From positions 563,585-627,584 of the forward strand of contig RHPI01002503.1 in the NCBI GenBank assembly GCA_009103225.1: a DNA stretch of 64,000 nt, given 5' to 3'. Positions within the stretch are counted from its first letter, which is position 1. Every line of letters starts with the position of its first letter. The stretch is from Chlorokybus atmophyticus. Taxonomy: Eukaryota > Plantae > Mesostigma and Chlorokybus algae. The translations under genes were made by a program, and so were the position numbers. Below are positions 1 to 64,000 of this stretch, piece after piece. Under the pieces are notes generated by a model. The model ran no database searches and was not told where the DNA came from. It saw only the letters and a list, made by a program, of their open reading frames with translations.

Positions 1-420
1 CCCCCCCCCGCACGTGAGCGAAAGCTTTTCATTTCTTAACAAGAGGTGGTATCATTGCTTGCACATGAGGAGGTTGCAGCCATTCGCAATCTTTCTGGTT
101 AATAAGCAGGGTTGCAGTCAGGAAGTAGACCTGACAGCTACACAGTGGTGGTAGTTTGCCAGAGTACCTTGATCAGAAGGAACACCTCTCAAGTCATCAT
201 CAATGACGCTTTGTGGTATCAATGATAGGAAGGTGTGGAGTGTTATTACGTTGGGGTTAATATTGACAGCAGGTGTACATGCTGTACACTGAACAACGCA
301 ATCAAGCCATAGTCCTTCACGATCCCTGTGGACTTTTGTTCTGTGCATACACTCTGTGAGACGCGTAGTATACTGGTTGTACGCCATCCACTCATGCACA
401 GCAGCTGTCTGTATTTGTAG

Positions 421-1915
421 GAGCTGCGGGACCTTGGAGTTAAGACGATCTGGGGTGAGCCCAGCGACGTTGGTGCAGCAGTTGGTTCTTCCAAGTTCCA
501 TGTTGTTGTTGACAACAACGGCAAAGATATGGAAGTTGTTGGGTAAGCTCTTGATTCAAGAACAGTGCATTCTCCTGCCAGCACGCATGACATCAGCAGC
601 AAGCCACTTTGCGTCCCTTACGTGAGGAGCTTGAGTGAGCCCCTTTAAGGCCAAGTTGTGCATGCAACGTTGATGCTGCACACTTGCGAGTCCAACTTCA
701 CCCTTGTGCATCAAGTCGTTGCATGTCCTTGCTGTTCGCTTATGCGCTGTGCAATGTTACAGACCTGTGGCGGCTTGGGCAAAGGGAGCTAAAGTCGAGC
801 AGTTTTTGTTTGTCAGCAGCGCAGGCATCTATGTTTCGTCAGACCAGCAGCCTCATGTAGAAGGGGTGGGTACCCAGTCTACTGTTTGCAATGTCCAGTA
901 ATAGCACAGGGCTGCCTGTAAGTTGCTGAAGCTGTGGATGCCACAGGACAAAGTGAAGGAGGATTCCGGGCATGCACAGGTTGAGCGCCACCTGAAGGGA
1001 CTTGGACTTCCACACGGTTTTGCTGCATTCCGCCCGCAGTACATCACGGGTGACGGCAACAACAAGGACTGTGAAGAGTGGTTCTTTGACCGTAAGTGGT
1101 CACATGCGCCAGCCGCCAGCTGCCCTGTTCATTGCGATCTGCCACAGCTCTCCAAAAAACTCTTGTCCTGCAGGCATTGTGCGAGACCGTCCCGTGCCGA
1201 TCCCCGGATCTGGGATGCAGATGACTGTCATCGCGCATGCTGCGGACTTGGCGTCTATGATTGCAGCTGCGGTGGCATCTCCAGAAAAGGCTAAGGACCA
1301 GATCTTCAACTGTGTCAGTGATCGTGCCGTCACATTCGACGGTCTTGTACGCCTCTGCGGAGCCGCTGCCGGCAAGACTCCCAAGATTATTCATTATGAT
1401 CCCAAGGCTGCTGGTGTTGACGCCAAGAAGGCATTCCCGTTCCGGAATCAGGTCTGAAACCGCAATGTGTAATCCACGTGCTTTGTCTGCCACCAGCGGA
1501 TGTGTTGCATGTCAACGCAACACATGTTACCAGTGCATTGAGCAACAAGCATTTTTTACATATTCAGTAAAAATCATATTATTGGTTGTGTAGGTTGCAT
1601 GCTTCCACAATTAGGGCGCAGGCACTGAGGGCTCACTCGTGCGGGTTGTCATTCATGTGAACACAGCGTGCAATGCACTGCATTCTGTGGCTGCTTGTCA
1701 CGCCCAGTAGGCGCGATGTGCGCGCTAACCATCCATCCTTTTGGCAGCACTTTTACTCAGAACCCAGGGCGGCAAAAGAAAGTCTTGGCTGGACAGCAAA
1801 GCGCCGGCTTGGAGAGGAGCTCAAGGAGCGCTTTGCTGCGTATACAGCATCCGGGCGTGACAAGAAGGCTATCGAATTTCCGCTGGACGATCAGATTCTC
1901 AAGGCAGCCAAGTGA
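421..1915 (+). CDS. CSP41a: Chloroplast stem-loop binding protein of 41 kDa, a-type (NAD-dependent epimerase/dehydratase fold); 5' exons not located, probably outside the window
   Basis: Exons 421-541, 763-865, 947-1091, 1174-1451 and 1748-1915 join through GT-AG introns. They give [91 protein letters not shown] and [16 protein letters not shown], which match plant CSP41a motifs as I recall them. Confidence 0.93.
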
Positions 1916-2559
1916 GTCACCTTCGACGGCACAGAGCGCGCACGGACGTGTGTGCTGATCAGTTTTGAAGGCCATTGGCCAAATCACTGGAGACACGAGT
2001 AGAGGTATTGAAAATGTTGATCGGTAGGTGTGATGATGCTGCTATGTTACTCGCTGGCCTGCCTTGCTCACCATACGCGCTTTGAAAGCGCCGCTTTCCA
2101 TGCATTGTCACGCGTTTTACATGTGCTACACGGATGATGTGTAGGGTACGGTAAGTACAGGGGAGATAGATGCATGCATATGCGCAAGTTAGTTGACAGC
2201 TGCGCCCATGCTATTTGCTACATGATCGGATAGAATTGTAGTTGTGGTTGTTGTTTGAGGTTTTCTGAAAATTTTGTTGTAACAGTTTATGGGGTCCCTC
2301 GCTTGTTGAGTCCATCCAATGTCGTTGCTTGATAATGTGCGCTCCTGGACCGAAGGCGAAACACAGACTGCTGTTGTTCCTCAAGAATGGCGCCATGCCA
2401 TCATGCATAGCCGCATGATGCATGACCGAACAATGCGGAATACAATTGCGTACACAGATTGAAGGTGCTATTGCACCGATGCAGTTTGCCATGAGCAGTT
2501 ATTCACGCATGCTACCGCATATACTCGTACACAGCAATCCGTGTAGTCTATTTGTTATA

Positions 2560-2808
2560 CCCCCCTTCCCCTTTATTCAAGGAAGCATTATTGCCGATTT
2601 CAACCATTCGTGTGCACGAAGCACCCGACTTACAAAACGCCTTTTCCCCGCCTGTCACATCGCGACAGGCGACGAAAAGACCGATTTTGTGCAAATTGCG
2701 CGGTGCACACGAAAGCTTTCCCCTACGAAAGGTTCGTAGGGGAAAGCTTTCGTAGGTCGAAATTGGCAATAAGTTACTTACGATGCACTCCTTGAAATAG
2801 AGAGGGAG
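2560..2808. mobile_element. Foldback / Stowaway-like MITE with nested inverted repeats
   Basis: Begins TA|CCCCCCTTCC and ends GAGAGGGAG. Inverted pairs: 2588-2605 with 2755-2772 (16/18), 2607-2617 with 2703-2713 (11/11), 2649-2656 with 2664-2671 (8/8), and a perfect 20-bp hairpin 2710-2729 with 2733-2752. Confidence 0.6.
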
Positions 2809-2824
2809 TGTCTTTAGGAAGGGG

Positions 2825-3039
2825 NNNNNNNNNNNNNNNNNNNNNNNNNNNNNNNNNNNNNNNNNNNNNNNNNNNNNNNNNNNNNNNNNNNNNNNNNNNN
2901 NNNNNNNNNNNNNNNNNNNNNNNNNNNNNNNNNNNNNNNNNNNNNNNNNNNNNNNNNNNNNNNNNNNNNNNNNNNNNNNNNNNNNNNNNNNNNNNNNNNN
3001 NNNNNNNNNNNNNNNNNNNNNNNNNNNNNNNNNNNNNNN
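2825..3039. other. Assembly gap (N run)
   Basis: N run bordered by G bases. Other gaps are at 18321-18494 and 56626-56676, with single Ns at 28893 and 33025. Confidence 1.
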
Positions 3040-3835
3040 GGTCCCTAGGACAGGGGGTCCAAGTAAGTACGGCAGTCACGCTCATGCAGCCCACAGCAAC
3101 CATGCTCGCACACGCACCTTGGTTTTATATATACCAAACGACGGGTCAACCTATAGCGCATATTTCATCACTATCAAAACTATCATCACTACTCCCACCA
3201 GTAATGCATGCACGCATGCATTCACAGTCGGTCATCTGCATTATGAATTCGCGTGCGCTCATGAAATATTATTATTGTATTTACAAGTGTGATTCTGAAA
3301 TGTCATTAATAGTATGTTGCATGCAACGGTACAAGTATAATAGCCCACATTGATAGGATATATGCATTATGCTGTTATTGAGCGATAGATGACGTCATTG
3401 TGTACATGTTAATGATAATCTCATATACCATAACTGTTGTTACAGAGGTTTTATTAGACATCAAATTGGAGACAGAGACATTAACATAGACATTAAAATC
3501 GCTAACTAGCGGTGCGGCTGATTGGGCGGGATTGGGCCGGCCGGCCGGCCGGGGAGGACGGCATTAGGGCACAAAGACACATCACGCGCACTAAGGGCCA
3601 TCACACACAGCACCCGAAACTACATGCCTGCCGCGCGCATACCGAGCAGCCCGCCTGCCTCTCATTGGCTATGCGACGTGTATCAGCTATCGGCCATTCG
3701 ATTTGTGTTAAACAACTTTCAACCTTCCAAAGCCCATATCGTGCAATTGCACAAAGTACATGCGAATGAATAAAAGAATCCATTCATTTTGAGCACGACA
3801 TGCACGGTGCACATATGCGTTATGTGTGCGTTGTA

Positions 3836-4301
3836 CAGTCCACCCCCGCTAAAAGACTTTGCTCAAGAGAATAACCCCGCTTGTAGCATACGTTCTGAGA
3901 TCACCAACGATGCTACAGGCAAATGTTAGTTCTTAAGAGAATATGACTAACTGCGAAGAGCATATTATTTTTCATGACATTTTTGCAAATGTCAGTGTGC
4001 GTAATCTTAACATTGAGGGAGTAGCGCGTGACGGGTGTGTCATCAGGCGTAATGAGTGCGATAGACAAGGCGTGATGGGTACAGTGTCACGCGTAATTAG
4101 CGTAATGAGCGTGATGGCATGATACGTGACGTAATGCGCGTGATGTAATGGGCGTGATGGGCGTATTGAACAGCATTGTAGCATACAAATGCTCTTAATG
4201 TTTAAGAGCATATTATGCTCTTTTTAACGCCAAGAGCATAACCCCGCCAGGAGCAAACTATCTTTAAAAGCAAACAGCATGCTCTTAAAAGGGGTAGACT
4301 G
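3836..4301. mobile_element. Tc1/mariner-pogo-type MITE (466 bp) with TA target-site duplication
   Basis: TA|CAGTCCACCCCC ... GGGGTAGACTG|TA (TA at 3834-3835 and 4302-4303). Subterminal AAGAG(A/C)ATAACCCCG and AAGAGCAT/ATGCTCTT motifs recur. Confidence 0.75.
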
Positions 4302-4355
4302 TACAATAAATGTTTCGATGTAACTAGGTACGTACCACTATGTACCTTAACTGTA

Positions 4356-4808
4356 CAGTATACCTCCACTATATTCATCACGTGTATCTTTCATTCCATC
4401 AACGGGGTTATTCTCTTGGCGTTTACAATAATATATACTACTTTTTACATAATATATATTCTACTAACAGAGGTATTGCAAAATAACCGTAAGCCACGTG
4501 ATTATGTTGTAACGTGGCATACATTGAATTGATAATAGTCAACAATATACCAATTATGTACGTAACTATATATGAGTTCTGTAATATGTTGATGTTTATA
4601 ATATTTAAAATAAACATGCCATTAACAAGGTATTCCCCCGTAACAAGACTGCCCACACAAAATTTGAACCCTTTGTTGTAGTCTTATAGCGTACAAAACT
4701 ATTCCATTAACCGATGATATTAGTCTGTAAAACCATTGAATTTTTGCAAATTCACGATCTCAACGGGGTTATTTTCATAAACCGAAGTCTTGTAACGCGG
4801 GTAGACTA
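4356..4808. mobile_element. Second, more degenerate copy of the same MITE family
   Basis: TA|CAGTATACCTCC ... GCGGGTAGACTA|TA. Contains CAACGGGGTTATT at ~4400 and ~4761, the reverse complement of the family subterminal motif. AT-rich interior. Confidence 0.55.
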
Positions 4809-4810
4809 TA

Positions 4811-5160
4811 TAGTTTACCCATTTGTAAGAGCATACTGGTATCCTCAAAAATTGTATGCTCTTGGCGACTAAGAGCATAATATGCTCTTGAACGTTAAGA
4901 GCATATATATGCTATAAGCGCAGATTCATTTCGCCCATCACGCCTATTGGTTGGGCCGGCCTGTCGGCATTCAACCTACATCACACATCCCGCGCTAGGG
5001 CCATCACACGGCACCCGCGACTGCCGGGCTGCGCGGCAGTATGTGCGGCCCGCCTGCTTCTCATTGGCTAGGCGGCGAGAACAAGCGTTACACCGTTAGA
5101 TCTGCCTAAGCACGATATTGGCCGTCCAAAGCACATCCAATTGTTTAAGCGCATGCCAAT
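4811..5160. mobile_element. Third MITE-family copy, inverted, abutting copy 2 at a shared TA; right end not found
   Basis: 4811-4950 is a diverged reverse complement of 4146-4301. 4945-5075 is a diverged direct repeat of 3520-3680. Confidence 0.55.
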
Positions 5161-6170
5161 AACTGTTAAAATAAGCACAGTTCTGCAGCGTGACCGCTTA
5201 TGGCTGCATGTTGATAAGTATGCTGCAATATGGTGCAATATGGTGCGATATGATTAGCAAATGCTGTTAAGTGTTTCAAAACTTAGTATTCAACGTAACG
5301 TTCACGCCACGGTACGTGCTGCGGTACTTAGTATATAATGCCGAGGTTACGACCATCAAAATAATGCTAACCTGAATTACCTTAACGTTAAGATTCAACT
5401 AAACGAAAAATCGCATCGTTAGGCCACCATTTGGTCACGCATGAGATTGATCAAATGGGATCGCTACGGTGACAACAGCCAGTTGCTCAAAAAGGCAGCG
5501 AAATGGCCAATCATTGCAAAGATACGTAAAAGATGCTGAAAAATATCTCAGCGGCAACCGCTTACCAACGGCGACCCAATATTGCTAGGATTTGGTGCAA
5601 TTGCGGCATAGTTAGTGGTTAAAATGGCCGCGTTTTTGGCGGTACGAGGTCGGGGCAGGCCTCATACCCCAAAGACATGCCGCCACTACTCACCCTCGTT
5701 CTAACTAATCCACTCTACCCTTTAACGCTAATTGATTACACGCTATAGTTACTGCGTCATCAAACATGGTCAACAGCCGAACAATCGGTTTCACCTATGT
5801 ATGCTTATGCATTATACAGGCCGGAAGCCCGATGGGAAGTCGCACGCAATGTTTAGGTGACAACGGAGCGCCGTCGATATGACATCTGTCCCCGTGGCGC
5901 TCTGTGTGACGATAGATGAACGAGGACTGTGGCGTGACAGCATGCTGACACTTAGATGGTTAGACATTGTGCACCGCATATCGGGGTTGTCATGTAGTGC
6001 GAGAGGCTGTGCTCATTTCGCGTGTCAGGACCTCGTCATTGCGGTGCTACAATGCTGATCATGCTGACGTCAAGGTGACCGCAAGGCGAATTGCACCTTG
6101 TCGTGATGCATGTTAAAGGGTTTGGTGGTGAGGGTTGCGTGGTGCGGCGGCGGCGGCGGCGGCATCTGTG

Positions 6171-6578
6171 ATGGCTGACTTTAGGCAGGACGTAGTTGGG
6201 GGTGCGGCCCACGATGGTGATGCAGAGGGGGGCGAGGAGTTTGTGGCCGGGCTCGCGCACAGCATGCGGGGCGAGGTGGCTGAAGGCCTTTTTGCTGCAC
6301 GTAGCAGGCATCGTGGCCATTGGCGAGGTGTGATACCGCTCGGTGACGACCGTGACGAGCAACAAATGGTTGAGGATTGGGAGTTCTACACTGGTGGCTC
6401 GCAACCTAACATGATAAACGCCCTCGCTATGTGCCTCTCCTGTGGCATGGAGGTCACAGCCAGTGTGCATGTTGCTATGGTTTGTGCATGCTTCCAATTG
6501 CTGTGGTTTGTGCTTGCTGTGCGTGACAATTGTCGTGATCGCCGAACGATTGCTGCCAAACTGCATTGTGCCTTGTAA
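6171..6578 (+). CDS. Hypothetical intronless ORF (135 aa) convergent with the Academ-like gene; possible passenger gene
   Basis: ATG at 6171 within the listed 6135-6578 ORF. Acidic N-terminal half, hydrophobic Cys-rich C-terminal half. No recognisable family. Confidence 0.25.
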   Translation: MADFRQDVVGGAAHDGDAEGGEEFVAGLAHSMRGEVAEGLFAARSRHRGHWRGVIPLGDDRDEQQMVEDWEFYTGGSQPNMINALAMCLSCGMEVTASVHVAMVCACFQLLWFVLAVRDNCRDRRTIAAKLHCAL

Positions 6579-6638
6579 TGTCCAACCATGCGTTGCATGT
6601 GCCTCATTATTGCATGTGACTGCATTGTCTTGTCATTG

Positions 6639-9600
6639 TCATGCAGTGCATGCTGACTGCGTGCTGTTAAGACTGCTGAAGCTGCTGTCGCTATCGCTGC
6701 TTGCATATGAGTCGCAATCTTGTACAGCCTCTGCTTGTGTGGTTTGCTGTGGCGTGAGCATCTCGTCGATGCCATCGTCGTCCTCACTTGAAGTGTCAGT
6801 GCTAAAGCCTTGGGTGCTGGTGTCGCTGGCGTCTGGGTGCACCTGCATTGGAGTACCTGCGCAACTCTAAAGGTTAGCGTTGGTATGCGGTATGCTTATG
6901 ACATGCTTGAGGTGTGTCCCTATAAGGTCTGACCAGCTGGTGTGGACTGAGTGCCTGCTTGTGTCGGGTCTGTACCGCTGTTGTCGTTGTTGCTGCAATT
7001 CAAGCATCTACACGCTCTGGAGCATTGCGTGCCGGTGCGTTTGCATCGGCATTGTTTGCTTTTGCATCCCGTCTTACAGCCGCACCCTCGCAGGAGCAGA
7101 CTGCGCCTTTGCCGAGCTGCTGCCATATTGTCCTGAGTGTCCATCTCCGCGGTGTACACCCCCTCTTGGAGGATGTAACCGTACTCCTCCAAGTTGGCCA
7201 TATGCAGTGTGGTTTTGCATGCCTGCATCCACATGGTGTGCACCCAGACGCTGCGCAGACAATGCAGCCTGAGTGCTTCAACAGTTGGCATTCGATCTGT
7301 TTCCTTCCAGATCGTGTGCCAACTGCCGTTGTGTATTGCCATGAGCCATTCGCTGATGGCAGAGTGGGAGTGCTTATCGCTGCCTAGTCCGTTAACCTCC
7401 ACAAACAATGTCTCTGGGCTGGTTGCCTGAAAACAGCCACGGTGCTTCGTGAAGTATGCACAGCCGAACATGCGCATGAACATGCCTATGTCTCCACTGC
7501 AGTCAAGCTCTGACATGGCCTGTGGTGGGTTTGCCGTGATAAACTCAGTGTTCTGCATCAGGACGACCTCCCAGAAGAAGACCTTACTGAGCCCAGCCAG
7601 AAAGGAAGTGTAGTCACTGCCAGTGCACGCGAACCATTTCAGCAAGTATTGTGCTCTCTCCTGCACAGGTATGAACCGTAGTTGTGGCGTGCGTTGTGTG
7701 GCAGCCAGCAGCATGTTCAAGTTCACAAAGGGTGGCCTGCTGGCTGCTGCGGTCGAAGAGGCAAGCTGAATGTGCACTGTCTTCGTCTCTGCAGGTGTGC
7801 CACGCCAGGTCTCCAGCATGGATAAACCAATCATGGAGGTGTCCGTGTCAGGGCTGTATATCAAAATATGAGACTGGGGTGCGCGGTGGGCGTGCACCCA
7901 AACTCTGCTGTCCGCCTCCGCGTGGTTGCATGCAAATGCATCCGTCACCGTGAACACGGGTCCTGATGTTGTCATGGACAACACCCTCGCCATGTCTTTG
8001 TATTCAGGCAAGTCGCTCCCCCCTGCAAGCACCAAGGACTGTCCGTCACGGAGGTAAGGCGTCGCTAGTTCTGGCAGGTGTTGTGTGATCAAGCAGCAAA
8101 GCTGCCTCTTGTGACTTCTGTCGCCGAGCAGAGTTCTCCAATTGCGTGGCAATGGCGTGTGCAAGTGTAGCGGCGCTGTTTGTGTGCCTGCACTGCCTGC
8201 ATGCTGGTCACGCCGACTTTGGAGTGATGTCTTGACGCCTGTGGCCAAGCTGGGTTCGTCAAAGATGATGTGCATTGCTTGCAGGCAGGGGCTAAAAAGT
8301 CTGGGCATAACAGCGGCGCGGAAGAGGTGGGTGATGTAATCTCCAATGCTGATGCATTGGGGTCCCGGTAGCATGTTGATCATAAACATGCCTTCACTAA
8401 TGACGCATTCAATGCGCGCAGGGAAAGAGCGCGACTGGCACTCTGGTGTGGAGTCCGTAAGCTTGTTGAGGAATGTGGCCTTGTTACCTTTGCGCATGAG
8501 GCCATCCATCTCAAATAAGGCCTGTGGAACCTCCAAGTAGCGGGCATGCACGGCATCTGTTGGGGCATCCTTCATGGCTAAGTGTTTCAGCACGAGAGTC
8601 TGCGAGACAATGCTGGTTTGAGTATGTTCGTGCTGGCAGTTGCATGCTTCACTCACCGTTTCTCTAACCACTTTGCTGAGAGCCTTAGCTGTGCGGTTGA
8701 CTGGCTTTGGTTTTGCCATAGTCTTCAGGTTGAAACGCCTTGTGACCCTGGCGGCAGGTACACCTTGCCCATAGCGCTGGTTGCAGTAGATGTTCATTGC
8801 GTCTTGTCCGATCACATAGTGTTTCAATAGGTCTGCTGCCACACTATCTGACGCAACTTCCCCTGTCACTAAGTGCTTCAGAACGCCTGCAGTGTCCACC
8901 TGCAGAGCACTTGATTGACGCAGCACACACAACATAGCTCTCAACGTGGTCTGCGTTTTATTAGGGTCGCTCCGAGCAGCCTGCGGGTCTTTACGCTTCC
9001 TGCGGAAGGTAGCAGGGCGCAGCTCCTCTCGCAAGCGCTTCAGGCCTTCAGCCCTGTAAGTGCAATATACGGTCTTGGCTCTCATACTGTCTGCTGTTGG
9101 CCTGGCCAGCGTCAGCTTCAAGTCCCGATTAATCAATGTCTCATGCGCCTCATCAATGGCAACGTTGCTGCCTGCATTGCCCTTGATGGACAGGGTGAAT
9201 GCCCCACTCTGCATTGCCGCCATCACATGGTGTGGCCATGATAGAGTATCCGCAATATGGCCCACCACCAACCTTTGGTAGTGTGGCCTGTCCCATGCGA
9301 AATACAGAGGCGCTAGTGCCTTGTACGCTGCAATGCGCAGCTCCCAGTCGCCAGTGCGTATGGCGATGAAAAGAGCTATGTATGCAGCACAGTCCCTCTG
9401 TGTGAAGTTCCACAAGAAGGCCCAGGTAAAATCCGCGGCTGCACGCTCATTACCGTATTGCTGGAAGCCATCAAAGTGATGTAATGCCAGCAACTTATCA
9501 ATCTTGCCTTCTTCGCCAGGCCACTCAAGAGGCAATTCCAGTGCCCCGTATAAAGGACTGGATGCGAAGCAGTCAAATTGCACACGCAGCACACACTCGT

Positions 9601-12600
9601 AGGTTTGCAGCAAGAGAGTGTTGGATCTCTTCCAATGGTGACCGTCCACCAGCTGGTTACGCGCTGATCCTGCAGCAAACCCAGCGGCTATGGCTAAGGG
9701 GTCAACACCGGCGTCTAAATATATTTTCCATAACACTGGTGTCGTGTTGTACAAGGCATGCCAGTCCCCAACAAAAGGCAGCAGCCACTCCCAGAACACA
9801 GGGTCTTGGGACTTTAGCATTTGCATGAGAGCCCATGTCTTCTGATCCCCCCCCACCACCAAGTATGTCCCGCGGTGTTCAATTTGCAGCTGACTTGCTA
9901 GCTCCAACAATGCCAGCCTCAGATTGTCCGGGCGGTCTGGATTGTAAGGCAATAGGGGAAGGTAGACAACATGGCTGGTTGGTGGTGCATCTGCCAAATC
10001 TGCCATCAGTGTCGTTTTCAATTTGCAGTTGTGCTCCTCAGTGAATTGCTGCCTGCACAACGTCGAGTAGTGCGCACTGGCCTTGAAGTTGGCCATTGCA
10101 GCTTGCTCGCTAACCGTGGGTGTGATGACAGCTTCGGGAGATGGACGGTGCCTGGTAATGTGACCCGGCAATGGAGCAGTGACTGGCGGTACACTGGGTG
10201 CTCTTAGACCGGCCTCTGTAAGAGTCCTCCACCGCACAGGCTGCAGATCACCAGATTAAGGTTAGCGTTCGCACTTGAGTTCCATTGCACCAATGCCAGG
10301 TCTCAGAGAGCATACATGCACTTGTCGTGGATAGGCAGGCAGTTGCATGCTGCTGATTGGCCTGGGCACCGACACTTGTGTTGTTGTGCAATGCAAGTCA
10401 GCTTCGCCGCGCTCATGGTAGCGCAGCGCATGGGCAGCCTTGCAGTCCCAGTTGTCGATGGAGGATAGTACAAAGTCCCCACTGTGCATGTCAACAGGGG
10501 CTGGATTTTGTAGTACAATACAGGCTCTAGCCTGTATGTGTCTGGCAACATATGGTAATTCAGCATCTGGACACATGCAATGCACTCAGCACTTGTGCGA
10601 CGCTCACCGGTTGAGTGTGGGTTTACTGACGCAGATACAAAGTTGATTCAGCAGCGTCATCAGCAGCGTAGACTTGCTGAGTGCGTCGCATGCGTCAGCA
10701 AGAGACAAGTGGAGGATGAAGTAAGCCTTGGGGTTGCGGCTGTACACACAAGTAGCAAATAGGTAGGCAGACTGCACTTGCAACTCACGAGCACGCCGCT
10801 TGGCCGCATCACTCTCAGCTACGCCTTGCTGTTGCGTTCTACGCTGCATGCTCCTAAGGCCAGTTAGGGCCGCAAACAGCTTGGCCAACAGTGGATTGGT
10901 CGGCTGCAAATCCTTTATCATGTTCATTGTGCGCAGGTCAGGTACTCCAGTCGCATTGAGTTTTGCCCGCTGACGCGCCTCTTCGGTCATCAGTTTACTG
11001 ATGTTGTCCAGCACCCCATCCGTGAGGAACTGGTCCACGGAAGTGGGTGGTGTAACGCCCACACCACTGCTTGCGCGTGCATGACCCTCCGGTGCTGAAT
11101 GTGTCCTAACCCTTTTCAACAGGCAGTTGATGGGATCGGACCATGCTGCCAGCAACAGGGAACCCAGCCTTGGCGCTGCAGTATGGATACGCAGCAAGTC
11201 CCCAAAGGCTCTTTTGCAACAGTCCATCAACTGCCGATTGGTGACCTCAAATTGCTCAGCAACCTCTCCTAGCAACACACATGCGTCCACCTCCGCTACC
11301 TCCCGCGCCACATGCCGCGCTGCCATCACCAAAGGCGAGTCCCCTTCCAGCCCAGCTGCGCGCTCTTTCAATAGCTCTTGCTGCTCCTCAGTGCATTGAC
11401 TTGGGCCATGATTGCCTCGCTGTGCGCTGGCATCTGTCGCGCTACCTTGTTGTTGTGAGCCGTGGCTGCCTTGCCCAGCATCCCAACCTGCACCCGATGT
11501 TGGCTCACCGGGCTGTCTGCCTTGCTGCGCAGCTTCGTTCGTACGTGTTGCGGGCTCTGCCCTAACAGGGCTGTTTGGCGTAGCCCTCAAGTCTTCTATC
11601 ACCTGCGCATACTCTTGACAGCGTGCTGTCTCCGCAGCAAGACTTGCCTCTGCCACGTGTAGACAGTGTGTAGACTCTTCTAGTTGTGCTTCCAGACCGC
11701 GGTAATTGTCGCCCATGGCCTATATACATACGTTAGAATACGTGGCATCGTCATCGTCACATGCACAGTGCATGCTCAGACAGTGCCTGTCAATTGCATA
11801 CACACACCTGCTGGTCATCCTCAAAGTGACCCCTCAGCGTCGCCCACTCTTGCCGCTGCACATCATGCTCCCACTTCTCTGCAGTAAACTCACGCCTCAG
11901 TGCATCTGCCTGGTCACGCAGCTGCACCTCTGCCGTAACCCTCTCGTGCAATCGTTGGTGCAAGTCTTCAACCTTGTCTTCCAACTCCTGACCACGGCAC
12001 ATGCTTGAGTGTTACGCCATTATTATACTATCGCAAGTCAACACCTATTCATTCAACAACATACCGAGCATACTGTGGTTAAAGAATGATTCTCTGTGCG
12101 CAGCATATGGGCTTCATCTCGCCAGCGCTGCACAGTGTCATCCTCATCAGCAGCTTCCTCAAATTGGCTCATCACATGACTGTGAGGCATCCATTCGGGA
12201 GATTGCTGCTCTTCCGTGTGCACTGTGAACACATTCGAATCCGCGCTAGGAGGGGTCCTATTGTGCAAAGACCACACACCACGGCTATCACGGCAGTTCA
12301 TATTCTGCTCGGGCCGCACATCAGCATGCTCATACTGCTCCAACAATGTACTCAGCTCCTCCAGCCTGTCCAGCATTTCAATGTTGCTGGCTTGACAACG
12401 CGAGAGTTGCTGTTGATTGCGCATACAAGATCTGCACGTGCGCACACGCTTGCCAACTCGCACAGCAATGCCTGCACGCACATCCATATCACACTCAGAC
12501 CGTGCTCGTAGTGTGTAGAAGGACGCAAATACTGACTTATAATGCCCTATTTGAATTGGTGGGGAACCTTCTAACAAAATGTGGCACACCTGGGGTGCCA

Positions 12601-13591
12601 GCTGAACTCAATGGAGGCGTAAATTGAGAGTACACACTGCTACCACCTTGGGAGCCTGCCCTACCACCACCACCAGTTACACCTACAGCTCTTGATATGG
12701 ACTGCCTCGCTGGTGTGCCGCTCGTGTGTCGGCCGATTTGTGGCCTCCCCACAGGTTGAACAGCCACATACTCCCCCTGCGAGTGCACGTTATTAAGGGA
12801 TTGCGGTGCACATGCTGCACAACCTTGCATCTCAATACTTACATCTGGTGTTTGGATGTACATTGTGTGTGTGGCCTGGACTGCTTCTCTGTGTATGGGT
12901 GCACCAGCCGGCACTAACTCAGGTTCTACACAGTGCTCATGGTTCTGCGAGTCCAAACCAGGTGCCTCCTCATGCAGCTGGTTCAGGTCGCCTGCTGGTG
13001 GGCTTGCATCTGAGGCAGGCTGCTCGGATTCAGGGGCACTGGACTGGTCGGGCGTCGCAAGTGTTGAAGCTACCGACACTGGCGGCGCAGAGTTAGCCTT
13101 TTCAACAAACTCACCCTGCGTAAGACATCATTCAACGCAATGCATGACACACCCAACAGCACAGAGCGTCGCGTCCACCACCCACTCACCTCAACTTTGG
13201 TGAGGCTATCGTTTTCAGGGTCCAGACGCCACATGCACCCGTGCGTTAATGCGTACAGCTGCACCGTGTACAATGACTGCAAGCTGCTCAACTTGCAATC
13301 CCTACGCACAGTTCCCCACATAGCATCTTGACGCTGGCGACAACGGGTCACCGAATCCTTCTGTGCTGTAGCGTGTGCTTTGCGCTTGGCCACATCGTTT
13401 ACCAACGTTTTAGTAGCACTGGCATGAGCTTTGCGCTTCTCCTTCTGCTTCTTACGCGGCCCCTCCTTCGACACCTGCTCCAGCTCGTCACTAGCAGGTA
13501 TGGACTGGGGCTGCACCTGACTGAGCGGCCCATCAGTGGCTGCCCCAGCCTCCACACATTCGTCGGCGCCGGCAGCCACGGCGTCGCCCAT
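6639..13591 (-). CDS. AcademX-type transposase / XPG-like nuclease / Cys-rich finger protein (~2,122 aa, 8 exons)
   Basis: Phase-consistent GT-AG exons 13591-13190, 13115-12590, 12531-12074, 11987-11808, 11719-10608, 10541-10376, 10240-6934 and 6856-6639 total 6,369 nt. Transposase-like motifs: LLNQLCICVSKPTLNR, SIDNWD, VGGDQKT, FVGDWH, AIDEAHETLINRDLK. XPG-like motifs: ISEGMFM, HIIFDE, CNHAEADSRVWVHA, IYSPDTD, TGSDYTSFLAGLSK. C-terminal GCGCKTGCKSKQCRCKRTGTQCSRACRCLNC. Confidence 0.8.
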
Positions 13592-16431
13592 CCCGCCGCC
13601 CACCACGCCGACCACTACGCACCACACTGACGCCAAGTCTCACAATTCGTGATCTATCTTTCAACTGATCAGCAGGGTGAGGCGGCTACGCAGGCTGACA
13701 TTCGGCAATGCGCGGAAAACGCGCCCACGCGTTCGCAACACAAGAGTGCGGCTAGTCACTTGCATATCACTCCCATGTCACAAAGGACGGTCACTGCGAG
13801 CACAGATCGAGGCCACTCGATGCCCACCATATCGGACGGACGCCCCTAAAGCTCGAGCCGGCTGCATACTGGGCCTTCGGACTGTATAACCAGCAACTCT
13901 TGGCATGCTCCGTACCCGCGATGCGCATCATTGCTCCAAATACCTCACTGACCTGCGCACACCTGCGTTCTGCTGCCACAGTCTGTCACGGAGCGCGTCA
14001 GGGCTGTCACGCAGCAGATACGGATTTAACCGCCCAAAAAGGCTCAACCGTACTCAATGCGGAGGTCCCCAGCCTACAGCCGCTGGAACGCATCATGGCG
14101 GCACGGATGCACTGCACAGCGTCCAACTTCAACTACTAACGGCATGCCTGTCCTATAGCAAAAAGGTACCGCTGCAAACAAGTTATATACGCCCAGGGTC
14201 GGATGCAGTCGGTCAACAACCGCGATTCGCAATGGCCTACAGTGGCCCTTCCCGTATAACAGACCGGAAGCCACTGGCAGACTTAAAGCACTTGTTGTTG
14301 AGGAGTCCAACTTGGGACTGCCGTTTGTTCAGTACGCTGTCAGTGACTGTAACAGTAGCACATTCCCAGAACATGCGTCGCCGCCGGGCAACAAAGACCC
14401 TACACCACCTCGGAGCCATCATCTGTGGAATGGACAGGCAGGTGTTTGGGTGCTGTGGATGCGGCGGAGTACAAACCAATATAACAGCAGCGCAATGCAC
14501 ATGAAGGCGGGCCATGTGGCTTGTCTGGGAGAGAGAGGGAGGGAAGTGGAGGGAGGGAAAGGTCTAGCGTATCGGCATTGGCTGGTTGGCTAGAGGCAAT
14601 ACACTGATGGTTCGTGTAAGACAGTACCGGATTGGGCACTGTGTTCGTGTGTATTGGAGCATGCCTGGTGGCCACCAATCTTTGCTGTTCAGCCATGCCT
14701 TGGTGCAGTGTTGAGCAACAACAACTGTGCTGCTAGGCTTGCCAGAACGGGCAAGGCTTGAAGTGTGCAACACAGCTGGAAGCTTGTAAAAAGTACTGGT
14801 CTAAAGTACTAGTGTCAACGCGATGAGACTCGGACAGCAGTCTCAGACTGTCTCCCGTTTTGCTTCTCATGTTTTGTACTGGCAAGCAGTTCGGAGCGTC
14901 CTTTGGACACCCTGACTGAGCCCGGTCCAGGGCGCGCACAAGGAGCTGACTGAAGGATGCCTCCCTCCAGTGAATCCGGTAGCAGAGATGACGCCTCACA
15001 GGTGGGTGAGAGGGTGAAGCTGTGTGTGATGTGACGACAGCTCCGGGTATGCGTTTTAAAGTCTATGTCAGAATGCTGTTGTTAGCGTAGACTGAAAGAA
15101 TGTGAATCTGGGTGATTGCGGCTTGAAGTCCTGTCAGTTTGTTGTTTCAACTGTGACAGAAGCAGCCTACAAGCGATTTTGGTTGTGAGCCGTTGCACAG
15201 TACACTGACTAGAATGAGTTCTGTGTCCCGGCAGAGTGCAGTGTTGTGTTGCTACAGTTGTAGCTTGCGCACAGGTTGAGACTTGGTGTGACACTCGGCA
15301 CGGGGCCGTCCCTAGACACGAGCTTTCATCACGGAAGCTCGGCGCTAAGCTTAAAACCTCAAACATACAGTCGTTTTAGCGCTTAGCAGCACTTTGTATG
15401 AAACCGTGCATCTCAGCCAGTCACCCACTGACTGACTGAAATGCACTCCTCCACAATAGAGGTCTGCAGCTCGTCAAGCGCACAGCTGGTAGTCGTATAC
15501 TATTCTAGTGTACAATGTAGCAGCGGACTTGTGCACATGCGTTGCGCCAATTGTGCCAAGGAGGCATGCAATTGCGTAGTCAACGTGCGTGCCAGCATGT
15601 GCATGCTTCTCGAAGTGATAGCATACTGTGCTTCGTAGGCGCACTCCCACGTCCACACCAGCTGTTGGGTAGCGTACGTGCATCGGATAAGCGTTGGCCT
15701 GTTGCTTCAAGACAGCCGGCTTTATGCCGGCTCCTCAGGAAGCACTAGCAAGTGTGCAGCTCAGCCCAGGCTGGTCACTGTGCTTGTTGCCTACCTCGGC
15801 TCGTTGATTCAAACGCTAGCACAAACTAAGCTTTTGCACAGGATCATGCGGCCAAAAAGTGTGCTAGTCAGTGGTAACTTGTATGCTGCAGACGCGGTCC
15901 TGGCACACACACGTAATTTGCGCATGAGGACATTGGCGATCGTTTCAGTACGCACAGACCATGTGTATCTATGTGCACATCTGGTGTGCGCGTACTACAA
16001 ATATCACCTATTGTAAGGCCCACTACCGACACTGTACGACCAATCGTTTGTTAGACTGAGCTTGACCTGTGGGAACGCTGCCCCACTGGCCTTTTCCTCA
16101 CTTTGCAACATCACCCACCACAACACATATGCGCTTCGCATTTACTGTACAGTGTCATCAGCATGTGTTGCACAACCCTGCGATACCCATGAACAGCTGT
16201 AAGTAACTAGTACTACTGTTTCGAGCAGTGCGATAGAGGGCATACGCAAACAAGCAGGAATACAAAATCTGCAGCTACCGTAGCGGCAGATATTGAGTGC
16301 CGTATGTTGTGACAGTGATTATGTGAATACGTGCGCCTTAGATATGCATGAAAATTGGATGACTGCGAGGTATGCAGACATGTTATGACTGCAACAACAT
16401 GACTCACTGGTTGCATTGTCTCTGTCTGCAG

Positions 16432-19400
16432 GCATCTGGGCTCTCCCATGATCAAGGTGATCAAGCCACCGTGAAGGACCTACTGAAGAAGGACTCCAGC
16501 ATACAGGATGCAGTGTTTGGCGTGTTGTACACGCTGTCAAAAGAGAAGTACGCCCAGTCGAGGAAGTTCGCCATCGCGGCAATCATCCTCGACTTTGTTC
16601 AGATGGTGGTGTTCATGATTGGCGCGCCCTTCCCATGGCACTTCAACACCGACAATGTCTTATTCAAAGTCGTGAACTACATCCAGCTGAACAATCCCCT
16701 CGTTGCCCTCGGGTACTGTCTCCTTTGCTTTGTTCCTTAGCAAGAAGCAGCGACCTGCACTGCATATTTGTCTGCATGTCTATATCTACGGTGTCATCTT
16801 GTATGTCACATTTGCAGACAAGTACAGACAATGTGCTGACAAGTACATGTGTGCACGTGCGCATCTGAGCGCTTGTGCGGTTTGCCTGCTGGGTGGGGTT
16901 TAGTTGTTGAGGGAGCGGCAACTTGTGATGCTCACAGTCTGCTGCTTGTTGTGCAGGTACCCATACTTCTTGGTTGTATTTCTTCTGTTGTCCTTGATGT
17001 TGGTAGCGAGTGCGGCAATGTGTGTGTTCGTGGCGCACAACTTCAAGACGGGGCACTTTCCTTTTGTATGGCCGATCAAGGTGCTGCGATTCTTCATCAG
17101 CATCTTCTTCAGCGTGTTCTACATATCCTCGCTCAACACCTTCATGGTGGCCTTCGATGCCAAGATCAAAAACCTGCCGCTCGGGCAGCTACCTTACCTA
17201 GAAGCCTTCCCCACCAAACACATCTTTGACACAGGCAACCTCATGCTGTCGGGCTTCGGCATCCTCATGTGTGTTGTCTTCTTCGTCATTGCGCTGCTGC
17301 TGGAGCTGGCCAACTCCGAGCAAGACCCATTGACAAACAACCTCCTCGGAACGCCTGACTCAAAAGAGGGCACCATCCTGTTCCTGCTCAAGACGCTGAT
17401 GACAATCGTGGCCACACTGGTGTCGGACCCCGAGTACATGAAGATCCAGGCATTGGTGCTGTGCCTAGCTTCCTGGTTGATACAGTACAGGCAGCTGCGC
17501 TGGGTGCCCTGCTACTCTCCTTTCATCAACCGGCTGCGCTCCGCCCTCTTCTCCTCCCTTGCGATGCAGGCCGGCGTGCTCATCCTGCTCGTGTTCTTCC
17601 CGTCCGCCTCCACCGAGCTCACCATCGTTATGGCCGTCCTCTCGATGCTGGCGGTGCCTGCTGGCTGGTACGCCGCCAATGCACGGTTGAAGAGGTCTAT
17701 CAGTGTTGCCAGCAAGTTCCTGAACAAGCCCGTCAAGGCCCCTGAAGACGACGAGGAGGAGTATATCCATGAGTTCAGGGACCCTCAGGAGGTGGAAATC
17801 TGCTCGCGATGCCTGCAGGTAAGAGGACCCAACAGTCACCGCACTGGAGAGAGCCGCCGTTGAACTTTGTTTTGTTATTTAAACTGCATACCCATCTGTC
17901 CGGTTCGTTGCTGCCTTACAGGAGGATCAGCGTAAGCGCAAGCGGGTGATGATTCCCAATGAGGCCCAGCTCAATGCCGCCGAATTGATCCTCCTCACAG
18001 GACTGACGCAGTTCCCCGACTCCGCGCTCCTCCACATAATCTATGCTTCTTTCTTGATAAGCCTTCGCCACAACAACTCCCAGGCTCAGTTCCACATGGA
18101 GCGGGCCCGAAGCCTCAACCCCGGTGCCAGAGAGCGGTTCATGATATTTGTAAGGGACAGGGAGCGAAAGCACTCTGCGCAGAGCGAGAGCACGGGGGAA
18201 GCGAGCATGGACCTGGTCTCGTACGTTGAATTTCAAAACAATTATAACCTCAGCCTCGCGTCTCACAGGTAATATAGCATCAGCCCTCCCCCCTTCCCCC
18301 CCCACCCCCCACCCCCACACNNNNNNNNNNNNNNNNNNNNNNNNNNNNNNNNNNNNNNNNNNNNNNNNNNNNNNNNNNNNNNNNNNNNNNNNNNNNNNNN
18401 NNNNNNNNNNNNNNNNNNNNNNNNNNNNNNNNNNNNNNNNNNNNNNNNNNNNNNNNNNNNNNNNNNNNNNNNNNNNNNNNNNNNNNNNNNNNNNCCACAC
18501 CCCCGCCCACACACGCACGCACACGCACACACCAGAGAGAGATGCTTGCGCATGTGTACGTGTGTGTCTGAGAAAGACCACCTGTATGGTCTCTCGCTCA
18601 ACTACGCACACACGCACGTCAGCTTGATGGCATGATAACGGTCTGGTGCATGTAGGCTGGCGCTGAAGGCGACACGGCGTTTCTGGCGGGTTGTCATCGG
18701 CCATGACGTGACATTCAGAGCGCTGTCGTCGGCGTTCAACAACATAGACTCTGCGGAGAGCAAGGCCAACAAGGCGTACCGCGCGGTGCTGGAGCGGTAC
18801 CCGCGAAGCGTGAAGCTGCTGCGGTCGTATGCATGTTTCCTGGAGGAGGTGCGCAACGACCCGTGGGGCGCGCGCAAGTACTACAATGAGGCGGACAGGC
18901 AGGAGGAGGCGCTGGCGCAGGCCAACCAGGAGGCGGGGCAGGGCGGCGAGGGCCGCATTGATGACAGCAAGGACGGCATTGTGGTCATCAACAAGGTCGG
19001 CATCATCCAGTTTACCAACAAGGTCACGCTGAAACTGTTCGGGTACAAGAAGGACGAGCTCTGGGGGAAGAACGTGCGAATCCTCATGCCTCAGGTAAGT
19101 GTTGACTCAATTGTGACTGACCTTCAGTTGACATAATGCCCGTGCCTTACGTCGGCTTCCTCCTCTCATGTCTCAGCCATACTCCGGACAGCACGACAGC
19201 TACATCACCGCCTACAACACCACGGGCAAGGCTAAAATTATCGGCACCACGCGCGCACTGGAAGCAAAGCACAAGGAGGGCCACACGTTCCCGGTCGCCC
19301 TATCGGTCACCAAGGTGGAAACCAACGGTGATACTTCCTTCACGGGCGTGTTGCGTCCTGTCGAGGACGGCGACACGGCTACTGTCACGCTGTCATTACC

Positions 19401-22400
19401 TAACTGCACGGTCCAAGCCGTCAACAAGGTCTTCTCCAACATGTTTGGGTACAAGGTTGGCGACATTGTCGGGAAGAACATCCGCAAACTCATCGCGCAG
19501 CGCCACCTTCCGGCGTTGGCAAATGTTAGAGAATATCTGGCACAGTTTGAAATACCAACTGATGAGAACGGTGAAGTTGCTGCTGCGAAAAAGTCCAAAC
19601 TGGACGCCGTGCACAAGTCAGGTGATGAGTTTCCGATATCAATGGAAGTAGTGGCCAGACAGGGAGAGGCAGCAGACTCGGGCCTGTTGGAATTGCGGAT
19701 TCAATCGCTGAATGATCAATTGGGCATCCTGACAATTGACGTGCGGGGCCAGATTGTGTCCGCCAACAAGCAAGTGTGCGCGATGTTTGGCCACAGCGAA
19801 GAGGGTCTCCTGGCCATGAACGTGTCGCAAGTTATGCCGCTGCCTTACTCGAGATTTCACTCGATGTACTTGAGAAGGTTTGCTGCGACCGGGAAGGGCA
19901 GCAGCCGTGTGATAGGTACTGTAGGCCGCACTGTCATGGGCCTCCATCGCGACGGCAGCACCTTTGCGATGGCTCTGGAGGTGAGAGAGATTAGGGACGA
20001 AATCACCAATGCGCGCTTGTTCTCCGGACGCATCACCTTGGCCGACCCTCGCCGCCGCGATGTCAACCGCGTGGATTCGATAACCACATTTGACGGTGAC
20101 ATCAAGAGTGCCTCCGAGTCATCGATAGATATGCTGGGCAGCGCTTCCACAGAGCTTGAAGGGATGTACGCTGTGGACATTCTGGACTTCCCTGATGGCG
20201 AGAGGGTCCCCTTGAATGAGCGCTTGGCCAAGCGCATGCAAGAATTGCGGGGGGTTGCATGCTGGACAGCGCAAGCAAAGCAAGCAAACGGCAGCTCTGT
20301 ACCTGTCTCAGTTGTCATAGAAGAGGCCGAGTACGATGCTGAGCCTGTTGTCTCAGCCCAGTTGTGGGCTTTGTCTTTGCTGGAGGGCGTGATCGGCATC
20401 AATGACCTCGGAGTGATCACGCAAGCAAACAGAGGCGTAGAGCTTATGTGCGGTTATAGCAATCGTGAGCTCGTCGGCAGCAATGTCACCAAGCTCATGC
20501 CGCCTGAAGTGGCTGCCGAGCACGGGAACTACCTGGCGGCATATAAGGCGACAGGCAAGAAGAAGGTTATCAACATGCGGCGTCCCGTCATGGCCGTCCA
20601 CAAAGACGGTTCCTCCATCTGCATTGACTTGGAGGTGGCTGAAGTCGGCCGCGCAACCGCCGGCCTCGCAGATGGCACCGTGTATATTGCACGCCTAGTG
20701 GTGGGCCAGCCAGGGGAAGAGGCTCTTGCAGCTGCCAACAGCAGCAGCAAACCTGGCGGCCTCGCTCGCGGTGTTAATGACCGTCTTATGCGGGCTTCAG
20801 AGTCCGAGGATGCGGTGCGCAAACGTCCAGCACTCGCCAATCTACCCAGCCCCAACGCCGAGCGAGCGCAAGTAACGCACAAGCAGCAGCTGATGCCAGC
20901 ACCGAGATTGCCGGGAAGGAGCTCTCCTTCATTGAACGGGCTTCCATTGATATCGGATGGAGGCGTTGCGCGCATGGGTGCGCACCTGCCCTACGCTTTG
21001 GAGGCGTTTATAAAGGACCGTATGGACGACATACCGGACGCTCTGCCGGATAAACATTCTCCACCTGCAGGCGACGCAGTTGAAGGTCCACTATCACCTG
21101 GAAGGTCATTGCAATCTTGCGCAACAGGCAATTTAGCTCGCATACCTACTGCTACTTTGCAAACTCACGCGCCCGCTGTCTTGCAGAAAGGCTGTACGTT
21201 TCTCGTTGACCGACGATGATGCTGACGATGGTCCAACAACCAAAGCATGTACGTCGGTGTCAATGTAACCTCCAGTGCTCACGGTCTGTGGCAGTGAATT
21301 GCTGATCGGCTCCATGCAACAGCTCCAAGAGATGACAAGGAAAGAGAGCTGCGGCTGGATGCGCTATGCGAGGAACCAAACCCAGCAAGTCCCACTGTTG
21401 ACGAGAGCGAGCGTATGTCTGCTGTTGACCCCTCTGAGGTGAGCACTGCACAGAGACGCGTATGAGATCAAACAGAGCAACCGCTCAGCAAGGGCACTCC
21501 CAATGAGGACTATGTTTTCGTTTTTCAATCCCAGGTGACGGACTCCGAGTACGACAGCAAGGATGGAGGGGGAGCCAACTTCCAGAGGGCTAAGCGATAT
21601 CGCTCCATTCTCAAGCTAGTCAGCAACAGCAAGATGAGAGGCGCGATCGCCGCTCTGGTTTTTCACACCCGCATCATCGCAATTATCCTGGTGCTATCGC
21701 ATGTCGTCTGCTTCGCTGTCATGCGCACAGAGACGCAGAGTCAGATGAATCTTGAAAGCCAGATCAAGGTTGTGGGCGACGCCACAGTCTACACGCAGCG
21801 CGTGGCCATATATTAACGCACAATTGAACACTATGCAAACGACTTGCTGCAGAGTAATGCGACTGTAGCCGTTGTTGGCGACAACGAACAGAAGATGACG
21901 AAAGCTCTTGATGCACTTGAAGTAGTCCTAAACGGGATGTACCTGGGGTTTAAGAAATTGAAAGAGCCTGACAGCCAGCCGTTGAGAAGGCTATTCGATG
22001 ACCCCATTCTCAACATCACCGAGCTCGCCGACACAACTCCCCCGCGTTACAAACACATGTTGTACGGGCTCTGGGATGCGGCCAAGTTCTACTTGCAAGC
22101 AGGGAGACAGGTGGCCACCCCACACAACCATACGCATGACGAGGACACGGCTGCATGGCAGTATGTAATGACGAACGTACCTGTGATCTGCCCGGCCTTT
22201 GTAGATGCGCAGTACGACGTAGCCGATCGTACCACGCAGCACGTTGTGCGAGTGCAGCACATCCAGACTGTTGTCTACGTTTTAGAGGGAGGCTTTGTCT
22301 GCGTGCTGACGGTGGTGTACCTTTGGACTCTCCTTCGGCGCGTGGCGGAGGAGCGGATTGCCCTCTTCACAGTCTTCCTCTTTGTTCCTCGCCCCATCGT

Positions 22401-23988
22401 GCGCTCTCTCGCCTCGCGTCCCATCTCAATGAGCACGGAAGAGAGCGATGATGAAGCCTCCGACCACGAGTTCCAGAACAAGCAGAACGTTGGCAAGAAG
22501 AATGACGATGACAACATAAACCTTGACGCGGCTTCTCCCAGCAACAACGGTGCTGCAGCCGACAGCAACGATCTTGAGGCCATCAAGCAGAAGGTGCGGC
22601 GCGGATTCAAGACCAATGCGGTTGTACCTATGACAAACATGACAAAGAGCATATCGCTGAACAGCCGGCAGCGGAAGCTTCGAAAGCTCAACAGCAGAGG
22701 CGCCGACTCATACAGATTCCTGATTCCATCAGCGGGCTTCGCGCTCTTGACTCTCGTAAGTTTCATTGTAGGGACATTAGTCCTGAGAGCAAACAAAGCG
22801 CCCCTTGCCGACACAAATGGCGCACAGATGGCGTCCTACCTCAAAACAGCCGTGCGCTTCTACGCCCAGGTGAGGCCATCTGCACACATTGGCTCACTCA
22901 CTCGCTCAATGTCTAAGATTGGAGAAGAGTCGGCATGCAACACTCAAGCACTGCATGCAGACAATTGTCATCACATCTGAAGTAGACAGTGTCATGCAGT
23001 CGCAGCCTTGAAGCCCGGCTGGACCACTATATAGAGAGCTTTAGTGTTACAGCGTTGCTGTGCCATAGTGCGGACAAGCTGTGCAGATGATTTACCTGTT
23101 TCAATGGACAGGAGCTTGTGCTGGCACAGACCAACGGCAATGCTGCTGGGCTGCCAGAGCTCCGGCAGCTGCTTAATAGCACAGCCAACGAGCTGCAGCA
23201 CTACCACGAAGCACTGCTCTACGGCGACCGGAAGCTTGGTCTCAGCGGAGCGCTCTACCGCTACAAAGCCAACATCAACCTGGTAGGCAACCAAGCAAGC
23301 TGGCTTCAAGCTTGGTAGGCAAGTTGCCTACCAAGTGTTTGCTGGGTAGCTTGCCACTCTTATCTTACTTGTGTCTCTGCACAGCTTTTCGGCCACGGGT
23401 GCTTAGCGGCTAACCCTGCCAACTGCTACAACAGCACCGATAAGTGGTACAGCGTCACAAACAACGGGCTCGACGGACTCGTCTACTATTACATACAGCA
23501 GGCGGAGCTGCTGAGCGAAGATGCTGACGCTGATCTCAACTGGGACAATGAGCGCTTCCAATTTCTATGGTGCGCACCTGCTGCCTGTTGTTAAGTGGAT
23601 GCCAGTTGACCTGTGCGTTGAATGGAGCATGCATGCAGGGTCGTTGGCACTAACATTCTAACTGACGCGTTCGACACATACTTGAACAACTACTATTCAA
23701 CCATTCAAGTTCGCTCGCAAACCAATCTTGTGGTTCAGGTGACTAGTCGCTGTTCTATTACGTATCTGTCTTTCAAAACAACTTTACTCATATGACGTAT
23801 CTGCACTGCAGATCATGATATTTGTGGCAATCTGTCTGGGACTCTGCGGCACCTACCTGTATTATCTGAAGCCTTTCTTCGAGCGCACCCATGTCGAGTC
23901 CAAACGTGTGGCCGAACTGCTCTCGCAACTGCCTACCACAATCAAGATAGAGCAGATCATCCAGGAAGCGGACTCCAGCAAGCAGTAG
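16432..23988 (+). CDS. FixL-like (FXL) / TmcB-C-type multi-PAS membrane protein; first exon not located; spans an N gap in an intron
   Basis: N-terminal VFGVLYTLSKEK plus a multi-TM block, then a helical region (AYRAVLERYPRSVKLLRSYACFLEEV). PAS repeats carry the FixL heme-His signature: LMPQPYSGQHDSYI..TTGKAKIIG..HKEGHTFP, VMPLPYSRFHSMYL..HRDGSTF and LMPPEVAAEHGNYL..HKDG. Further TM segments follow; stop TAG at 23986-23988. Confidence 0.8.
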
Positions 23989-24349
23989 CTTTCTGTTTGT
24001 TAGTCTGACCCTCACCATTTGCTAAACGTGCTGCGTACCTGTAGTGTAGGTGATAGCAAGAATATGCAGCAACCGAGAAAAACATTGAGCCGCGCAGCAG
24101 CTCAAGCTATAGGGTTAGACGAATGTGATGCACAGTTGTGTAATAAGAGCAACGCACAGTTGCTTAACAAGTGTAGATTTTGTAGACTACGTATAATCTG
24201 AACTAGAGTGGATGTAACACGGCCACCAGCCATGCATGCAACGTCATTGTACTATGCACATCATACCAGCGCAATGACAATCTGAACTTCTCAATCAGTT
24301 GGACTGCTCGGAGGTTACTGTTTGTTATTGTGCTGTATGACCATGTGAC

Positions 24350-26390
24350 CTCACTGTATACAACAACCAGAGGTAGCAGTACCTGAGGTTTCTAGCTGTG
24401 GCCATGCTGTGCGCAAGCATATATGTCACAACCATGTCGAAAACCCTGTTGGGTATTGTTGACCTACCAGTTGACATTGCCACAGTACGGCATGTCTCCA
24501 AGCGGCTGAAACATAGGAGACGTCCCATTCCCTCACCACGAAGTTGATGGCGACCGTGTTGTGCGGCCGGCACACGGCGCGAGCAGAAGCGTGCGCGGGA
24601 AAGCCTTGCTGCAGCTGCCAGAGGAAGCTTGTTACTTCGAACATGAACTTAAACGACTAACCTGGCGACTGCAAGTATGACATGTAGCCTGTGCGGGCTG
24701 CAATACATGTGGAGAGCAGACACGGAGTCTGTGTAAACAAGGCAGTAGTGCGTATGTCAAACGTCAGCTGCAATGCAGACCATGTTACAAACGTCTGCAG
24801 CGGCTGCATTGCGGGCACCAATGCACTGCCACCGGCAGGCAAACCGTTGAAGCATGCACGTCAAGACCACATGCTGAAGCTAGCCTAGCTATAAGCAACA
24901 AACACCATCTGCAAGCTTTGAGTCGTGACAGGTGCAATCTGGACATGGAGAAACTCAACATGCACACGGTCACTTTTAAGCAACTTAGAGACCCAGTCAG
25001 GCAGCACAGGTGGAAGTAGTGTGACACCAGCGAGAAGTGCATGGTCAGCAGCAAACGCATACCTTGCTCGCCAACACAGACGCAGCAAATGTGCTCGGCA
25101 ACGCTGGGCTCATCCACTGCGGTACACAACAATCCACGGAACACTTGTGTGCCCCGGGCTGTCAGTTCGTAGTGCAATGGTAGCAGAGCGTACCAGGTAG
25201 TACTTTTGCCCTAGCCTCTGCGCACGTAGCAGCACCCGCAACAAGCGTTCAAGCCATCCCTCGCCCCATCCGGACAGACCGCCACCCTGACCAGCACCGC
25301 CGCGGCCGCCACACAGACTTAAGTGCGCAGTGAAGCTTGAAGTACACCGTCGGCATGCATGCAGCTGTCAAGAACCGCTGCAGCCTCTGCAGCAAGCATG
25401 TTTGAGGAGAAGCACCAGGCCGCGGCAGCGGAGGCGGCAGCTTGGGCGGCGGCAGACTCTTGTTCTCCGGCCTTCAGCCCCCTGGTAACTGGTAGGCGCC
25501 TGGGGCTGGTTTGAATAGCAAATGACTGCTTGCTCGCCACATGTGCGTGCAGTCAGTGAGGACGGTTGGCAGTCTTGTTCCGCGAAGCCCAGCCCAAATC
25601 CCAGTTACACCAGTTGCTTGCGGGATGCTGAAAGGTGTATGCATGTGACGACCGTAACCATAGTATGGCTTGTATTAGTGTGGTACGTCCTGCTGAGTTG
25701 GCTGCTGCTAGACAGCGCGACAACGATCACATATGAGTTTGCAGTCACTGGATCAGCTTCAAGCTAATTGCAGTCCAGGACGTTGCTGATTTGCTTGGCC
25801 AGCAATCTCAGTCTCACAAGTTTCACTGTTGACAACATTGCGTACAACGCACAACAAGCAGTGAGTGAATGCTGGAAGCATGCGTGTCGTGCAATCTCAA
25901 GCATGTGCACCTGGCAGTCACCTTTGTTAACGATCCGTGTTGCCAGCGACAGCCCTATGCTTGTACCGTGCCTACCAGATTGTCTTCAGCAAGTAGCTGC
26001 AGCGAGCAGTGTTCCACGCCGTGTTACAGCATATGCCTGGCGTTGATGAGGCTCAGGTACCGTACGCACAGTCTGTACTGAGCTTGAGCAACACACCACT
26101 AATCAACAGCAACGTGTCCGTCATACTAGCACATTGTTGCGTTCATTCAGCTGAAATCGACACTCACAATGTTGCTGGGTGCTGTGGCCATTGAATGTAC
26201 CACTTGTACCACTTCTGTGCTAGGATCCCTGGTAAGTTCAATAGCTCTGCACAGGCATCACTTGCTCGGCGCAATTTACTACACAACAGCTCGAGCAGTT
26301 GCTTTTGCTTGTTGCTCAGATAGATAGATGGATAGAGATACGAAAATTTACGACAAGCAACGCCTACAAGAGACAGTGCCAGCATGTTCA
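24350..26390 (-). CDS. Possible multi-exon gene of unknown function
   Basis: Several GC-rich open stretches bounded by AG/GT sites (e.g. FMFEVTSFLWQLQQGF...REWDVSY, HYELTARGTQVFRGLL). I could not build a confident exon chain or name a family. Confidence 0.3.
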
Positions 26391-26558
26391 ATAACTGAAC
26401 AGTGCACTGTACACTACTTACAAATTGTTGCTATATACACAAGCCTCCGTGCGCTTCGGTTACAATTCAGACCAAGCAGACAAGGGCTATCGCAAGCTAT
26501 CGCAAGCTGAGACACAGCAGTCAACCGGTGCGTCAACTCCTTAAAACCTCACTCACTG

Positions 26559-27456
26559 CTACTGGGCCACCAGAGACTGCAGTTCGGGGTGTCGACGCAG
26601 GTATGTGTCCTGCATATGTTTGAGAACATGCATAACTAGATTTCACAGAATATCCAAGATTGTCACAGAGCAATGAGGACATACGCCAATGTAGCTGCAG
26701 CTTGGGATGACCCGGAAGCCTTGGTCTCCGCAGTACTCAAAGGCAGCGGCCGCCAGACGATCCGCAACGCGACGCCCTCGCATGGACGGTGGTACATACG
26801 TGTGCGCCATGTCCATCACCTGCAGCGTTACACGAAGATTGACAGAACAGAAGAAGCAGTCAATGCCCCTTGCATACAGACTGTGTGCGCTTACGCACAG
26901 ACAGACTGTAAATGTTGTTTTTGCTGCTTTTAGTGCTTTGGTTCGTTGACATAGTCCGCTTGTGCATACGCATCCTTGCAGCATCTGGCGCACAAACAGC
27001 AACGCACAACAGCCCCAACACTTCTCACTGCCAACTGAGGCAATGTAGTAGTCAGAGCATGTATGGTTTTGCATTCTGTGTGCGAATGCTCAAGACAGCG
27101 AGGGAACACATGCCAACCGCGAGAGCCAAGCTCTTGAGTGTAGCAAACGTCAAGCAAAGTAAATAGCGGCTCACAATTTCTTTGCATTGTCCGTCGCATG
27201 CATGTGGACAGAAGCAAGCATAGCACACCTTCTGCTGCGGAAGAAAGCTGTACTCCAATACAGCAAGCTCTTCTCCGCTGCCTAGCGCAAACCGGCGCCT
27301 GTCAGCCTCGTGCCGCACTTGCTGCTCCTCCTGCTGCTGCGCTGCAGCGCCAGCGCTGGCCATGGCTCTCACAGCCACCCTGCTCCTAACAGCGCTCCTG
27401 CCAGGCAACAACCCTGACCCTAACAACCGCAACCTTGTCGACGCCGTCGCCGACAT
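26559..27456 (-). CDS. Small GNAT acetyltransferase (YjdJ / At1g77540-like) with a probable organellar transit peptide
   Basis: Three exons give MSATASTRLR...VRHEADRRRFALGSGEELAVLEY..K / VMDMAHTYVPPSMRGRRVADRLAAAAFEY..GFRVIPSCSYIG / DTYLRRHPELQSLVAQ*. Confidence 0.88.
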
Positions 27457-27560
27457 CGCCGCGTTTGCCAGATTGCGCTCAGGCTGCGCTGTGAAGGCGC
27501 TGCCGTTGCTGCCGTTGCCGGGCAGTGGTGCCGCCTGCGGCGGCGGGGAGAGGCGGGACG

Positions 27561-30377
27561 ATGGGGTGGACCGCGGATGGGCCTGGGGCGGCATGGGCAG
27601 TGACGGCAGCCGCCCTCCTTGTCCGCTTGTGCGTGGCGCTGCACCCCTGGTCAGGTACCTGGCAGGCGGTGCCACTACCAGCTGCTTGCATTGTGCTTGG
27701 CGCATTGCAAGAGCGAACTGCAGGCTGCTTTGTGGAGGAGAAGTATTCACGTTCACATTATCTGCTGTGTGCGCCTGCGTTGCTGGATTTGCTCGTTAGT
27801 GTGGTTTGCCTCAATTGGCTGCTTGTGCGTTTGGCATTGTCGGTTTTCCTTGCAGCATGTGCTGGAATACACATGCGGCAGGTTGTGTCGTGTCCCCTAC
27901 ACTAGCTGACAGCAAGCATTTCGACAACAGAGTCACTGTTTCAGCGCCAGTGTCCTGTGCAAATTTGTTTGCATGCATTAGGGTTAGCGTGTGCAGTCAA
28001 TACGCGCAAGCAGCCTGCAAGTAGTCCTGTCCTAACTACCAGCACTCCTTGTCGCACATGACGCAGCTCACCCACCATGGCTTGAGGTTATGGGAGACGT
28101 TATTGTGGTTGTGCACAGTGAAGGCAACATAGAGTACAGGACAGATTTATACCAGCGTGAACTACCGAACTAATGTTAATTGCCCACATGCTTGTGCAGG
28201 CAAGAGCACCCCTCCAATGTACGGCGATCTGGAAGCACAGCGCCACTGGATGGAGGTGACAACATCCCTGCCCATACGTGATTGGTAAGTGTATCATGCA
28301 CTCATGACAGCGCGCAGAATGTTCATTATCAGAGCTTGGAGCGCTGTGCCAAACCAACATCATGCACTTGGCAGGTACACTGAGACAGAGCAAAACAACT
28401 TGACCTACTGGGGCCTGGACTACCCCCCGCTCACAGCTTACCAAAGTTGGGCGCACGGGTCCCTCTTGCGTATGCTTCAGCCGCAGGCTGTTAACTTAAC
28501 CCAATCCAGAGGCCATGAGGAACCTTTGAGGTACAGGAAACTGCACTGCGCACCATAAAGTGTATCATTTAGTGTGCCCGTGGCTAGTTGGCTTGCTGTC
28601 TCCAACTACTGTGATTGCTGATTGCCCGCTTGTTCCGCAGTATCTTATTGTTGCGGTGGACAGTTGCCTCGTCCGACCTCCTCATCTTTTTCCCGGCTGC
28701 GTATGCCTTTGTAACAAGCTTCTACAAAGAACGAACAGCATCAGCGAGGAATGTTGCCTATGCCATTCTTGTGCTTCAGCCGGCGTTGATACTTATCGAC
28801 CACGGGCATTTTCAGGTTGAGAGTCTCTGTGGCCGCTCGTAGATTCATTTGTGCCCTTCTTTCTTCCCGTTTGTGGTGTGTTGGGGGGGGGGNGGGGGGG
28901 GGGGGGGGGGGGGGGGGGGAGGGGGAGACCTTCTCCTTTCATGCATGGCAGTGCGTCTTTGTTACTGTTTCTCATGCAATTTTGTCAAACAGTACAACTG
29001 CATTAGCCTGGGATTAGCGCTGGCAGCAATTGCAGCCTTTTCAGCAAACTTGCACGACCTGGGTGCGGTGCTGTACTGTCTGTCCTTGAATCATAAACAG
29101 GTGAGTTTGCCATGGTTCATGTTGTAGCGTCTTACCACAACATGTTTATGCAGATTATTTAGGCAATGCTCATGTCAGGGTTTCACCACCATTGTTGTTG
29201 TTGCAGATGAGTGCTTACTATGCCCCAGCAATCTTTGCATACATGCTTGGCCATGCCTTCAGCAGTTGGCATTCGCTGCTTGCCACGTTCCCAGCGGTGT
29301 TTGCAGTTGTCGGGACATTTGCCGTGTGCTGGGCACCATACCTGCACTCCACAGACTCGATCCTTCAGGTAGTGTACTTGCTGCTTGACCAGCTGAGCGC
29401 CTCCTGCAGATTGTGCTTGGATCAGTGAGAGCCATTGCTATGCTACAAACAGTACATCCTACAAAGCATGCCAATACCTGTATGCATGTGTAGTGTGTTT
29501 GTCAAGTGCATATTAAGCGACCACATGGCCACCAGGTGCTTACGCGGCTAGTGCCTGTCCAACGCGGTTTGTATGAAGACTATGTGGCCAATTTCTGGTG
29601 TGCAACGTCGCCCTTTATCAAGTGGAAGCAGCTGTATGATGTGGAGACACTTACGAGGTTTTGTATTACGACAACCCTAGCAGCCTGCGTTCCAGCCATG
29701 CTGCACCAGATTATCCGGCCCAGTACCCGCGGACTCGTGTATGCCCTTTTCAACTGCAGCCTGGCCTTCTTCCTGTTCGCTTTCCAAGGTACTGCTCAAC
29801 CAGCAACATCGCGTAGCAATTACAAACCGTGCATCAATGTTAGCTTCATGGCTCTCACCACACTTGGCCAAGGTATGGCAGGTTTGCTTACAACCACGTG
29901 GTTTTGGCAGTACATGAGAAGTCAATACTTCTTCCCCTCCTTCCAGCTGCGATGCTGAGCTACGAGGAGCCAGCGTTGATCAAGTGGCTCGCGCCGCTCG
30001 CGGCTTTCAGCATGTATCCACTGCTCAAGCGCGACGGCCTGACCTTGGCTTACGCGTGTGTTGTAATCATGTATCTCGCCATCTTTGAGCACGGTGATGA
30101 ACCTGACGAGGCTGCTGGGGAGCCTGCAAGTGCAACTTTGCACACAAAGCTGCGCTTTGCATCTCTGTCGCTGTTGTTGGTTCTGCACTTGCTAGAAGCG
30201 TTTATCCCACCACCAGAAAGATACCCCTTTTTGCACCCGGCGCTTTTTTCGGCGATGGCATTTGTCCACTTTGCCCTCATAGGGCTGTATATGAACTGGA
30301 GGCAGTGGATGTCACCTGTTGGCGGAGCAGCAGCTGTGCCGGTGGAAGTGTTCACTGAGAAGCCAAAAGAGGATTGA
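27561..30377 (+). CDS. ALG6: Dolichyl-pyrophosphate Man9GlcNAc2 alpha-1,3-glucosyltransferase
   Basis: Spliced motifs PPMYGDLEAQRHWME, NNLTYWGLDYPPLTAYQSW, QPALILIDHGHFQYNCISLGL, LNHKQMSAYYAP, RLVPVQRGLYEDYVANFWC and FLFAFQVHEKSILLPLLP. Confidence 0.95.
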
Positions 30378-30657
30378 ACCTTGCAAGCGCAAGCCCCAAC
30401 TTCCTCTCCCCCAATTTTTGTACAATACTTAGACCTCGTATAGCTACAGGAGTAAGTTGCGTGCGTTGGCATTGGTGACAACCACGCCCTTTGTACACAG
30501 TTCTATAAGCATACAATATCGCAGATTCTATCATACGCTCCTTGTGTCTTGACTCTGGTTTGTCTGGAAAGGACTGCAGTGCTGCCTTGAGCTGTGGTAT
30601 GCACAACATTGCAGCAGCGAGACCACAATATTTTGTCCATGCAGTCTTGCTATGCCG

Positions 30658-30843
30658 TAGTGCCGCAAAATCTTCGTAAAAGAAACAACTCTAGGCGGGC
30701 GTCATACAAATTTAACTATATGGTCTGCGGTGATAGTTATGCAATCTAGTGCATGACGACTAGAATGCATAGATGCACGGGGTTTTGACGAAAGTTGTAT
30801 AAACAATTTTGCCGCCGCAAAATACAAAGATTTCGCAGCACTA
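30658..30843. mobile_element. 186-bp MITE with 21-bp TIRs and TAG...CTA termini (candidate non-autonomous Academ)
   Basis: Left TAGTGCCGCAAAATCTTCGTA against reverse-complemented right TAGTGCTGCGAAATCTTTGTA: 18/21, all mismatches transitions. Flanks are CCG and CCA, a possible degenerate 3-bp TSD. Confidence 0.6.
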
Positions 30844-32755
30844 CCATAGTCTCTGCCTAGACACATGCAAGTTCCATATAACTTGGATCGCTATGGAGTC
30901 TCTCTAATGCTGATGTATGAGGTCTGTGTTCAGTTTGTGGTGTGCCACACATGCACCGACTTATACCTTATGCATAGCAGAGACGATGCTTGCTTGTATT
31001 GGACCTTTGCAGACTCGCGCAGCAAGTGGGCTTTTATCCAATGTGATAAATTACAAACTTTCGTGACGTCAATGAAATTGGATAGCTTACGCTCTCGCCG
31101 AGAATATATAAGAAAGAGATTGTCACGCCTACTTAAACACATTGCCGAAGTTTGCTGGTTTGTGGATGCTCTATAATGTCTTCATCACAGCACGTTACGC
31201 GGTTTTGGGAGGTACGGCTCGTGTACTGGGTACAAGCAGAAAATTGCGCCAAGGGCACATGTGCAAGTGCCTATCGTTGCCGTTAATGCATGCATGACCA
31301 ACAAGGGGGCGGTAGCAATAGGGGTAGCCTTAAGGGTAGAGTTAGCCTGGTGGTCGTGTATGCGGCATACGCATCTGCAATATTAAGGTGCATGTGCGTG
31401 CTGCATGTATGTGGTGCATGGTGTTAAAATGTATGCTTATAAAAGCGTCGCGCTTATCATGTACATATTGCTAGTTGGGAGAGCCTTTGCAAAGCTGATT
31501 ACACGTTTCGCGATGCATTAGTTAAGATCGTGATTATTATTATCCATCACTTTGGTGTGTTGTACCACTTATGAGAGTGATATTGCAATATCATCAATGC
31601 GATTGCTTTCTCTCCAGCGCGCACAAGCTACTGAAACACTACCACTTGTGGCGACCATTACGTCTTACGTAGGTGCATTCATTGCAGTTGTAATGACCGT
31701 GTGAGGTGATGTGACCTTATGCATGGGACAGGGGAAGGGGGAATTCGCAGGCAATCGCGCTCAAATTAAACAAAAAAAATTATACATGAATCGGTGGTAA
31801 GCCATGTCCCCAAGTGCCATGTAGGCAGGTTTCAAAGATTGAGCTTTTTGATTGTTTCAATATTACTCGTGCATGACAAATACAATGCGCACGAAAGAAA
31901 AGGGGGGTAGAAAAGGGGGGAAACATCAACATTTATTCATTGTTGATGTTACACATACCAACAATGCAATTAGCATATGAAAGTTGGGTGAAAAACACTC
32001 ACCACAAGAACCCCAATCTGGCTGATAATGGACAGAACATATTACATGCAACATGCATTTTCCTTAAGCAGTGTTCCATGGCAAATGATGATAGATTGGC
32101 GGGGCGGCCAAATAAGCCTAGTATAGTGGTATCATTAATGGTTGAAATTGTGAATTGCATTCCATTGTGTAACTTTTCACCTCGCCGTTTTTCAAGCCAC
32201 AACTTTCACTTTCACCCTTCAAATATTTAAAACCTTAAATGTCACAAAACTATCGTTTGGTCGTCATATGCATTGCATTATTGCGCTGTACCGTACATGG
32301 TTGCAATGTACGCTCGCTGTAATAACACACTTTCCTTGAACATCCTCCAGTATTAACAAATTTCAAGCGAATTAATGTATATATGGCAAACCTTGCTCTT
32401 TATCAACGACTAGAACACTTGCGGTAAAGACAAATGGTGCTAGTAGGGAAAGTCATGACAAATAGGGTATACAAATGTATACCCTTTGCACACCCCAATC
32501 AACAAATTTCAGTGGAATTCGTTAAATGGGGTGTGCATTTATGTAGGTGCAATATTTGGTTCAAAGCTTGCACTATCCTTGCGAGCACAACCACCGATCA
32601 TTATCTCGATATGGTGACCAGCTGTCACTGCATAGATAATATGAAATGTATAACTACCTCGCTATATTGACGTTATAAAAACGAGGACCGTACTTCGTAC
32701 TTGAACACAACCCCCTTTGATACAACACTCCTTCGAAAGTATAGGGCGGGGGGGG

Positions 32756-33024
32756 GAATGGAGCATGCATGCAGGGTCGTTGGCACTAACATTCTAACTG
32801 ACGCGTTCGACACATACTTGAACAACTACTATTCAACCATTCAAGTTCGCTCGCAAACCAATCTTGTGGTTCAGGTGACTAGTCGCTGTTCTATTACGTA
32901 TCTGTCTTTCAAAACAACTTTACTCATATGACGTATCTGCACTGCAGATCATGATATTTGTGGCAATCTGTCTGGGACTCTGCGGCACCTACCTGTATTA
33001 TCTGAAGCCTTTCTTCGAGCGCAC
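32756..33024 (+). repeat. 269-bp identical copy of 23620-23888 (intron/exon piece of the PAS gene); probably an assembly artefact
   Basis: Base-for-base match by eye, including an intron. Begins at a G run and ends at the single N at 33025. Confidence 0.9.
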
Positions 33025-34182
33025 NAAGTAGTGACATCTAATATGGTAGTGACAAGTATGCTCAAAACATACGTGGTCTCTGCATCGAGGGTAGACTGTA
33101 GCATCGCCAAATATCGCAGCAATCACGTCAGCTGATGGGGATATCAGCCATCTCAGGTGGCAAATCCAAGGGACGGACAGTGTTGACAGCGGGCAGTGTG
33201 GTGGTTGTTGTGGTTGTTGGCCGCGGCGGCGGCGTCATTGTCCGGCGGGCGCGTCGGTTGAGGAGGAGCGAACGGGGTTAATTTTAGGGTGAGTGTGGTG
33301 AGGCTGGTGGTGGTGGCGGCGGGGCGAGGGCCCTCCGCCTCATGAGGTTTGGCCTTCCGCTGATAGCTGTCTTGCGGTTGGCTGCTTGCCGCGGCGCTGC
33401 CGTCGGGGGTGTGGGTGTCGGTGTCGGTGTCGGTGTAACGGGTGGCCTTGGTGGCGGATTGGGTTCTGTTGCCACGTATCAGGCGCGTGTCAGGTGCAGC
33501 ACCTTCGTTAAAAGGTGCGGCGATGTACAGCTGGTTGTAGGCGCAGCTTGCCTCGTTCTGTGTGCCAAGCATGCTACACTGCTTCTGAGGCAAATGGTTC
33601 TTCCCGGCGTAGATATCACGGACTGTGCGTGTGTGGGATAGCAGTCCTTGCAGAGGTTGCATTTGATATGAGGCTTTTGTACAACTACAGCTTACTGGCA
33701 CTCATATCAGTTCAACATGCTAGCTTTGGAGCATGCTGTTTACATGCAGAAGAAACCCTACCATTCGAGTTGACCACATGCACGTAAGGCGGCGTCTGGT
33801 GCGTCTGTTGTTTTGTGGGTATGTGGGTGCGTGTGGCGGTGCAGGAGGAGCGGGGCAGGGGCAGCTTTCATCGGCAGCTGCCACCTGCGTGTGACCACAC
33901 TGTCTGCGCACTGAGCACGTCTATGCAGCGCTGTTAGCATCGTGAGGTCAAAAACGTATAGGGTTGCATTGAACTGCTATGCAACATCACGCATTTAGCT
34001 GAGTTGCAAAGTCGCGTATCCACAAGGAGCATATACACCACAGTCTGTGCATGAACATCGCAGTTGTGGGGAAGCCATAGGAAACCTCACTGTACTTTGC
34101 TTTCCTATTCATTGTGAGTCAATGTGCGGCAGCTTTACCCATGCCCATCTTAGTGACTGCATTGCACCACAGGTTTGAGACA

Positions 34183-37100
34183 ATGGCGGCAGTTGCAGCC
34201 TCCTTGGTTCGGCCAGTCGGTTGTGAAGCGGGCCCATCACCAAGGTGTGCTGGCCGTGCAAAATCTCTTGTGGAAGAGCCCCATCTTCTCCGAGGCAATG
34301 GTCGGTTGCTTGGAGCCAAGCCATGCCTCAACATGCCAGTGCGAAGCACTTTGCGGAGGCGGTATGTGGCACCAGCTGCCGAGCTTGACAGCGCATCGAG
34401 TAATAACGGGCCCATCAGCACTGCATCCACGTCCTCGCGCCAGGTGCACATTGTGGTGCGCATCTGTGGGCAGATAGCTGCAGTGGCCCAACATGGTCGT
34501 GCTTGTCATTAGATGTCTCTGCTCGGGCATGCCAAAAATGTATAGTCAAGTTTATGGTCGGCTCCCCAACAGGATGGTACAAGGCGAGCATCATCAAGGG
34601 CAACAGCAGGGTATGAGCACAGTGATGACGTTCTTGTCCACCGCGGAACACAAGCGGACTTCAGCGATCACTCAGATGGGCAAGGATTTAACAACAGGTA
34701 GGGTGTACATGTGCCATATTTGCAAGCAGGTCTTCAGTATCACGGGTGGAATGTCAAGAAGCTGAGTCATGGTTTCTGCTGCGTGCAGCTACAGATCGGG
34801 AACACCTCAGGTGCCGCACACGCTGTACAGAGAGACACCTGCGGCAGAGGAGGAGGACCCGGTGACAGCAGAGGCGTGGGATCTGCTGCGCAAGAGCATC
34901 ATGATGTATGCGGGCCGCCCCGTTGGCACTGTCGCAGCTCACGATCCAACCAGCGACGCATTGAATTATGATCAGGTTAGCATTCATTTCTTACATGGCT
35001 GCATTTGTCTCCAACACTGCTTCAGCATTGTATGCTTGTGGATTGTCAGTGAGGTCATACGCTCATCTTGCACCTGACAGGTGTTCATGCGCGACTTTGT
35101 GCCATCCGCGCTCGCCTTCCTCATGAAGGGTGAGCACAAGATTGTCCGCAACTTTCTGTTGCACACTCTGCGCTTGCAAAGTTGGAAGCGCCGCGTGGAT
35201 TTCTTCGAACCAGGAGAGGGCTTGATGCCAGCGTCGTTCAAGGTGGGACTTGGTTTCAAACATATGATGGAGCATGCCTAGTCAACAAAATTTGTAACAC
35301 CTACATGCCTGCAGGTTGTGTTCACTGCCTTAGAGGAAGGCACCCAAGAAACACTGGTGGCTGACTTTGGAGAGCTGGCTATTGGTCGTGTGGCGCCAGT
35401 AGACTCGGGGCTGTGGTGGATCATCCTGTTGCGCGCATATGGCATTGCCACAGGAGATCACAGCCTAGAAACTAACCCAGCTTTTCAGAAAGGCATTAAA
35501 CTGATTCTTAAGGTTTGTTTTCTCTATATCTATATATAGGTGCATACAGCATAGTTTTCTCATGTCTAACTTGCCTCGCGCCAACTTGCAGATCTGCTTG
35601 GCGGACGGATTTGATATGTTTCCTACCATGTTGACGACAGACGGGTGTTGCATGGTTGATCGGCGGATGGGCATTGATGGCCATCCGCTGGAAATCCAGT
35701 CATTGTTCTATCAGGCTCTTCGCTGCGCTAAAGTCCTGCTGCGTCCCGAAGATGGTGGAGATGAGATGATCACCCGTGTTGAGAAGGTACAGAGTAGCTT
35801 CCACTGGTATTCACCATGCACTATGCAATAGCTCAAAAGGAATGTACCCTTGAACATGCAGAGGCTGGCAGCGCTGGCGTTTCACATCCGCGAGTATTAC
35901 TGGTTGGATCACAAGAGTCTCAATGACATATACCGCTTCAAGACGGAGGAGTACAGCCATGACGCAGTCAACAAGTTCAACGTGTATCCTGACTCCATTC
36001 CGGACTGGCTGCTGGACTGGATGCCAGATCATGGTATGTTCAGCTTTCTTGTCAAGCAGTTGTTACTAGCACGAACAATCATCTTACCAATGTGTTCTCC
36101 CAGGTGGTTACCTTATTGGCAATGTTGGTCCTGCGCGCATGGACTTCAGGTTTTTCTCCCTGGGAAACTTCATGGCAATCACGTCCTCGCTGGCCTCAGA
36201 AGAGCAGGCTGAGGGCATAATGGACCTCGTTGAGACTCGCTGGTCCGACCTGGTAGCCAACATGCCTCTCAAGGTAAGCACCATCAGCCTGTATACCACC
36301 AATGCGACTCATACTTGCAGAGTACAATGCGTTTTCTCTACACACATTCAACAACTTGTTGCTCTTGCAGATTTGTTACCCTGCACTGGAGGGCACGGAG
36401 TGGAAGATTATCACAGGCAGCGATCCGAAGAACACGCCGTGGTCGTACCACAACGGTGGTTCATGGCCTGTCCTGCTGTGGCCCTTCACTGCTGCGTGCG
36501 TGAAGACGGGCCGCCCTGAGCTCGCATACCGCGCCATCCAACTGGCTGAGAGGCGCCTCCAACAGGTAAACAACGCAAAGACACAAGCCTTACATGCTCG
36601 TAGCATTCTCATGTTGTTGTCAGCACTTGAAGCAACATCATGTAAGCAACTAACCACAGAGGTCACACGGCTCCAGGTTGTCAGTGCCAATATGCTCGAG
36701 TGCTTGACAGTCATCAACTAGGCCAAGTAGCCTGTTCAGTCAATAGTGGTTTGACTAGTGTTGTCAAGTGTAATGTCTGCTTTTTTTTTGGTTAACACAC
36801 TACTTACGATGCTGTGCGATGGATTTTTGTTTGTAGGATGGTTTTCCGGAGTATTATGATGGTAAAAAGGGGAGGCTGGTGGGCAAGCAGTCGCGCAAGT
36901 TCCAGACGTGGACGGTGGCGGGCCTGCTCGTGGCCAAGCTGTTGCTGGAGGACCCGCGGCGCATTGACATGCTGTGCTTCGGCGAGGATGAGGACATGAT
37001 GCGTAAGTATGAGTCCATGGGACCTTCCTTTTACATACGCGCGCCCACACCGGGACCAACCAACAACTACGCCAAGTCACCTGATGCTGACTACTATTGA
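34183..37100 (+). CDS. Alkaline/neutral invertase (GH100) with an N-terminal transit-peptide-like extension
   Basis: [153 protein letters not shown]. Confidence 0.96.
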
Positions 37101-38465
37101 GTATGGGCTGGAGCACAGGAAATCTCAATTCAAGGTTGGTTATTAGGTGGATTTGGTGGACATATATGCGCATTTGATATGGCGACATTGCATGGTACAG
37201 GTGCGGTGCGGAGCCATTGACATGATCGTATGTTTTGTATCAGTATATTGATTGGCAAGTCGTCTGGGAAAGTTGATGTGGCCCAGAAGGCGATAAGGAG
37301 GTGTAGTCATCAGTTAGTGTAGTTGTGTATCAGTAGGGTTGTTGGTTTACAGCACGTGTAGGGCAGGTTGAATAGTGTGTGTCAGTTATTATAAGCACGA
37401 CGTTGCAAGGGGTCACTGCAGTTCACAAATGCTTCATCTGGTTTTGAGGGAAGGGGGGGGGGGGGGGCGGCTGCTATGGACTCTATTGTGCCCATAGTGG
37501 CACACTTTCCTATGCCCACATGATGGTCGCATGTCAAATTACAATATGGTGTTGTTCTGCATTGTCGCAGTCCAACTCGCACTGGCTGCCACTGTGCTGG
37601 TATTTGCATTGAGCTGCATATATATATACCATGTGCGCGGCATATGTCAAAATAGAGCAAAACTCTGGTGTTGTGCTATGCTATGCATGTGCAAGCCGGG
37701 TTCTAGTGGCTAGGCTGCATTGACAATATCAATTGCAACTTTGCTTATTCACAGTCACTACTTCCACCTGGTTGGTGGCTGTGACGTGTGTCGAGTACAC
37801 TAACTACTCATCCTAATACAAACGTGTATGGATTGTATGCACTCTGTTACTTCATGCCACAGTACCATGCACCCATATGAACAATATCACACCCCCATGT
37901 GCGTGCATGCAAGGCTAATGTTGAATCAGCCTCTTTCGTGTCCACTGCAACTGTACTTCAATCTGTACCACAACGTTTGTGCCAATGGGCGCATGCGTGC
38001 GTCCTGGCCTAACATTGCATTAGACACTGTCGTGTCCATTGTAATTGCCGTACTTCCTTTTGCAACAAAACTGTGCCATATAACATCGGCAGTGTAATGA
38101 AGTGAGAGTGGCGAGTTAATTTGTGCAAAAAAGGGTTAACAGGGTTAGTGTGGACAATGGTTCATCTGGCTGGAACAAATAACCCTGTCTCATTCACACC
38201 AACTTGGGCCATGATTTAGGAATACAATCTGCTGTGACCTGAGTACCCTAGTTGCGGCAAGTGACACTCGTTTCACATGATGAGATTGCACCAACGAGTT
38301 TTCAACGCCTGAATGTCCACAGCAATACACACTTGACGCTAACATTACACTCACCGGCTACCTGCGCCCGCACCCAGCTCAACTATTTGTATACTATATA
38401 CCCTCAGCTTCCAACTGACACATACAAAAACCCAGCAAAAGAATCTCTCAACATGTCAAAATTGT

Positions 38466-41400
38466 TCAGGCCGCAATTGAGCCAGGCAACACCTTGGTGC
38501 GTTCCTGCTGTTCTCGAAGGCGCTGACCCTGGCGTTGTTGCTGTTGCGCAAGAGCCGCCTCCTGTCGCCGCACCCACCTTCGCATCTCCAGCATGCGCAG
38601 CTCAACCCTCATGCCACGCCCGCGGGCAAGAGTGTGCTGCCATCGCCAAGTACCGCGCGGCTCCCCGCTTCGGCGCAAGGGAAGAGGAATCATCTGGCAC
38701 TTGATGCCTCCTGCTGAAGACGAATCGCCGACAACTCGCATGCGGTAGCCGTGCGGGACTTCAAAGGAATGGGGGCCAGACAGTTCGATGTCGACGGCCT
38801 CAAACTCAGATGTGCCGTGCAGCATGATGGAAAGGGCTTCTGTTCGGTGCACTCGGTGCTGCCAGTAGCTGTTGCCCTGATTTTCCCAATCGATGCCAGC
38901 ATTCTTTACCACAACATTGCGCAGCCGACACCGTCCCACGTTCTCACTATATCTGGAGCGCAGGGTATCCTCCAAGTCCAGGCCATTGCTGCGAAGCGGC
39001 CGACCAAGTGTTGTGTGTCCCGTGACATTTCCAGCCTTAACTATCAAGGTGCCTTCCACCTGTCAAATGCAGCCATTTTATACTTGATGTATGCATGCGA
39101 CATGACCACAGCGTATGCACAGCAAAGCTACCTGCACGTTCTCCATGTCAAGCTCAGCTATCTCCAATTGCACCTCCGCGCCAAATGCCAGCTTTCCACC
39201 TCTGATCTTCTGCTCCACAATGTCCCAGAGTGGGCCCAGCGCAGGGTTGAATAGGAAGATAAATGGAGGGCCGCTTTCCAAATACCGCTCCACTGAGGGC
39301 ATTTCCGGCAGCTGCATGTTGCACCGCGTCAGCAAATCATGCGCGTTGCGCATCAAGTCCAAAAAGGACCCATCTGGAGTTTGATGCATTTTAAGACTGC
39401 CCGGAGCGCGCTTCTTCTTTGCAGATGATGTCACCCGCCGCCTCTCATTGTAGACAAGGAAAGTGTTCAGATCAAGACCTGCAAGCACAGGTCTTGTCAG
39501 GAAAATTTTTGTCAAATCCCTCTGCCTACAGCAAATGCAATCTGTGTTTGGCACGCACTGTGTCTCTCTGCCGGCAATCGCTGAGGGAAAGTCTGCATCA
39601 TGCAGTCGGCAATGTTTTGCATTGTGCATTCTAGTCGTCCTCCACGAACTCTGCGCACCAGTCGCAGAATTCAGCTGTGTCACATGCCAGCAACAACTCT
39701 GACAACGCCAGGGCAAACATGCCAGGCACTTACTTCTGCTCATTTCCAAGATGGTCCTCAAATGTGATGGTCTTCTTCAGATTCATAATCATGCCAGGCA
39801 GCGTATGGCTGCCATTGTCCTCAGGGCCTCCGGACGACAGCACCTTCTGTACAGCTGCCAAATTTACATAGAGCACATTGGTGTTTGCAGGAAACCGGGA
39901 TCGCAAGCTGCCGGGCTCCACCGGGGTATCTGGAATGCCGAGCTTCTCAAACTCCGTGTACTCAATGTTGCTGATGCCGTACTGCCAGCTGCCATCAGGG
40001 GTGCGTTTCTCTACCAGCACGTTCACACCCTCGGCATTGCCGACATTTCTGTGGCATGAAGCAAAACCAAAGGTCCTGTTGAAGCGGCGCCCAATGCCAG
40101 ACAAGGCCAGAAGTGTTGTATCCGACCCTGCCATTGGGTTGCTGCATACACCACAACCGTAAGTGCCACCATACAGGTGTTTGCCTGATAGCAACACAAG
40201 AACGTGCAATGCATCACTTAGCCATTTGGTGCATGCGCACACCTGATCTGGCGAACAACGGCTGCTTGGCGGCCCTGTGCTGCAAACCAATCCATTACAC
40301 CCTCATCTCGGGCCAACTTCCAGATCACTCCATGACCGCCAGGCTTCAGCAACGGTTCTAGAGGGCCTTGAGCTACCCACTGACCACTGTCGGCTGCAAT
40401 GGTTGGCACCATTGGCTGCAGAGGGCAAGTGTGGGTTGAAACATTGAGACACACAGGCAGTTGAGGGTGCACAGCCTTCTCTGATCCCAGCCTCAAAGCC
40501 TTACCTGTGTGAACAGCTTGAACGCATCCCGACCTCTGCCAAACCACCGGTTCTCTTCAAGCAGAGCACAGACGTGCTGATGGTTGCTCTTGGCCTCAGA
40601 CGTCATGATAGCGATGGGAGTAATGACCTGGCGCCCTCTCAACTTATAAAAGAGGTACTCACGTGCTTGGACGTCTCGTATCAAACCCTCCAGCAGAGAG
40701 CGACCAGTGTAATTCAGCAGGGCCACTGGCAGCGCCTCGCCTGTCACCTCATCAACAAGGCCGAGCCTGTCTCCCGCACCACCCAGTGGATAGATCTCAG
40801 CCATCCTTGGAAGGGCATCAATGCCCCACCCGGCAGCCTTTGTTGCATACTGGCGATTTTCAGAAAGGTCAACACCAGGAGGAACCTTATAGTTTACAGC
40901 AGCTGTTGCTTGTGCAGCAGTAGTGCTCTGTGCTTCAGCTGCAGATGCTTGAATCAGCTCCAAAGCCGCCACTTGATAACCGACAATGCCGCCTAAGCAA
41001 TCATAGAAAGAGTCCATGCGCTCTAATACAGTGGCCAGCCTGAGCAGCGCTGTGCGCATGGCAGCGGTCCTGTCACCTACTCGCAAAATGTGTTCCTGGC
41101 CACTGGCTGCTACGCACTTGAGCGCGTAGACATGCTGTTCTGATAGACCTGACATCTCTTGCATTACACGCCGTCCCTGTAGGTCATCGTAGAAGAAGCT
41201 GCGCACTCTATCGTCGGTGTCTACCACTGCCATCTGCAAACCAGGGCCAGCAGTTGAGGCATGGAGTGCAGTCGATGAGTGGATGGACAGCGCTACTACT
41301 AATACACTAACAAAGGTTGATTCAGAACAGGTGTAACATACTCACCTTCATTTGCAAGGTTGTGGCAGACCGTAGCCGAGCGCGCAATGCGCGCAACCTT

Positions 41401-42040
41401 TGCAGCTCTTCGGATGCAGCCACATCTTCATCATCTGCTGTGACCGATGGAGCAGGTGAGAAATCCAGGCGCGGACCGTGATCTGGCACAACTGGCCGTG
41501 TCAAAACCAACTGCTTGTCCGCTTCTTTCTCATGTTGCACAGACTGCCGTTGGCCCTGCGTACCAACATTGTACCCTGTTAGCGTGCGCCAACCCTTCGC
41601 AGCTGCACTGCACCAGCGCAACAAGACCACACTTCGCTGATATCCCAACAAGCTGCACAGCGTCGGTGCAACTTTTTGCAGTGTCAATCATTGCTGGAAA
41701 TCTTACGCTCAACGCTTATAGTTCGAGCAGGCATATGTATGCAACCAGCTGGCACTACAAGAATGTAAAAAGCGAAGACTCAAAGGTAACTAAGCTGACA
41801 AGACATGCAGACCGACCGTGCTGACTGTGAATGCACTGAGCGTAGCACACTGAAGTACTAGCACCCTGTAAAGCGTACCTGAGCTCGCACACTCAAGGTA
41901 TGAGAGCGCCTGCTAGCAAGTACGCTTCGGCTCTGTGAGCGCTGGGCAGGAAAACTGACTCGCCGCAACCCAGCGTTACGCGTGGAGAAGCTGTTATTAT
42001 GTCGCAGCAAGGATGCTTGCACAGCGAGCTGCGTCGCCAT
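38466..42040 (-). CDS. UGP3: Plastid UDP-glucose pyrophosphorylase 3 (sulfolipid pathway type)
   Basis: Transit peptide MATQLAVQASLLR... from ATG 42040. Motifs YPLGGAGDRLGLVDEVTGEALP, LLEGLIRDVQAREYL, IAIMTSEAKSNH, KPGGHGVIWKL, FPANTNVLYV, PGMIMNLKK, HQTPDGSFLD, GPLWDIVEQKI. Confidence 0.92.
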
Positions 42041-43099
42041 GCTTGCGTTTGGCTAGCACTGGTCAATGATGTTTTACCACCTGTATGCCTAGCTCTTGCT
42101 CTCAACAACAGCAAAACGCTTCCCGACACCGACCCGCACACGGACGAGAACAGGCACGCGAGCAGCCGTTGCCACCCCTAGTCGAACCATCGGTCGTCGG
42201 CATCCTCCCCCGCGGCGCCGCCTCCCTGCCGCAACCAATGCCTCCCATGCACACACCCACACGCACGCACGCCCACCTCACCGCAACCACCTCGACGTCC
42301 AACCCGACGAAACAACCTCCACCGCCGCAGCTTCGACCACCCGCTCCCGTCTCAACCGTCGCCCCCGCCTCCGACCGCTGCTGCTCCTCTGCGTGGTGCT
42401 TGGCGGTGTGGGCAGCGCCCGTCACGGGGATCTGAGATTCCCTAACGGCGATGCCCGGGCGCGACAAAGCGGCGCCGCCGCGCGGTGTGCGCTACCGGGG
42501 CGCTTCCAACCCTGCAAAGCTACTGGCAAATCCGCTGGTTTTCAACGCAGTTCCAATGTAGGGCCGGCCGCATATTCGGAACATCATATTCCATTCCCCA
42601 CTTCCAGCGGTGGATTGGCGAATCTATCTGTTGTAGAGTCGAGGGCGGAAATGCGCCTAGGTACGGAATGTGATGATCGGCGACAGGATGGGTTGGAAAA
42701 GTTCATGTAGCTAGGGCATTGCACACTCGTGTTGGCACAGCTGAGTCACCTGAGATTCACATGACACGAATCATGCAACATCAGCCTTAAAGCTGTGACA
42801 CAATGCATGGTAATGGTCTTCATGACATGCAGCCAAAGTGTAATTCAAACACAAATCGTTTGATGTTAATGATGGTCTGAAGTATCATAATATGTGCTAG
42901 TGTCACATTATGTGTTAAATTTATTTAATACATACTTTGCTATGCAGATTGTTGCACACATTTGCATGAAATCATTTCTTCGTTTGTATCAACACTACAC
43001 GACAATGCGTAAAGTGAAAACACGTGTATTTATGCACGAGCATTCATATTGTGACATCTTGCACACATATAATTGATTGCGGTTAAAATTGTAACAGCA

Positions 43100-43744
43100 G
43101 CGCCTTAACCACTAGGCTACGGCAGCAAAAATCGGTGCCATACGGGAAGCCATATGTATCATATATGCCCCATCCCATATATGTTACAAAAATAGATAAT
43201 GGTTACTTGGCTTATGCACATATATATAGGTATATATAGTTGCTACGTAATCAGATTTATGAAGTACTTGTAACGGTACATGTAAGTGTAGTCTGTGCAT
43301 TGTGATGCTATGTTTACAACGAAAAGTGTTATACAAGATTCACGCAATGAATATTATATGACACGTTGCGCAAACCGCGTTGCACAATCTTTGTAAGCTG
43401 CGTCATGCACAGATTGCTACTCACAACAGGTTCTTTTTGCGGCCTTTTGATGTTTAGAATCATTTACAGGCAGGTTTGTCTTCCGACATTCAGCTCATCA
43501 ACAACATATCACCCGCGCATTCGACGACATCAATTTTTTAAGATATCATTAAGGTAACAGACACCATCCGTTGTGGCATGCAAGTGGTGACGGTATCCAT
43601 ACTTAGGACACTCGAGCTCTCGCGTTAGAGGTGGAGCATGTATTACTACCCCCCGTTTCGATCTGTTTTGGAACTATTATATGAATCATATGTGGCTCCT
43701 CAAATGGTAGCAAAAACTGATGTTATAGCTTGTGGTTAAGGCGC
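43100..43744. mobile_element. ~645-bp AT-rich element with inverted ends resembling tRNA D-arm/A-box halves
   Basis: GCGCCTTAACCAC (43100-43112) pairs perfectly with GTGGTTAAGGCGC (43732-43744). Degenerate similarity extends about 60 bp inward on both sides. Confidence 0.5.
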
Positions 43745-44530
43745 CGGTGATATAGCTTATGAAGCTATAACAAGGTACTACGCGTAATGCACAGTATGTC
43801 ATGTTATGTCGGTTATAACACCACAGAAGTTATAACGATTTATTGTGCATCCGTTTTTCACTCTAAAGGTGTCAATCATACTTTGGTCCAGCATGTGCAC
43901 CGCATGATCCCATTGACATTGAAACAACCACCTCTAAATATTACAAGAAACAATATTATGCGCATTGCGTGCTGAGTGGATCCATCGTATTAAGGATTGT
44001 CACAATTGAAAAGCTGAGTTGATAAAAGGCTAAACTTTCATGTTTTTGTAATATCACGAAGATGTCATTAAAATATAAACACCAGTACTAAGGTTGCGTA
44101 TGTAATGCTCAACACCAACCATCCATAACAAGCAAACAAGTAGAAATATTTGTTTTAGTTCAACACGTGAATTGTTGACATAAACATAAATACTCATATG
44201 CTTCTTGACTGTTTGTGACCACACACAATGACTAGTTTCAGCTGAATTGTGCTGTTCAGCTGAACCTAACTTACAGCCTGAAGCAGGCACACTCAACTGA
44301 AGCAAAGCATCATGCTTTAAGCATGGCAGACTGCCATTGGCAGGGGCTTCTAGTTCTCAATCAGTGCGCATGTAACGGTGCATGGTCGCACACCGCGAAG
44401 CAACTGCCCACCTGCGCCATTCTCACTCTGGCACTCCGCGCGTCATAGCGCGCGAGCATCCATTTGACAAGCAGAGACTGAAATTGCCATTGGGGAAGCA
44501 CATATTGCTGCCCCAGTCGTTGGCGCCACA

Positions 44531-47279
44531 ATGGCGGCGGTGAGGGCGCTGGCGAGGGCGGTGTTGGCAGCAGGGGCAACGTCGGGTGCTCTGCGTCGGC
44601 AGGCTGTTGTACATGCTATCGGAAGCAGCAACGGCGTGCTGCTGTGGGAAGGTTCCGTCGCTCCACCTGCGCTGCTGGTTGGCGCTCGGTCCAAGACCAG
44701 CAAGGCTGCCAGCAACAGCAACAGCAGCAACAAGCAGCATGGAGCCACTCGCACGGAAAAGGACACCTTTGGACCTATTGAAGTCCCAGCAGACAAGTAT
44801 GAACTGGGTAGTTGGCTGCGTGCACGCAGTAGCTGCAGCTTGTCGGTTGTGCATGGGGCATGCCTGCATTGTCGTCATCTAGGACACTGCTTGTTTAACA
44901 CAGGAAGCATACATTTGTCAATGCATGTGTGTCGCATTGGGGCATGCCTTTATTCGTGGCATCTTCTAGCAACTGTTACCTGTTACATCGCACTTGGTAA
45001 GCGGCATGTTTCTAGTTAACAAGCACACATGCATGGTCACAGGTACTGGGGTGCGCAAACGCAAAGGTCGCTACAGAACTTTGACATCGGTGGCGAACGT
45101 GAGCGCATGCCAGAGCCGTTGATTAGAGCATTTGGTATACTCAAAGCAGCAGCTGCAAAGGTATAGACATGTTTGGTTGTCGGACTGGATTGTCAATTGG
45201 GTGGGTGGTAGGAGGACATTCAGGACGTGCTTCTGTTGGGATGAATTGTTTGTTGTTGGCTTTGCTAGGTGAACATGAAGTATGGACTGGACGAGTCCAT
45301 TGGCAATGCCATCGTGATTGCCGCCAATGAAGTCGCAGCGGGCAAGCTGATGGACCACTTCCCTTTGGTTGTCTGGCAAACTGGTTCTGGCACTCAGACC
45401 AACATGAATGTCAACGAGGTAGCCTGCACTCAGGAGATGTGTGATGCGATGTGGCTTTGGCAATGCTGATGACCTCTCACTACCAAACGCCATCAGGTCA
45501 TTGCTAATCGGGCGGCAGAGTTGTTGGGTGGAAAGCCGGGGGACAAGGCGAAGGTGCATCCCAACGACCACGTCAATCGAAGTCAATCCTCCAACGACAG
45601 TTTTCCCACAGTATGTTGTACAGCTGAAGTGCATGCTGCCCACAACATGTGACTGCTCTTGCACGGCAAAGCTGCAGCTGGTTGTACAGTATTGTCTATT
45701 TGTGTCAATGCAGGCAATGCATATTGCTGCAGTCAACCAGTCAAGGAACCATCTCCTCCCTAGGCTGGAGATGCTGCATGCGGTTTTGCTGAAAAAGGTA
45801 CTGGTATAAATTTGTGGTGTCCGGTTGGCCGTTGTGATGCTGACCAGCTGTGCAGGTGGGTGAGTTCAAAGACGTGATCAAGATCGGGCGCACGCACACA
45901 ATGGACGCGACGCCTCTCACGCTGGGTCAGGAGTTCAGTGGCTACGCCCAGCAGGTTCTGACAAGTCAGTGCCTGCGTTTGTGTTGACCTCAGCTAACAG
46001 CCCGCACATGCTCACGTATATGACGCTGTGCTATGCTACGTGTGTCTCTGCGGTAGCATCGCATCGCTCTGTGCATGCTGCTGACTCCCTATGTCCTATC
46101 GCTACAGGTTGAGTACGCCATTGCACGAGTTCAGGACACGCTGCCCAGACTGTACAACCTGGCACAAGGTGGCACAGCAGTCGGCACTGGTTTGAACACA
46201 AAGAAGGGTTTTGCGGAAGCTGTGGCTGCTGCAGTGGCCGAGGAAACAGGTCGAGCTCAAAGCTGAACCACATGCCCGGTTGAACGCTGGCTGTGCTGCA
46301 GTTGTAAGTACAGCTGCTGATGCAGCATTTGGTACGGCAGGGTTTCCGTTCGTTACTGCGCCGAACAAGTTTGAAGCGCTAGCTGCTCATGATGCGATCG
46401 TCGAGGCTTCAGGTAGTGCAATTGTGCAAGTAGGCCACTTGCTGCGGAGAGTGTACAGCGATGCTGATGTACCTCAGTGACGTTCAACTCATCTGCAGGT
46501 GCCCTTAACACTGTTGCGGTGTCCTTGAACAAGATTGCCAATGACATTCGGTTCCTGGGGAGCGGACCAAGGTGCGGACTGAGTGAGCTAATCTTACCTG
46601 AGAATGAGCCCGGCAGCTCCATCATGCCTGGGAAAGTCAATCCTACACAGGCCGAGGCTCTCACCATGGTTGCTGCTCAGGTGCGCATGTGAGCATGCGT
46701 GCACATTGTGCTTGCGCTTGTGTGTGCGTGTGCATTTTTGTAAAGGTGCGTGCATGTTGCATGCAAGTCATAATATTCACAGCCACTTCAATAATGCCGA
46801 CCGGTGTTACAGGTGATGGGCAACCATGTCGCAATTACTGTTGGCGGCTCCAATGGCCATTTTGAGCTCAATGTGTTCAAGCCCATGATGATCAACGCAC
46901 TGCTGCACTCCAGCCGCATCCTAGGCGACGCAGCCAAGTCCTTCGCTGAAAAGGCAGTTGACGGCATACAGGTACAGTTGTTTCACTCACAAAGCGCTGC
47001 AGAAACCAGCTGCATACGCAATAACACGCTTTGCTTACTATCACTATTGCTATGCACCAGGCAAACCGCAAGCGCATCGACTATCTCCTGAATCAGTCCC
47101 TCATGCTCGTTACGGCGCTCAACCCTAAGATCGGGTACGACAAGGCCGCTCTGGTAGCCAAGAAAGCTTACAAGGAGGACACCAGTCTCAAACAGGCCGC
47201 CATGTCACTGGGCTACCTGACCGAAAAGGAGTTTGACGAGCTCGTCCGTCCAGAAAAGATGCTGGGACCTTCAGACTAG
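44531..47279 (+). CDS. FUM1: Class II fumarate hydratase, mitochondrial
   Basis: Presequence followed by [74 protein letters not shown], the signature [23 protein letters not shown] and [14 protein letters not shown]. Confidence 0.98.
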
Positions 47280-47457
47280 GGGTGTTTTGGGGAGAATTTT
47301 CTTGCAAGCAGCTCAATGAGCAATGCATGTGAGTGGACAGCGGCACATGATTCAGCACTGTTTGGCAGCCTGTGCAGCATAGCATGTACACATGTAGTGC
47401 GGTATTGCAACTCTCTCTCAAGCTGTTTGCAAGCCGAGACAACACATATGTATACAA

Positions 47458-49653
47458 TTAACACAAGCGAAACGTCCTTGAGGATGCTACTGCAAAAGCA
47501 CGCATAACATCCAGCTCCAGGTCGAATGCATGGTGTTCATGTGGCACAAGCCACTCTGAGTCAATGTACCGCGTGAAGTAGTGGTACGCGTACACACGCC
47601 CCACAACCAACCTGCGAACCAGCATTGGATTTGGTTCAATCGCAGCAACATCGCATACTTGCACAAACAACCGCTCTCACCTCCCCTGTGCCGGGCTCCC
47701 GCACGTGTCCACAGCTGGCGCCTGCTGCTGCGCCAACCCTGCCTGCGCAAGGCCTTGCGGTGAGCCAACAACAACTCCCCTCCCCCTCGCCGCCCTGCGC
47801 GCTGCAGCGCTCGACACGGACGTGAATGTCTGCACCGTCTGCCCACTGAAGCCGTACGCCGTCACGCGCTCGCACAGCTGCAGCAGCACGTACACGCCGA
47901 GAAACCCGCTCGACGGCTGCAAGCCAAAGGGCACAGATTGGTTGCGGGAGGCGTGAAAGAGTACTTTATGTGGGTGAAGAAACCAATCACAAGAACACAA
48001 TTGTGTGGTTGCTCACCGCCACGCCGCCCGTATAGTTGGCACCCTGCACCTCAGCTGCTCTCCTATACTCCCCCTGTATCACACCAGTTCACCCAACAAG
48101 TCAACAACCACCTCCCTCCCCACTCCCACCCCACTCTCTGTCCATACCAGCATCTCCCGTGCGCGTGTCATGGCGCCGTTCCCGAGCACTAGGACACGTG
48201 CGTCAGGGCGGTGGCGGCGGACGCGCGCGTGAAGGTCAGCGATCTGCTCCGCACTCGAACGCGTCGATACGAGGGAAGCGTTGCGCTCGAGATCAGTAAG
48301 AAGAGCGGTGAACTCGCCGTGAGCAGCGTACAGCGTCGTCCACTGAGGGTTAAGTAACGTGAGTCGGCGCGTGATAGAAGAGTCGATGCTTGGAACTTGA
48401 TGACTCAAATGCTTGGGTGGTTTGTTTAAAGGTTTGGTTGTTAGATGAACATGTTGGTTGGTGGTCGTTATTGCTGTGGTGGTGGTACTGCAGCTTGTTG
48501 TTTCTAATCCGTGTGTGGGCGGACCTTCTTGTTGAGGAGGCGGAAAGTTGTTTTGGAGCCCACATAGCGCTCGTACTTGGCGGTCGGTGCTTGGTTGATC
48601 CTCATCACCGCGTCGCAGGCATCGATCTCCGGACCAAAGCTGCACAATCACGCACCCACATAGATAACACCAAAAACTGTTAAGCCGCTGTGTAGCGTGT
48701 GAAGCACGACTTATGTGTCTTTGTTCAATTTGCAATCCAGTGTGCAAGCATGCAGCATGCATGGTCGCATAACGGACATGAATTCACACACGCATGCAAG
48801 CACACACGCAGACACACACCGGCTGGCGTGAAGCACGGCGGAGTTCCCGACCAGCGCACATGTCTTGAAAGAGAAGTCTGGCGCTCTCGCCGGCAGGACC
48901 TCTGTGCTGGACCCAGATAGAAATCACTCCATTACTCGACAGAGAATTGGCACACAATGATCATCATCACAAACCCAACATGCACACATTGTCCCCTACC
49001 CTCATTGGTGATTGGGTCGTGCGGCCTCAATGCGCGGTGCGTCGCACGCGAGAGAAACAGCTTTGAACGTGCGTAAGAATGCTTCTTTGAAGTTAAAAGA
49101 TATGATGCCAGGGAGTTCAAGTCTCCCGGTACTGCAGTTGTTGTCGTTGCTGTTGTCTTAGCTGAACGCCCTCTCCCTGTAGGCAAACCCAGACACCCAC
49201 ATATCAGCATCCCAAACTAGCTTGGAACCCATGAAAGTCTATCATTCTAAAGTGTAGTGTATCATACTGTTGCTCAATGAACGCTATGGCATCACCTGTA
49301 GTTTTTTTTAGACTGTGGTCCTTTGCCCCCTTCTCCTCCGCTTCCTCAACATCCTCTCCGTCCTCATCCTCCTCAACCTCCTCACCCTCATCGTCCTCAA
49401 CTTCCCCCTCGTTCTCCACCTCATCATCTCCTCCTTCATGATTAACTTCTGTCTCACCCTTCCACTCCAGGCCAGCCAGCATGCCAGGGGATGCAGTAAT
49501 AACTGCTGCTAGCGCGCCTGGAGCCCGCGTCGCCCCCGCCAGGCGCCAGGACGCCAGCCCCGCCCCCAGCACAACCCAGCAGCAGAGTATCAGCGCCAGC
49601 ACCGTCGCCCTTCGCCTCCACCACCACCACCGAGACGAGGACGACCCGCCCAT
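47458..49653 (-). CDS. GT29 sialyltransferase-like glycosyltransferase (type II membrane protein)
   Basis: N-terminal TM and E/D-rich stem. Sialylmotif L: KTCALVGNSAVL...FGPEIDACDAVMRINQAPTAKYERYVGSKTTFR. Motif S: PSSGFLGVYVLLQLCERVTAYGF. Motif III: YHYF. Motif VS: HAFDLE. Confidence 0.88.
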
Positions 49654-49875
49654 CGCCACCGCCGCCGCCGCCAAGGCGGACGCCAGCAACCAGGAAGAAG
49701 TCTATTTATAGCTGCGGCTTTCTTGTTGTCACATGCTTACCGTTGAGTCAGTTTGAGCAGGTTAGGTCAGTCGCTAAAACTCCCGCTGCGCTCGGTTAGG
49801 CTGACTGACTCGGTGTGCGCGGTCTCCGCCGCTGCTGCGGAGGAGGAGGTGGTGGCGGAGGAGGAGGAGGTACGG

Positions 49876-51228
49876 ATGGAGGGGGCTGAACAGGTCGGTA
49901 GGCTGGACAATAGTGGGCCTGCGTGGGCGGGTGAGGTTGCGGGTAGCGCGTGGGGCGTTGTGGAGCGGTACGGCTGGTTGATCCTGGGCGTGCTGGTGGC
50001 GGTGTGGCTGGTTGGACCGGCCGTCAAGGCGAGGATCGCTGCCATATCAGACGCCCTCACAGCTAGATGTGAGGGCACGGTTGATATTGGTTGCTATGAT
50101 AGTGCCTGTGCCTGTTTGACTGCTCCAAGCCACCAGCAAGCGAGCGCCCACAGACACGCATGCGAGTTGATTGTCAGTTCTTTGTCAACGACGTCAAGCT
50201 GCAACTAGATGCTTGGCGAAATGCTCAGCCGTGTTTGTACGTGTTTGTTCCTTTCGCTTGCTACACACTGTCGGACACCAACCCTCCGATGTTTGTTTGA
50301 TCACTGTTCATCACTTGGGTCGCTGTCGACGAACGTCACTAGTTTTTTCATTTGCTTCCTCCCTAATATACCGATTGTTGCCACTTGAGACCCCAAACCA
50401 AAAAGTGTACCACCCCCGCATGTATCATATCGTACACTACCATCTTCACGACCATGATCATGACCACTACCGCTCCCGCAGCCCCCGAGCGCGAGGCCGA
50501 GTGGTCCCGCCGCGCCCGCGACGCCCGCGCCCGTCAGCAGGAGCGCGAGGCGGCGGCGTCGCGTCAGTGGGCTGAGGGGGAGCCGGAGCGCCGGGCCGCC
50601 GTCGCCGCCGCGCGACTAAGGGAGATGCAGGAGAGGAGCGGGGGGGCGGGGATGCAGTTTCGCGGGAAAGGACGCCGCCTCGGATCTGAGGTGAGAGGAG
50701 ATGAGACACAGTCGTAGTGGTGTTACATTGGGTAGAACTGTTTCAGGTGAGTGATTTGGAGTGAACGGTGAACATCGGTCATGTGCTGCGTTGAAGTATG
50801 TAAGTGTGCGATAGTGATCTGCATCGCAGTCGAGTTTGAGTTTGTCGTGAATCTCGAGCTGGCTGGGACACAACCAACATGTTGCGGTGGTCGACATGTT
50901 GTTGTGGTATTGCAGCCGTCTCAAGACTCGGAGGGAGATTATGCCAGCCCCCCCGCATGCGCGCCTCCCAGCCCGCCACCGCCACCGGCGCCACGCACCA
51001 GCAGCCTTCCACGGCCACCACCTCGCTCTGGTAAGAGAGCATTCAACACACTGCATTACACATCTCTCACATGCAACACATGGGCACTGGTTTACATAGC
51101 ATACCGATCCCCGCAACATGTGCACCGATGCAGGCCACAACCCGCTGGGGCGGTCCTCTAATGTACATGGGTTCGCCCCGAGCGGCAGCATGCGCAGCGC
51201 TCCCTTCCGCCGCCGCGGATGACGTTAG
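49876..51228 (+). CDS. SELENOS: Selenoprotein S (SelS/VIMP)-like protein, 203 aa, Sec at residue 202 (UGA 51220-51222)
   Basis: Exons 49876-50068, 50482-50690, 50916-51030 and 51134-51228 are phase-consistent (612 nt). Single TM (ERYGWLILGVLVAVWLV), charged coiled region (..AAARLREMQE..FRGKG), Pro/Gly-rich tail with HNPL...RRRG-TGA-CGT-TAG. SECIS downstream. Confidence 0.85.
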
Positions 51229-51407
51229 CTTCCCCGACACCGCGGGCCCGACATCTATGAGATGGTATTCACAAGATGTCTACCCGCGCGTGCCGGAGAT
51301 TCAATGGTGCGGTGAAGAGTGTCAGAGGTTAGCGGGTCAACCAGCGCGGTTGCCTGCAGCCCGATCGCATCTCTCTTGTGTGATAAGGTGGTGGTTGATT
51401 GATTGTT

Positions 51408-51475
51408 GGCCTCTATGTGATGCGCTGGCTGCTAAAGCTCAGAAAAGGAGCGCGGCCGGCGTGGAGAAGTGTGCC
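51408..51475 (+). promoter_or_regulatory. Type II SECIS element in the SelS 3' UTR
   Basis: GUGAU core (51417-51421). 11-bp helix II GCGCUGGCUGC/GCGGCCGGCGU, fully paired with G-U allowed. Unpaired AAA (51434-51436), mini-stem GCUC/GAGC, 3' GGAG (51463-51466). Confidence 0.88.
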
Positions 51476-51800
51476 CTAGTTTCGTTCGCACCGCGAGCAG
51501 GGCTTTTGGCCAGAGTCGATCAATTGAATTGTCAAATAGGAAATGTAGGACATGTTTGTCCATCTGTTGGGTGCTTTGCTGTTGGCACACGCCCTTCTTA
51601 TTTGCAATAGTCATTGTTGTTGCTTTCACAGTGTGAAGTTCGCACTCAACAGCTGCACATGCGACACACACATGCACGCAAGCATGCACACCAATGCAAT
51701 GCAACGTGACAGCAAAACCAGGCTGCCTTGCTACAACGCACACAACAGTGTTCAACACATCCTCCCCAAAGCAATACTTCATGACAACCTCTCATCTCCC

Positions 51801-54137
51801 TCACGGCGACTCCGACTCGGAGTTTCCCCCCACAATCTCCCTCAGCGCCTGCATCCTCGTGGGCGGGGACCCCAGCTCCACCGCTTCGGGCGGCGGCCTC
51901 TGTCTCGACGGCGGCCTCGGAAACCTCTGATGGACTGTCGACGATTGTTGTTGTTGTTGTTGTTGTTGGGAGAAGGGTGGTCCTCCTCCTGCTCCGACGA
52001 GTGGGGGACGGGTGATGCCGCCCTGGAGTGGGGCAGTTTCGGGGCGGGGTTGTTTGCGGGAGTGGGTGGAGGAAGAGGAGTGGGTGTGGGGTTTGGAGCC
52101 GGGAGGGAGGAAGGAGAGACCCTCTGGTGAAGGAGAGTGGTGAGTATGTGGTGTGTTGTGATGGTTTGGGTAGTGTTGGGAGGTTACCTGTGAATAAGTG
52201 CAGGGCCTCTGGTGGTGGACGCTGCCTTGACGGCGGCCTGTTGGAGCTCCCCTGTTGCACGCACGCACAAACAAACACACATCCACATGTGTACTCGCTC
52301 GCCATGCCCACTCACATCCCCACTTCACTACACCCACAAGGTCAACATCTCCACCTGCACTCATCACCTACCTCGCATTCCACCGTGTGCAGTCGTCCCG
52401 GCGCGCTCCCCCGTCTTCGCTGGGCGTAGAACGCCTTGAGCAGGCTGGTGGACTGGTCCACGCCAGCAACAGCGGCGTTGCCAACATTGCCAACATTGCC
52501 GACATCGTCGTCAACATCGTTGTCGTCGTCAACATTGGGTTTGAAGGCTGGAGAGAACAACTCCGCCGCCAATGCCGACAGGTCCGTCTCCTTCGTGGAG
52601 GCGCTCCTCGCATCAATGCACCCGTCTTGCATCTGTTGGAGGGTTGTGTGTTTGGTGATGACTTGATGATGAGGTGATGGGGTGGTGTTGTTGGGTTGTT
52701 ACCCTTGCTGTGTCGACACTGCTGGTTGCTGGACGCAAGTCTGCGGTGTTGAGGGAGGCGCTGCTGTAGGCCGAAGGCACGCTGGAGAGCGTGACTGCCT
52801 TCTCGTCCTCGTCCTCCTCACTGCGCAGCAATAATACGCCTTGTATGTGTCGCTTCTGGTTAAGGTGATGCATATGTGCACGCGCAGAACACACACGTGC
52901 CTTGAGCTGATGAGGCCGTCGAGCTCGTTGCCCAGCCCGTGCGACGGCACACGCGAGTGCGGACCATGCCTGCTGCTGCGTGCAGAAGAGAGGCTTTCCG
53001 GCGCCGGCGTTGTGACCAAAGCCGCCTGGTAGCAACAGAGACAAATCAATGTGTGCATCTATGAGCCATGTCAGGCACACGTACGCGCACGCATACTTGA
53101 CAGGGCAACATGTCCTCCTGTTACCATGTAGTCGCTGAGCGATATGTGATCCATGGGTATCTCCCAATTATTGACGTTGCGGTGCTCATCGTCTGCGCTG
53201 TTGTAATTGTTATGCTTGTAGCTGTTTGAGACGCCATGATGATGCGAATGCCCCCGGATTGGATGACTGTTGACGTCACTGCTGCGCTTGTTGTGTACTT
53301 CTTGCGCACGAGCTCTGGTGTGTGCGCCACTGCTGCCGGCGTCTTCCACATCCTCTACCTCGAGCTGTAATCGTTGGGTGCTTACCTCTTGTTGTTGTAC
53401 TAAGTGGAGATGCGTATGTGACAGGTAAGTATGGTGGGTACCTGTCCTGCCCATGAAGACGATGCCGAGGGAGGGCCCCTTGCATTGTTCAGTGCGCTCG
53501 GACCCTCTGCAGACACACATGTGACGTACATATCCAAAAGTATGAACGACGTACACGCACACGCATACGCACATGCGCACGCGCTAACTACAGCAACAAT
53601 GCTAAAAACAATGGCTAACTTACGCCAGCTTTTCCTGCGGGCGGCGCCTTGGAAGAGCAGCGGCGTGTCTCCCCTGCTGCTCGCTTTTGAGCCAGGGTCT
53701 TGCGCGGACCGGACTACAACAGCGTCCTGTGCACATGCACGTTGGTGTGTGTCCGTGCGTTTACCTGCGTACAACAAGAGCAACTTGCGACATGTGTCGC
53801 TTAGGCGTACGTTCATTGACACGGTCTTCATGCGGCCTTTGTTGCGGTACGACCTGCCCGCAAGCTGCAAGACGTTCTGCCCTTCACCTGCGATCAACAC
53901 ACATGCAATCAAGGTAGGATACAACCACATGTCACCACGCACTCGTACACGCACCCCTCCCACACTCCCATTACTTAACAACACGCATACCTCCCGCGGT
54001 CGACAGCGCGCGTGCCCACATCACCGAGGATGATCCCGCCCCACCCTGGCCCTGACTCTGACTCTGAACCTGACTCTGACTCTGAAGCTGTTGCTGGCGG
54101 TCCCACAGCCTACTATTGTTGTTGCTGTTGCTGTTGC

Positions 54138-54168
<31 letters not shown>

Positions 54169-56324
54169 GCTGTTGTTGTTGTTGTTGTTGCTGCTGGTGT
54201 TGTTGTTGTTACTCCCACTCTCACCCCGCCACCCCGTCCTCGACCTGCTTTGCCTCCTTCCAATTGTGTCGGGCGCAGTCCCCGCCCTGGACTCCAACCC
54301 TGTGGAGTGTTTGTCACATACATAGTATCACACACATTATCTGCCATACACAACTCTCAGCAATGCCTCAGCAATGTGTTTGCCTTGGCGTTGGGGTTTT
54401 CTGTGCGTGGGGTGTGGTGGCGGCGTGCGCGCGTTGTGGGCGGGGTGTTGAGGGGGAGGGGTGGGAGGGGGAGAGGGGGAGGGGGAGAGGGAGGAGGAGG
54501 GGGAGATGTCTCCAGGAGAGGGGGAAGCCGCACGGGTAGGCACGTATCGGCTGCTTTTGCCCTGCAACACGCACACAAGTTGGTTACATAGCTGTCCTGT
54601 ACTGTCGTGGCTACACTCTCGCAGCCAAATTAAGAGCACATCGTCGTGCACATACAATATCAATTGGAAAATGGAGCTCACCTTTGCGCCATGCGCACGC
54701 GTGCCTCTCACCGCCAGCCCCCCGTCCACACTGCCGCTCCCCTGCCATAAACACCACGCACACATCACTCCCCCTCCTTCAAGTGCGACACTGTGTGTGT
54801 ATTTGTGTGTTTGTAGCTCCCTCGTTTACCTGCCATGCGGCACGCGGGCGACGCCGATGTGCTGTCCCACCTGCCCACTGCTCTTCCTCGCCTGCTCCTG
54901 ATGTGGCCCAATAGTCCGGGGCACTCGCCCGGCCCGACTGCGCGCATGCAAGAGAAAACTATGGTTGTTGTTGCGACTCTGGAGTGTAGCAAGACAGGTA
55001 ACACGAGAAAGAGAGACGGCTTTGTATGTAACCGTACCTCTACGGTTGGCTTGCCGCTGCTGTTGGCACCTGCTGTTGTTGTCCTCACTCGGAAGCATGT
55101 ATTCCTGCATTGCAAGACAGTTGTTGGGGCTACAGCAACCAGACACTGCAACGTACACCCAGTGAACCATACGATGGGAGTCTATACACTCACCCATCTT
55201 CAAGGGTGCGCTCCATCGTTCCCGCAACACACGTTGCGTCCACCAGCGGCTAAGATTGCTCACTCCCAACAATGCAGCCCATCTAACCTATACATTGGGC
55301 CCAACTTTAGATACTGATTGTTCAGCAGGTCTTGGTTCAATCTTGTTCCAAGTCGTCTTGTGCACACCTCGCTCGGTGTCTGCAGCCGATCAAAGCCACA
55401 CATGATGAATACATCCGAGGCGGTGTCTCACCCAAAGCTTAGATAAAACCAGCAAAGCACTATGCTAGTAGAGTCATCTGGACAAACGATGAGTCTGTGG
55501 GAGCTTACGTATTCATGAACATGGCAGCATACATACTGCTGAGCCTGCAGTGCGTAGCGTGGAATGCAGTCAAGCTAGGATCAGCTCAGCATCTCTCACA
55601 CTTTGTATACTTGCCTGGCGGAGCCCCTAACGTCAGAACCACTCTCAGCCAAGTTGTGTCACCATCACCATCAGGGGCATCAGCACTCGCTACGATGCAA
55701 TAAACACCACCACCACCCAGCCAACAAGCCCGTCCAGAGCAGGATTTGTCCACGGGTTGGCCTCTGTCTCGCTTTTGCCGACAAATGTCGCTTCCTACCA
55801 TCTGCTGTCTGGCTTCTGTCCACCGCTCAGGTTACTTGTTGTCGCTTCCGAGCATCTTGCTGTACGCCGCGGCGTAGCTGAAGCATCTGTACGTCGCGGC
55901 GCACGTGAGCGACTGGACTGGACTCCGCGCTAAAGCGTCCAGTCAACGCTTGTGAGTGCGTGGATGCCTTAGCGCAGACCCGACCAGGCCAACGCCAGCC
56001 CAGCCCAAACCAGGCCAGGCTGTAGGTCACTGTGCAACGCAGCGCTTGCTTGAATCTTTTTGAACAAGGCAAACTCTAGGGCGTTGGCCGCCGCCTCTGG
56101 TGGTGAAACGACCGTGGTGTGGTGTAGCGTTGTGTGTTACACAACTCGTGTCGGGGCAGAGTGTCGCAGTGTGACTGCGTGAACTTGAACACACCTTGTG
56201 TAGGAATAATGGGCGTGGAAGGGGAGGCGTCATGGACGTCCGCGTGTTCCTCCTCTGCTGGCAGAGAGGATCCCACGCCCGGGAGCTTGCTGCGGCTGAT
56301 GCGGGAGGAGAGCAAGTTCAGCAT
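51801..56324 (-). CDS. Multi-exon low-complexity protein of unknown function; 5' end uncertain
   Basis: Many AG/GT-bounded open exons with poly-N and poly-Q tracts. A 12-aa peptide RPPSRQRPPPEA occurs twice with only synonymous differences, which supports coding status. Stop at 51801. Confidence 0.55.
54115..54210. repeat. Imperfect (GTT)n/(AAC)n trinucleotide microsatellite, probably a poly-Asn tract on the minus strand
   Basis: About 30 GTT/GCT units read directly. Confidence 0.95.
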
Positions 56325-57235
56325 GAAGCGCCAATTCCCTTCTCAGGTCAGGTCGAACGAGATTGTGCTTAGTCCATATCTATCCCAGTTTGTTGCCTTT
56401 GGCTCACTACCAGCCTTGACAGAGGAACTCGTTCCATGCGGTGCCGGCGGCATCGGAAGCAACGTCCACGGCGGGAAGGAGTGGGCGTAGGGCTGTGCGT
56501 GTGCGAAATGAGACGGACGCTTGGGATTTCCTGGTCGGGGTCGGGCCCTCCGCTCAACCCGCTGTGGTGCGTAATAATGTCAATGTGGTTCTCAATGTTG
56601 ATAAATCAGCGCATGCGGGGGGGGGNNNNNNNNNNNNNNNNNNNNNNNNNNNNNNNNNNNNNNNNNNNNNNNNNNNGGGGGACAACCGGCTGACTTTCAG
56701 TTGTTTCTGTTGATACGAGTAGTTGAAGCATGAAGCAAAGGATGTGGGGCGGTTCAAGCCGGGGTGGCACACGCGGCGCGCTGGTTCGGTGATTGGGATA
56801 GAAAGGTACGTGTGTGGATGCATGCCGCACCATTGTGCTTGGCAGCGCATGAGGGCCGCAACAGACTTGCATCTCTTCTATTACAGACATGTAAGTCTTT
56901 TTCAGAACAAAAAAGCTACTGACATGACAGTTGTTGTGAGCAGGGTAAGAATGGAGCAGGAGCAAAAGGTCGCGTTAAAAGCAGAGGTGTCAATGTCGAC
57001 CAGGCGGCAACGGATGAAGGCGTTGCATGATTACAACGGTTTTGATCCCATCAAGTGCACTGACTTCACCACTCCCCTACACCCGTGCGTACCTGTGCTC
57101 TGTGATGTCACGAGCTAGACATCACTTGATACGTCGTCATGACTAAATGCACACTCATCTTTCGTGATTGTGTGCAGAAAGAAGCCACAGAGCAAAGCAA
57201 TCATTCCTCAGAAGCACGAGCCATTGATTTTCTAG
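56299..57235 (+). CDS. Small multi-exon hypothetical protein; spans an N gap
   Basis: Candidate exons MREESKFSMKRQFPSQ|gtcag ... KHEAKDVGRFKPGWHTRRAGSVIGIER|gtacg ... RRQRMKALHDYNGFDPIK|KKPQSKAIIPQKHEPLIF* (TAG 57233-57235). Confidence 0.45.
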
Positions 57236-57503
57236 AGCAGCGTTTCTACATGTCACATTGACATGCCATTTAATTGTGTAAAGCAGACTAGTTCCAATGC
57301 AACATGTCCCTGCATGTAAATCTCATACCAAAGCACAGACTCCATGGGAGTCGCAACTTACACAACTGTAACAATGGCCAAGTGGTGCTGGTGGCAGCAA
57401 CCATTGACTAACGCAGTTACACACACATTTGGTTATGTTGTGACTCAACGGCATGGTTGCGCACCAACACCAATGCAACAGCAGCACTGGCACTGGTTCC
57501 TTA

Positions 57504-59495
57504 CTAGAGTCCAAGTATGTGTTCTGTAATCTTGCCCCACAACGACCTGTTGACTTGCGGCAAAGTGGCCCCTGTTTGTTTGCTGGCACCATCGACCAGG
57601 TACGGGCGCTGCACAGCGGCAACCGGAACAGGAGTGGACTTCTGCGGCAATGCATGCAGTGCATCAACAGGCGCGCATCGATCCTGAAACGCCGATCTCT
57701 GCCACGGGCTCGGCACCTTGACACCCACGATCAAGGTGCTGCTCAACTGGATGCCGTTCCTGCTCAACGCCTTTCTGGCCTGGTACTTGTTCTGCACAGC
57801 AGCGGAAACAGCCATGTGATGCATCAGCAAAGAGCTTACCTCAACATAAGTAAGCAGCCATTGGCATGACTTGCCCCATCCCTACTACAGGCTTCCTTCC
57901 AGTCGCTCATGTACAACTTTGGCCAATGTGCAGTGACTTCACAGCACACATAGCTTACCTGGTACTGTATGTGTATCCAGTTTGCCCTGCCTGGTGCAAA
58001 TGTGCCATAGTTAACAATGTCTCCACACTTCTGAAACTCCCTTAACACCAAACCGGTGTCCTCTTCTGAAAACCTGCATCGCACAGAACAGCGCATTGAG
58101 CAGAGCTGCTACATCCAATATTATATGCTGTCACATACTACAATGCAGATAATACTGACAATGGTTGCTCCTGCCTACCCGAAGACGGTGACCCAACAGT
58201 CATCGTATGCATCTGATGCATGGTAGGGTTCAACAGCAGGGGTGGACGGTGTCAGCATGCTTGAATGTCCGCGTTGTCTTGCTCCTATCACCAGTGACAA
58301 GTAGCTTTGTGATGCGGGTTGTTGTCCAGACACGCTCGGAAGGTTGGAGGTCAGCTCCGGAGTGTCAATTGCTGCCTGTTAAGGAGAGACAGGAGATAAC
58401 TGTGAGTACTAGTAGTACTTAAGATACCAATGCAAGCAGAGTCTGCCTATACAAGTCTTCCAGATCGCGCGCACGAGCTTCAAATGGCAAATGATGGTCT
58501 TCAGCAGTGCTCAACATACTTTGTCGTCAAGGCTGGCCATGGGAGGGGGCGGTGCTGGAACATCTGCGAAGCCAGCACGTCCCCAACCGCCTGAGCTTCC
58601 CAGAGGAGTACCAGCTGCTGGCTCTGTGTACAAGTAGCCCTTTGGGTTGCCGCTACCTAGAGATCGCTGCAGAGCAAATTTGTGAACCAGTATCTCCAGC
58701 AGTGACTACAACCTATTGCAACACAGGCCGGTTGATAAACCTAACATGCTCGTTGACAATGTGCCAAATAAGAAAGGTGGCTTTGTCATAACAGCCAAGG
58801 AGTTGGTTGCCAGCGTATGTAAAACAAACAGGCACAAGAACGGCAGCATACACATGCTACTCTGCAATGCACCAGGCACACAGCACCAACCAAGTGAGAG
58901 CCTGCATAATATGGCTAATTGACGTGTCCATGGATATACCCAAAGCACAGTTTCTGAGTGTACACCTGCACATGTCGCTATTGCGTTCATTACTCGTGCC
59001 GATCTGCCTACCACGGCTGTTGCGCAATGAACACATATAGGCAGGAAAGGAAACACATGTGTGTGTGTGCCACTGCATGTACCGCAAACCTGTGAAGATA
59101 GGGAGCCTGCAATGAACACATATAGGCAGGAAAGGAAACATATGTGTGTGTGTGCCACTGCATGTACCACAAACCTGTGAAGATAGGGAGCCTGGCGTAT
59201 GGTTGAGCGCGTGACCGCCCCAAGGGCTCGGCGTGACGTTCGCGGCGCTGTGGTTGGGTGTGGAGCCTCCCCACAGCACGGGTCCCGTGCTTCGGGGACT
59301 GCGGAACCCCGTCAACGGCGTCCCGCGAGGCGTGCTGCTCGCTCCCACGCCCGCGGGCTCCGCTTCGTCAGCTGGAGGGAACAGCAGCGGCTTGAATGTG
59401 CCTCCTCCGCCGCCGCCTCCTCCAGGCGTCTGCTGCCCACCTCCTCCAGGCGTACCCACATGGCCAAAACCCCGAGCCGCAACATACGCCGACAT
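57504..59495 (-). CDS. NUP35: Nucleoporin NUP35/NUP53 (MPPN RRM domain)
   Basis: Disordered S/T-P-rich N-terminus, then WVTVFG/FSEEDTGLVLREFQKCGDI...ANWIHIQYQ/NKYQARKALSRNGIQLSSTLIVGVK, and a C-terminal amphipathic helix RSLWGKITEHILGL. Confidence 0.9.
59024..59193. repeat. Tandem duplication, 2 x 85 bp, covering the NUP35 exon-1 donor site
   Basis: 59024-59108 and 59109-59193 are near-identical (two substitutions seen). Confidence 0.93.
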
Positions 59496-59680
59496 CCTGC
59501 AATATCTCGTCTCTAAATTGAATGTACACGCTACGCCTACTCCTACTCTTCCGCCTCTGCCTCCCCTTCCTTGTTCTGCTCCTCTTGCTCCTCCTCTTCC
59601 TGCTCCTCCTCCGCCGCCGCCGCCGGCAGCCCCTGTGCAAATGCAAACCCTAGCTCATTTGAACTGCTGACAGCGGCTAC

Positions 59681-59690
59681 TGGCGGGAAA
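59681..59690 (-). promoter_or_regulatory. E2F-consensus site (TTTCCCGCCA) in the divergent NUP35/ASHH1 promoter
   Basis: TGGCGGGAAA on +, which is TTTCCCGC on -, matching the WTTSSCSS consensus; 186 bp upstream of the NUP35 ATG. Confidence 0.5.
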
Positions 59691-60299
59691 ACCGCTAACG
59701 ATCGCTTGCTGTTAACGTTGTGCCATTAAGATGCTGAATGCGTCAGCTCTGCTATTCAGTCTTAACGTTTCAGGCGGCAGCAACCGCAGTGACGGCGGCG
59801 GCGGCGGCGGCGGTGTAGGCGTCTGTGGTACGTGCTGAGAGCTTGTGTGCGGGTTTGCCATCTCGAATCAGCTTGCGGTGCTCAAGTTTTGTAATTACTG
59901 ACGGCTCGCTCCGGCTTGAGTGACAACCTCTCAGCCTAAGGACTTGCGAACGGCTGCGTTGCAAGGCTTTACGCGACGCCTGACTTTCTAGGCATGACCT
60001 CAATGTTGACTGCTTGAATTTCTCAGCATGTAGGTAACAGAGATGATAGAGCATGCTTGAGCAAGCTGCTTTTCTAGTAAGTCTTGACTTCAGCAGCTGT
60101 GCATCTGCTCTTGCGCTGCTGGTCAGAAAGGAGCAGAAGTTGCTTGACGGATGCTCTTGCTGCTGCGTTTTCTCTGTTTGGGCTGTAGTGAGCTTTAACT
60201 TGCACCACTTAATCATGCTTGCACTTCCGCATTGCAGGCATCCTTATGCCCGCAGGGCACTCAGCCGCACACGATAGTCACATGCAGCGCTGGTAGCTG

Positions 60300-62606
60300 A
60301 TGTCTGAGGCAGAGCCAGCTAACGGCGGTACAGCTGAAGCCACTGAAAACTCTGATCAGAGCATACAGCATACAGCAGCGCTGAGCATTGAGCCTCTCAC
60401 ATTGGCTGAATGCGCCACCGAAATAGCGGACACAGCTTGCTTGCCAACCATACAGCATAGTGAAGAGCAGGCTAGCCGCGAGTTTATTGCTGAAGCAGCC
60501 GGCTTGTCATCGCCGTGTGACAAGCCTCTTTCTACGAGTCCTGCTGAGGGGCTCGCAGGGGAAGCATGCAAGGAGCAGGCCGTACACAAAGATTTGAGCA
60601 GACAAACCAAACAGCAGAGGAACAAAAAGCATGATGAGGGCAATAAGCCTCCGCCTTTTGTTGAGCTCAAGCGCAATGCATACGTGTCCCGCAGGTTGGT
60701 TGTGTTGCGTCAACCCGCTGATTGTTTATGATGCAAGCACGCGCGCGCATACACACACACACACACACACACACGCTTGTGCACGTCTGTCGCTGATGCG
60801 TTGGCGTTTGCAGTCATGCTGCGCTGAAGACAGACGACATACCCGTTTGCGAATGCAAGGGTGCCAGCGAGGACGACTGCTGCAGCGAAGATCAATGCCT
60901 CAATGCACTTGTTGCAACCGAGTGCACTCCTGGTTATTGCCCAGTCGAAGAGACCTGCCAGAATCAGAGGTTTCAGCGACGCGAGTACATAAACACACAG
61001 CTTGTAGAGACACCCGGGCGCGGTTGGGGGTTGATCGCTGAGCAAGACGTGCAGCTTGGCCAGTTCGTGATTGAGTATTGCGGGGAGGTGATTTCTGAGA
61101 AAGAGGCGCAACAGAGAAGCAAGTTGTACGAATCGCAGGTCATGCTGAAGCAACGTGCGCTGCCCAGAAAAGGTTCTGGCAGCGATGAGGCTTTGTATCC
61201 TTGTACTGATATATGAGTGGATTGTTCAGGGCATCCGCCATCATTATTTCATGGTGTTGGGTGGCACGGATGTGATCGACGCAACGCGCAAAGGCTGTTT
61301 GGCCAGGTTCATCAATCACTCATGGTGCGTTCGTGTAACCAGCTCTCACACAGCAGCCCAACTCAATGTTGTTGCGTACCATGTGTGATGAAGCAATGTG
61401 CTGTTGTACACAACTTTGAATCAAACTTGTTGTTCCCTTCACAGTAACCCTAACTGTGAGACACGGAAGTGGCATGTTCTCGGGGAGCTGAGGGTGGGCA
61501 TCTTTGGGAAGCATTTCATACCGACCGGGACAGAGTTGACATACAACTACAACTTTCAGTACTTTGGCGGAGCCAAGACCAAGTGCTGTTGCGGGGCAAC
61601 CAACTGCGTGGGGTTCCTTGGCGCCAACTCCCGGACTTTCAAGGAGGCCTCGTACTTGTGGGACGATGAGGATGACCGCTACGGGATCAACAACAACCCG
61701 TTGTACGACTCGGGCGAAGATGACGCACCACCATTGCCAGCGGCTGTGCTCGCCGCACTGGTACCACGTGACACGCAGAGTCCTTCCGTCAAGAAGAAGC
61801 GCAGCAAGCTGCCGAAACGTGCCAAAGAAATGCTGCTCCACAAACGCCTCAACCAAGCACCCTCCGGGCAGCTCTCCCATCAAGAAGAAGGCGGCTTTCC
61901 ATCACAAGCAGACGTGCTTGACACTGTAGCTCAGCAACAAGAGGTGGGTGTCTGCTTTAGGTGTGCCGCAATTTGCTGCTGATAAGCACATTGTCTGTTA
62001 GCTTACTGTGTATCCACTTTTGAACTGCTGTCTGCACGCATGCAGGCTGGTGCCACAAGTACGTCTGAGGAAGCAATGCGAAGGGCGATGATGCAGGCGC
62101 CTCCGCAGCGCAAAGCAGCGGTCAGGGCATTAAGCGCGGGCAAGAAGCAGCTTGAAGCGGTGAAACGCAAGCGCGTCGCTCAGGTCGTCGCCCACGAGCT
62201 GGAAGCCGCCGGGCTGCAGCCGGCCGCAGCGGAGGCAGCAAAGGCACCATCATCATGGTCCCGCAAGAAACGGAAGCGCACCAAAGCCGTCATTGCAATG
62301 GAGAAGCGCGTCGCAGCATTGTCCTCGGCAGTTGGCTTGGATAGCACCATGTCGCCAGAGAGCTGGTTGCGTCGCGAGGTTGATCGCATCAAAGGCACTG
62401 TGGACGTGTTCCTTCAGGCAGTTGGCTTTTGCACAACAGACGGGCCAGACCTGCAGATCAGAGGAGGATCTTGCATTGTCAAATGCATACGCAATGCGTA
62501 TGCACCAGCAGCTGCCGCAGTTGTGCCACTTGAGCCTGTGCAGGAGTCATTGGGGCTTGCTGAACAAAACCTGTCTTTGTGCGACGTGCAACAACTTGTA
62601 TCTTAA
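60300..62606 (+). CDS. ASHH1: H3K36-type SET-domain histone methyltransferase (AWS-SET-postSET), ASHH1/SDG26-like
   Basis: AWS: CECK...CLNALVATECTPGYCP..CQNQRFQ. SET: GRGWGL..FVIEYCGEVIS, IDATRKGCLARFINHSC/NPNCETRKW.VLGELRVGIF, ELTYNYNF. Post-SET: CCCGATNCVGFLG, followed by the ASHH1-like YLWDDEDDRY. Confidence 0.92.
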
Positions 62607-63382
62607 AACTGCATGTTGGTAAGCTGGTGGATGTGCGGCTGCGCATATGCTGACTTCAAACAGCTGTGGCTGGTAATTGCAACAACTCAAGTTCAATGTG
62701 CTGATTCACCACATTCCTCGTTAAGTATGCTTAGTGCGCATGGTTGTAAGGTTTTGCTGCAATCTTGGGTGCATGTGCGCATGTACAAGAGATAGTATGC
62801 TGCATTGCGTTATGCGTGCGTGCACAATCCACGTGGGCTACGCTTCATGTATAAAGCTTATTAGTGGAAAGGTGTGCGTGTGCAAAGCAAAGAACACCAT
62901 GAACATCATTCAACAATAAAGCACACGCAAGGCAAATCAAAGGGGCCCACAGCCGCGCTAGCTACAGTCAGACTATGCATCGGCGTGCGCTTGCTGTGCG
63001 TGGGTGCACCATCCGTGCGTGGGCTACGCTCATGCATCGGCGTGCGCCCACATGAATTGTAGTACGATCTACCACTACACTGCACCGCACTGCAATCACT
63101 GTACATGTATGCATGTAATCATTGTACATGTAGCCATTTGCAGCTATTTAGTTGCAAGTGTTCATGTATGGCAGGATAAGTTAATACGATTTGAGATGGT
63201 CGTGTGCGCAAACAGCCGGTGAATCGTCATAATACTGATGAATGACATATGTACACACAATGTGCCGTCTTGTACACAAGCAAAAAATGGCCTACACAAC
63301 GCCGACAATGCAACGTTTCATTCCCATTCCATCAATGATTATAAGCAACAAGCAACAACGATTGCAATCAAGAAGTTAATGC

Positions 63383-63436
63383 GCTCGCAAACCTAATTTG
63401 ATAGGTTTGCGAGCACAGTAAAATAGGTTTGCGAGC
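63383..63436. repeat. Perfect 13-bp hairpin followed by a direct copy of its right arm
   Basis: GCTCGCAAACCTA-atttga-TAGGTTTGCGAGC, then ATAGGTTTGCGAGC at 63423-63436. Confidence 0.8.
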
Positions 63437-64000
63437 TTGATCACGCAGTAATGACATTTACATTGTTAATGTTGTTTGCGGTTGTGGTAGTTCAAGTGGC
63501 CAGTATACCGAACTTTTAAGCTTTTATGCTTGATGCTGCATGCTTTTATGCTTCTTTCTTTGATAACTCTTTCTAATTGTGTAGCAATACATGCAATGAT
63601 GTGATTGTGCCAATACGACATGCATGGCACATGCATCAGCCAAACACAATTGCAAATTGCACTGTATATGATGTCCAATTGTAAAGGCATTCTCATATGT
63701 TCAATGCAAGATAGTGCAGCATCGCAAGCTCAGCAAGTACACGCAGTCATTAACACCAGCAAATCACAAACACCATAGGCCGGGGCACGTAGCTAAGCTA
63801 TGTGCGTGCAACTTTGTGCAACTATGTGCAATTTGGGGCGGGTAGGCGAGGCAGAGCAAGGCACACGGTAGCAAACAGAGAAAGGGTCCTTAACAAAAAG
63901 TCCAGCGTCAAGAGAGCAGTAGGCTTTAGGAAGTGAAGCAGGCATGCAGCAAGGCAAAGCGGAGGTGGGTGGAGATGCGGGTGCAGTGGTGTGCTATGAG

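Follow-up and report, generated by a model that had tools for sequence, protein, structure and literature searches.

Academ is among the least studied superfamilies of DDE transposons. Its AcademX lineage reportedly goes back to Kapitonov & Jurka in 2010 and to Kojima in 2020. AcademX elements produce TSDs of 3–4 bp, and AcademH, a member of the superfamily with a homologous transposase, encodes a helicase and produces TSDs of 9–10 bp (PMC10045372). The definition of AcademX used here combines that source with what Kojima 2020 and Yuan & Wessler 2011 are reported to state. In the literature covered, Academ is recorded from animals, fungi and one red alga, and a screen from 2025, in which 1,007 genomes of the green lineage were searched with an Academ profile among others, reported no recently active Academ element. 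The curated reference for our comparison is Academ_A.kagoshimensis_2, a bivalve Academ-1 consensus (PMC10294476, supplement 12).

The window, which is the whole stretch of 64,000 nt analysed here, carries a gene of this type on its minus strand, where all features described below are located. We read the locus as a structurally intact nuclear copy of a single long AcademX-type gene, carried by an alga of the green lineage, probably Chlorokybus, with a probability of about 0.8. What is new is the host, whereas the element type is known. The protein joins a DDE transposase, an XPG/FEN-like nuclease and a Cys finger. Its assignment to the Academ superfamily as an AcademX-type fusion, proposed in a preliminary description of the sequence, is supported by profile matches, fold comparison, the curated Academ-1 consensus and TIR-bounded relatives with 4-bp TSDs. 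TIRs are present in the relatives L014, L022, L001 and L005, and none was found here; the gene is therefore counted in the AcademX family, and the locus is at most a putative complete element. The earlier term DNA transposon holds for the family, which includes members with TIRs and TSDs, but is putative for the locus, around which neither was found.

Comparison with described Academ proteins

Like the window gene, Academ_A.kagoshimensis_2 encodes one long protein with DDE transposase, PIN/XPG-type nuclease and Cys finger in this order, and no helicase. Read directly, the bivalve consensus repeats the motifs of the window protein without a change of order, comprising DN.D...HG, G.(W/F)H, E...N.D.K, FD, E.D / D.D, TG(C/S)D..S...G..K and CGCKT.C...C.C. 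Unlike the bivalve element, the window gene contains introns, its host is a streptophyte alga, and the copy has no TIR or TSD that could be found. The DDE core of the window protein belongs to a "DEAHE" subgroup common to amphioxus, echinoderm, annelid and mussel proteins, whereas Academ_A.kagoshimensis_2 and the relative P0111 represent an "IEQ" subgroup, which appears in the tree as a long-branch sister group. P0111 bridges the two, being 53% identical to the curated Academ_A.kagoshimensis_1 peptide and matching the window protein at E 3e-38. Codons spelling DEAHE or GDWH were not found in the bivalve TE library, whose Academ-1 consensus belongs to the "IEQ / G.FH" subgroup. In contrast to AcademH with its helicase, no helicase family was detected by Pfam in the window gene or in the flanking ORFs.

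At E≤1e-3, the protein of the main exon matches 2,563 representative relatives; a length of 1,250–2,250 aa is typical of relatives, which also possess long, variable N-termini. Two metagenomic relatives (L014 and L022, both from WLWD01) have a domain order identical to that of the window protein, and serve as a model of the complete element of this subgroup, which is 6.2 kb long and has TIRs starting with CAGTC and a 4-bp TSD. L014 spans 6.2 kb with 19-nt TIRs, the TSD CTTA and one ORF of 1,703 aa, which is collinear with the main exon and 29% identical to it over the whole 1,105 aa (E 2e-116). L022 has TIRs and the TSD TAAA. Unlike the window copy, both contain a single uninterrupted ORF between clear TIRs and TSDs, and each belongs to a multi-copy family with 97–99.9% identity.

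Transposase, nuclease and Cys finger

All motifs listed in the preliminary description were found in the order given there, from 10462 down to 6995. The first catalytic Asp lies in SIDNWD (10445–10462), and the remaining transposase part is located in the main exon at 8558–10237, containing GGDQKT, GDWH, an all-alpha insertion and IDEAHE..NRDLK. Within this part, GDQKT (9836–9850) provides the second Asp and is followed by GDWH (9758–9769), and DEAHE (9140–9154) contributes the catalytic Glu shortly before NRDLK (9116–9130). The region matches Pfam DUF6589 (PF20231) at E 1.1e-11, with 44.5 bits against a gathering cutoff of 27 (relatives score 48–55 bits). In alignment A2, the near-invariant columns D, H, D-E-x-H-E, N and K are all kept in the window copy. 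The predicted structure of the relative P0005 (residues 1–720, pLDDT 80.5) places the SIDNWD exon as strand beta1 of an RNase H fold. On these grounds the transposase is modelled as a DDE enzyme, in which a large helical insertion interrupts the RNase H fold and the catalytic residues are the D of SIDNWD, the D of GDQKT and the E of DEAHE.

The best structural matches of the transposase are P element transposase (VIA Z 11.2), Hermes (7.7) and RAG1 (6.8). As in P element, hAT (Hermes) and RAG1/Transib, the DDE core adopts an RNase H fold and a large helical insertion precedes the catalytic Glu, yet the likeness is one of fold only and similarity at the sequence level is absent. Moreover, these systems lack the fused nuclease that distinguishes the window protein, which showed neither a THAP nor a BED domain.

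The nuclease domain, of FEN1/EXO1/XPG-type 5' nuclease fold, extends over 7238–8485 and is indicated by its acidic columns, a profile match, an AF2 model and a fold search. Its acidic residues comprise the E and D of EADSR (7904–7918), both D of SPDTD (7841–7855), the D of TGSDY (7610–7624), which precedes GLSK (7583–7594), and furthermore the E in EGMF and the D in IIFDEP. Alignment A1 shows D101, E215, D217, D238, D240 and D316 as invariant, together with the E in EGMF. The earlier statement that the acidic motifs are intact thus agrees with both alignments, in which every catalytic residue is kept. No match to Pfam XPG_N or XPG_I was obtained at E≤1. In the profile comparison with the PDB, EXO1 is the best match (E 0.0036, spanning the two signature motifs). 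The AF2 model of the domain (pLDDT 89.4) matches EXO1 (VIA Z 14.7), FEN1 (13.5), Xrn1 (13.0) and XPG (12.1) over 250 residues. With EXO1, FEN1 and XPG of the Rad2 family and with XRN, the window protein has in common the fold, the constellation of acidic residues in the active site and the helix-hairpin motif SGCDY..G.G; in contrast to these enzymes, the nuclease is here embedded within a protein fused to a transposase, with ~11% identity to solved structures. The model places the domain in the Rad2/XPG-FEN1 group at superfamily level only, with a predicted PIN-like fold with helical arch/H3TH and all seven acidic metal ligands.

The C-terminal Cys-rich finger (6995–7087) is assigned to the CXC type, also termed "Cys8". 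It scores 15.6 bits with Tesmin/TSO1 CXC (PF03638, Pfam TCR/CXC), under the gathering cutoff of 23.5, but shares 46% identity with its counterpart in the Academ_A.kagoshimensis_2 consensus (E 2e-10). Relatives carry the UniProt name "Tesmin/TSO1-like CXC domain-containing".

In the mechanism we propose, the DDE domain would cut the transferred strands and join them to target DNA opened by cuts staggered by 4 nt. The nuclease fused to it could cut or trim the other strand, or the 5' flaps at the excised ends, and the Cys finger probably binds DNA. In relatives, proteins of this kind are the sole occupants between the TIRs of 6-kb elements with 4-bp target duplications. The window copy offers a full-length protein, catalytically complete by sequence, for probing the role of the fused FEN/XPG nuclease in transposition.

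Gene model and introns

The main exon (6920–10240, 3.3 kb) encodes the Cys finger, the entire nuclease and the greater part of the transposase, and its reading frame closes with a TAG stop at 6920–6922. Its ORF, at 6920–10237, comprises 1,105 codons, in line with the 3.3-kb exon described earlier. The preceding exon (10322–10541) harbors SSIDNWD, the source of the first catalytic Asp, together with the LHCTTTQ strand, and aligns to the family motif S-x-DN-x-D ... HGT..Q. Further upstream, the 3' half of the exon 10608–11719 is homologous, from ~11170, to the family region before the DDE core, and tblastn with relatives extends to 11173 and 11011 in this exon. Its 5' half consists of coiled-coil and low-complexity sequence.

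The exon 10322–10541 is bordered by two short introns, one of 66 nt at 10542–10607 (GTGAGC...CCAG) and one of 81 nt at 10241–10321 (GTGCAT...CTGCAG; 75 nt if the donor is at 10315). From 11719 to 6920 the frame runs through ~1,600 codons with internal stops at 10606, 10588, 10264 and 10258 only, two in each of these GT..AG segments. GT-AG joins that keep the phase abound, with 18–19 alternatives per junction at the two junctions tested. Among 18 such choices, the family HMM picks the intron 10542–10607 with 84.3 bits (runner-up 73.2), and its removal keeps the conserved VSKPTLNR motif. For the intron 10241–10321, homology does not discriminate between the donors, because the region is a variable linker. 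The introns with support are therefore only these two, the first through homology and both through holding all internal stops, and the gene is predicted to have at least two short spliceosomal introns.

The eight-exon GT-AG model of the preliminary description, from ATG 13591 to 6639, was reproduced with consistent phases, no internal stop and introns of 66–118 nt, giving 2,120 aa where ~2,122 had been claimed. Its frame holds in full, but the claimed length includes five upstream exons and one downstream exon without homology. Candidate upstream exons, proposed from long open frames and GT-AG boundaries, lie at 13190–13591, 12590–13115, 12074–12471 and 11808–11987; the introns among and after them measure 74, 118, 86 and 88 nt, and an optional in-frame intron of 66 nt is located at 12777–12842. 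Upstream of ~11170, the exons show no homology in the relatives, Pfam or the Atlas, and Atlas recognition is low. At the other end, an optional last intron of 77 nt (6857–6933, GTCAGA...GCGCAG) is phase-consistent, and the unspliced frame stops at 6920. The acidic, Ser-rich candidate last exon (6639–6856) is phase-consistent only and has no homology, the family homology stopping at 6989. Accordingly, we treat these six exons, five upstream and the last one, as candidate parts of the gene only; the upstream five would possibly form a long lineage-specific N-terminal extension. A protein of 1,549 aa, predicted from the alternative ATG at 11714–11716 within the exon 10608–11719, is a model equally legal to that of 2,120 aa.

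The GCCATGG context of this ATG and the length of 1,549 aa, typical for the relatives, give a sizeable minority chance to two adjacent genes, namely a coiled-coil gene from 13591 to ~11790 followed by the transposase gene from ATG 11716. The lack of homology between the upstream exons and any relative, together with their low Atlas recognition, fits such a division, as does the exon 11808–11987, which hits a stop at 11790 if unspliced. However, only ~74 nt separate this stop from the ATG, the strand is the same throughout with phase-consistent joins, and long, variable N-termini also occur in the relatives. It is very improbable that the copy is dead, in which case the four in-frame stops would be genuine mutations and the introns would merely reflect the search for GT-AG pairs. 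Although such pairs are abundant by chance, the stops fall only in the 66-nt and 81-nt segments of a frame that is otherwise open for ~1,600 codons. Moreover, removal of the 66-nt segment restores the family spacing from VSK.TLNR to S.DN.D with the top HMM score, and the GC content of the introns (0.43–0.55) is below that of the exons.

Ends of the copy, host and origin

The locus is situated in a 15.3-kb piece (3040–18320) between two assembly gaps, and its linkage to host genes consequently runs across gaps. The flank check for TIRs and a TSD called for in the preliminary description gave nothing above chance level around the copy. TIRs were searched by repeat finding, blastn-short, an ungapped diagonal scan with a shuffle null, which covered flanks of 6.9 kb and 10.6 kb, and a terminus-plus-TSD scan, a combination that short TIRs would escape. 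None exceeded the shuffle null, the best score in the exhaustive diagonal scan being 14.5 against null values up to 15.5, and TSD-flanked terminus candidates occurred at chance rate. One pair at 6676/14846, matching at 12/14 positions with a 4-bp TSD, was rejected, since it falls within a coding repeat rich in CTG and chance alone would yield ~1.3 pairs of this quality. No cargo was detected, with neither a methyltransferase nor another Pfam domain in the ORFs within ~5 kb. The copy may be immobilised but still coding, in which case it could perhaps act in trans on others, or it may be an element whose ends are very short. Two independent runs, belonging to two studies, gave contigs identical to the window, and two diverged contig matches (85–95%) hint at paralogous copies, as does a Chlorokybus protein with 43% identity. 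The contigs of four runs are short and DNA-like, and one of them, covering 10230–10402, passes unspliced through the 81-nt intron.

The nearest named relative of the window protein is a Chlorokybus atmophyticus protein (43% identical), with which it groups in the tree at 99/94 support. The host is therefore probably a streptophyte and not, as described before, a chlorophyte, Chlorokybus being a streptophyte akin to the land plants. The tree suggests that the algal lineage is old, rather than a recent transfer from animals. An intact copy in this early-diverging streptophyte extends the host range of Academ to the green lineage. The earlier remark that such a lineage was not known to have been described agrees with the literature covered, Repbase and Kojima 2020 apart.

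The failure to find a TIR or TSD around the copy, the intact frame of ~1,550–2,120 codons with all catalytic residues kept, and the contiguity of a lineage-specific N-terminal region with the transposase exon would also be expected of a domesticated host gene. Such a gene, derived from Academ, would have lost its TIRs, gained introns and a coiled-coil N-terminus, and been kept for DNA cutting or repair. Though it carries some weight, we consider this unlikely: introns are common in algal TE genes, short TIRs would have gone undetected, the diverged contig matches hint at paralogues, and L005, a relative from the algal clade, is part of a TIR-bounded element of 11.6 kb. Distinctly unlikely is the specific version in which a domesticated AcademX transposase-nuclease with a new coiled-coil N-terminus serves as a host gene in Chlorokybus, possibly as the last intact member beside many dead copies; if true, the protein could perform programmed DNA cutting, or mobilise or silence other copies. 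Contamination or an assembly chimera, with an animal or other eukaryote as the source, is scarcely credible. The full-length relatives with names are animal proteins and N gaps flank the locus on both sides, but the closest protein is from Chlorokybus, the clade that unites the two is well supported and separate from the animal proteins, and identical contigs come from the runs of two studies. In addition, the GC content is similar to that of the remainder of the window, and the same scaffold carries UGP3-like and other green-lineage genes.

Among the other TIR-bounded relatives, L001 showed no TSD. For L005, a possible duplication of 7–8 bp (GGAAATTA / GGAATTA) is seen if the termini are TCC.../...CTA.

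Domain architecture of the encoded protein

The main exon of the minus-strand gene at 6639-13591 corresponds to a 1,105-aa ORF, confirmed at 6920..10237 (-). All motifs quoted in the preliminary description are found upon re-reading the sequence, in the order claimed. A Pfam scan of the gene places DUF6589 above threshold and a CXC finger below it, with no match to an XPG family. Exhaustive HMMER searching recovers 2,563 representative relatives (138 at E<=1e-30), many of them full-length proteins of 1,250-2,250 aa spanning exon residues 78-1095. In the alignment of the N-terminal half, the aspartates of S.DN.D and GD.KT, the histidine of GDWH, and the D-E-x-H-E motif followed by N and K are near-invariant, and all are retained in the window.

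The transposase was modeled with AlphaFold on the animal relative P0005 (residues 1-720, pLDDT 80.5). The near-invariant positions fall on strand 1, just past strand 4, and on the helix C-terminal to a helical insertion of 220 residues. The closest structures to this DDE core are the P element transposase (Z 11.2 over 340 residues), Hermes (7.7), RAG1 (6.8), and Tn5 (6.4). As judged from the model, the gene encodes an RNase H-fold DDE transposase.

The nuclease region (7238-8560), aligned with 29 relatives, contains six invariant acidic residues (D101, E215, D217, D238, D240, and D316). Its profile finds human EXO1 as the top match in the PDB, through the vFD..sPK..rR and SGCDY.S..G.G motifs. 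The predicted structure of the window nuclease (pLDDT 89.4) matches EXO1 (Z 14.7), FEN1 (13.5), Xrn1 (13.0), and XPG/Rad2 (12.1), as well as GEN1. Because invariant acidic residues, profile match, and modeled fold agree, the XPG/FEN1-like nuclease proposed earlier is confirmed at the level of fold and active site.

Exon structure

On the minus strand, three open segments share one frame (11719-10607, 10585-10265, and 10255-6923), and from 11719 to 6920 this frame is interrupted by stops at 10606, 10588, 10264, and 10258 only, before it ends in the TAG at 6922. The eight-exon model described previously (about 2,122 aa) could be rebuilt as a 2,120-aa frame free of internal stops, its exons being 13591-13190, 13115-12590, 12471-12074, 11987-11808, 11719-10608, 10541-10322, 10240-6934, and 6856-6639 (-), joined through GT-AG borders. 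The predicted introns measure 66-118 nt and have a lower GC content than the exons. Phase-consistent joins are weak evidence by themselves, since they are not rare: the 10608/10541 junction has 18 GT-AG alternatives and the one after it 19. What argues for two of the predicted introns is the clustering of all stops in two short GT..AG segments, together with the choice made by the family HMM. The latter prefers the 66-nt intron 10542-10607 (84.3 bits, against 73.2 for the runner-up), the excision of which leaves the conserved motif VSK.TLNR intact and spaced from S.DN.D as elsewhere in the family. The intron after exon 10541-10322 is situated in a variable linker, where homology cannot fix its borders.

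An equally legal reading of the sequence would start at ATG 11716 (GCCATGG context) and end with the TAG at 6920, giving 1,549 aa. Family homology extends upstream only as far as about 11170; neither the exons between 11808 and 13591 nor the one at 6639-6856 has relatives or a Pfam match, and their Atlas recognition is low. A search for sequencing runs yielded no RNA run. Two DNA-like runs have contigs identical to the window, one of which passes unspliced through 10230-10402. The 200-nt contig covering this stretch (run X1, record 6) matches it exactly and continues with 27 nt unlike the window, and two more contigs match at just 85-95%, near 7275 and 7941; these may reflect paralogous copies or low-coverage assembly noise.

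Academ membership and mobility of the relatives

The curated TE library in supplement 12 of PMC10294476 served as the reference for Academ. Its bivalve consensus Academ_A.kagoshimensis_2, classified as DNA/Academ-1 with 15-nt perfect TIRs (PMC10294476), encodes in order VADNVDH..FHG, FDQPLY, GGFH, IIEQ, VFDGY, ADAD, and GEDTD, followed by TGCDTTS..GIGKK and CGCKTSC...C.C......C...C..C. This finger is 46% identical to that of the window (pairwise E 2e-10). A peptide from the curated Academ_A.kagoshimensis_1 consensus shares 53% identity with the relative P0111, which in turn shows a collinear 769-residue alignment to the window (E 3e-38), its finger matching separately. The named relatives come from amphioxus, crinoid, brittle star, annelid, and mussel, hosts that agree with the literature on Academ.

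A metagenome scan revealed 70 loci with relatives, many of which form multi-copy families inside one assembly at 97-99.9% identity. The copies cease to be alike at TIRs starting with CAGTC and flanked by 4-bp duplications, such as CTTA in locus L014 and TAAA in L022. L014 is 6.2 kb long and carries a single DUF6589-containing ORF of 1,703 aa, which matches the entire window exon at 29% identity (E 2e-116), DDE motifs, nuclease, and finger included; L001 is 5.9 kb with 28-nt TIRs. TSDs of 3-4 bp characterize AcademX, versus 9-10 bp in AcademH (PMC10045372). With the motifs of the curated consensus, the bridge through P0111, and these TIR/TSD-bearing relatives, the Academ assignment of the window gene made from its sequence is well supported.

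The metagenome-labeled assembly WLWD01 (L013-L075) contains four or more multi-copy AcademX families whose copies are 97-99.9% identical, have termini of the form CAGTC...GACTG, and are flanked by TSDs of 4 bp; these families appear recently active. An algal-clade relative lies in L005 (952-12566 of a Logan contig of SRR23617307), an 11.6-kb element with 22-nt TIRs that are 95% complementary. It has several upstream ORFs without known domain. Its flanks may carry a duplication of 7-8 bp (GGAAATTA / GGAATTA), a length that would conflict with the 3-4 bp expected of AcademX.

The folds and residues of the DDE transposase and two-metal 5' nuclease, and the TIRs and 4-bp TSDs of the relatives, suggest a mechanism. 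The DDE domain would cleave the ends and transfer the strands with a 4-nt stagger, the nuclease could cut or trim the non-transferred strand or 5' flaps, and the finger would bind DNA.

The window locus and its host lineage

The gene sits in a 15.3-kb piece bounded by assembly gaps at 2825-3039 and 18321-18494. Inverted repeats between 1-6900 and 13400-24000 score at best 14.5, against a shuffle null of up to 15.5, and terminus-plus-TSD candidates around the gene occur at chance rate only. Neighboring ORFs encode no helicase, methyltransferase, or other domain. The earlier transposon claim is therefore well supported for the family of the gene but not for a complete mobile element at this locus. 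Without TIRs, the window copy could not mobilize itself, but it could provide protein in trans, given other copies with the same ends.

Further N runs or single Ns are found at 56626-56676, 28893, and 33025; the ORFs 2808..3353 (+) and 17916..18704 (-) cross N runs and were rejected as artifacts. The AT-rich segment 3597-5104 (39-43% GC) is edged by direct repeats of ~80-100 nt (3597-3705 / 5000-5104, ~75% alike) and densely packed with inverted repeats nested in one another (for example, 4176-4222 / 4871-4917, 47 nt, 89%). The segment resembles a small non-autonomous or foldback-type repeat and has no apparent connection with the Academ gene.

Among named relatives, identity is highest (43%) for a Chlorokybus atmophyticus protein in EukProt. 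A maximum-likelihood tree built on the insertion-domain region pairs it with the window (support 99/94) and places the two in a clade with three metagenomic sequences, separate from the animal groups. If the host is Chlorokybus, it would be a streptophyte rather than the chlorophyte suggested initially. The outgroup of the tree, on a long branch, consists of the 'IEQ' Academ-1-like proteins. The alignment of the transposase half and the tree divide the family in two: window, amphioxus, echinoderm, annelid, and mussel sequences make up a 'DEAHE / GDWH' group, and a very long branch separates them from an 'IEQ / G.FH' group of P0111, the relative P0115, and the curated Academ-1 consensus from bivalves. 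This division may correspond to named Academ subgroups.

A literature search found no report of Academ in green algae, and a survey from 2025, which applied an Academ profile among others to 1,007 green-lineage genomes, reported recently active elements from seven other superfamilies only. The window gene represents a new host lineage for an already known kind of element. A green-lineage host is supported by a UGP3-like gene (plastid UDP-glucose pyrophosphorylase), whose exons at 38466-39761 (-) encode hexapeptide repeats at the C-terminus (E 8e-38). Right after the second assembly gap, a gene at 18708-21219 (+) contains TmcB-type TPR repeats, with several PAS domains downstream of them (Pfam E 1e-20 and 4e-26).

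What the first reader, a model, noticed from the sequence alone, without database searches (positions are those of the whole stretch)
49876..51228. Hidden selenoprotein: SelS-like gene with penultimate UGA (…RRRG-U-R*)
Seen: the strong donor GAG|GTGAG at 50690/50691 bypasses the ORF-track stop at 50717. Two more exons extend the frame to ...HNPLGRSSNVHGFAPSGSMRSAPFRRRG-TGA-CGT-TAG. Established: SelS and SelK are single-pass ER membrane ERAD/p97 adaptors with Sec at or near the penultimate position, and green algae keep selenoproteomes that land plants lost. Inference: a genuine Sec-containing SelS that standard annotation would truncate or miss. Unlike mammalian SelS there is no Cys just upstream of Sec; the nearest is ~55 residues back, so its redox partner may differ.
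Basis: partly seen in the sequence, partly recalled or inferred. Interest (0 to 1): 0.8.

Follow-up and report, generated by a model that had tools for sequence, protein, structure and literature searches.

The report
Selenoprotein S gene in Chlorokybus
A four-exon gene of the green alga Chlorokybus atmophyticus encodes a membrane protein of the selenoprotein S family, and its annotated UGA stop is very probably read as selenocysteine, so the public protein model is two residues short; it is an overlooked member of a known family, not a new kind of gene.

Summary
The four exons, the GT-AG junctions and the tail GGA-TGA-CGT-TAG are in the sequence as described. The spliced product up to Gly201 is identical to the public Chlorokybus atmophyticus protein Chlat1/6294, which treats the UGA as the stop.

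- **Family:** its best Pfam hit is Selenoprotein_S, but below the cut-off. Its nearest relatives are clear members (14 of 16 aligned proteins hit PF06936).
- **Conserved tail:** nine independent relatives, read from their own cDNA or contigs, all end Gly-TGA, then one or two codons (mostly Arg), then TAA or TAG.
- **SECIS:** 197 nt after the UGA, on the same strand, lies a GUGA-type form II hairpin. It has a 12-bp helix, unpaired AAA and a 4-bp mini-stem. It is the only strict-pattern hit in 128 kb (about 0.02 expected) and the most stable of 62 relaxed candidates.
- **Weaker points:** Rfam finds no SECIS, but it also misses those of all nine relatives. A covariance model built from the relatives scores the hairpin only weakly.
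- **Missing evidence:** no RNA reads could be obtained.
- **No partner Cys:** there is no Cys near the Sec, and this holds for all algal relatives.

Verdict: a Sec-containing SelS orthologue, a new member of a known kind. The scan had already noted the hairpin (s1-174216).

The parts
49876..50068 (+). Exon 1 coding part (Met1 to first base of codon 65). It holds the short N-terminus, the conserved E-R-Y-G-W motif and the hydrophobic segment at residues 32-50 (about 49969-50025).
   Evidence: Translation. Identical to P0001. tblastn hit of P0002 at 49960-50067. Hydropathy maximum at residues 32-50. AF2 helix 16-62.
50069..50481 (+). Intron 1 (GT...AG)
   Evidence: It is spliced out in the public model P0001.
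50482..50690 (+). Exon 2: an Arg/Ala/Glu-rich long helix with a VCP-interacting-motif-like RX5AAX2R at residues 101-111 (50589-50621) and the conserved G-R-R-L-G-S-E block.
   Evidence: Translation. tblastn of P0002 covers 50484-50690 at E=5e-9 and ends at the exon end. Motif regex. AF2 helix 66-119 with pLDDT above 90.
50691..50915 (+). Intron 2 (GT...AG). It contains the in-frame stop at 50715-50717 that ends the unspliced ORF.
50916..51030 (+). Exon 3: Pro-rich disordered linker holding the only Cys (residue 149).
   Evidence: Translation. tblastn of P0002 at 50922-51032. Low pLDDT.
51031..51133 (+). Intron 3 (GT...AG)
51134..51228 (+). Exon 4 coding part: the H-N-P-L motif, the basic tail, Gly201, TGA (codon 202), CGT (Arg203) and TAG.
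   Evidence: Translation. tblastn of P0003 at 51133-51183, E=0.003.
51220..51222 (+). Proposed Sec codon (UGA). It lies 86 nt after the last exon junction and is penultimate in the reading frame.
   Evidence: The same G-TGA-(1-2 codons)-stop is found in nine relatives.
51408..51475 (+). SECIS-like hairpin, form II. Parts: GUGA 51417-51420; helix II 5' arm 51421-51432; unpaired U then AAA 51433-51436; mini-stem 51437-51440 with 51448-51451; 7-nt loop 51441-51447; helix II 3' arm 51452-51463; GA 51464-51465. Flanking helix I pairs lie outside these.
   Evidence: MFE fold. Only strict-pattern hit in the window, with about 0.02 expected. Best energy of 62 relaxed candidates. Found at full model length by covariance models built from relatives, but only at 8.3-10.8 bits.

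Best explanation
This is the Chlorokybus atmophyticus orthologue of selenoprotein S (SELENOS/VIMP). The mRNA has four coding exons. The UGA at 51220-51222 is recoded to selenocysteine by the GUGA-type form II SECIS hairpin 197 nt downstream in the 3' UTR, using the alga's own Sec machinery. That gives a 203-residue protein ending Gly-Sec-Arg. By analogy with animal SelS (inferred, not shown), the protein would sit in the ER membrane through its single N-terminal helix. It would extend a long cytosolic helix carrying an RX5AAX2R motif that could recruit the AAA ATPase CDC48/p97, and it would present a flexible tail with a reactive selenol at its tip. No Cys lies near the Sec, so the intramolecular selenenylsulfide of the mammalian protein cannot form. 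The redox partner would then have to be a second Sec in a dimer or a thiol of another protein (inference).
For: - **Gene model:** the exons translate as proposed and match the public protein P0001. Relatives recover every exon by tblastn.
- **Family:** PF06936 is the best Pfam hit of P0001 (E=0.0041). There are 20 relatives in an exhaustive HMMER search, the best at E=3.6e-16. 14 of 16 aligned members hit PF06936, best 3.6e-17. One cluster contains the Monosiga protein that UniRef names Selenoprotein S.
- **Architecture:** AF2 predicts helices 16-62 and 66-119 and a disordered tail. The TM segment and the VIM regex are present.
- **Sec codon:** nine relatives from independent cDNA or contigs all end G-TGA-(Arg / Gly / Gly-Arg / Arg-Arg)-TAA or TAG. 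The chance of such a tail is about 3-6% per gene.
- **SECIS:** the MFE fold has the canonical shape. It is the single strict hit in 128 kb against about 0.02 expected. It is top-ranked among 62 relaxed candidates.
- **SECIS in relatives:** they carry AUGA or GUGA hairpins 87-348 nt after their UGA. Two of the nine (L007 and L011) are GUGA type. On an alignment of seven of these hairpins, 12 of 13 consensus pairs show compensatory changes.
- **Literature:** GUGA_AA is the common SECIS pattern in green algae (PMC3473315). Sec-containing SelS is known in Ostreococcus (PMC2375036). Algal SELENOS occurs almost only in the Sec form (PMC7539508). C. atmophyticus has the Sec machinery (PMC6627142).
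Against: - P0001 itself scores below the Pfam gathering cut-off (17.5 against 29.8 bits).
- It matches the solved SelS fragment only at E=4.9.
- Rfam reports no SECIS here. The same search also misses the hairpins of all nine relatives, so this blank carries little weight.
- Covariance models trained only on relatives give this hairpin 8.3-10.8 bits. That is E=9.6 and 1.8 over the whole window and 0.029 in the 1 kb after the stop, and one alignment used a far-fetched 3' partner.
- No RNA-seq, 3'-end, selenium-labelling or peptide evidence was obtained.
- The 12-bp helix of the hairpin is GC-rich, and its folding energy is not unusual against shuffles (z=-0.99).
Confidence: 0.85

Rival explanations
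1. The gene is a SelS homologue, but in this subaerial alga the UGA is now simply the stop. On this reading the protein is the annotated 201-residue form, and the hairpin is a relic or a chance structure.
For: The public annotation ends at the UGA. Chlorokybus has a small selenoproteome, and subaerial algae tend to lose selenoproteins (PMC6627142). Loss of Sec would cost only two residues. Rfam and the covariance models give no significant SECIS score.
Against: The codon after the UGA is still Arg followed directly by a stop, as in most relatives. The hairpin keeps every SECIS feature with an uninterrupted 12-bp helix, and it is unique in the window. The genome keeps the Sec machinery (PMC6627142). 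Algal SELENOS is almost never found in a non-Sec form (PMC7539508).
Confidence: 0.1
2. The main transcript keeps intron 2 or uses another last exon. The protein would then end at the 50715-50717 stop and the UGA would never be translated.
For: No RNA reads could be laid on the locus. The unspliced ORF 50385-50717 exists.
Against: The public model uses the same junctions. Relatives align across all three junctions, for example the L-G-S-E-P block across exons 2 and 3 and the S-G-(F/H)-N-P-L block across exons 3 and 4. All sites are canonical GT-AG.
Confidence: 0.04
3. It is a selenoprotein K-type protein rather than SelS, because the tail Gly-Sec-Arg resembles the SelK ending.
For: The tail with Sec close to the end, followed by a basic residue, recalls SelK (my own knowledge of SelK, not tested with a SelK sequence here).
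Against: No SelK/SelG family appears in the Pfam scan at E up to 10, while PF06936 is the top hit. The protein has 203 residues and a roughly 55-residue second helix that SelK lacks. The relatives are PF06936 members.
Confidence: 0.01

Closest known systems
Human/animal selenoprotein S (SELENOS, VIMP; Pfam PF06936)
   Same: - Size of about 190-200 residues.
- Short N-terminus, then a (Y/N)-G-W motif leading into one TM helix.
- A long helix with an RX5AAX2R-type motif.
- A disordered Gly/Pro-rich tail with an (F/Y/H)-N-P-L motif.
- Sec encoded by a UGA one codon before the stop.
- A SECIS in the 3' UTR.
   Different: There is no Cys about 14 residues before the Sec, whereas the choanoflagellate relatives P0015/P0022 keep it. 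The residue after Sec is Arg. The tail before Sec is R-R-R-G rather than a Gly run. The SECIS core is GUGA rather than AUGA. Sequence similarity to the Pfam model is below the cut-off.
Ostreococcus SelS and other algal SELENOS (Lobanov 2007, PMC2375036; Jiang 2020, PMC7539508)
   Same: A green-lineage Sec-containing SelS. Algal SELENOS is reported almost exclusively in the Sec form. The GUGA_AA type of SECIS is reported as common in green algae (PMC3473315).
   Different: Those reports cover chlorophytes and other algae. I found no paper in the searched library that names SelS in Chlorokybus or any streptophyte. Liang 2019 counts three selenoproteins in C. atmophyticus without naming the families in the text held, so this gene may or may not be among them.
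Selenoprotein K
   Same: A single-pass membrane protein with a disordered tail and a lone Sec near the C-terminus, without a nearby Cys.
   Different: SelK is about half the length, has no long second helix and belongs to a different Pfam family. There was no hit here.

Membership tests
Selenoprotein S (PF06936) | Direct match of the protein to the Pfam family model above its gathering score | tested here: inconclusive
   P0001 scores E=0.0041, 17.5 bits against a cut-off of 29.8, over residues 28-114 against profile positions 32-111. It is the top-ranked family.
Selenoprotein S (PF06936) | Homology to undoubted family members | tested here: met
   phmmer gives E=3.6e-16 to P0002 and 2.3e-14 to P0003 over nearly the full length. 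P0002, P0005, P0006 and P0013 carry PF06936. 14 of 16 aligned members hit PF06936, best 3.6e-17.
Selenoprotein S (PF06936) | One N-terminal transmembrane helix followed by a long helix and a disordered Gly/Pro-rich tail | tested here: met
   Hydropathy maximum at residues 32-50. AF2 helices 16-62 and 66-119 at pLDDT above 90. Residues 120-201 have no secondary structure and low confidence.
Selenoprotein S (PF06936) | VCP/p97-interacting motif RX5AAX2R in the cytosolic helix | tested here: met
   The regex matches at residues 101-111, and within two residues of the same alignment position in six relatives. Binding to CDC48/p97 was not testable.
Selenoprotein S (PF06936) | UGA codon at the penultimate position, conserved among homologues | tested here: met
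   The window reads GGA TGA CGT TAG. Nine relatives read G-TGA-(1-2 codons)-TAA or TAG.
Selenoprotein S (PF06936) | SECIS element in the 3' UTR | tested here: inconclusive
   By structure and pattern it is met. Rfam is blank here and on all positive controls. Covariance models from relatives give only 8.3-10.8 bits.
Selenoprotein S (PF06936) | Actual incorporation of selenocysteine | not testable with these tools
   This needs 75Se labelling or mass spectrometry.
Selenoprotein S (mammalian type) | Cys about 14 residues before Sec, forming an intramolecular selenenylsulfide | tested here: not met
   The only Cys is residue 149. No algal relative has a Cys in its last 28 residues, and six have no Cys at all. 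Only P0015/P0022 (one cluster, which holds the Monosiga protein) have it.
Selenoprotein K | Match to the SelK family model; length about 90-100 residues; no long second helix | tested here: not met
   No such family appears in the Pfam scan at E up to 10. The protein has 203 residues and a helix at 66-119.

The most novel reading that the evidence does not exclude
The algal SelS proteins, this one included, form a group that works with a lone selenocysteine and no resolving cysteine; several have no cysteine at all. The mammalian Cys-Sec redox cycle therefore cannot be the ancestral or general mechanism. The selenol would instead act between two tails of a dimer (diselenide) or on a client or partner thiol. 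It would be held next to a CDC48/p97-recruiting helix that predates the split of the plant and animal lineages and survived in the earliest streptophyte branch before land plants lost it.
Probability: 0.3. Interest if true: 0.5.

Novelty: new member of a known kind. Interest (0 to 1): 0.35.

Why it matters
- It corrects a public gene model: the annotated stop is a Sec codon, and two residues including the probable active one are missing.
- It adds a named family to the very small selenoproteome of an early-branching relative of land plants. SelS, an ER quality-control adaptor in animals, was therefore still present on the streptophyte side of the green lineage.
- The lack of a partner Cys across the algal relatives bears on how the C-terminal Sec of SelS works.
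- A practical point: Rfam's SECIS models missed all ten hairpins examined, so they cannot be relied on for green-algal selenoprotein screening.

Tried and rejected
- **Pfam and PDB searches with single exons:** nothing useful. Only the public full-length protein gave the SelS hit.
- **Word-indexed protein search:** with P0001 and with the family alignment it returned only P0001 itself and one relative, because low-complexity words saturated it.
- **Exact look-up of contigs encoding P0001:** none on record.
- **Profile search of solved structures:** no SelS chain above noise.
- **Rfam:** blank on the window and on the relatives.
- **Two covariance models from relatives:** they detected two held-out relatives at 17-18 bits, but scored the window hairpin only at 8-11 bits.
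- **Pfam on ten neighbouring ORFs:** nothing.
- **tRNA scan of the window:** no tRNA genes.
- **Supplement of Liang 2019:** the part held as text does not name the three Chlorokybus selenoprotein families.
- **SelK reading:** rejected.

Full report
**What is in the sequence.**
The exon translations are 64, 69, 38 and 28 residues, with two split codons, followed by TGA, CGT and TAG.
- All three introns are GT...AG. The donor at 50690/50691 removes the in-frame stop at 50715-50717 that ends the unspliced ORF.
A region-restricted search with the plain ORF that contains exon 1 returned a public protein, P0001 (eukprot jgi/Chlat1/6294/Chrsp44S05871, 201 aa). P0001 is identical to the four-exon model up to Gly201. 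All whole-protein work used that stored protein.
- This identifies the genome as Chlorokybus atmophyticus. It also shows that the public annotation has the same splice model and simply treats the UGA as the stop.
- tblastn of relatives against the window recovers each exon separately. Exon 2 scores E=5e-9 and ends exactly at the proposed exon end. Exons 1, 3 and 4 score E=0.003-0.015.

**Family.**
- The best Pfam family for P0001 is Selenoprotein_S (PF06936) at E=0.0041 and 17.5 bits, below the 29.8-bit cut-off. The solved SelS fragment 5kiu matches only at E=4.9.
- An exhaustive HMMER search of 1.84 billion representatives found 20 relatives of 125-486 residues (19 of them at most 226). The best are P0002 (E=3.6e-16) and P0003 (2.3e-14), aligned over nearly the full length.
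- Many relatives carry PF06936. Of 16 aligned proteins, 14 hit it, the best at 3.6e-17.
- One relative comes from the prasinophyte Pterosperma. One cluster holds the Monosiga protein that UniRef names Selenoprotein S.
- The alignment shows the shared plan. It runs from E-x-Y-G-W into a hydrophobic helix, through a basic and acidic helix and a G-R-R-L-G-S block, into a Pro-rich linker. Then come an (F/Y/H)-N-P-L motif and a basic tail that ends in Gly.
- AlphaFold2 with this alignment predicts helices 16-62 and 66-119 at pLDDT above 90, and an unstructured rest.
- A VCP-interacting-motif regex (RX5AAX2R/K) matches residues 101-111. It also matches within two residues of the same position in six relatives.

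**The UGA.**
- I fetched the cDNA or contig of nine independent relatives. Every one ends Gly-TGA, followed by one or two sense codons and then TAA or TAG.
- Six have TGA-CGN(Arg)-stop exactly as here. The other three have Gly, Gly-Arg and Arg-Arg.
- At the window's composition, a stop one codon after a stop is expected about 3% of the time, and within two codons about 6%.
- These proteins are only about 30% identical and their 3' UTRs are unrelated in sequence. A ten-for-ten tail is therefore best explained by translation through the UGA.

**The SECIS.**
- The MFE fold of 51395-51490 has the form II SECIS shape. Its parts are a helix I, an internal loop with GUGA (51417-51420) opposite GA (51464-51465), and an uninterrupted 12-bp helix II. 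These are followed by an unpaired U-AAA, a 4-bp mini-stem and a 7-nt loop.
- A strict pattern scan of both strands of the window finds this site and no other. Simulated sequence with the same dinucleotide make-up gives 0.02 hits per 128 kb, and none with 12 bp in 150 trials.
- A relaxed scan gives 62 candidates, of which this one is the most stable at -24.6 kcal/mol.
- It lies 197 nt after the UGA on the coding strand. The relatives have comparable AUGA or GUGA hairpins 87-348 nt after their UGA. L011 and L007 are also GUGA type.
- On a plain MAFFT alignment of seven of these hairpins, RNAalifold finds the same two-stem consensus, with compensatory changes in 12 of 13 pairs.
- The literature states that GUGA_AA is the common SECIS pattern in green algae (PMC3473315).

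**Weak points.**
- Rfam reports no SECIS in the window, even when given only the 3' region. The same search finds none in the nine relatives either, so this blank says little.
- Covariance models trained only on the relatives detect two held-out relatives at 17-18 bits. They give the window hairpin only 8.3 and 10.8 bits. That is E=9.6 and 1.8 over the whole window and 0.029 within the 1 kb after the stop. The second model's alignment used a distant 3' partner.
- I read this as a limit of a low-information model built from irregular helices. It is still not positive evidence.
- The hairpin's folding energy is not unusual for its composition (z=-0.99).

**Context.**
- Liang et al. 2019 report the complete Sec machinery and three selenoproteins in C. 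atmophyticus. The text and held supplements do not name the families.
- Sec-containing SelS is known from Ostreococcus. Algal SELENOS is described as almost always Sec-containing but narrowly distributed.
- No paper in the library names SelS in Chlorokybus.
- Other notes of this scan, which I did not check, list further selenoprotein genes in this genome, including a GPX with a GUGA-type SECIS. One earlier follow-up reached the same reading of this hairpin.

**Mechanism.**
- Shown: the gene structure, family membership by homology, the predicted architecture, the conserved UGA tail and a SECIS-shaped hairpin.
- Inferred from what is established for animal SelS:
  - ER membrane location;
  - recruitment of CDC48/p97 through the helix motif;
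  - a redox or client-binding role for the terminal selenol.
- Differs from the animal protein: no Cys lies near the Sec. The only Cys is residue 149, and no algal relative has one in its last 28 residues. Six relatives have no Cys at all, while the choanoflagellate relatives keep it. The intramolecular selenenylsulfide described for the mammalian protein cannot form here. A diselenide between two tails, or a mixed bond with a partner, is the likely alternative (inference).

**Verdict.** This is a real, probably Sec-containing SelS orthologue whose public model is two residues short. It is a new member of a known kind, of moderate interest.

Noticed in passing
L001-L011 and window 51229-51650: Rfam release 15 found no SECIS in any of ten algal SelS 3' regions at E up to 10, including the textbook AUGA...AAA...GA hairpin of L001 (832-877).
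   Followed up: yes
window 51413-51523: Covariance model R2 paired the 5' arm of the hairpin with a second complementary stretch about 50-60 nt further on (about 51510-51523, followed by GA) instead of the adjacent arm. This may be an alternative pairing or an artefact of the model.
   Followed up: no
window 49832-49870, 49617-49632 and 51946-51966: Short triplet repeats flank the gene: a GAG/GTG run just before the start codon, a CAC run upstream and a TGT run downstream.
   Followed up: no
window 49204-49689 (-): A 161-aa ORF on the opposite strand has a long acidic tract and ends 187 nt before the SelS start codon. It is possibly the first exon of a divergently transcribed neighbour. It has no Pfam hit.
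   Followed up: partly
P0004, P0007 (relatives): Two relatives of this family do not end in the Gly run. They continue with unrelated C-terminal residues, possibly from frameshifted or differently spliced transcripts, or as forms without Sec.
   Followed up: no
L007 1063-1121: This relative's GUGA hairpin has no AA at the usual distance from the core and instead has a C-rich apical region. Its tail is Gly-Sec-Gly-Arg.
   Followed up: partly
P0020: A 486-aa repeat protein scored E=7e-4 against the N-terminal part of P0001. It looks unrelated (a chance match to a repetitive sequence) and was left out of the alignment.
   Followed up: no

Follow-up and report, generated by a model that had tools for sequence, protein, structure and literature searches.

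Does the hairpin at positions 51408-51475 of this stretch of DNA from the green alga Chlorokybus atmophyticus serve as a SECIS, and is the UGA at which the public model of the upstream gene stops read as Sec rather than as a stop codon? We addressed both parts of this question within the window, i.e., the whole 64-kb stretch of DNA that was analyzed. We consider it likely that 51408-51475 is a genuine type 2 (form 2) green-algal GUGA SECIS, located in the 3′UTR of a four-exon gene that encodes a divergent SelS-like membrane protein. Because a SECIS-type hairpin lies behind the UGA annotated as its stop, the gene (Chrsp44S05871) is probably an overlooked selenoprotein, with that UGA read as Sec.

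Structure and rarity of the SECIS candidate

The first-pass annotation of this DNA had described a GUGAU core, an 11-bp helix, a UAAA bulge, a mini-stem, and a closing GGAG, and had read the whole as a form II SECIS. Every pair in that description was confirmed by direct reading and by script, and the element resolves into the following parts.

51408-51475 (+): whole SECIS candidate, helix I to helix I (read directly, by script, and by folding)
51408-51414 (+): helix I, 5′ strand, forming six pairs with 51468-51475, with a U/U mismatch and a one-base bulge
51415-17 (+): internal loop below the core, 5′ side A-U-G opposite A
51417-51421 (+): 5′ core GUGAU, in which an unpaired G precedes the UGA-N side of the non-Watson-Crick quartet (read directly)
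51422-51432 (+): helix II, 5′ strand, GCGCUGGCUGC, forming 11 consecutive pairs with 51452-51462
51433-51436 (+): UAAA bulge, unpaired, with the conserved apical adenosines
51437-51451 (+): mini-stem (helix III, which defines type 2) and loop, GCUC 51437-40 pairing with GAGC 51448-51 around the 7-nt loop AGAAAAG 51441-47
51452-51462 (+): helix II, 3′ strand, GCGGCCGGCGU (by script)
51463-51466 (+): 3′ core GGAG, in which G64-A65 are able to form tandem sheared pairs with A20 and G19
51468-51475 (+): helix I, 3′ strand (by folding and script)

Helix II consists of 8 Watson-Crick and 3 G-U pairs (51422-62, 51426-58, and 51430-54) and leaves no base unpaired by script; the core-to-core span, from GUGA to GGAG, is 51417-51466. 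Using ViennaRNA, the SECIS fold was obtained as both the minimum-free-energy and the centroid structure of an 86-nt context, and helix II and the mini-stem were retained in both types of fold of a 306-nt proximal 3′UTR context. The hairpin is on the coding strand, where 194 nt lie between the UGA at 51220-22 and GUGA (188 nt when measured after the UAG stop), in good agreement with the distance of about 190 nt given at first pass.

To gauge how often such a hairpin is expected, we used a strict descriptor comprising [A/G]UGA-N, a perfect helix II, AA no more than one base from the helix end, and GA opposite. This descriptor was written with the site already seen, and its single match on both strands of the window (128 kb) was the SECIS candidate. 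Across 100 block-wise dinucleotide shuffles, strict matches were expected 0.11 times per 128 kb when the helix had to span 8 bp or more and 0.01 times when it had to span 11 bp or more. For the 1 kb that follows a given UGA in the sense orientation, a strict match thus has a chance of roughly 1e-3 to 1e-4. A looser descriptor that follows the published SECISearch rules retrieved six candidates in the window, among which the SECIS candidate was by far the most stable, its upper stem-loop reaching -24.6 kcal/mol versus -10.6 kcal/mol for the runner-up. The 3′UTR is single-copy within the window. The runner-up site, at 41643-41691 on the minus strand, carries AUGA..AA..GA with a 9-bp helix; it has neither a SECIS fold nor an upstream coding sequence and was set aside as a chance match.

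The SECISearch criteria (Lobanov et al. 2007, PMC2375036) call for NTGA..AA..GA with 10-13 nt between the quartet and AA and 15-39 nt between AA and GA, for unpaired runs of at most two bases and a fold that is not Y-shaped, and for energies of at most -12.6 kcal/mol for the whole element and -3.7 kcal/mol for the upper stem-loop. Both spacings of the candidate are within these limits, with NTGA-AA at 13 nt (the upper limit) and AA-GA at 28 nt, as are both energies (-28.2 to -29.3 kcal/mol for the whole element and -24.6 kcal/mol for the upper stem-loop). The 11 pairs of helix II are uninterrupted, and the fold has no long unpaired runs and is not Y-shaped. The additional GCUC/GAGC helix with its 7-nt loop, placed above the conserved adenosines, identifies the element as type 2.

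The core residues U18-G19-A20-U21 and G63-G64-A65-G66 face each other and directly flank helix II, such that tandem G-A/A-G pairing is possible. Relative to the SECIS core consensus UGAN/KGAW (SECISearch3 paper, PMC3753652), the UGAU/GGAG core fits at K, which is G, and departs at W, which is also G and gives a U-G in place of a U-U or U-A apposition. The SECISearch patterns ask only for GA on the 3′ side (PMC2375036). The statement made at first pass that core, helix length, and apical adenosines all fit the consensus somewhat overstates the fit: the 3′ core is GGAG and not KGAW, and the core-AA spacing is at its upper limit.

The Rfam SECIS models yielded no match at the gathering score across the whole window, nor any at E values up to 10 when 1 kb or 101 nt was searched. 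By descriptor, the candidate falls in the same class as the Rfam SECIS families (SECIS_1 and related), although their models do not recognize it. The SECISearch3 authors describe non-metazoan SECIS as the hardest to detect and omitted the Ostreococcus type from their consensus model as lineage-specific (PMC3753652).

Green-algal elements provide the closest comparison. A G precedes the quartet in all but one SECIS of each Ostreococcus species (PMC2375036), and GUGA_AA accounts for most SECIS of the green algae surveyed (Jiang et al. 2012, PMC3473315). Given that most green-algal SECIS are GUGA_AA, a GUGA core is what one would expect in a green alga and is no oddity; the first-pass annotation named it as a known variant, and in Chlamydomonas and Ostreococcus GUGA with a mini-stem predominates (PMC3473315, PMC2375036). 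The candidate resembles the type 2 SECIS of Ostreococcus tauri, Ostreococcus lucimarinus, and Chlamydomonas reinhardtii in its unpaired G, in the mini-stem above the adenosines, and in its presumed 3′UTR location. Such a mini-stem is present in nearly all O. tauri SECIS and is seen also in Chlamydomonas (PMC2375036). As judged from published descriptions, the candidate differs from the green-algal type in the G that follows its 3′ GA, and its mini-stem is 4 bp whereas that of Ostreococcus is long. Rfam excepted, the form II SECIS reading is thus supported by the SECISearch criteria, by uniqueness in the window, by strand and position, and by algal type.

The upstream gene and its likeness to selenoprotein S

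Upstream of the hairpin, on the same strand, is a four-exon gene in which all introns are GT-AG. The public protein P0001 (jgi/Chlat1/6294/Chrsp44S05871, 201 aa) equals our gene model residue for residue and ends at the UGA.

49876-50068 (+): exon 1, with the ATG and coding for a short N-terminal part and the only transmembrane segment (residues 32-50); phase 1 end and GT donor; P0001 residues 1-64
50482-50690 (+): exon 2, an Arg/Ala/Glu-rich helical region with two RX5AAX2R matches; P0001 residues 65-134
50916-51030 (+): exon 3, Pro/Ser-rich and probably disordered, holding the only Cys (residue 149); P0001 residues 135-172
51134-51228 (+): exon 4, coding part, ...HNPLG...FRRRG, then UGA, CGU, and UAG; P0001 residues 173-201
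51220-51222 (+): in-frame UGA, candidate Sec codon, penultimate, at which the public protein model stops

From the stop through the SECIS candidate to 52300, no TGTAA or AATAAA-type motif was found, a result that is only weakly informative on the poly(A) site.

The best Pfam match of P0001 was Selenoprotein_S (PF06936), with an E value of 0.003-0.004 and 17.5-17.9 bits, below the gathering cut-off of 29.8; residues 28-114 are colinear with positions 32-111 of the profile. SelS spans the membrane once, between a short N-terminal part and a long cytosolic one, and the human protein carries its Sec at the penultimate position, Sec188 of 189 residues (PMC3628699). In human SelS, Sec188 forms a selenosulfide with Cys174. 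P0001 likewise has one hydrophobic segment (residues 32-50, Kyte-Doolittle 2.0) behind a short N-terminal part, as in a single-pass protein. The RX5AAX2R pattern, put forward as the motif through which VIMP/SelS interacts with VCP (PMC5725882), occurs at residues 82-92 and 101-111, in both cases as a pattern match only. With UGA-CGU-UAG at the end of the reading frame, the candidate Sec 202 would be penultimate, as in SelS.

The likeness to mammalian SELENOS (SelS/VIMP) spans the single-pass topology, the long helical region with RX5AAX2R, a probably disordered tail, and a candidate Sec at the penultimate position. The two differ in their SECIS core, which is AUGA in mammalian SELENOS and GUGA in Chlorokybus, and in the Cys found 14 residues before Sec in the mammalian protein. 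No Cys is present about 14 residues before the candidate Sec of the Chlorokybus protein, the only Cys being residue 149, 53 residues before Sec 202. Human SelS ends in GG-Sec-G, whereas the Chlorokybus protein has a Pro/Ser/Arg-rich tail and would end in G-Sec-R. Few algae have SELENOS, and those that do carry it almost exclusively in the Sec form (PMC7539508); O. tauri and O. lucimarinus possess it (PMC2375036). The predicted product of Chrsp44S05871 fits a SelS-like architecture, and we regard it as a putative member of the SelS family.

Other searches returned little. When the whole protein was searched against the PDB, SelS chain 5kiu appeared only at an E value of 4.9, and PDB searches with exon 2 or with residues 25-135 did not retrieve SelS. 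Pfam searches on single exons gave no match, and a Protein Atlas search with exons 1 and 2 gave nothing usable. In the search for relatives, exons were queried singly, and whole-length queries used P0001, which matches our model as far as the UGA. With exon 1 as query, an exhaustive protein search of 1.84 billion representatives retrieved P0001 only, and a word search retrieved no candidates. Word searches of 5.8 billion proteins with P0001, both whole and as residues 1-135, found only P0001 itself; no contig on record encodes it, and metagenome scans found nothing, whether the query was the protein or a SECIS pattern that left helix II free. Although its architecture is SelS-like, the predicted protein is nearly an orphan at the sequence level.

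Recoding and alternative explanations

If the hairpin is a SECIS, its GUGA/GGAG core would adopt a kink-turn with tandem G-A pairs in the mRNA and would be bound by SBP2. By analogy with the established eukaryotic pathway, eEFSec would bring Sec-tRNA(Sec) to the UGA at 51220-22; a single Arg codon would follow Sec before termination at the UAG at 51226-28. The product would comprise 203 residues ending in RRRG-Sec-Arg, as opposed to 201 in the public model. Chlorokybus is reported to possess eEFSec, PSTK, SBP2, and SecS, together with some selenoproteins (PMC6627142).

A SECIS-like fold could also arise by chance and have no function, in which case the UGA would be a real stop and the protein would end in ...RRRG as annotated. 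That the public model stops at this UGA is what such a reading predicts, but automatic annotation routinely ends selenoprotein models at UGA. GC-rich 3′UTRs form stable folds easily, the shuffles averaging -26 kcal/mol, and taken alone the element has an unremarkable folding z-score of -1.44. The lack of an Rfam match is also in keeping with a chance hairpin, as is the outcome of the word, exhaustive, and metagenome searches, which found no homologue to show conservation. Only 0.01-0.11 strict matches are expected per 128 kb, yet the sole match has the correct orientation and lies 188 nt behind a gene with a penultimate UGA. The looser descriptor, too, sets the site well apart from the other candidates, and the best family match of the gene has members with a penultimate Sec. 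We therefore hold a chance origin to be unlikely.

Alternatively, the locus could be the relic of a once-functional selenoprotein gene in which recoding is now inefficient or lost, leaving the truncated 201-residue protein as the main product; the unusual 3′ core GGAG, the maximal core-AA spacing, or an upstream poly(A) site could each be the cause. The departure of the 3′ core from KGAW and a core-AA spacing at the limit would both suit a decaying element. Subaerial streptophyte algae have been reported to lose selenoproteins (PMC6627142), and human SelS, which has a weak SECIS, also gives a truncated, Sec-less form (PMC3628699). Decay, however, would not be expected to leave a perfect 11-pair helix II, the mini-stem, the AAA, and both GA dinucleotides intact. 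The gene itself is likewise intact, with clean GT-AG introns across its four exons, and the Sec machinery is reported for Chlorokybus (PMC6627142), which together render a relic very unlikely. We give almost no credence to the hairpin belonging to something else, whether a fragment of a repeat or transposon, an antisense transcript, or another structured RNA. A 116-codon minus-strand ORF does extend over 51432-51782, but it is Cys/His-rich and of low complexity and looks non-coding; moreover, the 3′UTR has no second copy in the window, and the hairpin matches no Rfam family. A sequence-similarity index returned no look-alike of the 3′UTR either, though a blank there carries little weight.

Reading the hairpin as a genuine SECIS has consequences for annotation. 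With this element, Chrsp44S05871, which stops at the UGA in its public model, becomes a probable SelS-type selenoprotein, and that model calls for correction. As an RNA element, the SECIS candidate adds a member to a known kind, and the mechanism is not new. Selenoproteins are not known from land plants. The algae that branch earliest among the relatives of land plants are reported to have kept the machinery but few selenoproteins, with three in Chlorokybus (PMC6627142). The Chlorokybus selenoproteome may be undercounted, a point that matters for the manner and timing of selenocysteine loss in the lineage leading to land plants.

The proximal stem-loop and neighboring sequence

Between the candidate Sec codon and the SECIS candidate lies one further structured region.

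51231-51299 (+): stem-loop in the proximal 3′UTR, irregular, 69 nt, starting 8 nt after the UGA

This stem-loop has an energy of -32.4 kcal/mol and a z-score of -4.31; none of 200 shuffles was as stable, and the structure is kept in the 306-nt fold. In mammalian SelS mRNAs, the first 91 nt of the 3′UTR include a SPUR element and a proximal stem-loop that is conserved (PMC6844570). The Chlorokybus locus resembles mammalian SELENOS in combining a type 2 SECIS with a stem-loop right after the UGA, the correspondence between the two stem-loops being a parallel of position only. An SRE-type element would also sit at 51231-51299. More speculatively, the stem-loop may be an accessory or spacing element, perhaps one that modulates recoding. 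That a stem-loop after a penultimate Sec-UGA and a type 2 SECIS together form an ancient recoding module, specific to SelS and common to mammals and a basal streptophyte alga, strikes us as rather improbable. Were it true, 51231-51299 would be a functional partner of the SECIS and not an incidental structure, and Chlorokybus would keep a selenoprotein of the ER-associated-degradation type that earlier surveys missed.

Several other features of the window were recorded. A GGA/GGT purine-rich simple repeat, gaggaggaggtggtggcggaggaggaggagg, occupies 49838-49871 (+), shortly before the ATG and presumably within the 5′UTR. A divergent ORF at ~49310-49652 (-) starts ~225 bp upstream of the SelS-like ATG; its product, read by eye, runs MGGSSSSRWWWW... 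and continues with a hydrophobic segment and after that an acidic Glu/Asp-rich stretch. This layout suggests that the region 49653-49875 is a bidirectional promoter shared by the divergent ORF and the SelS-like gene. The window holds no tRNA genes. Beyond the SECIS candidate, at 53970-54330, long trinucleotide-type repeats on both strands give rise to poly-Asn, poly-Cys, poly-Leu, poly-Thr, and poly-Val ORFs.
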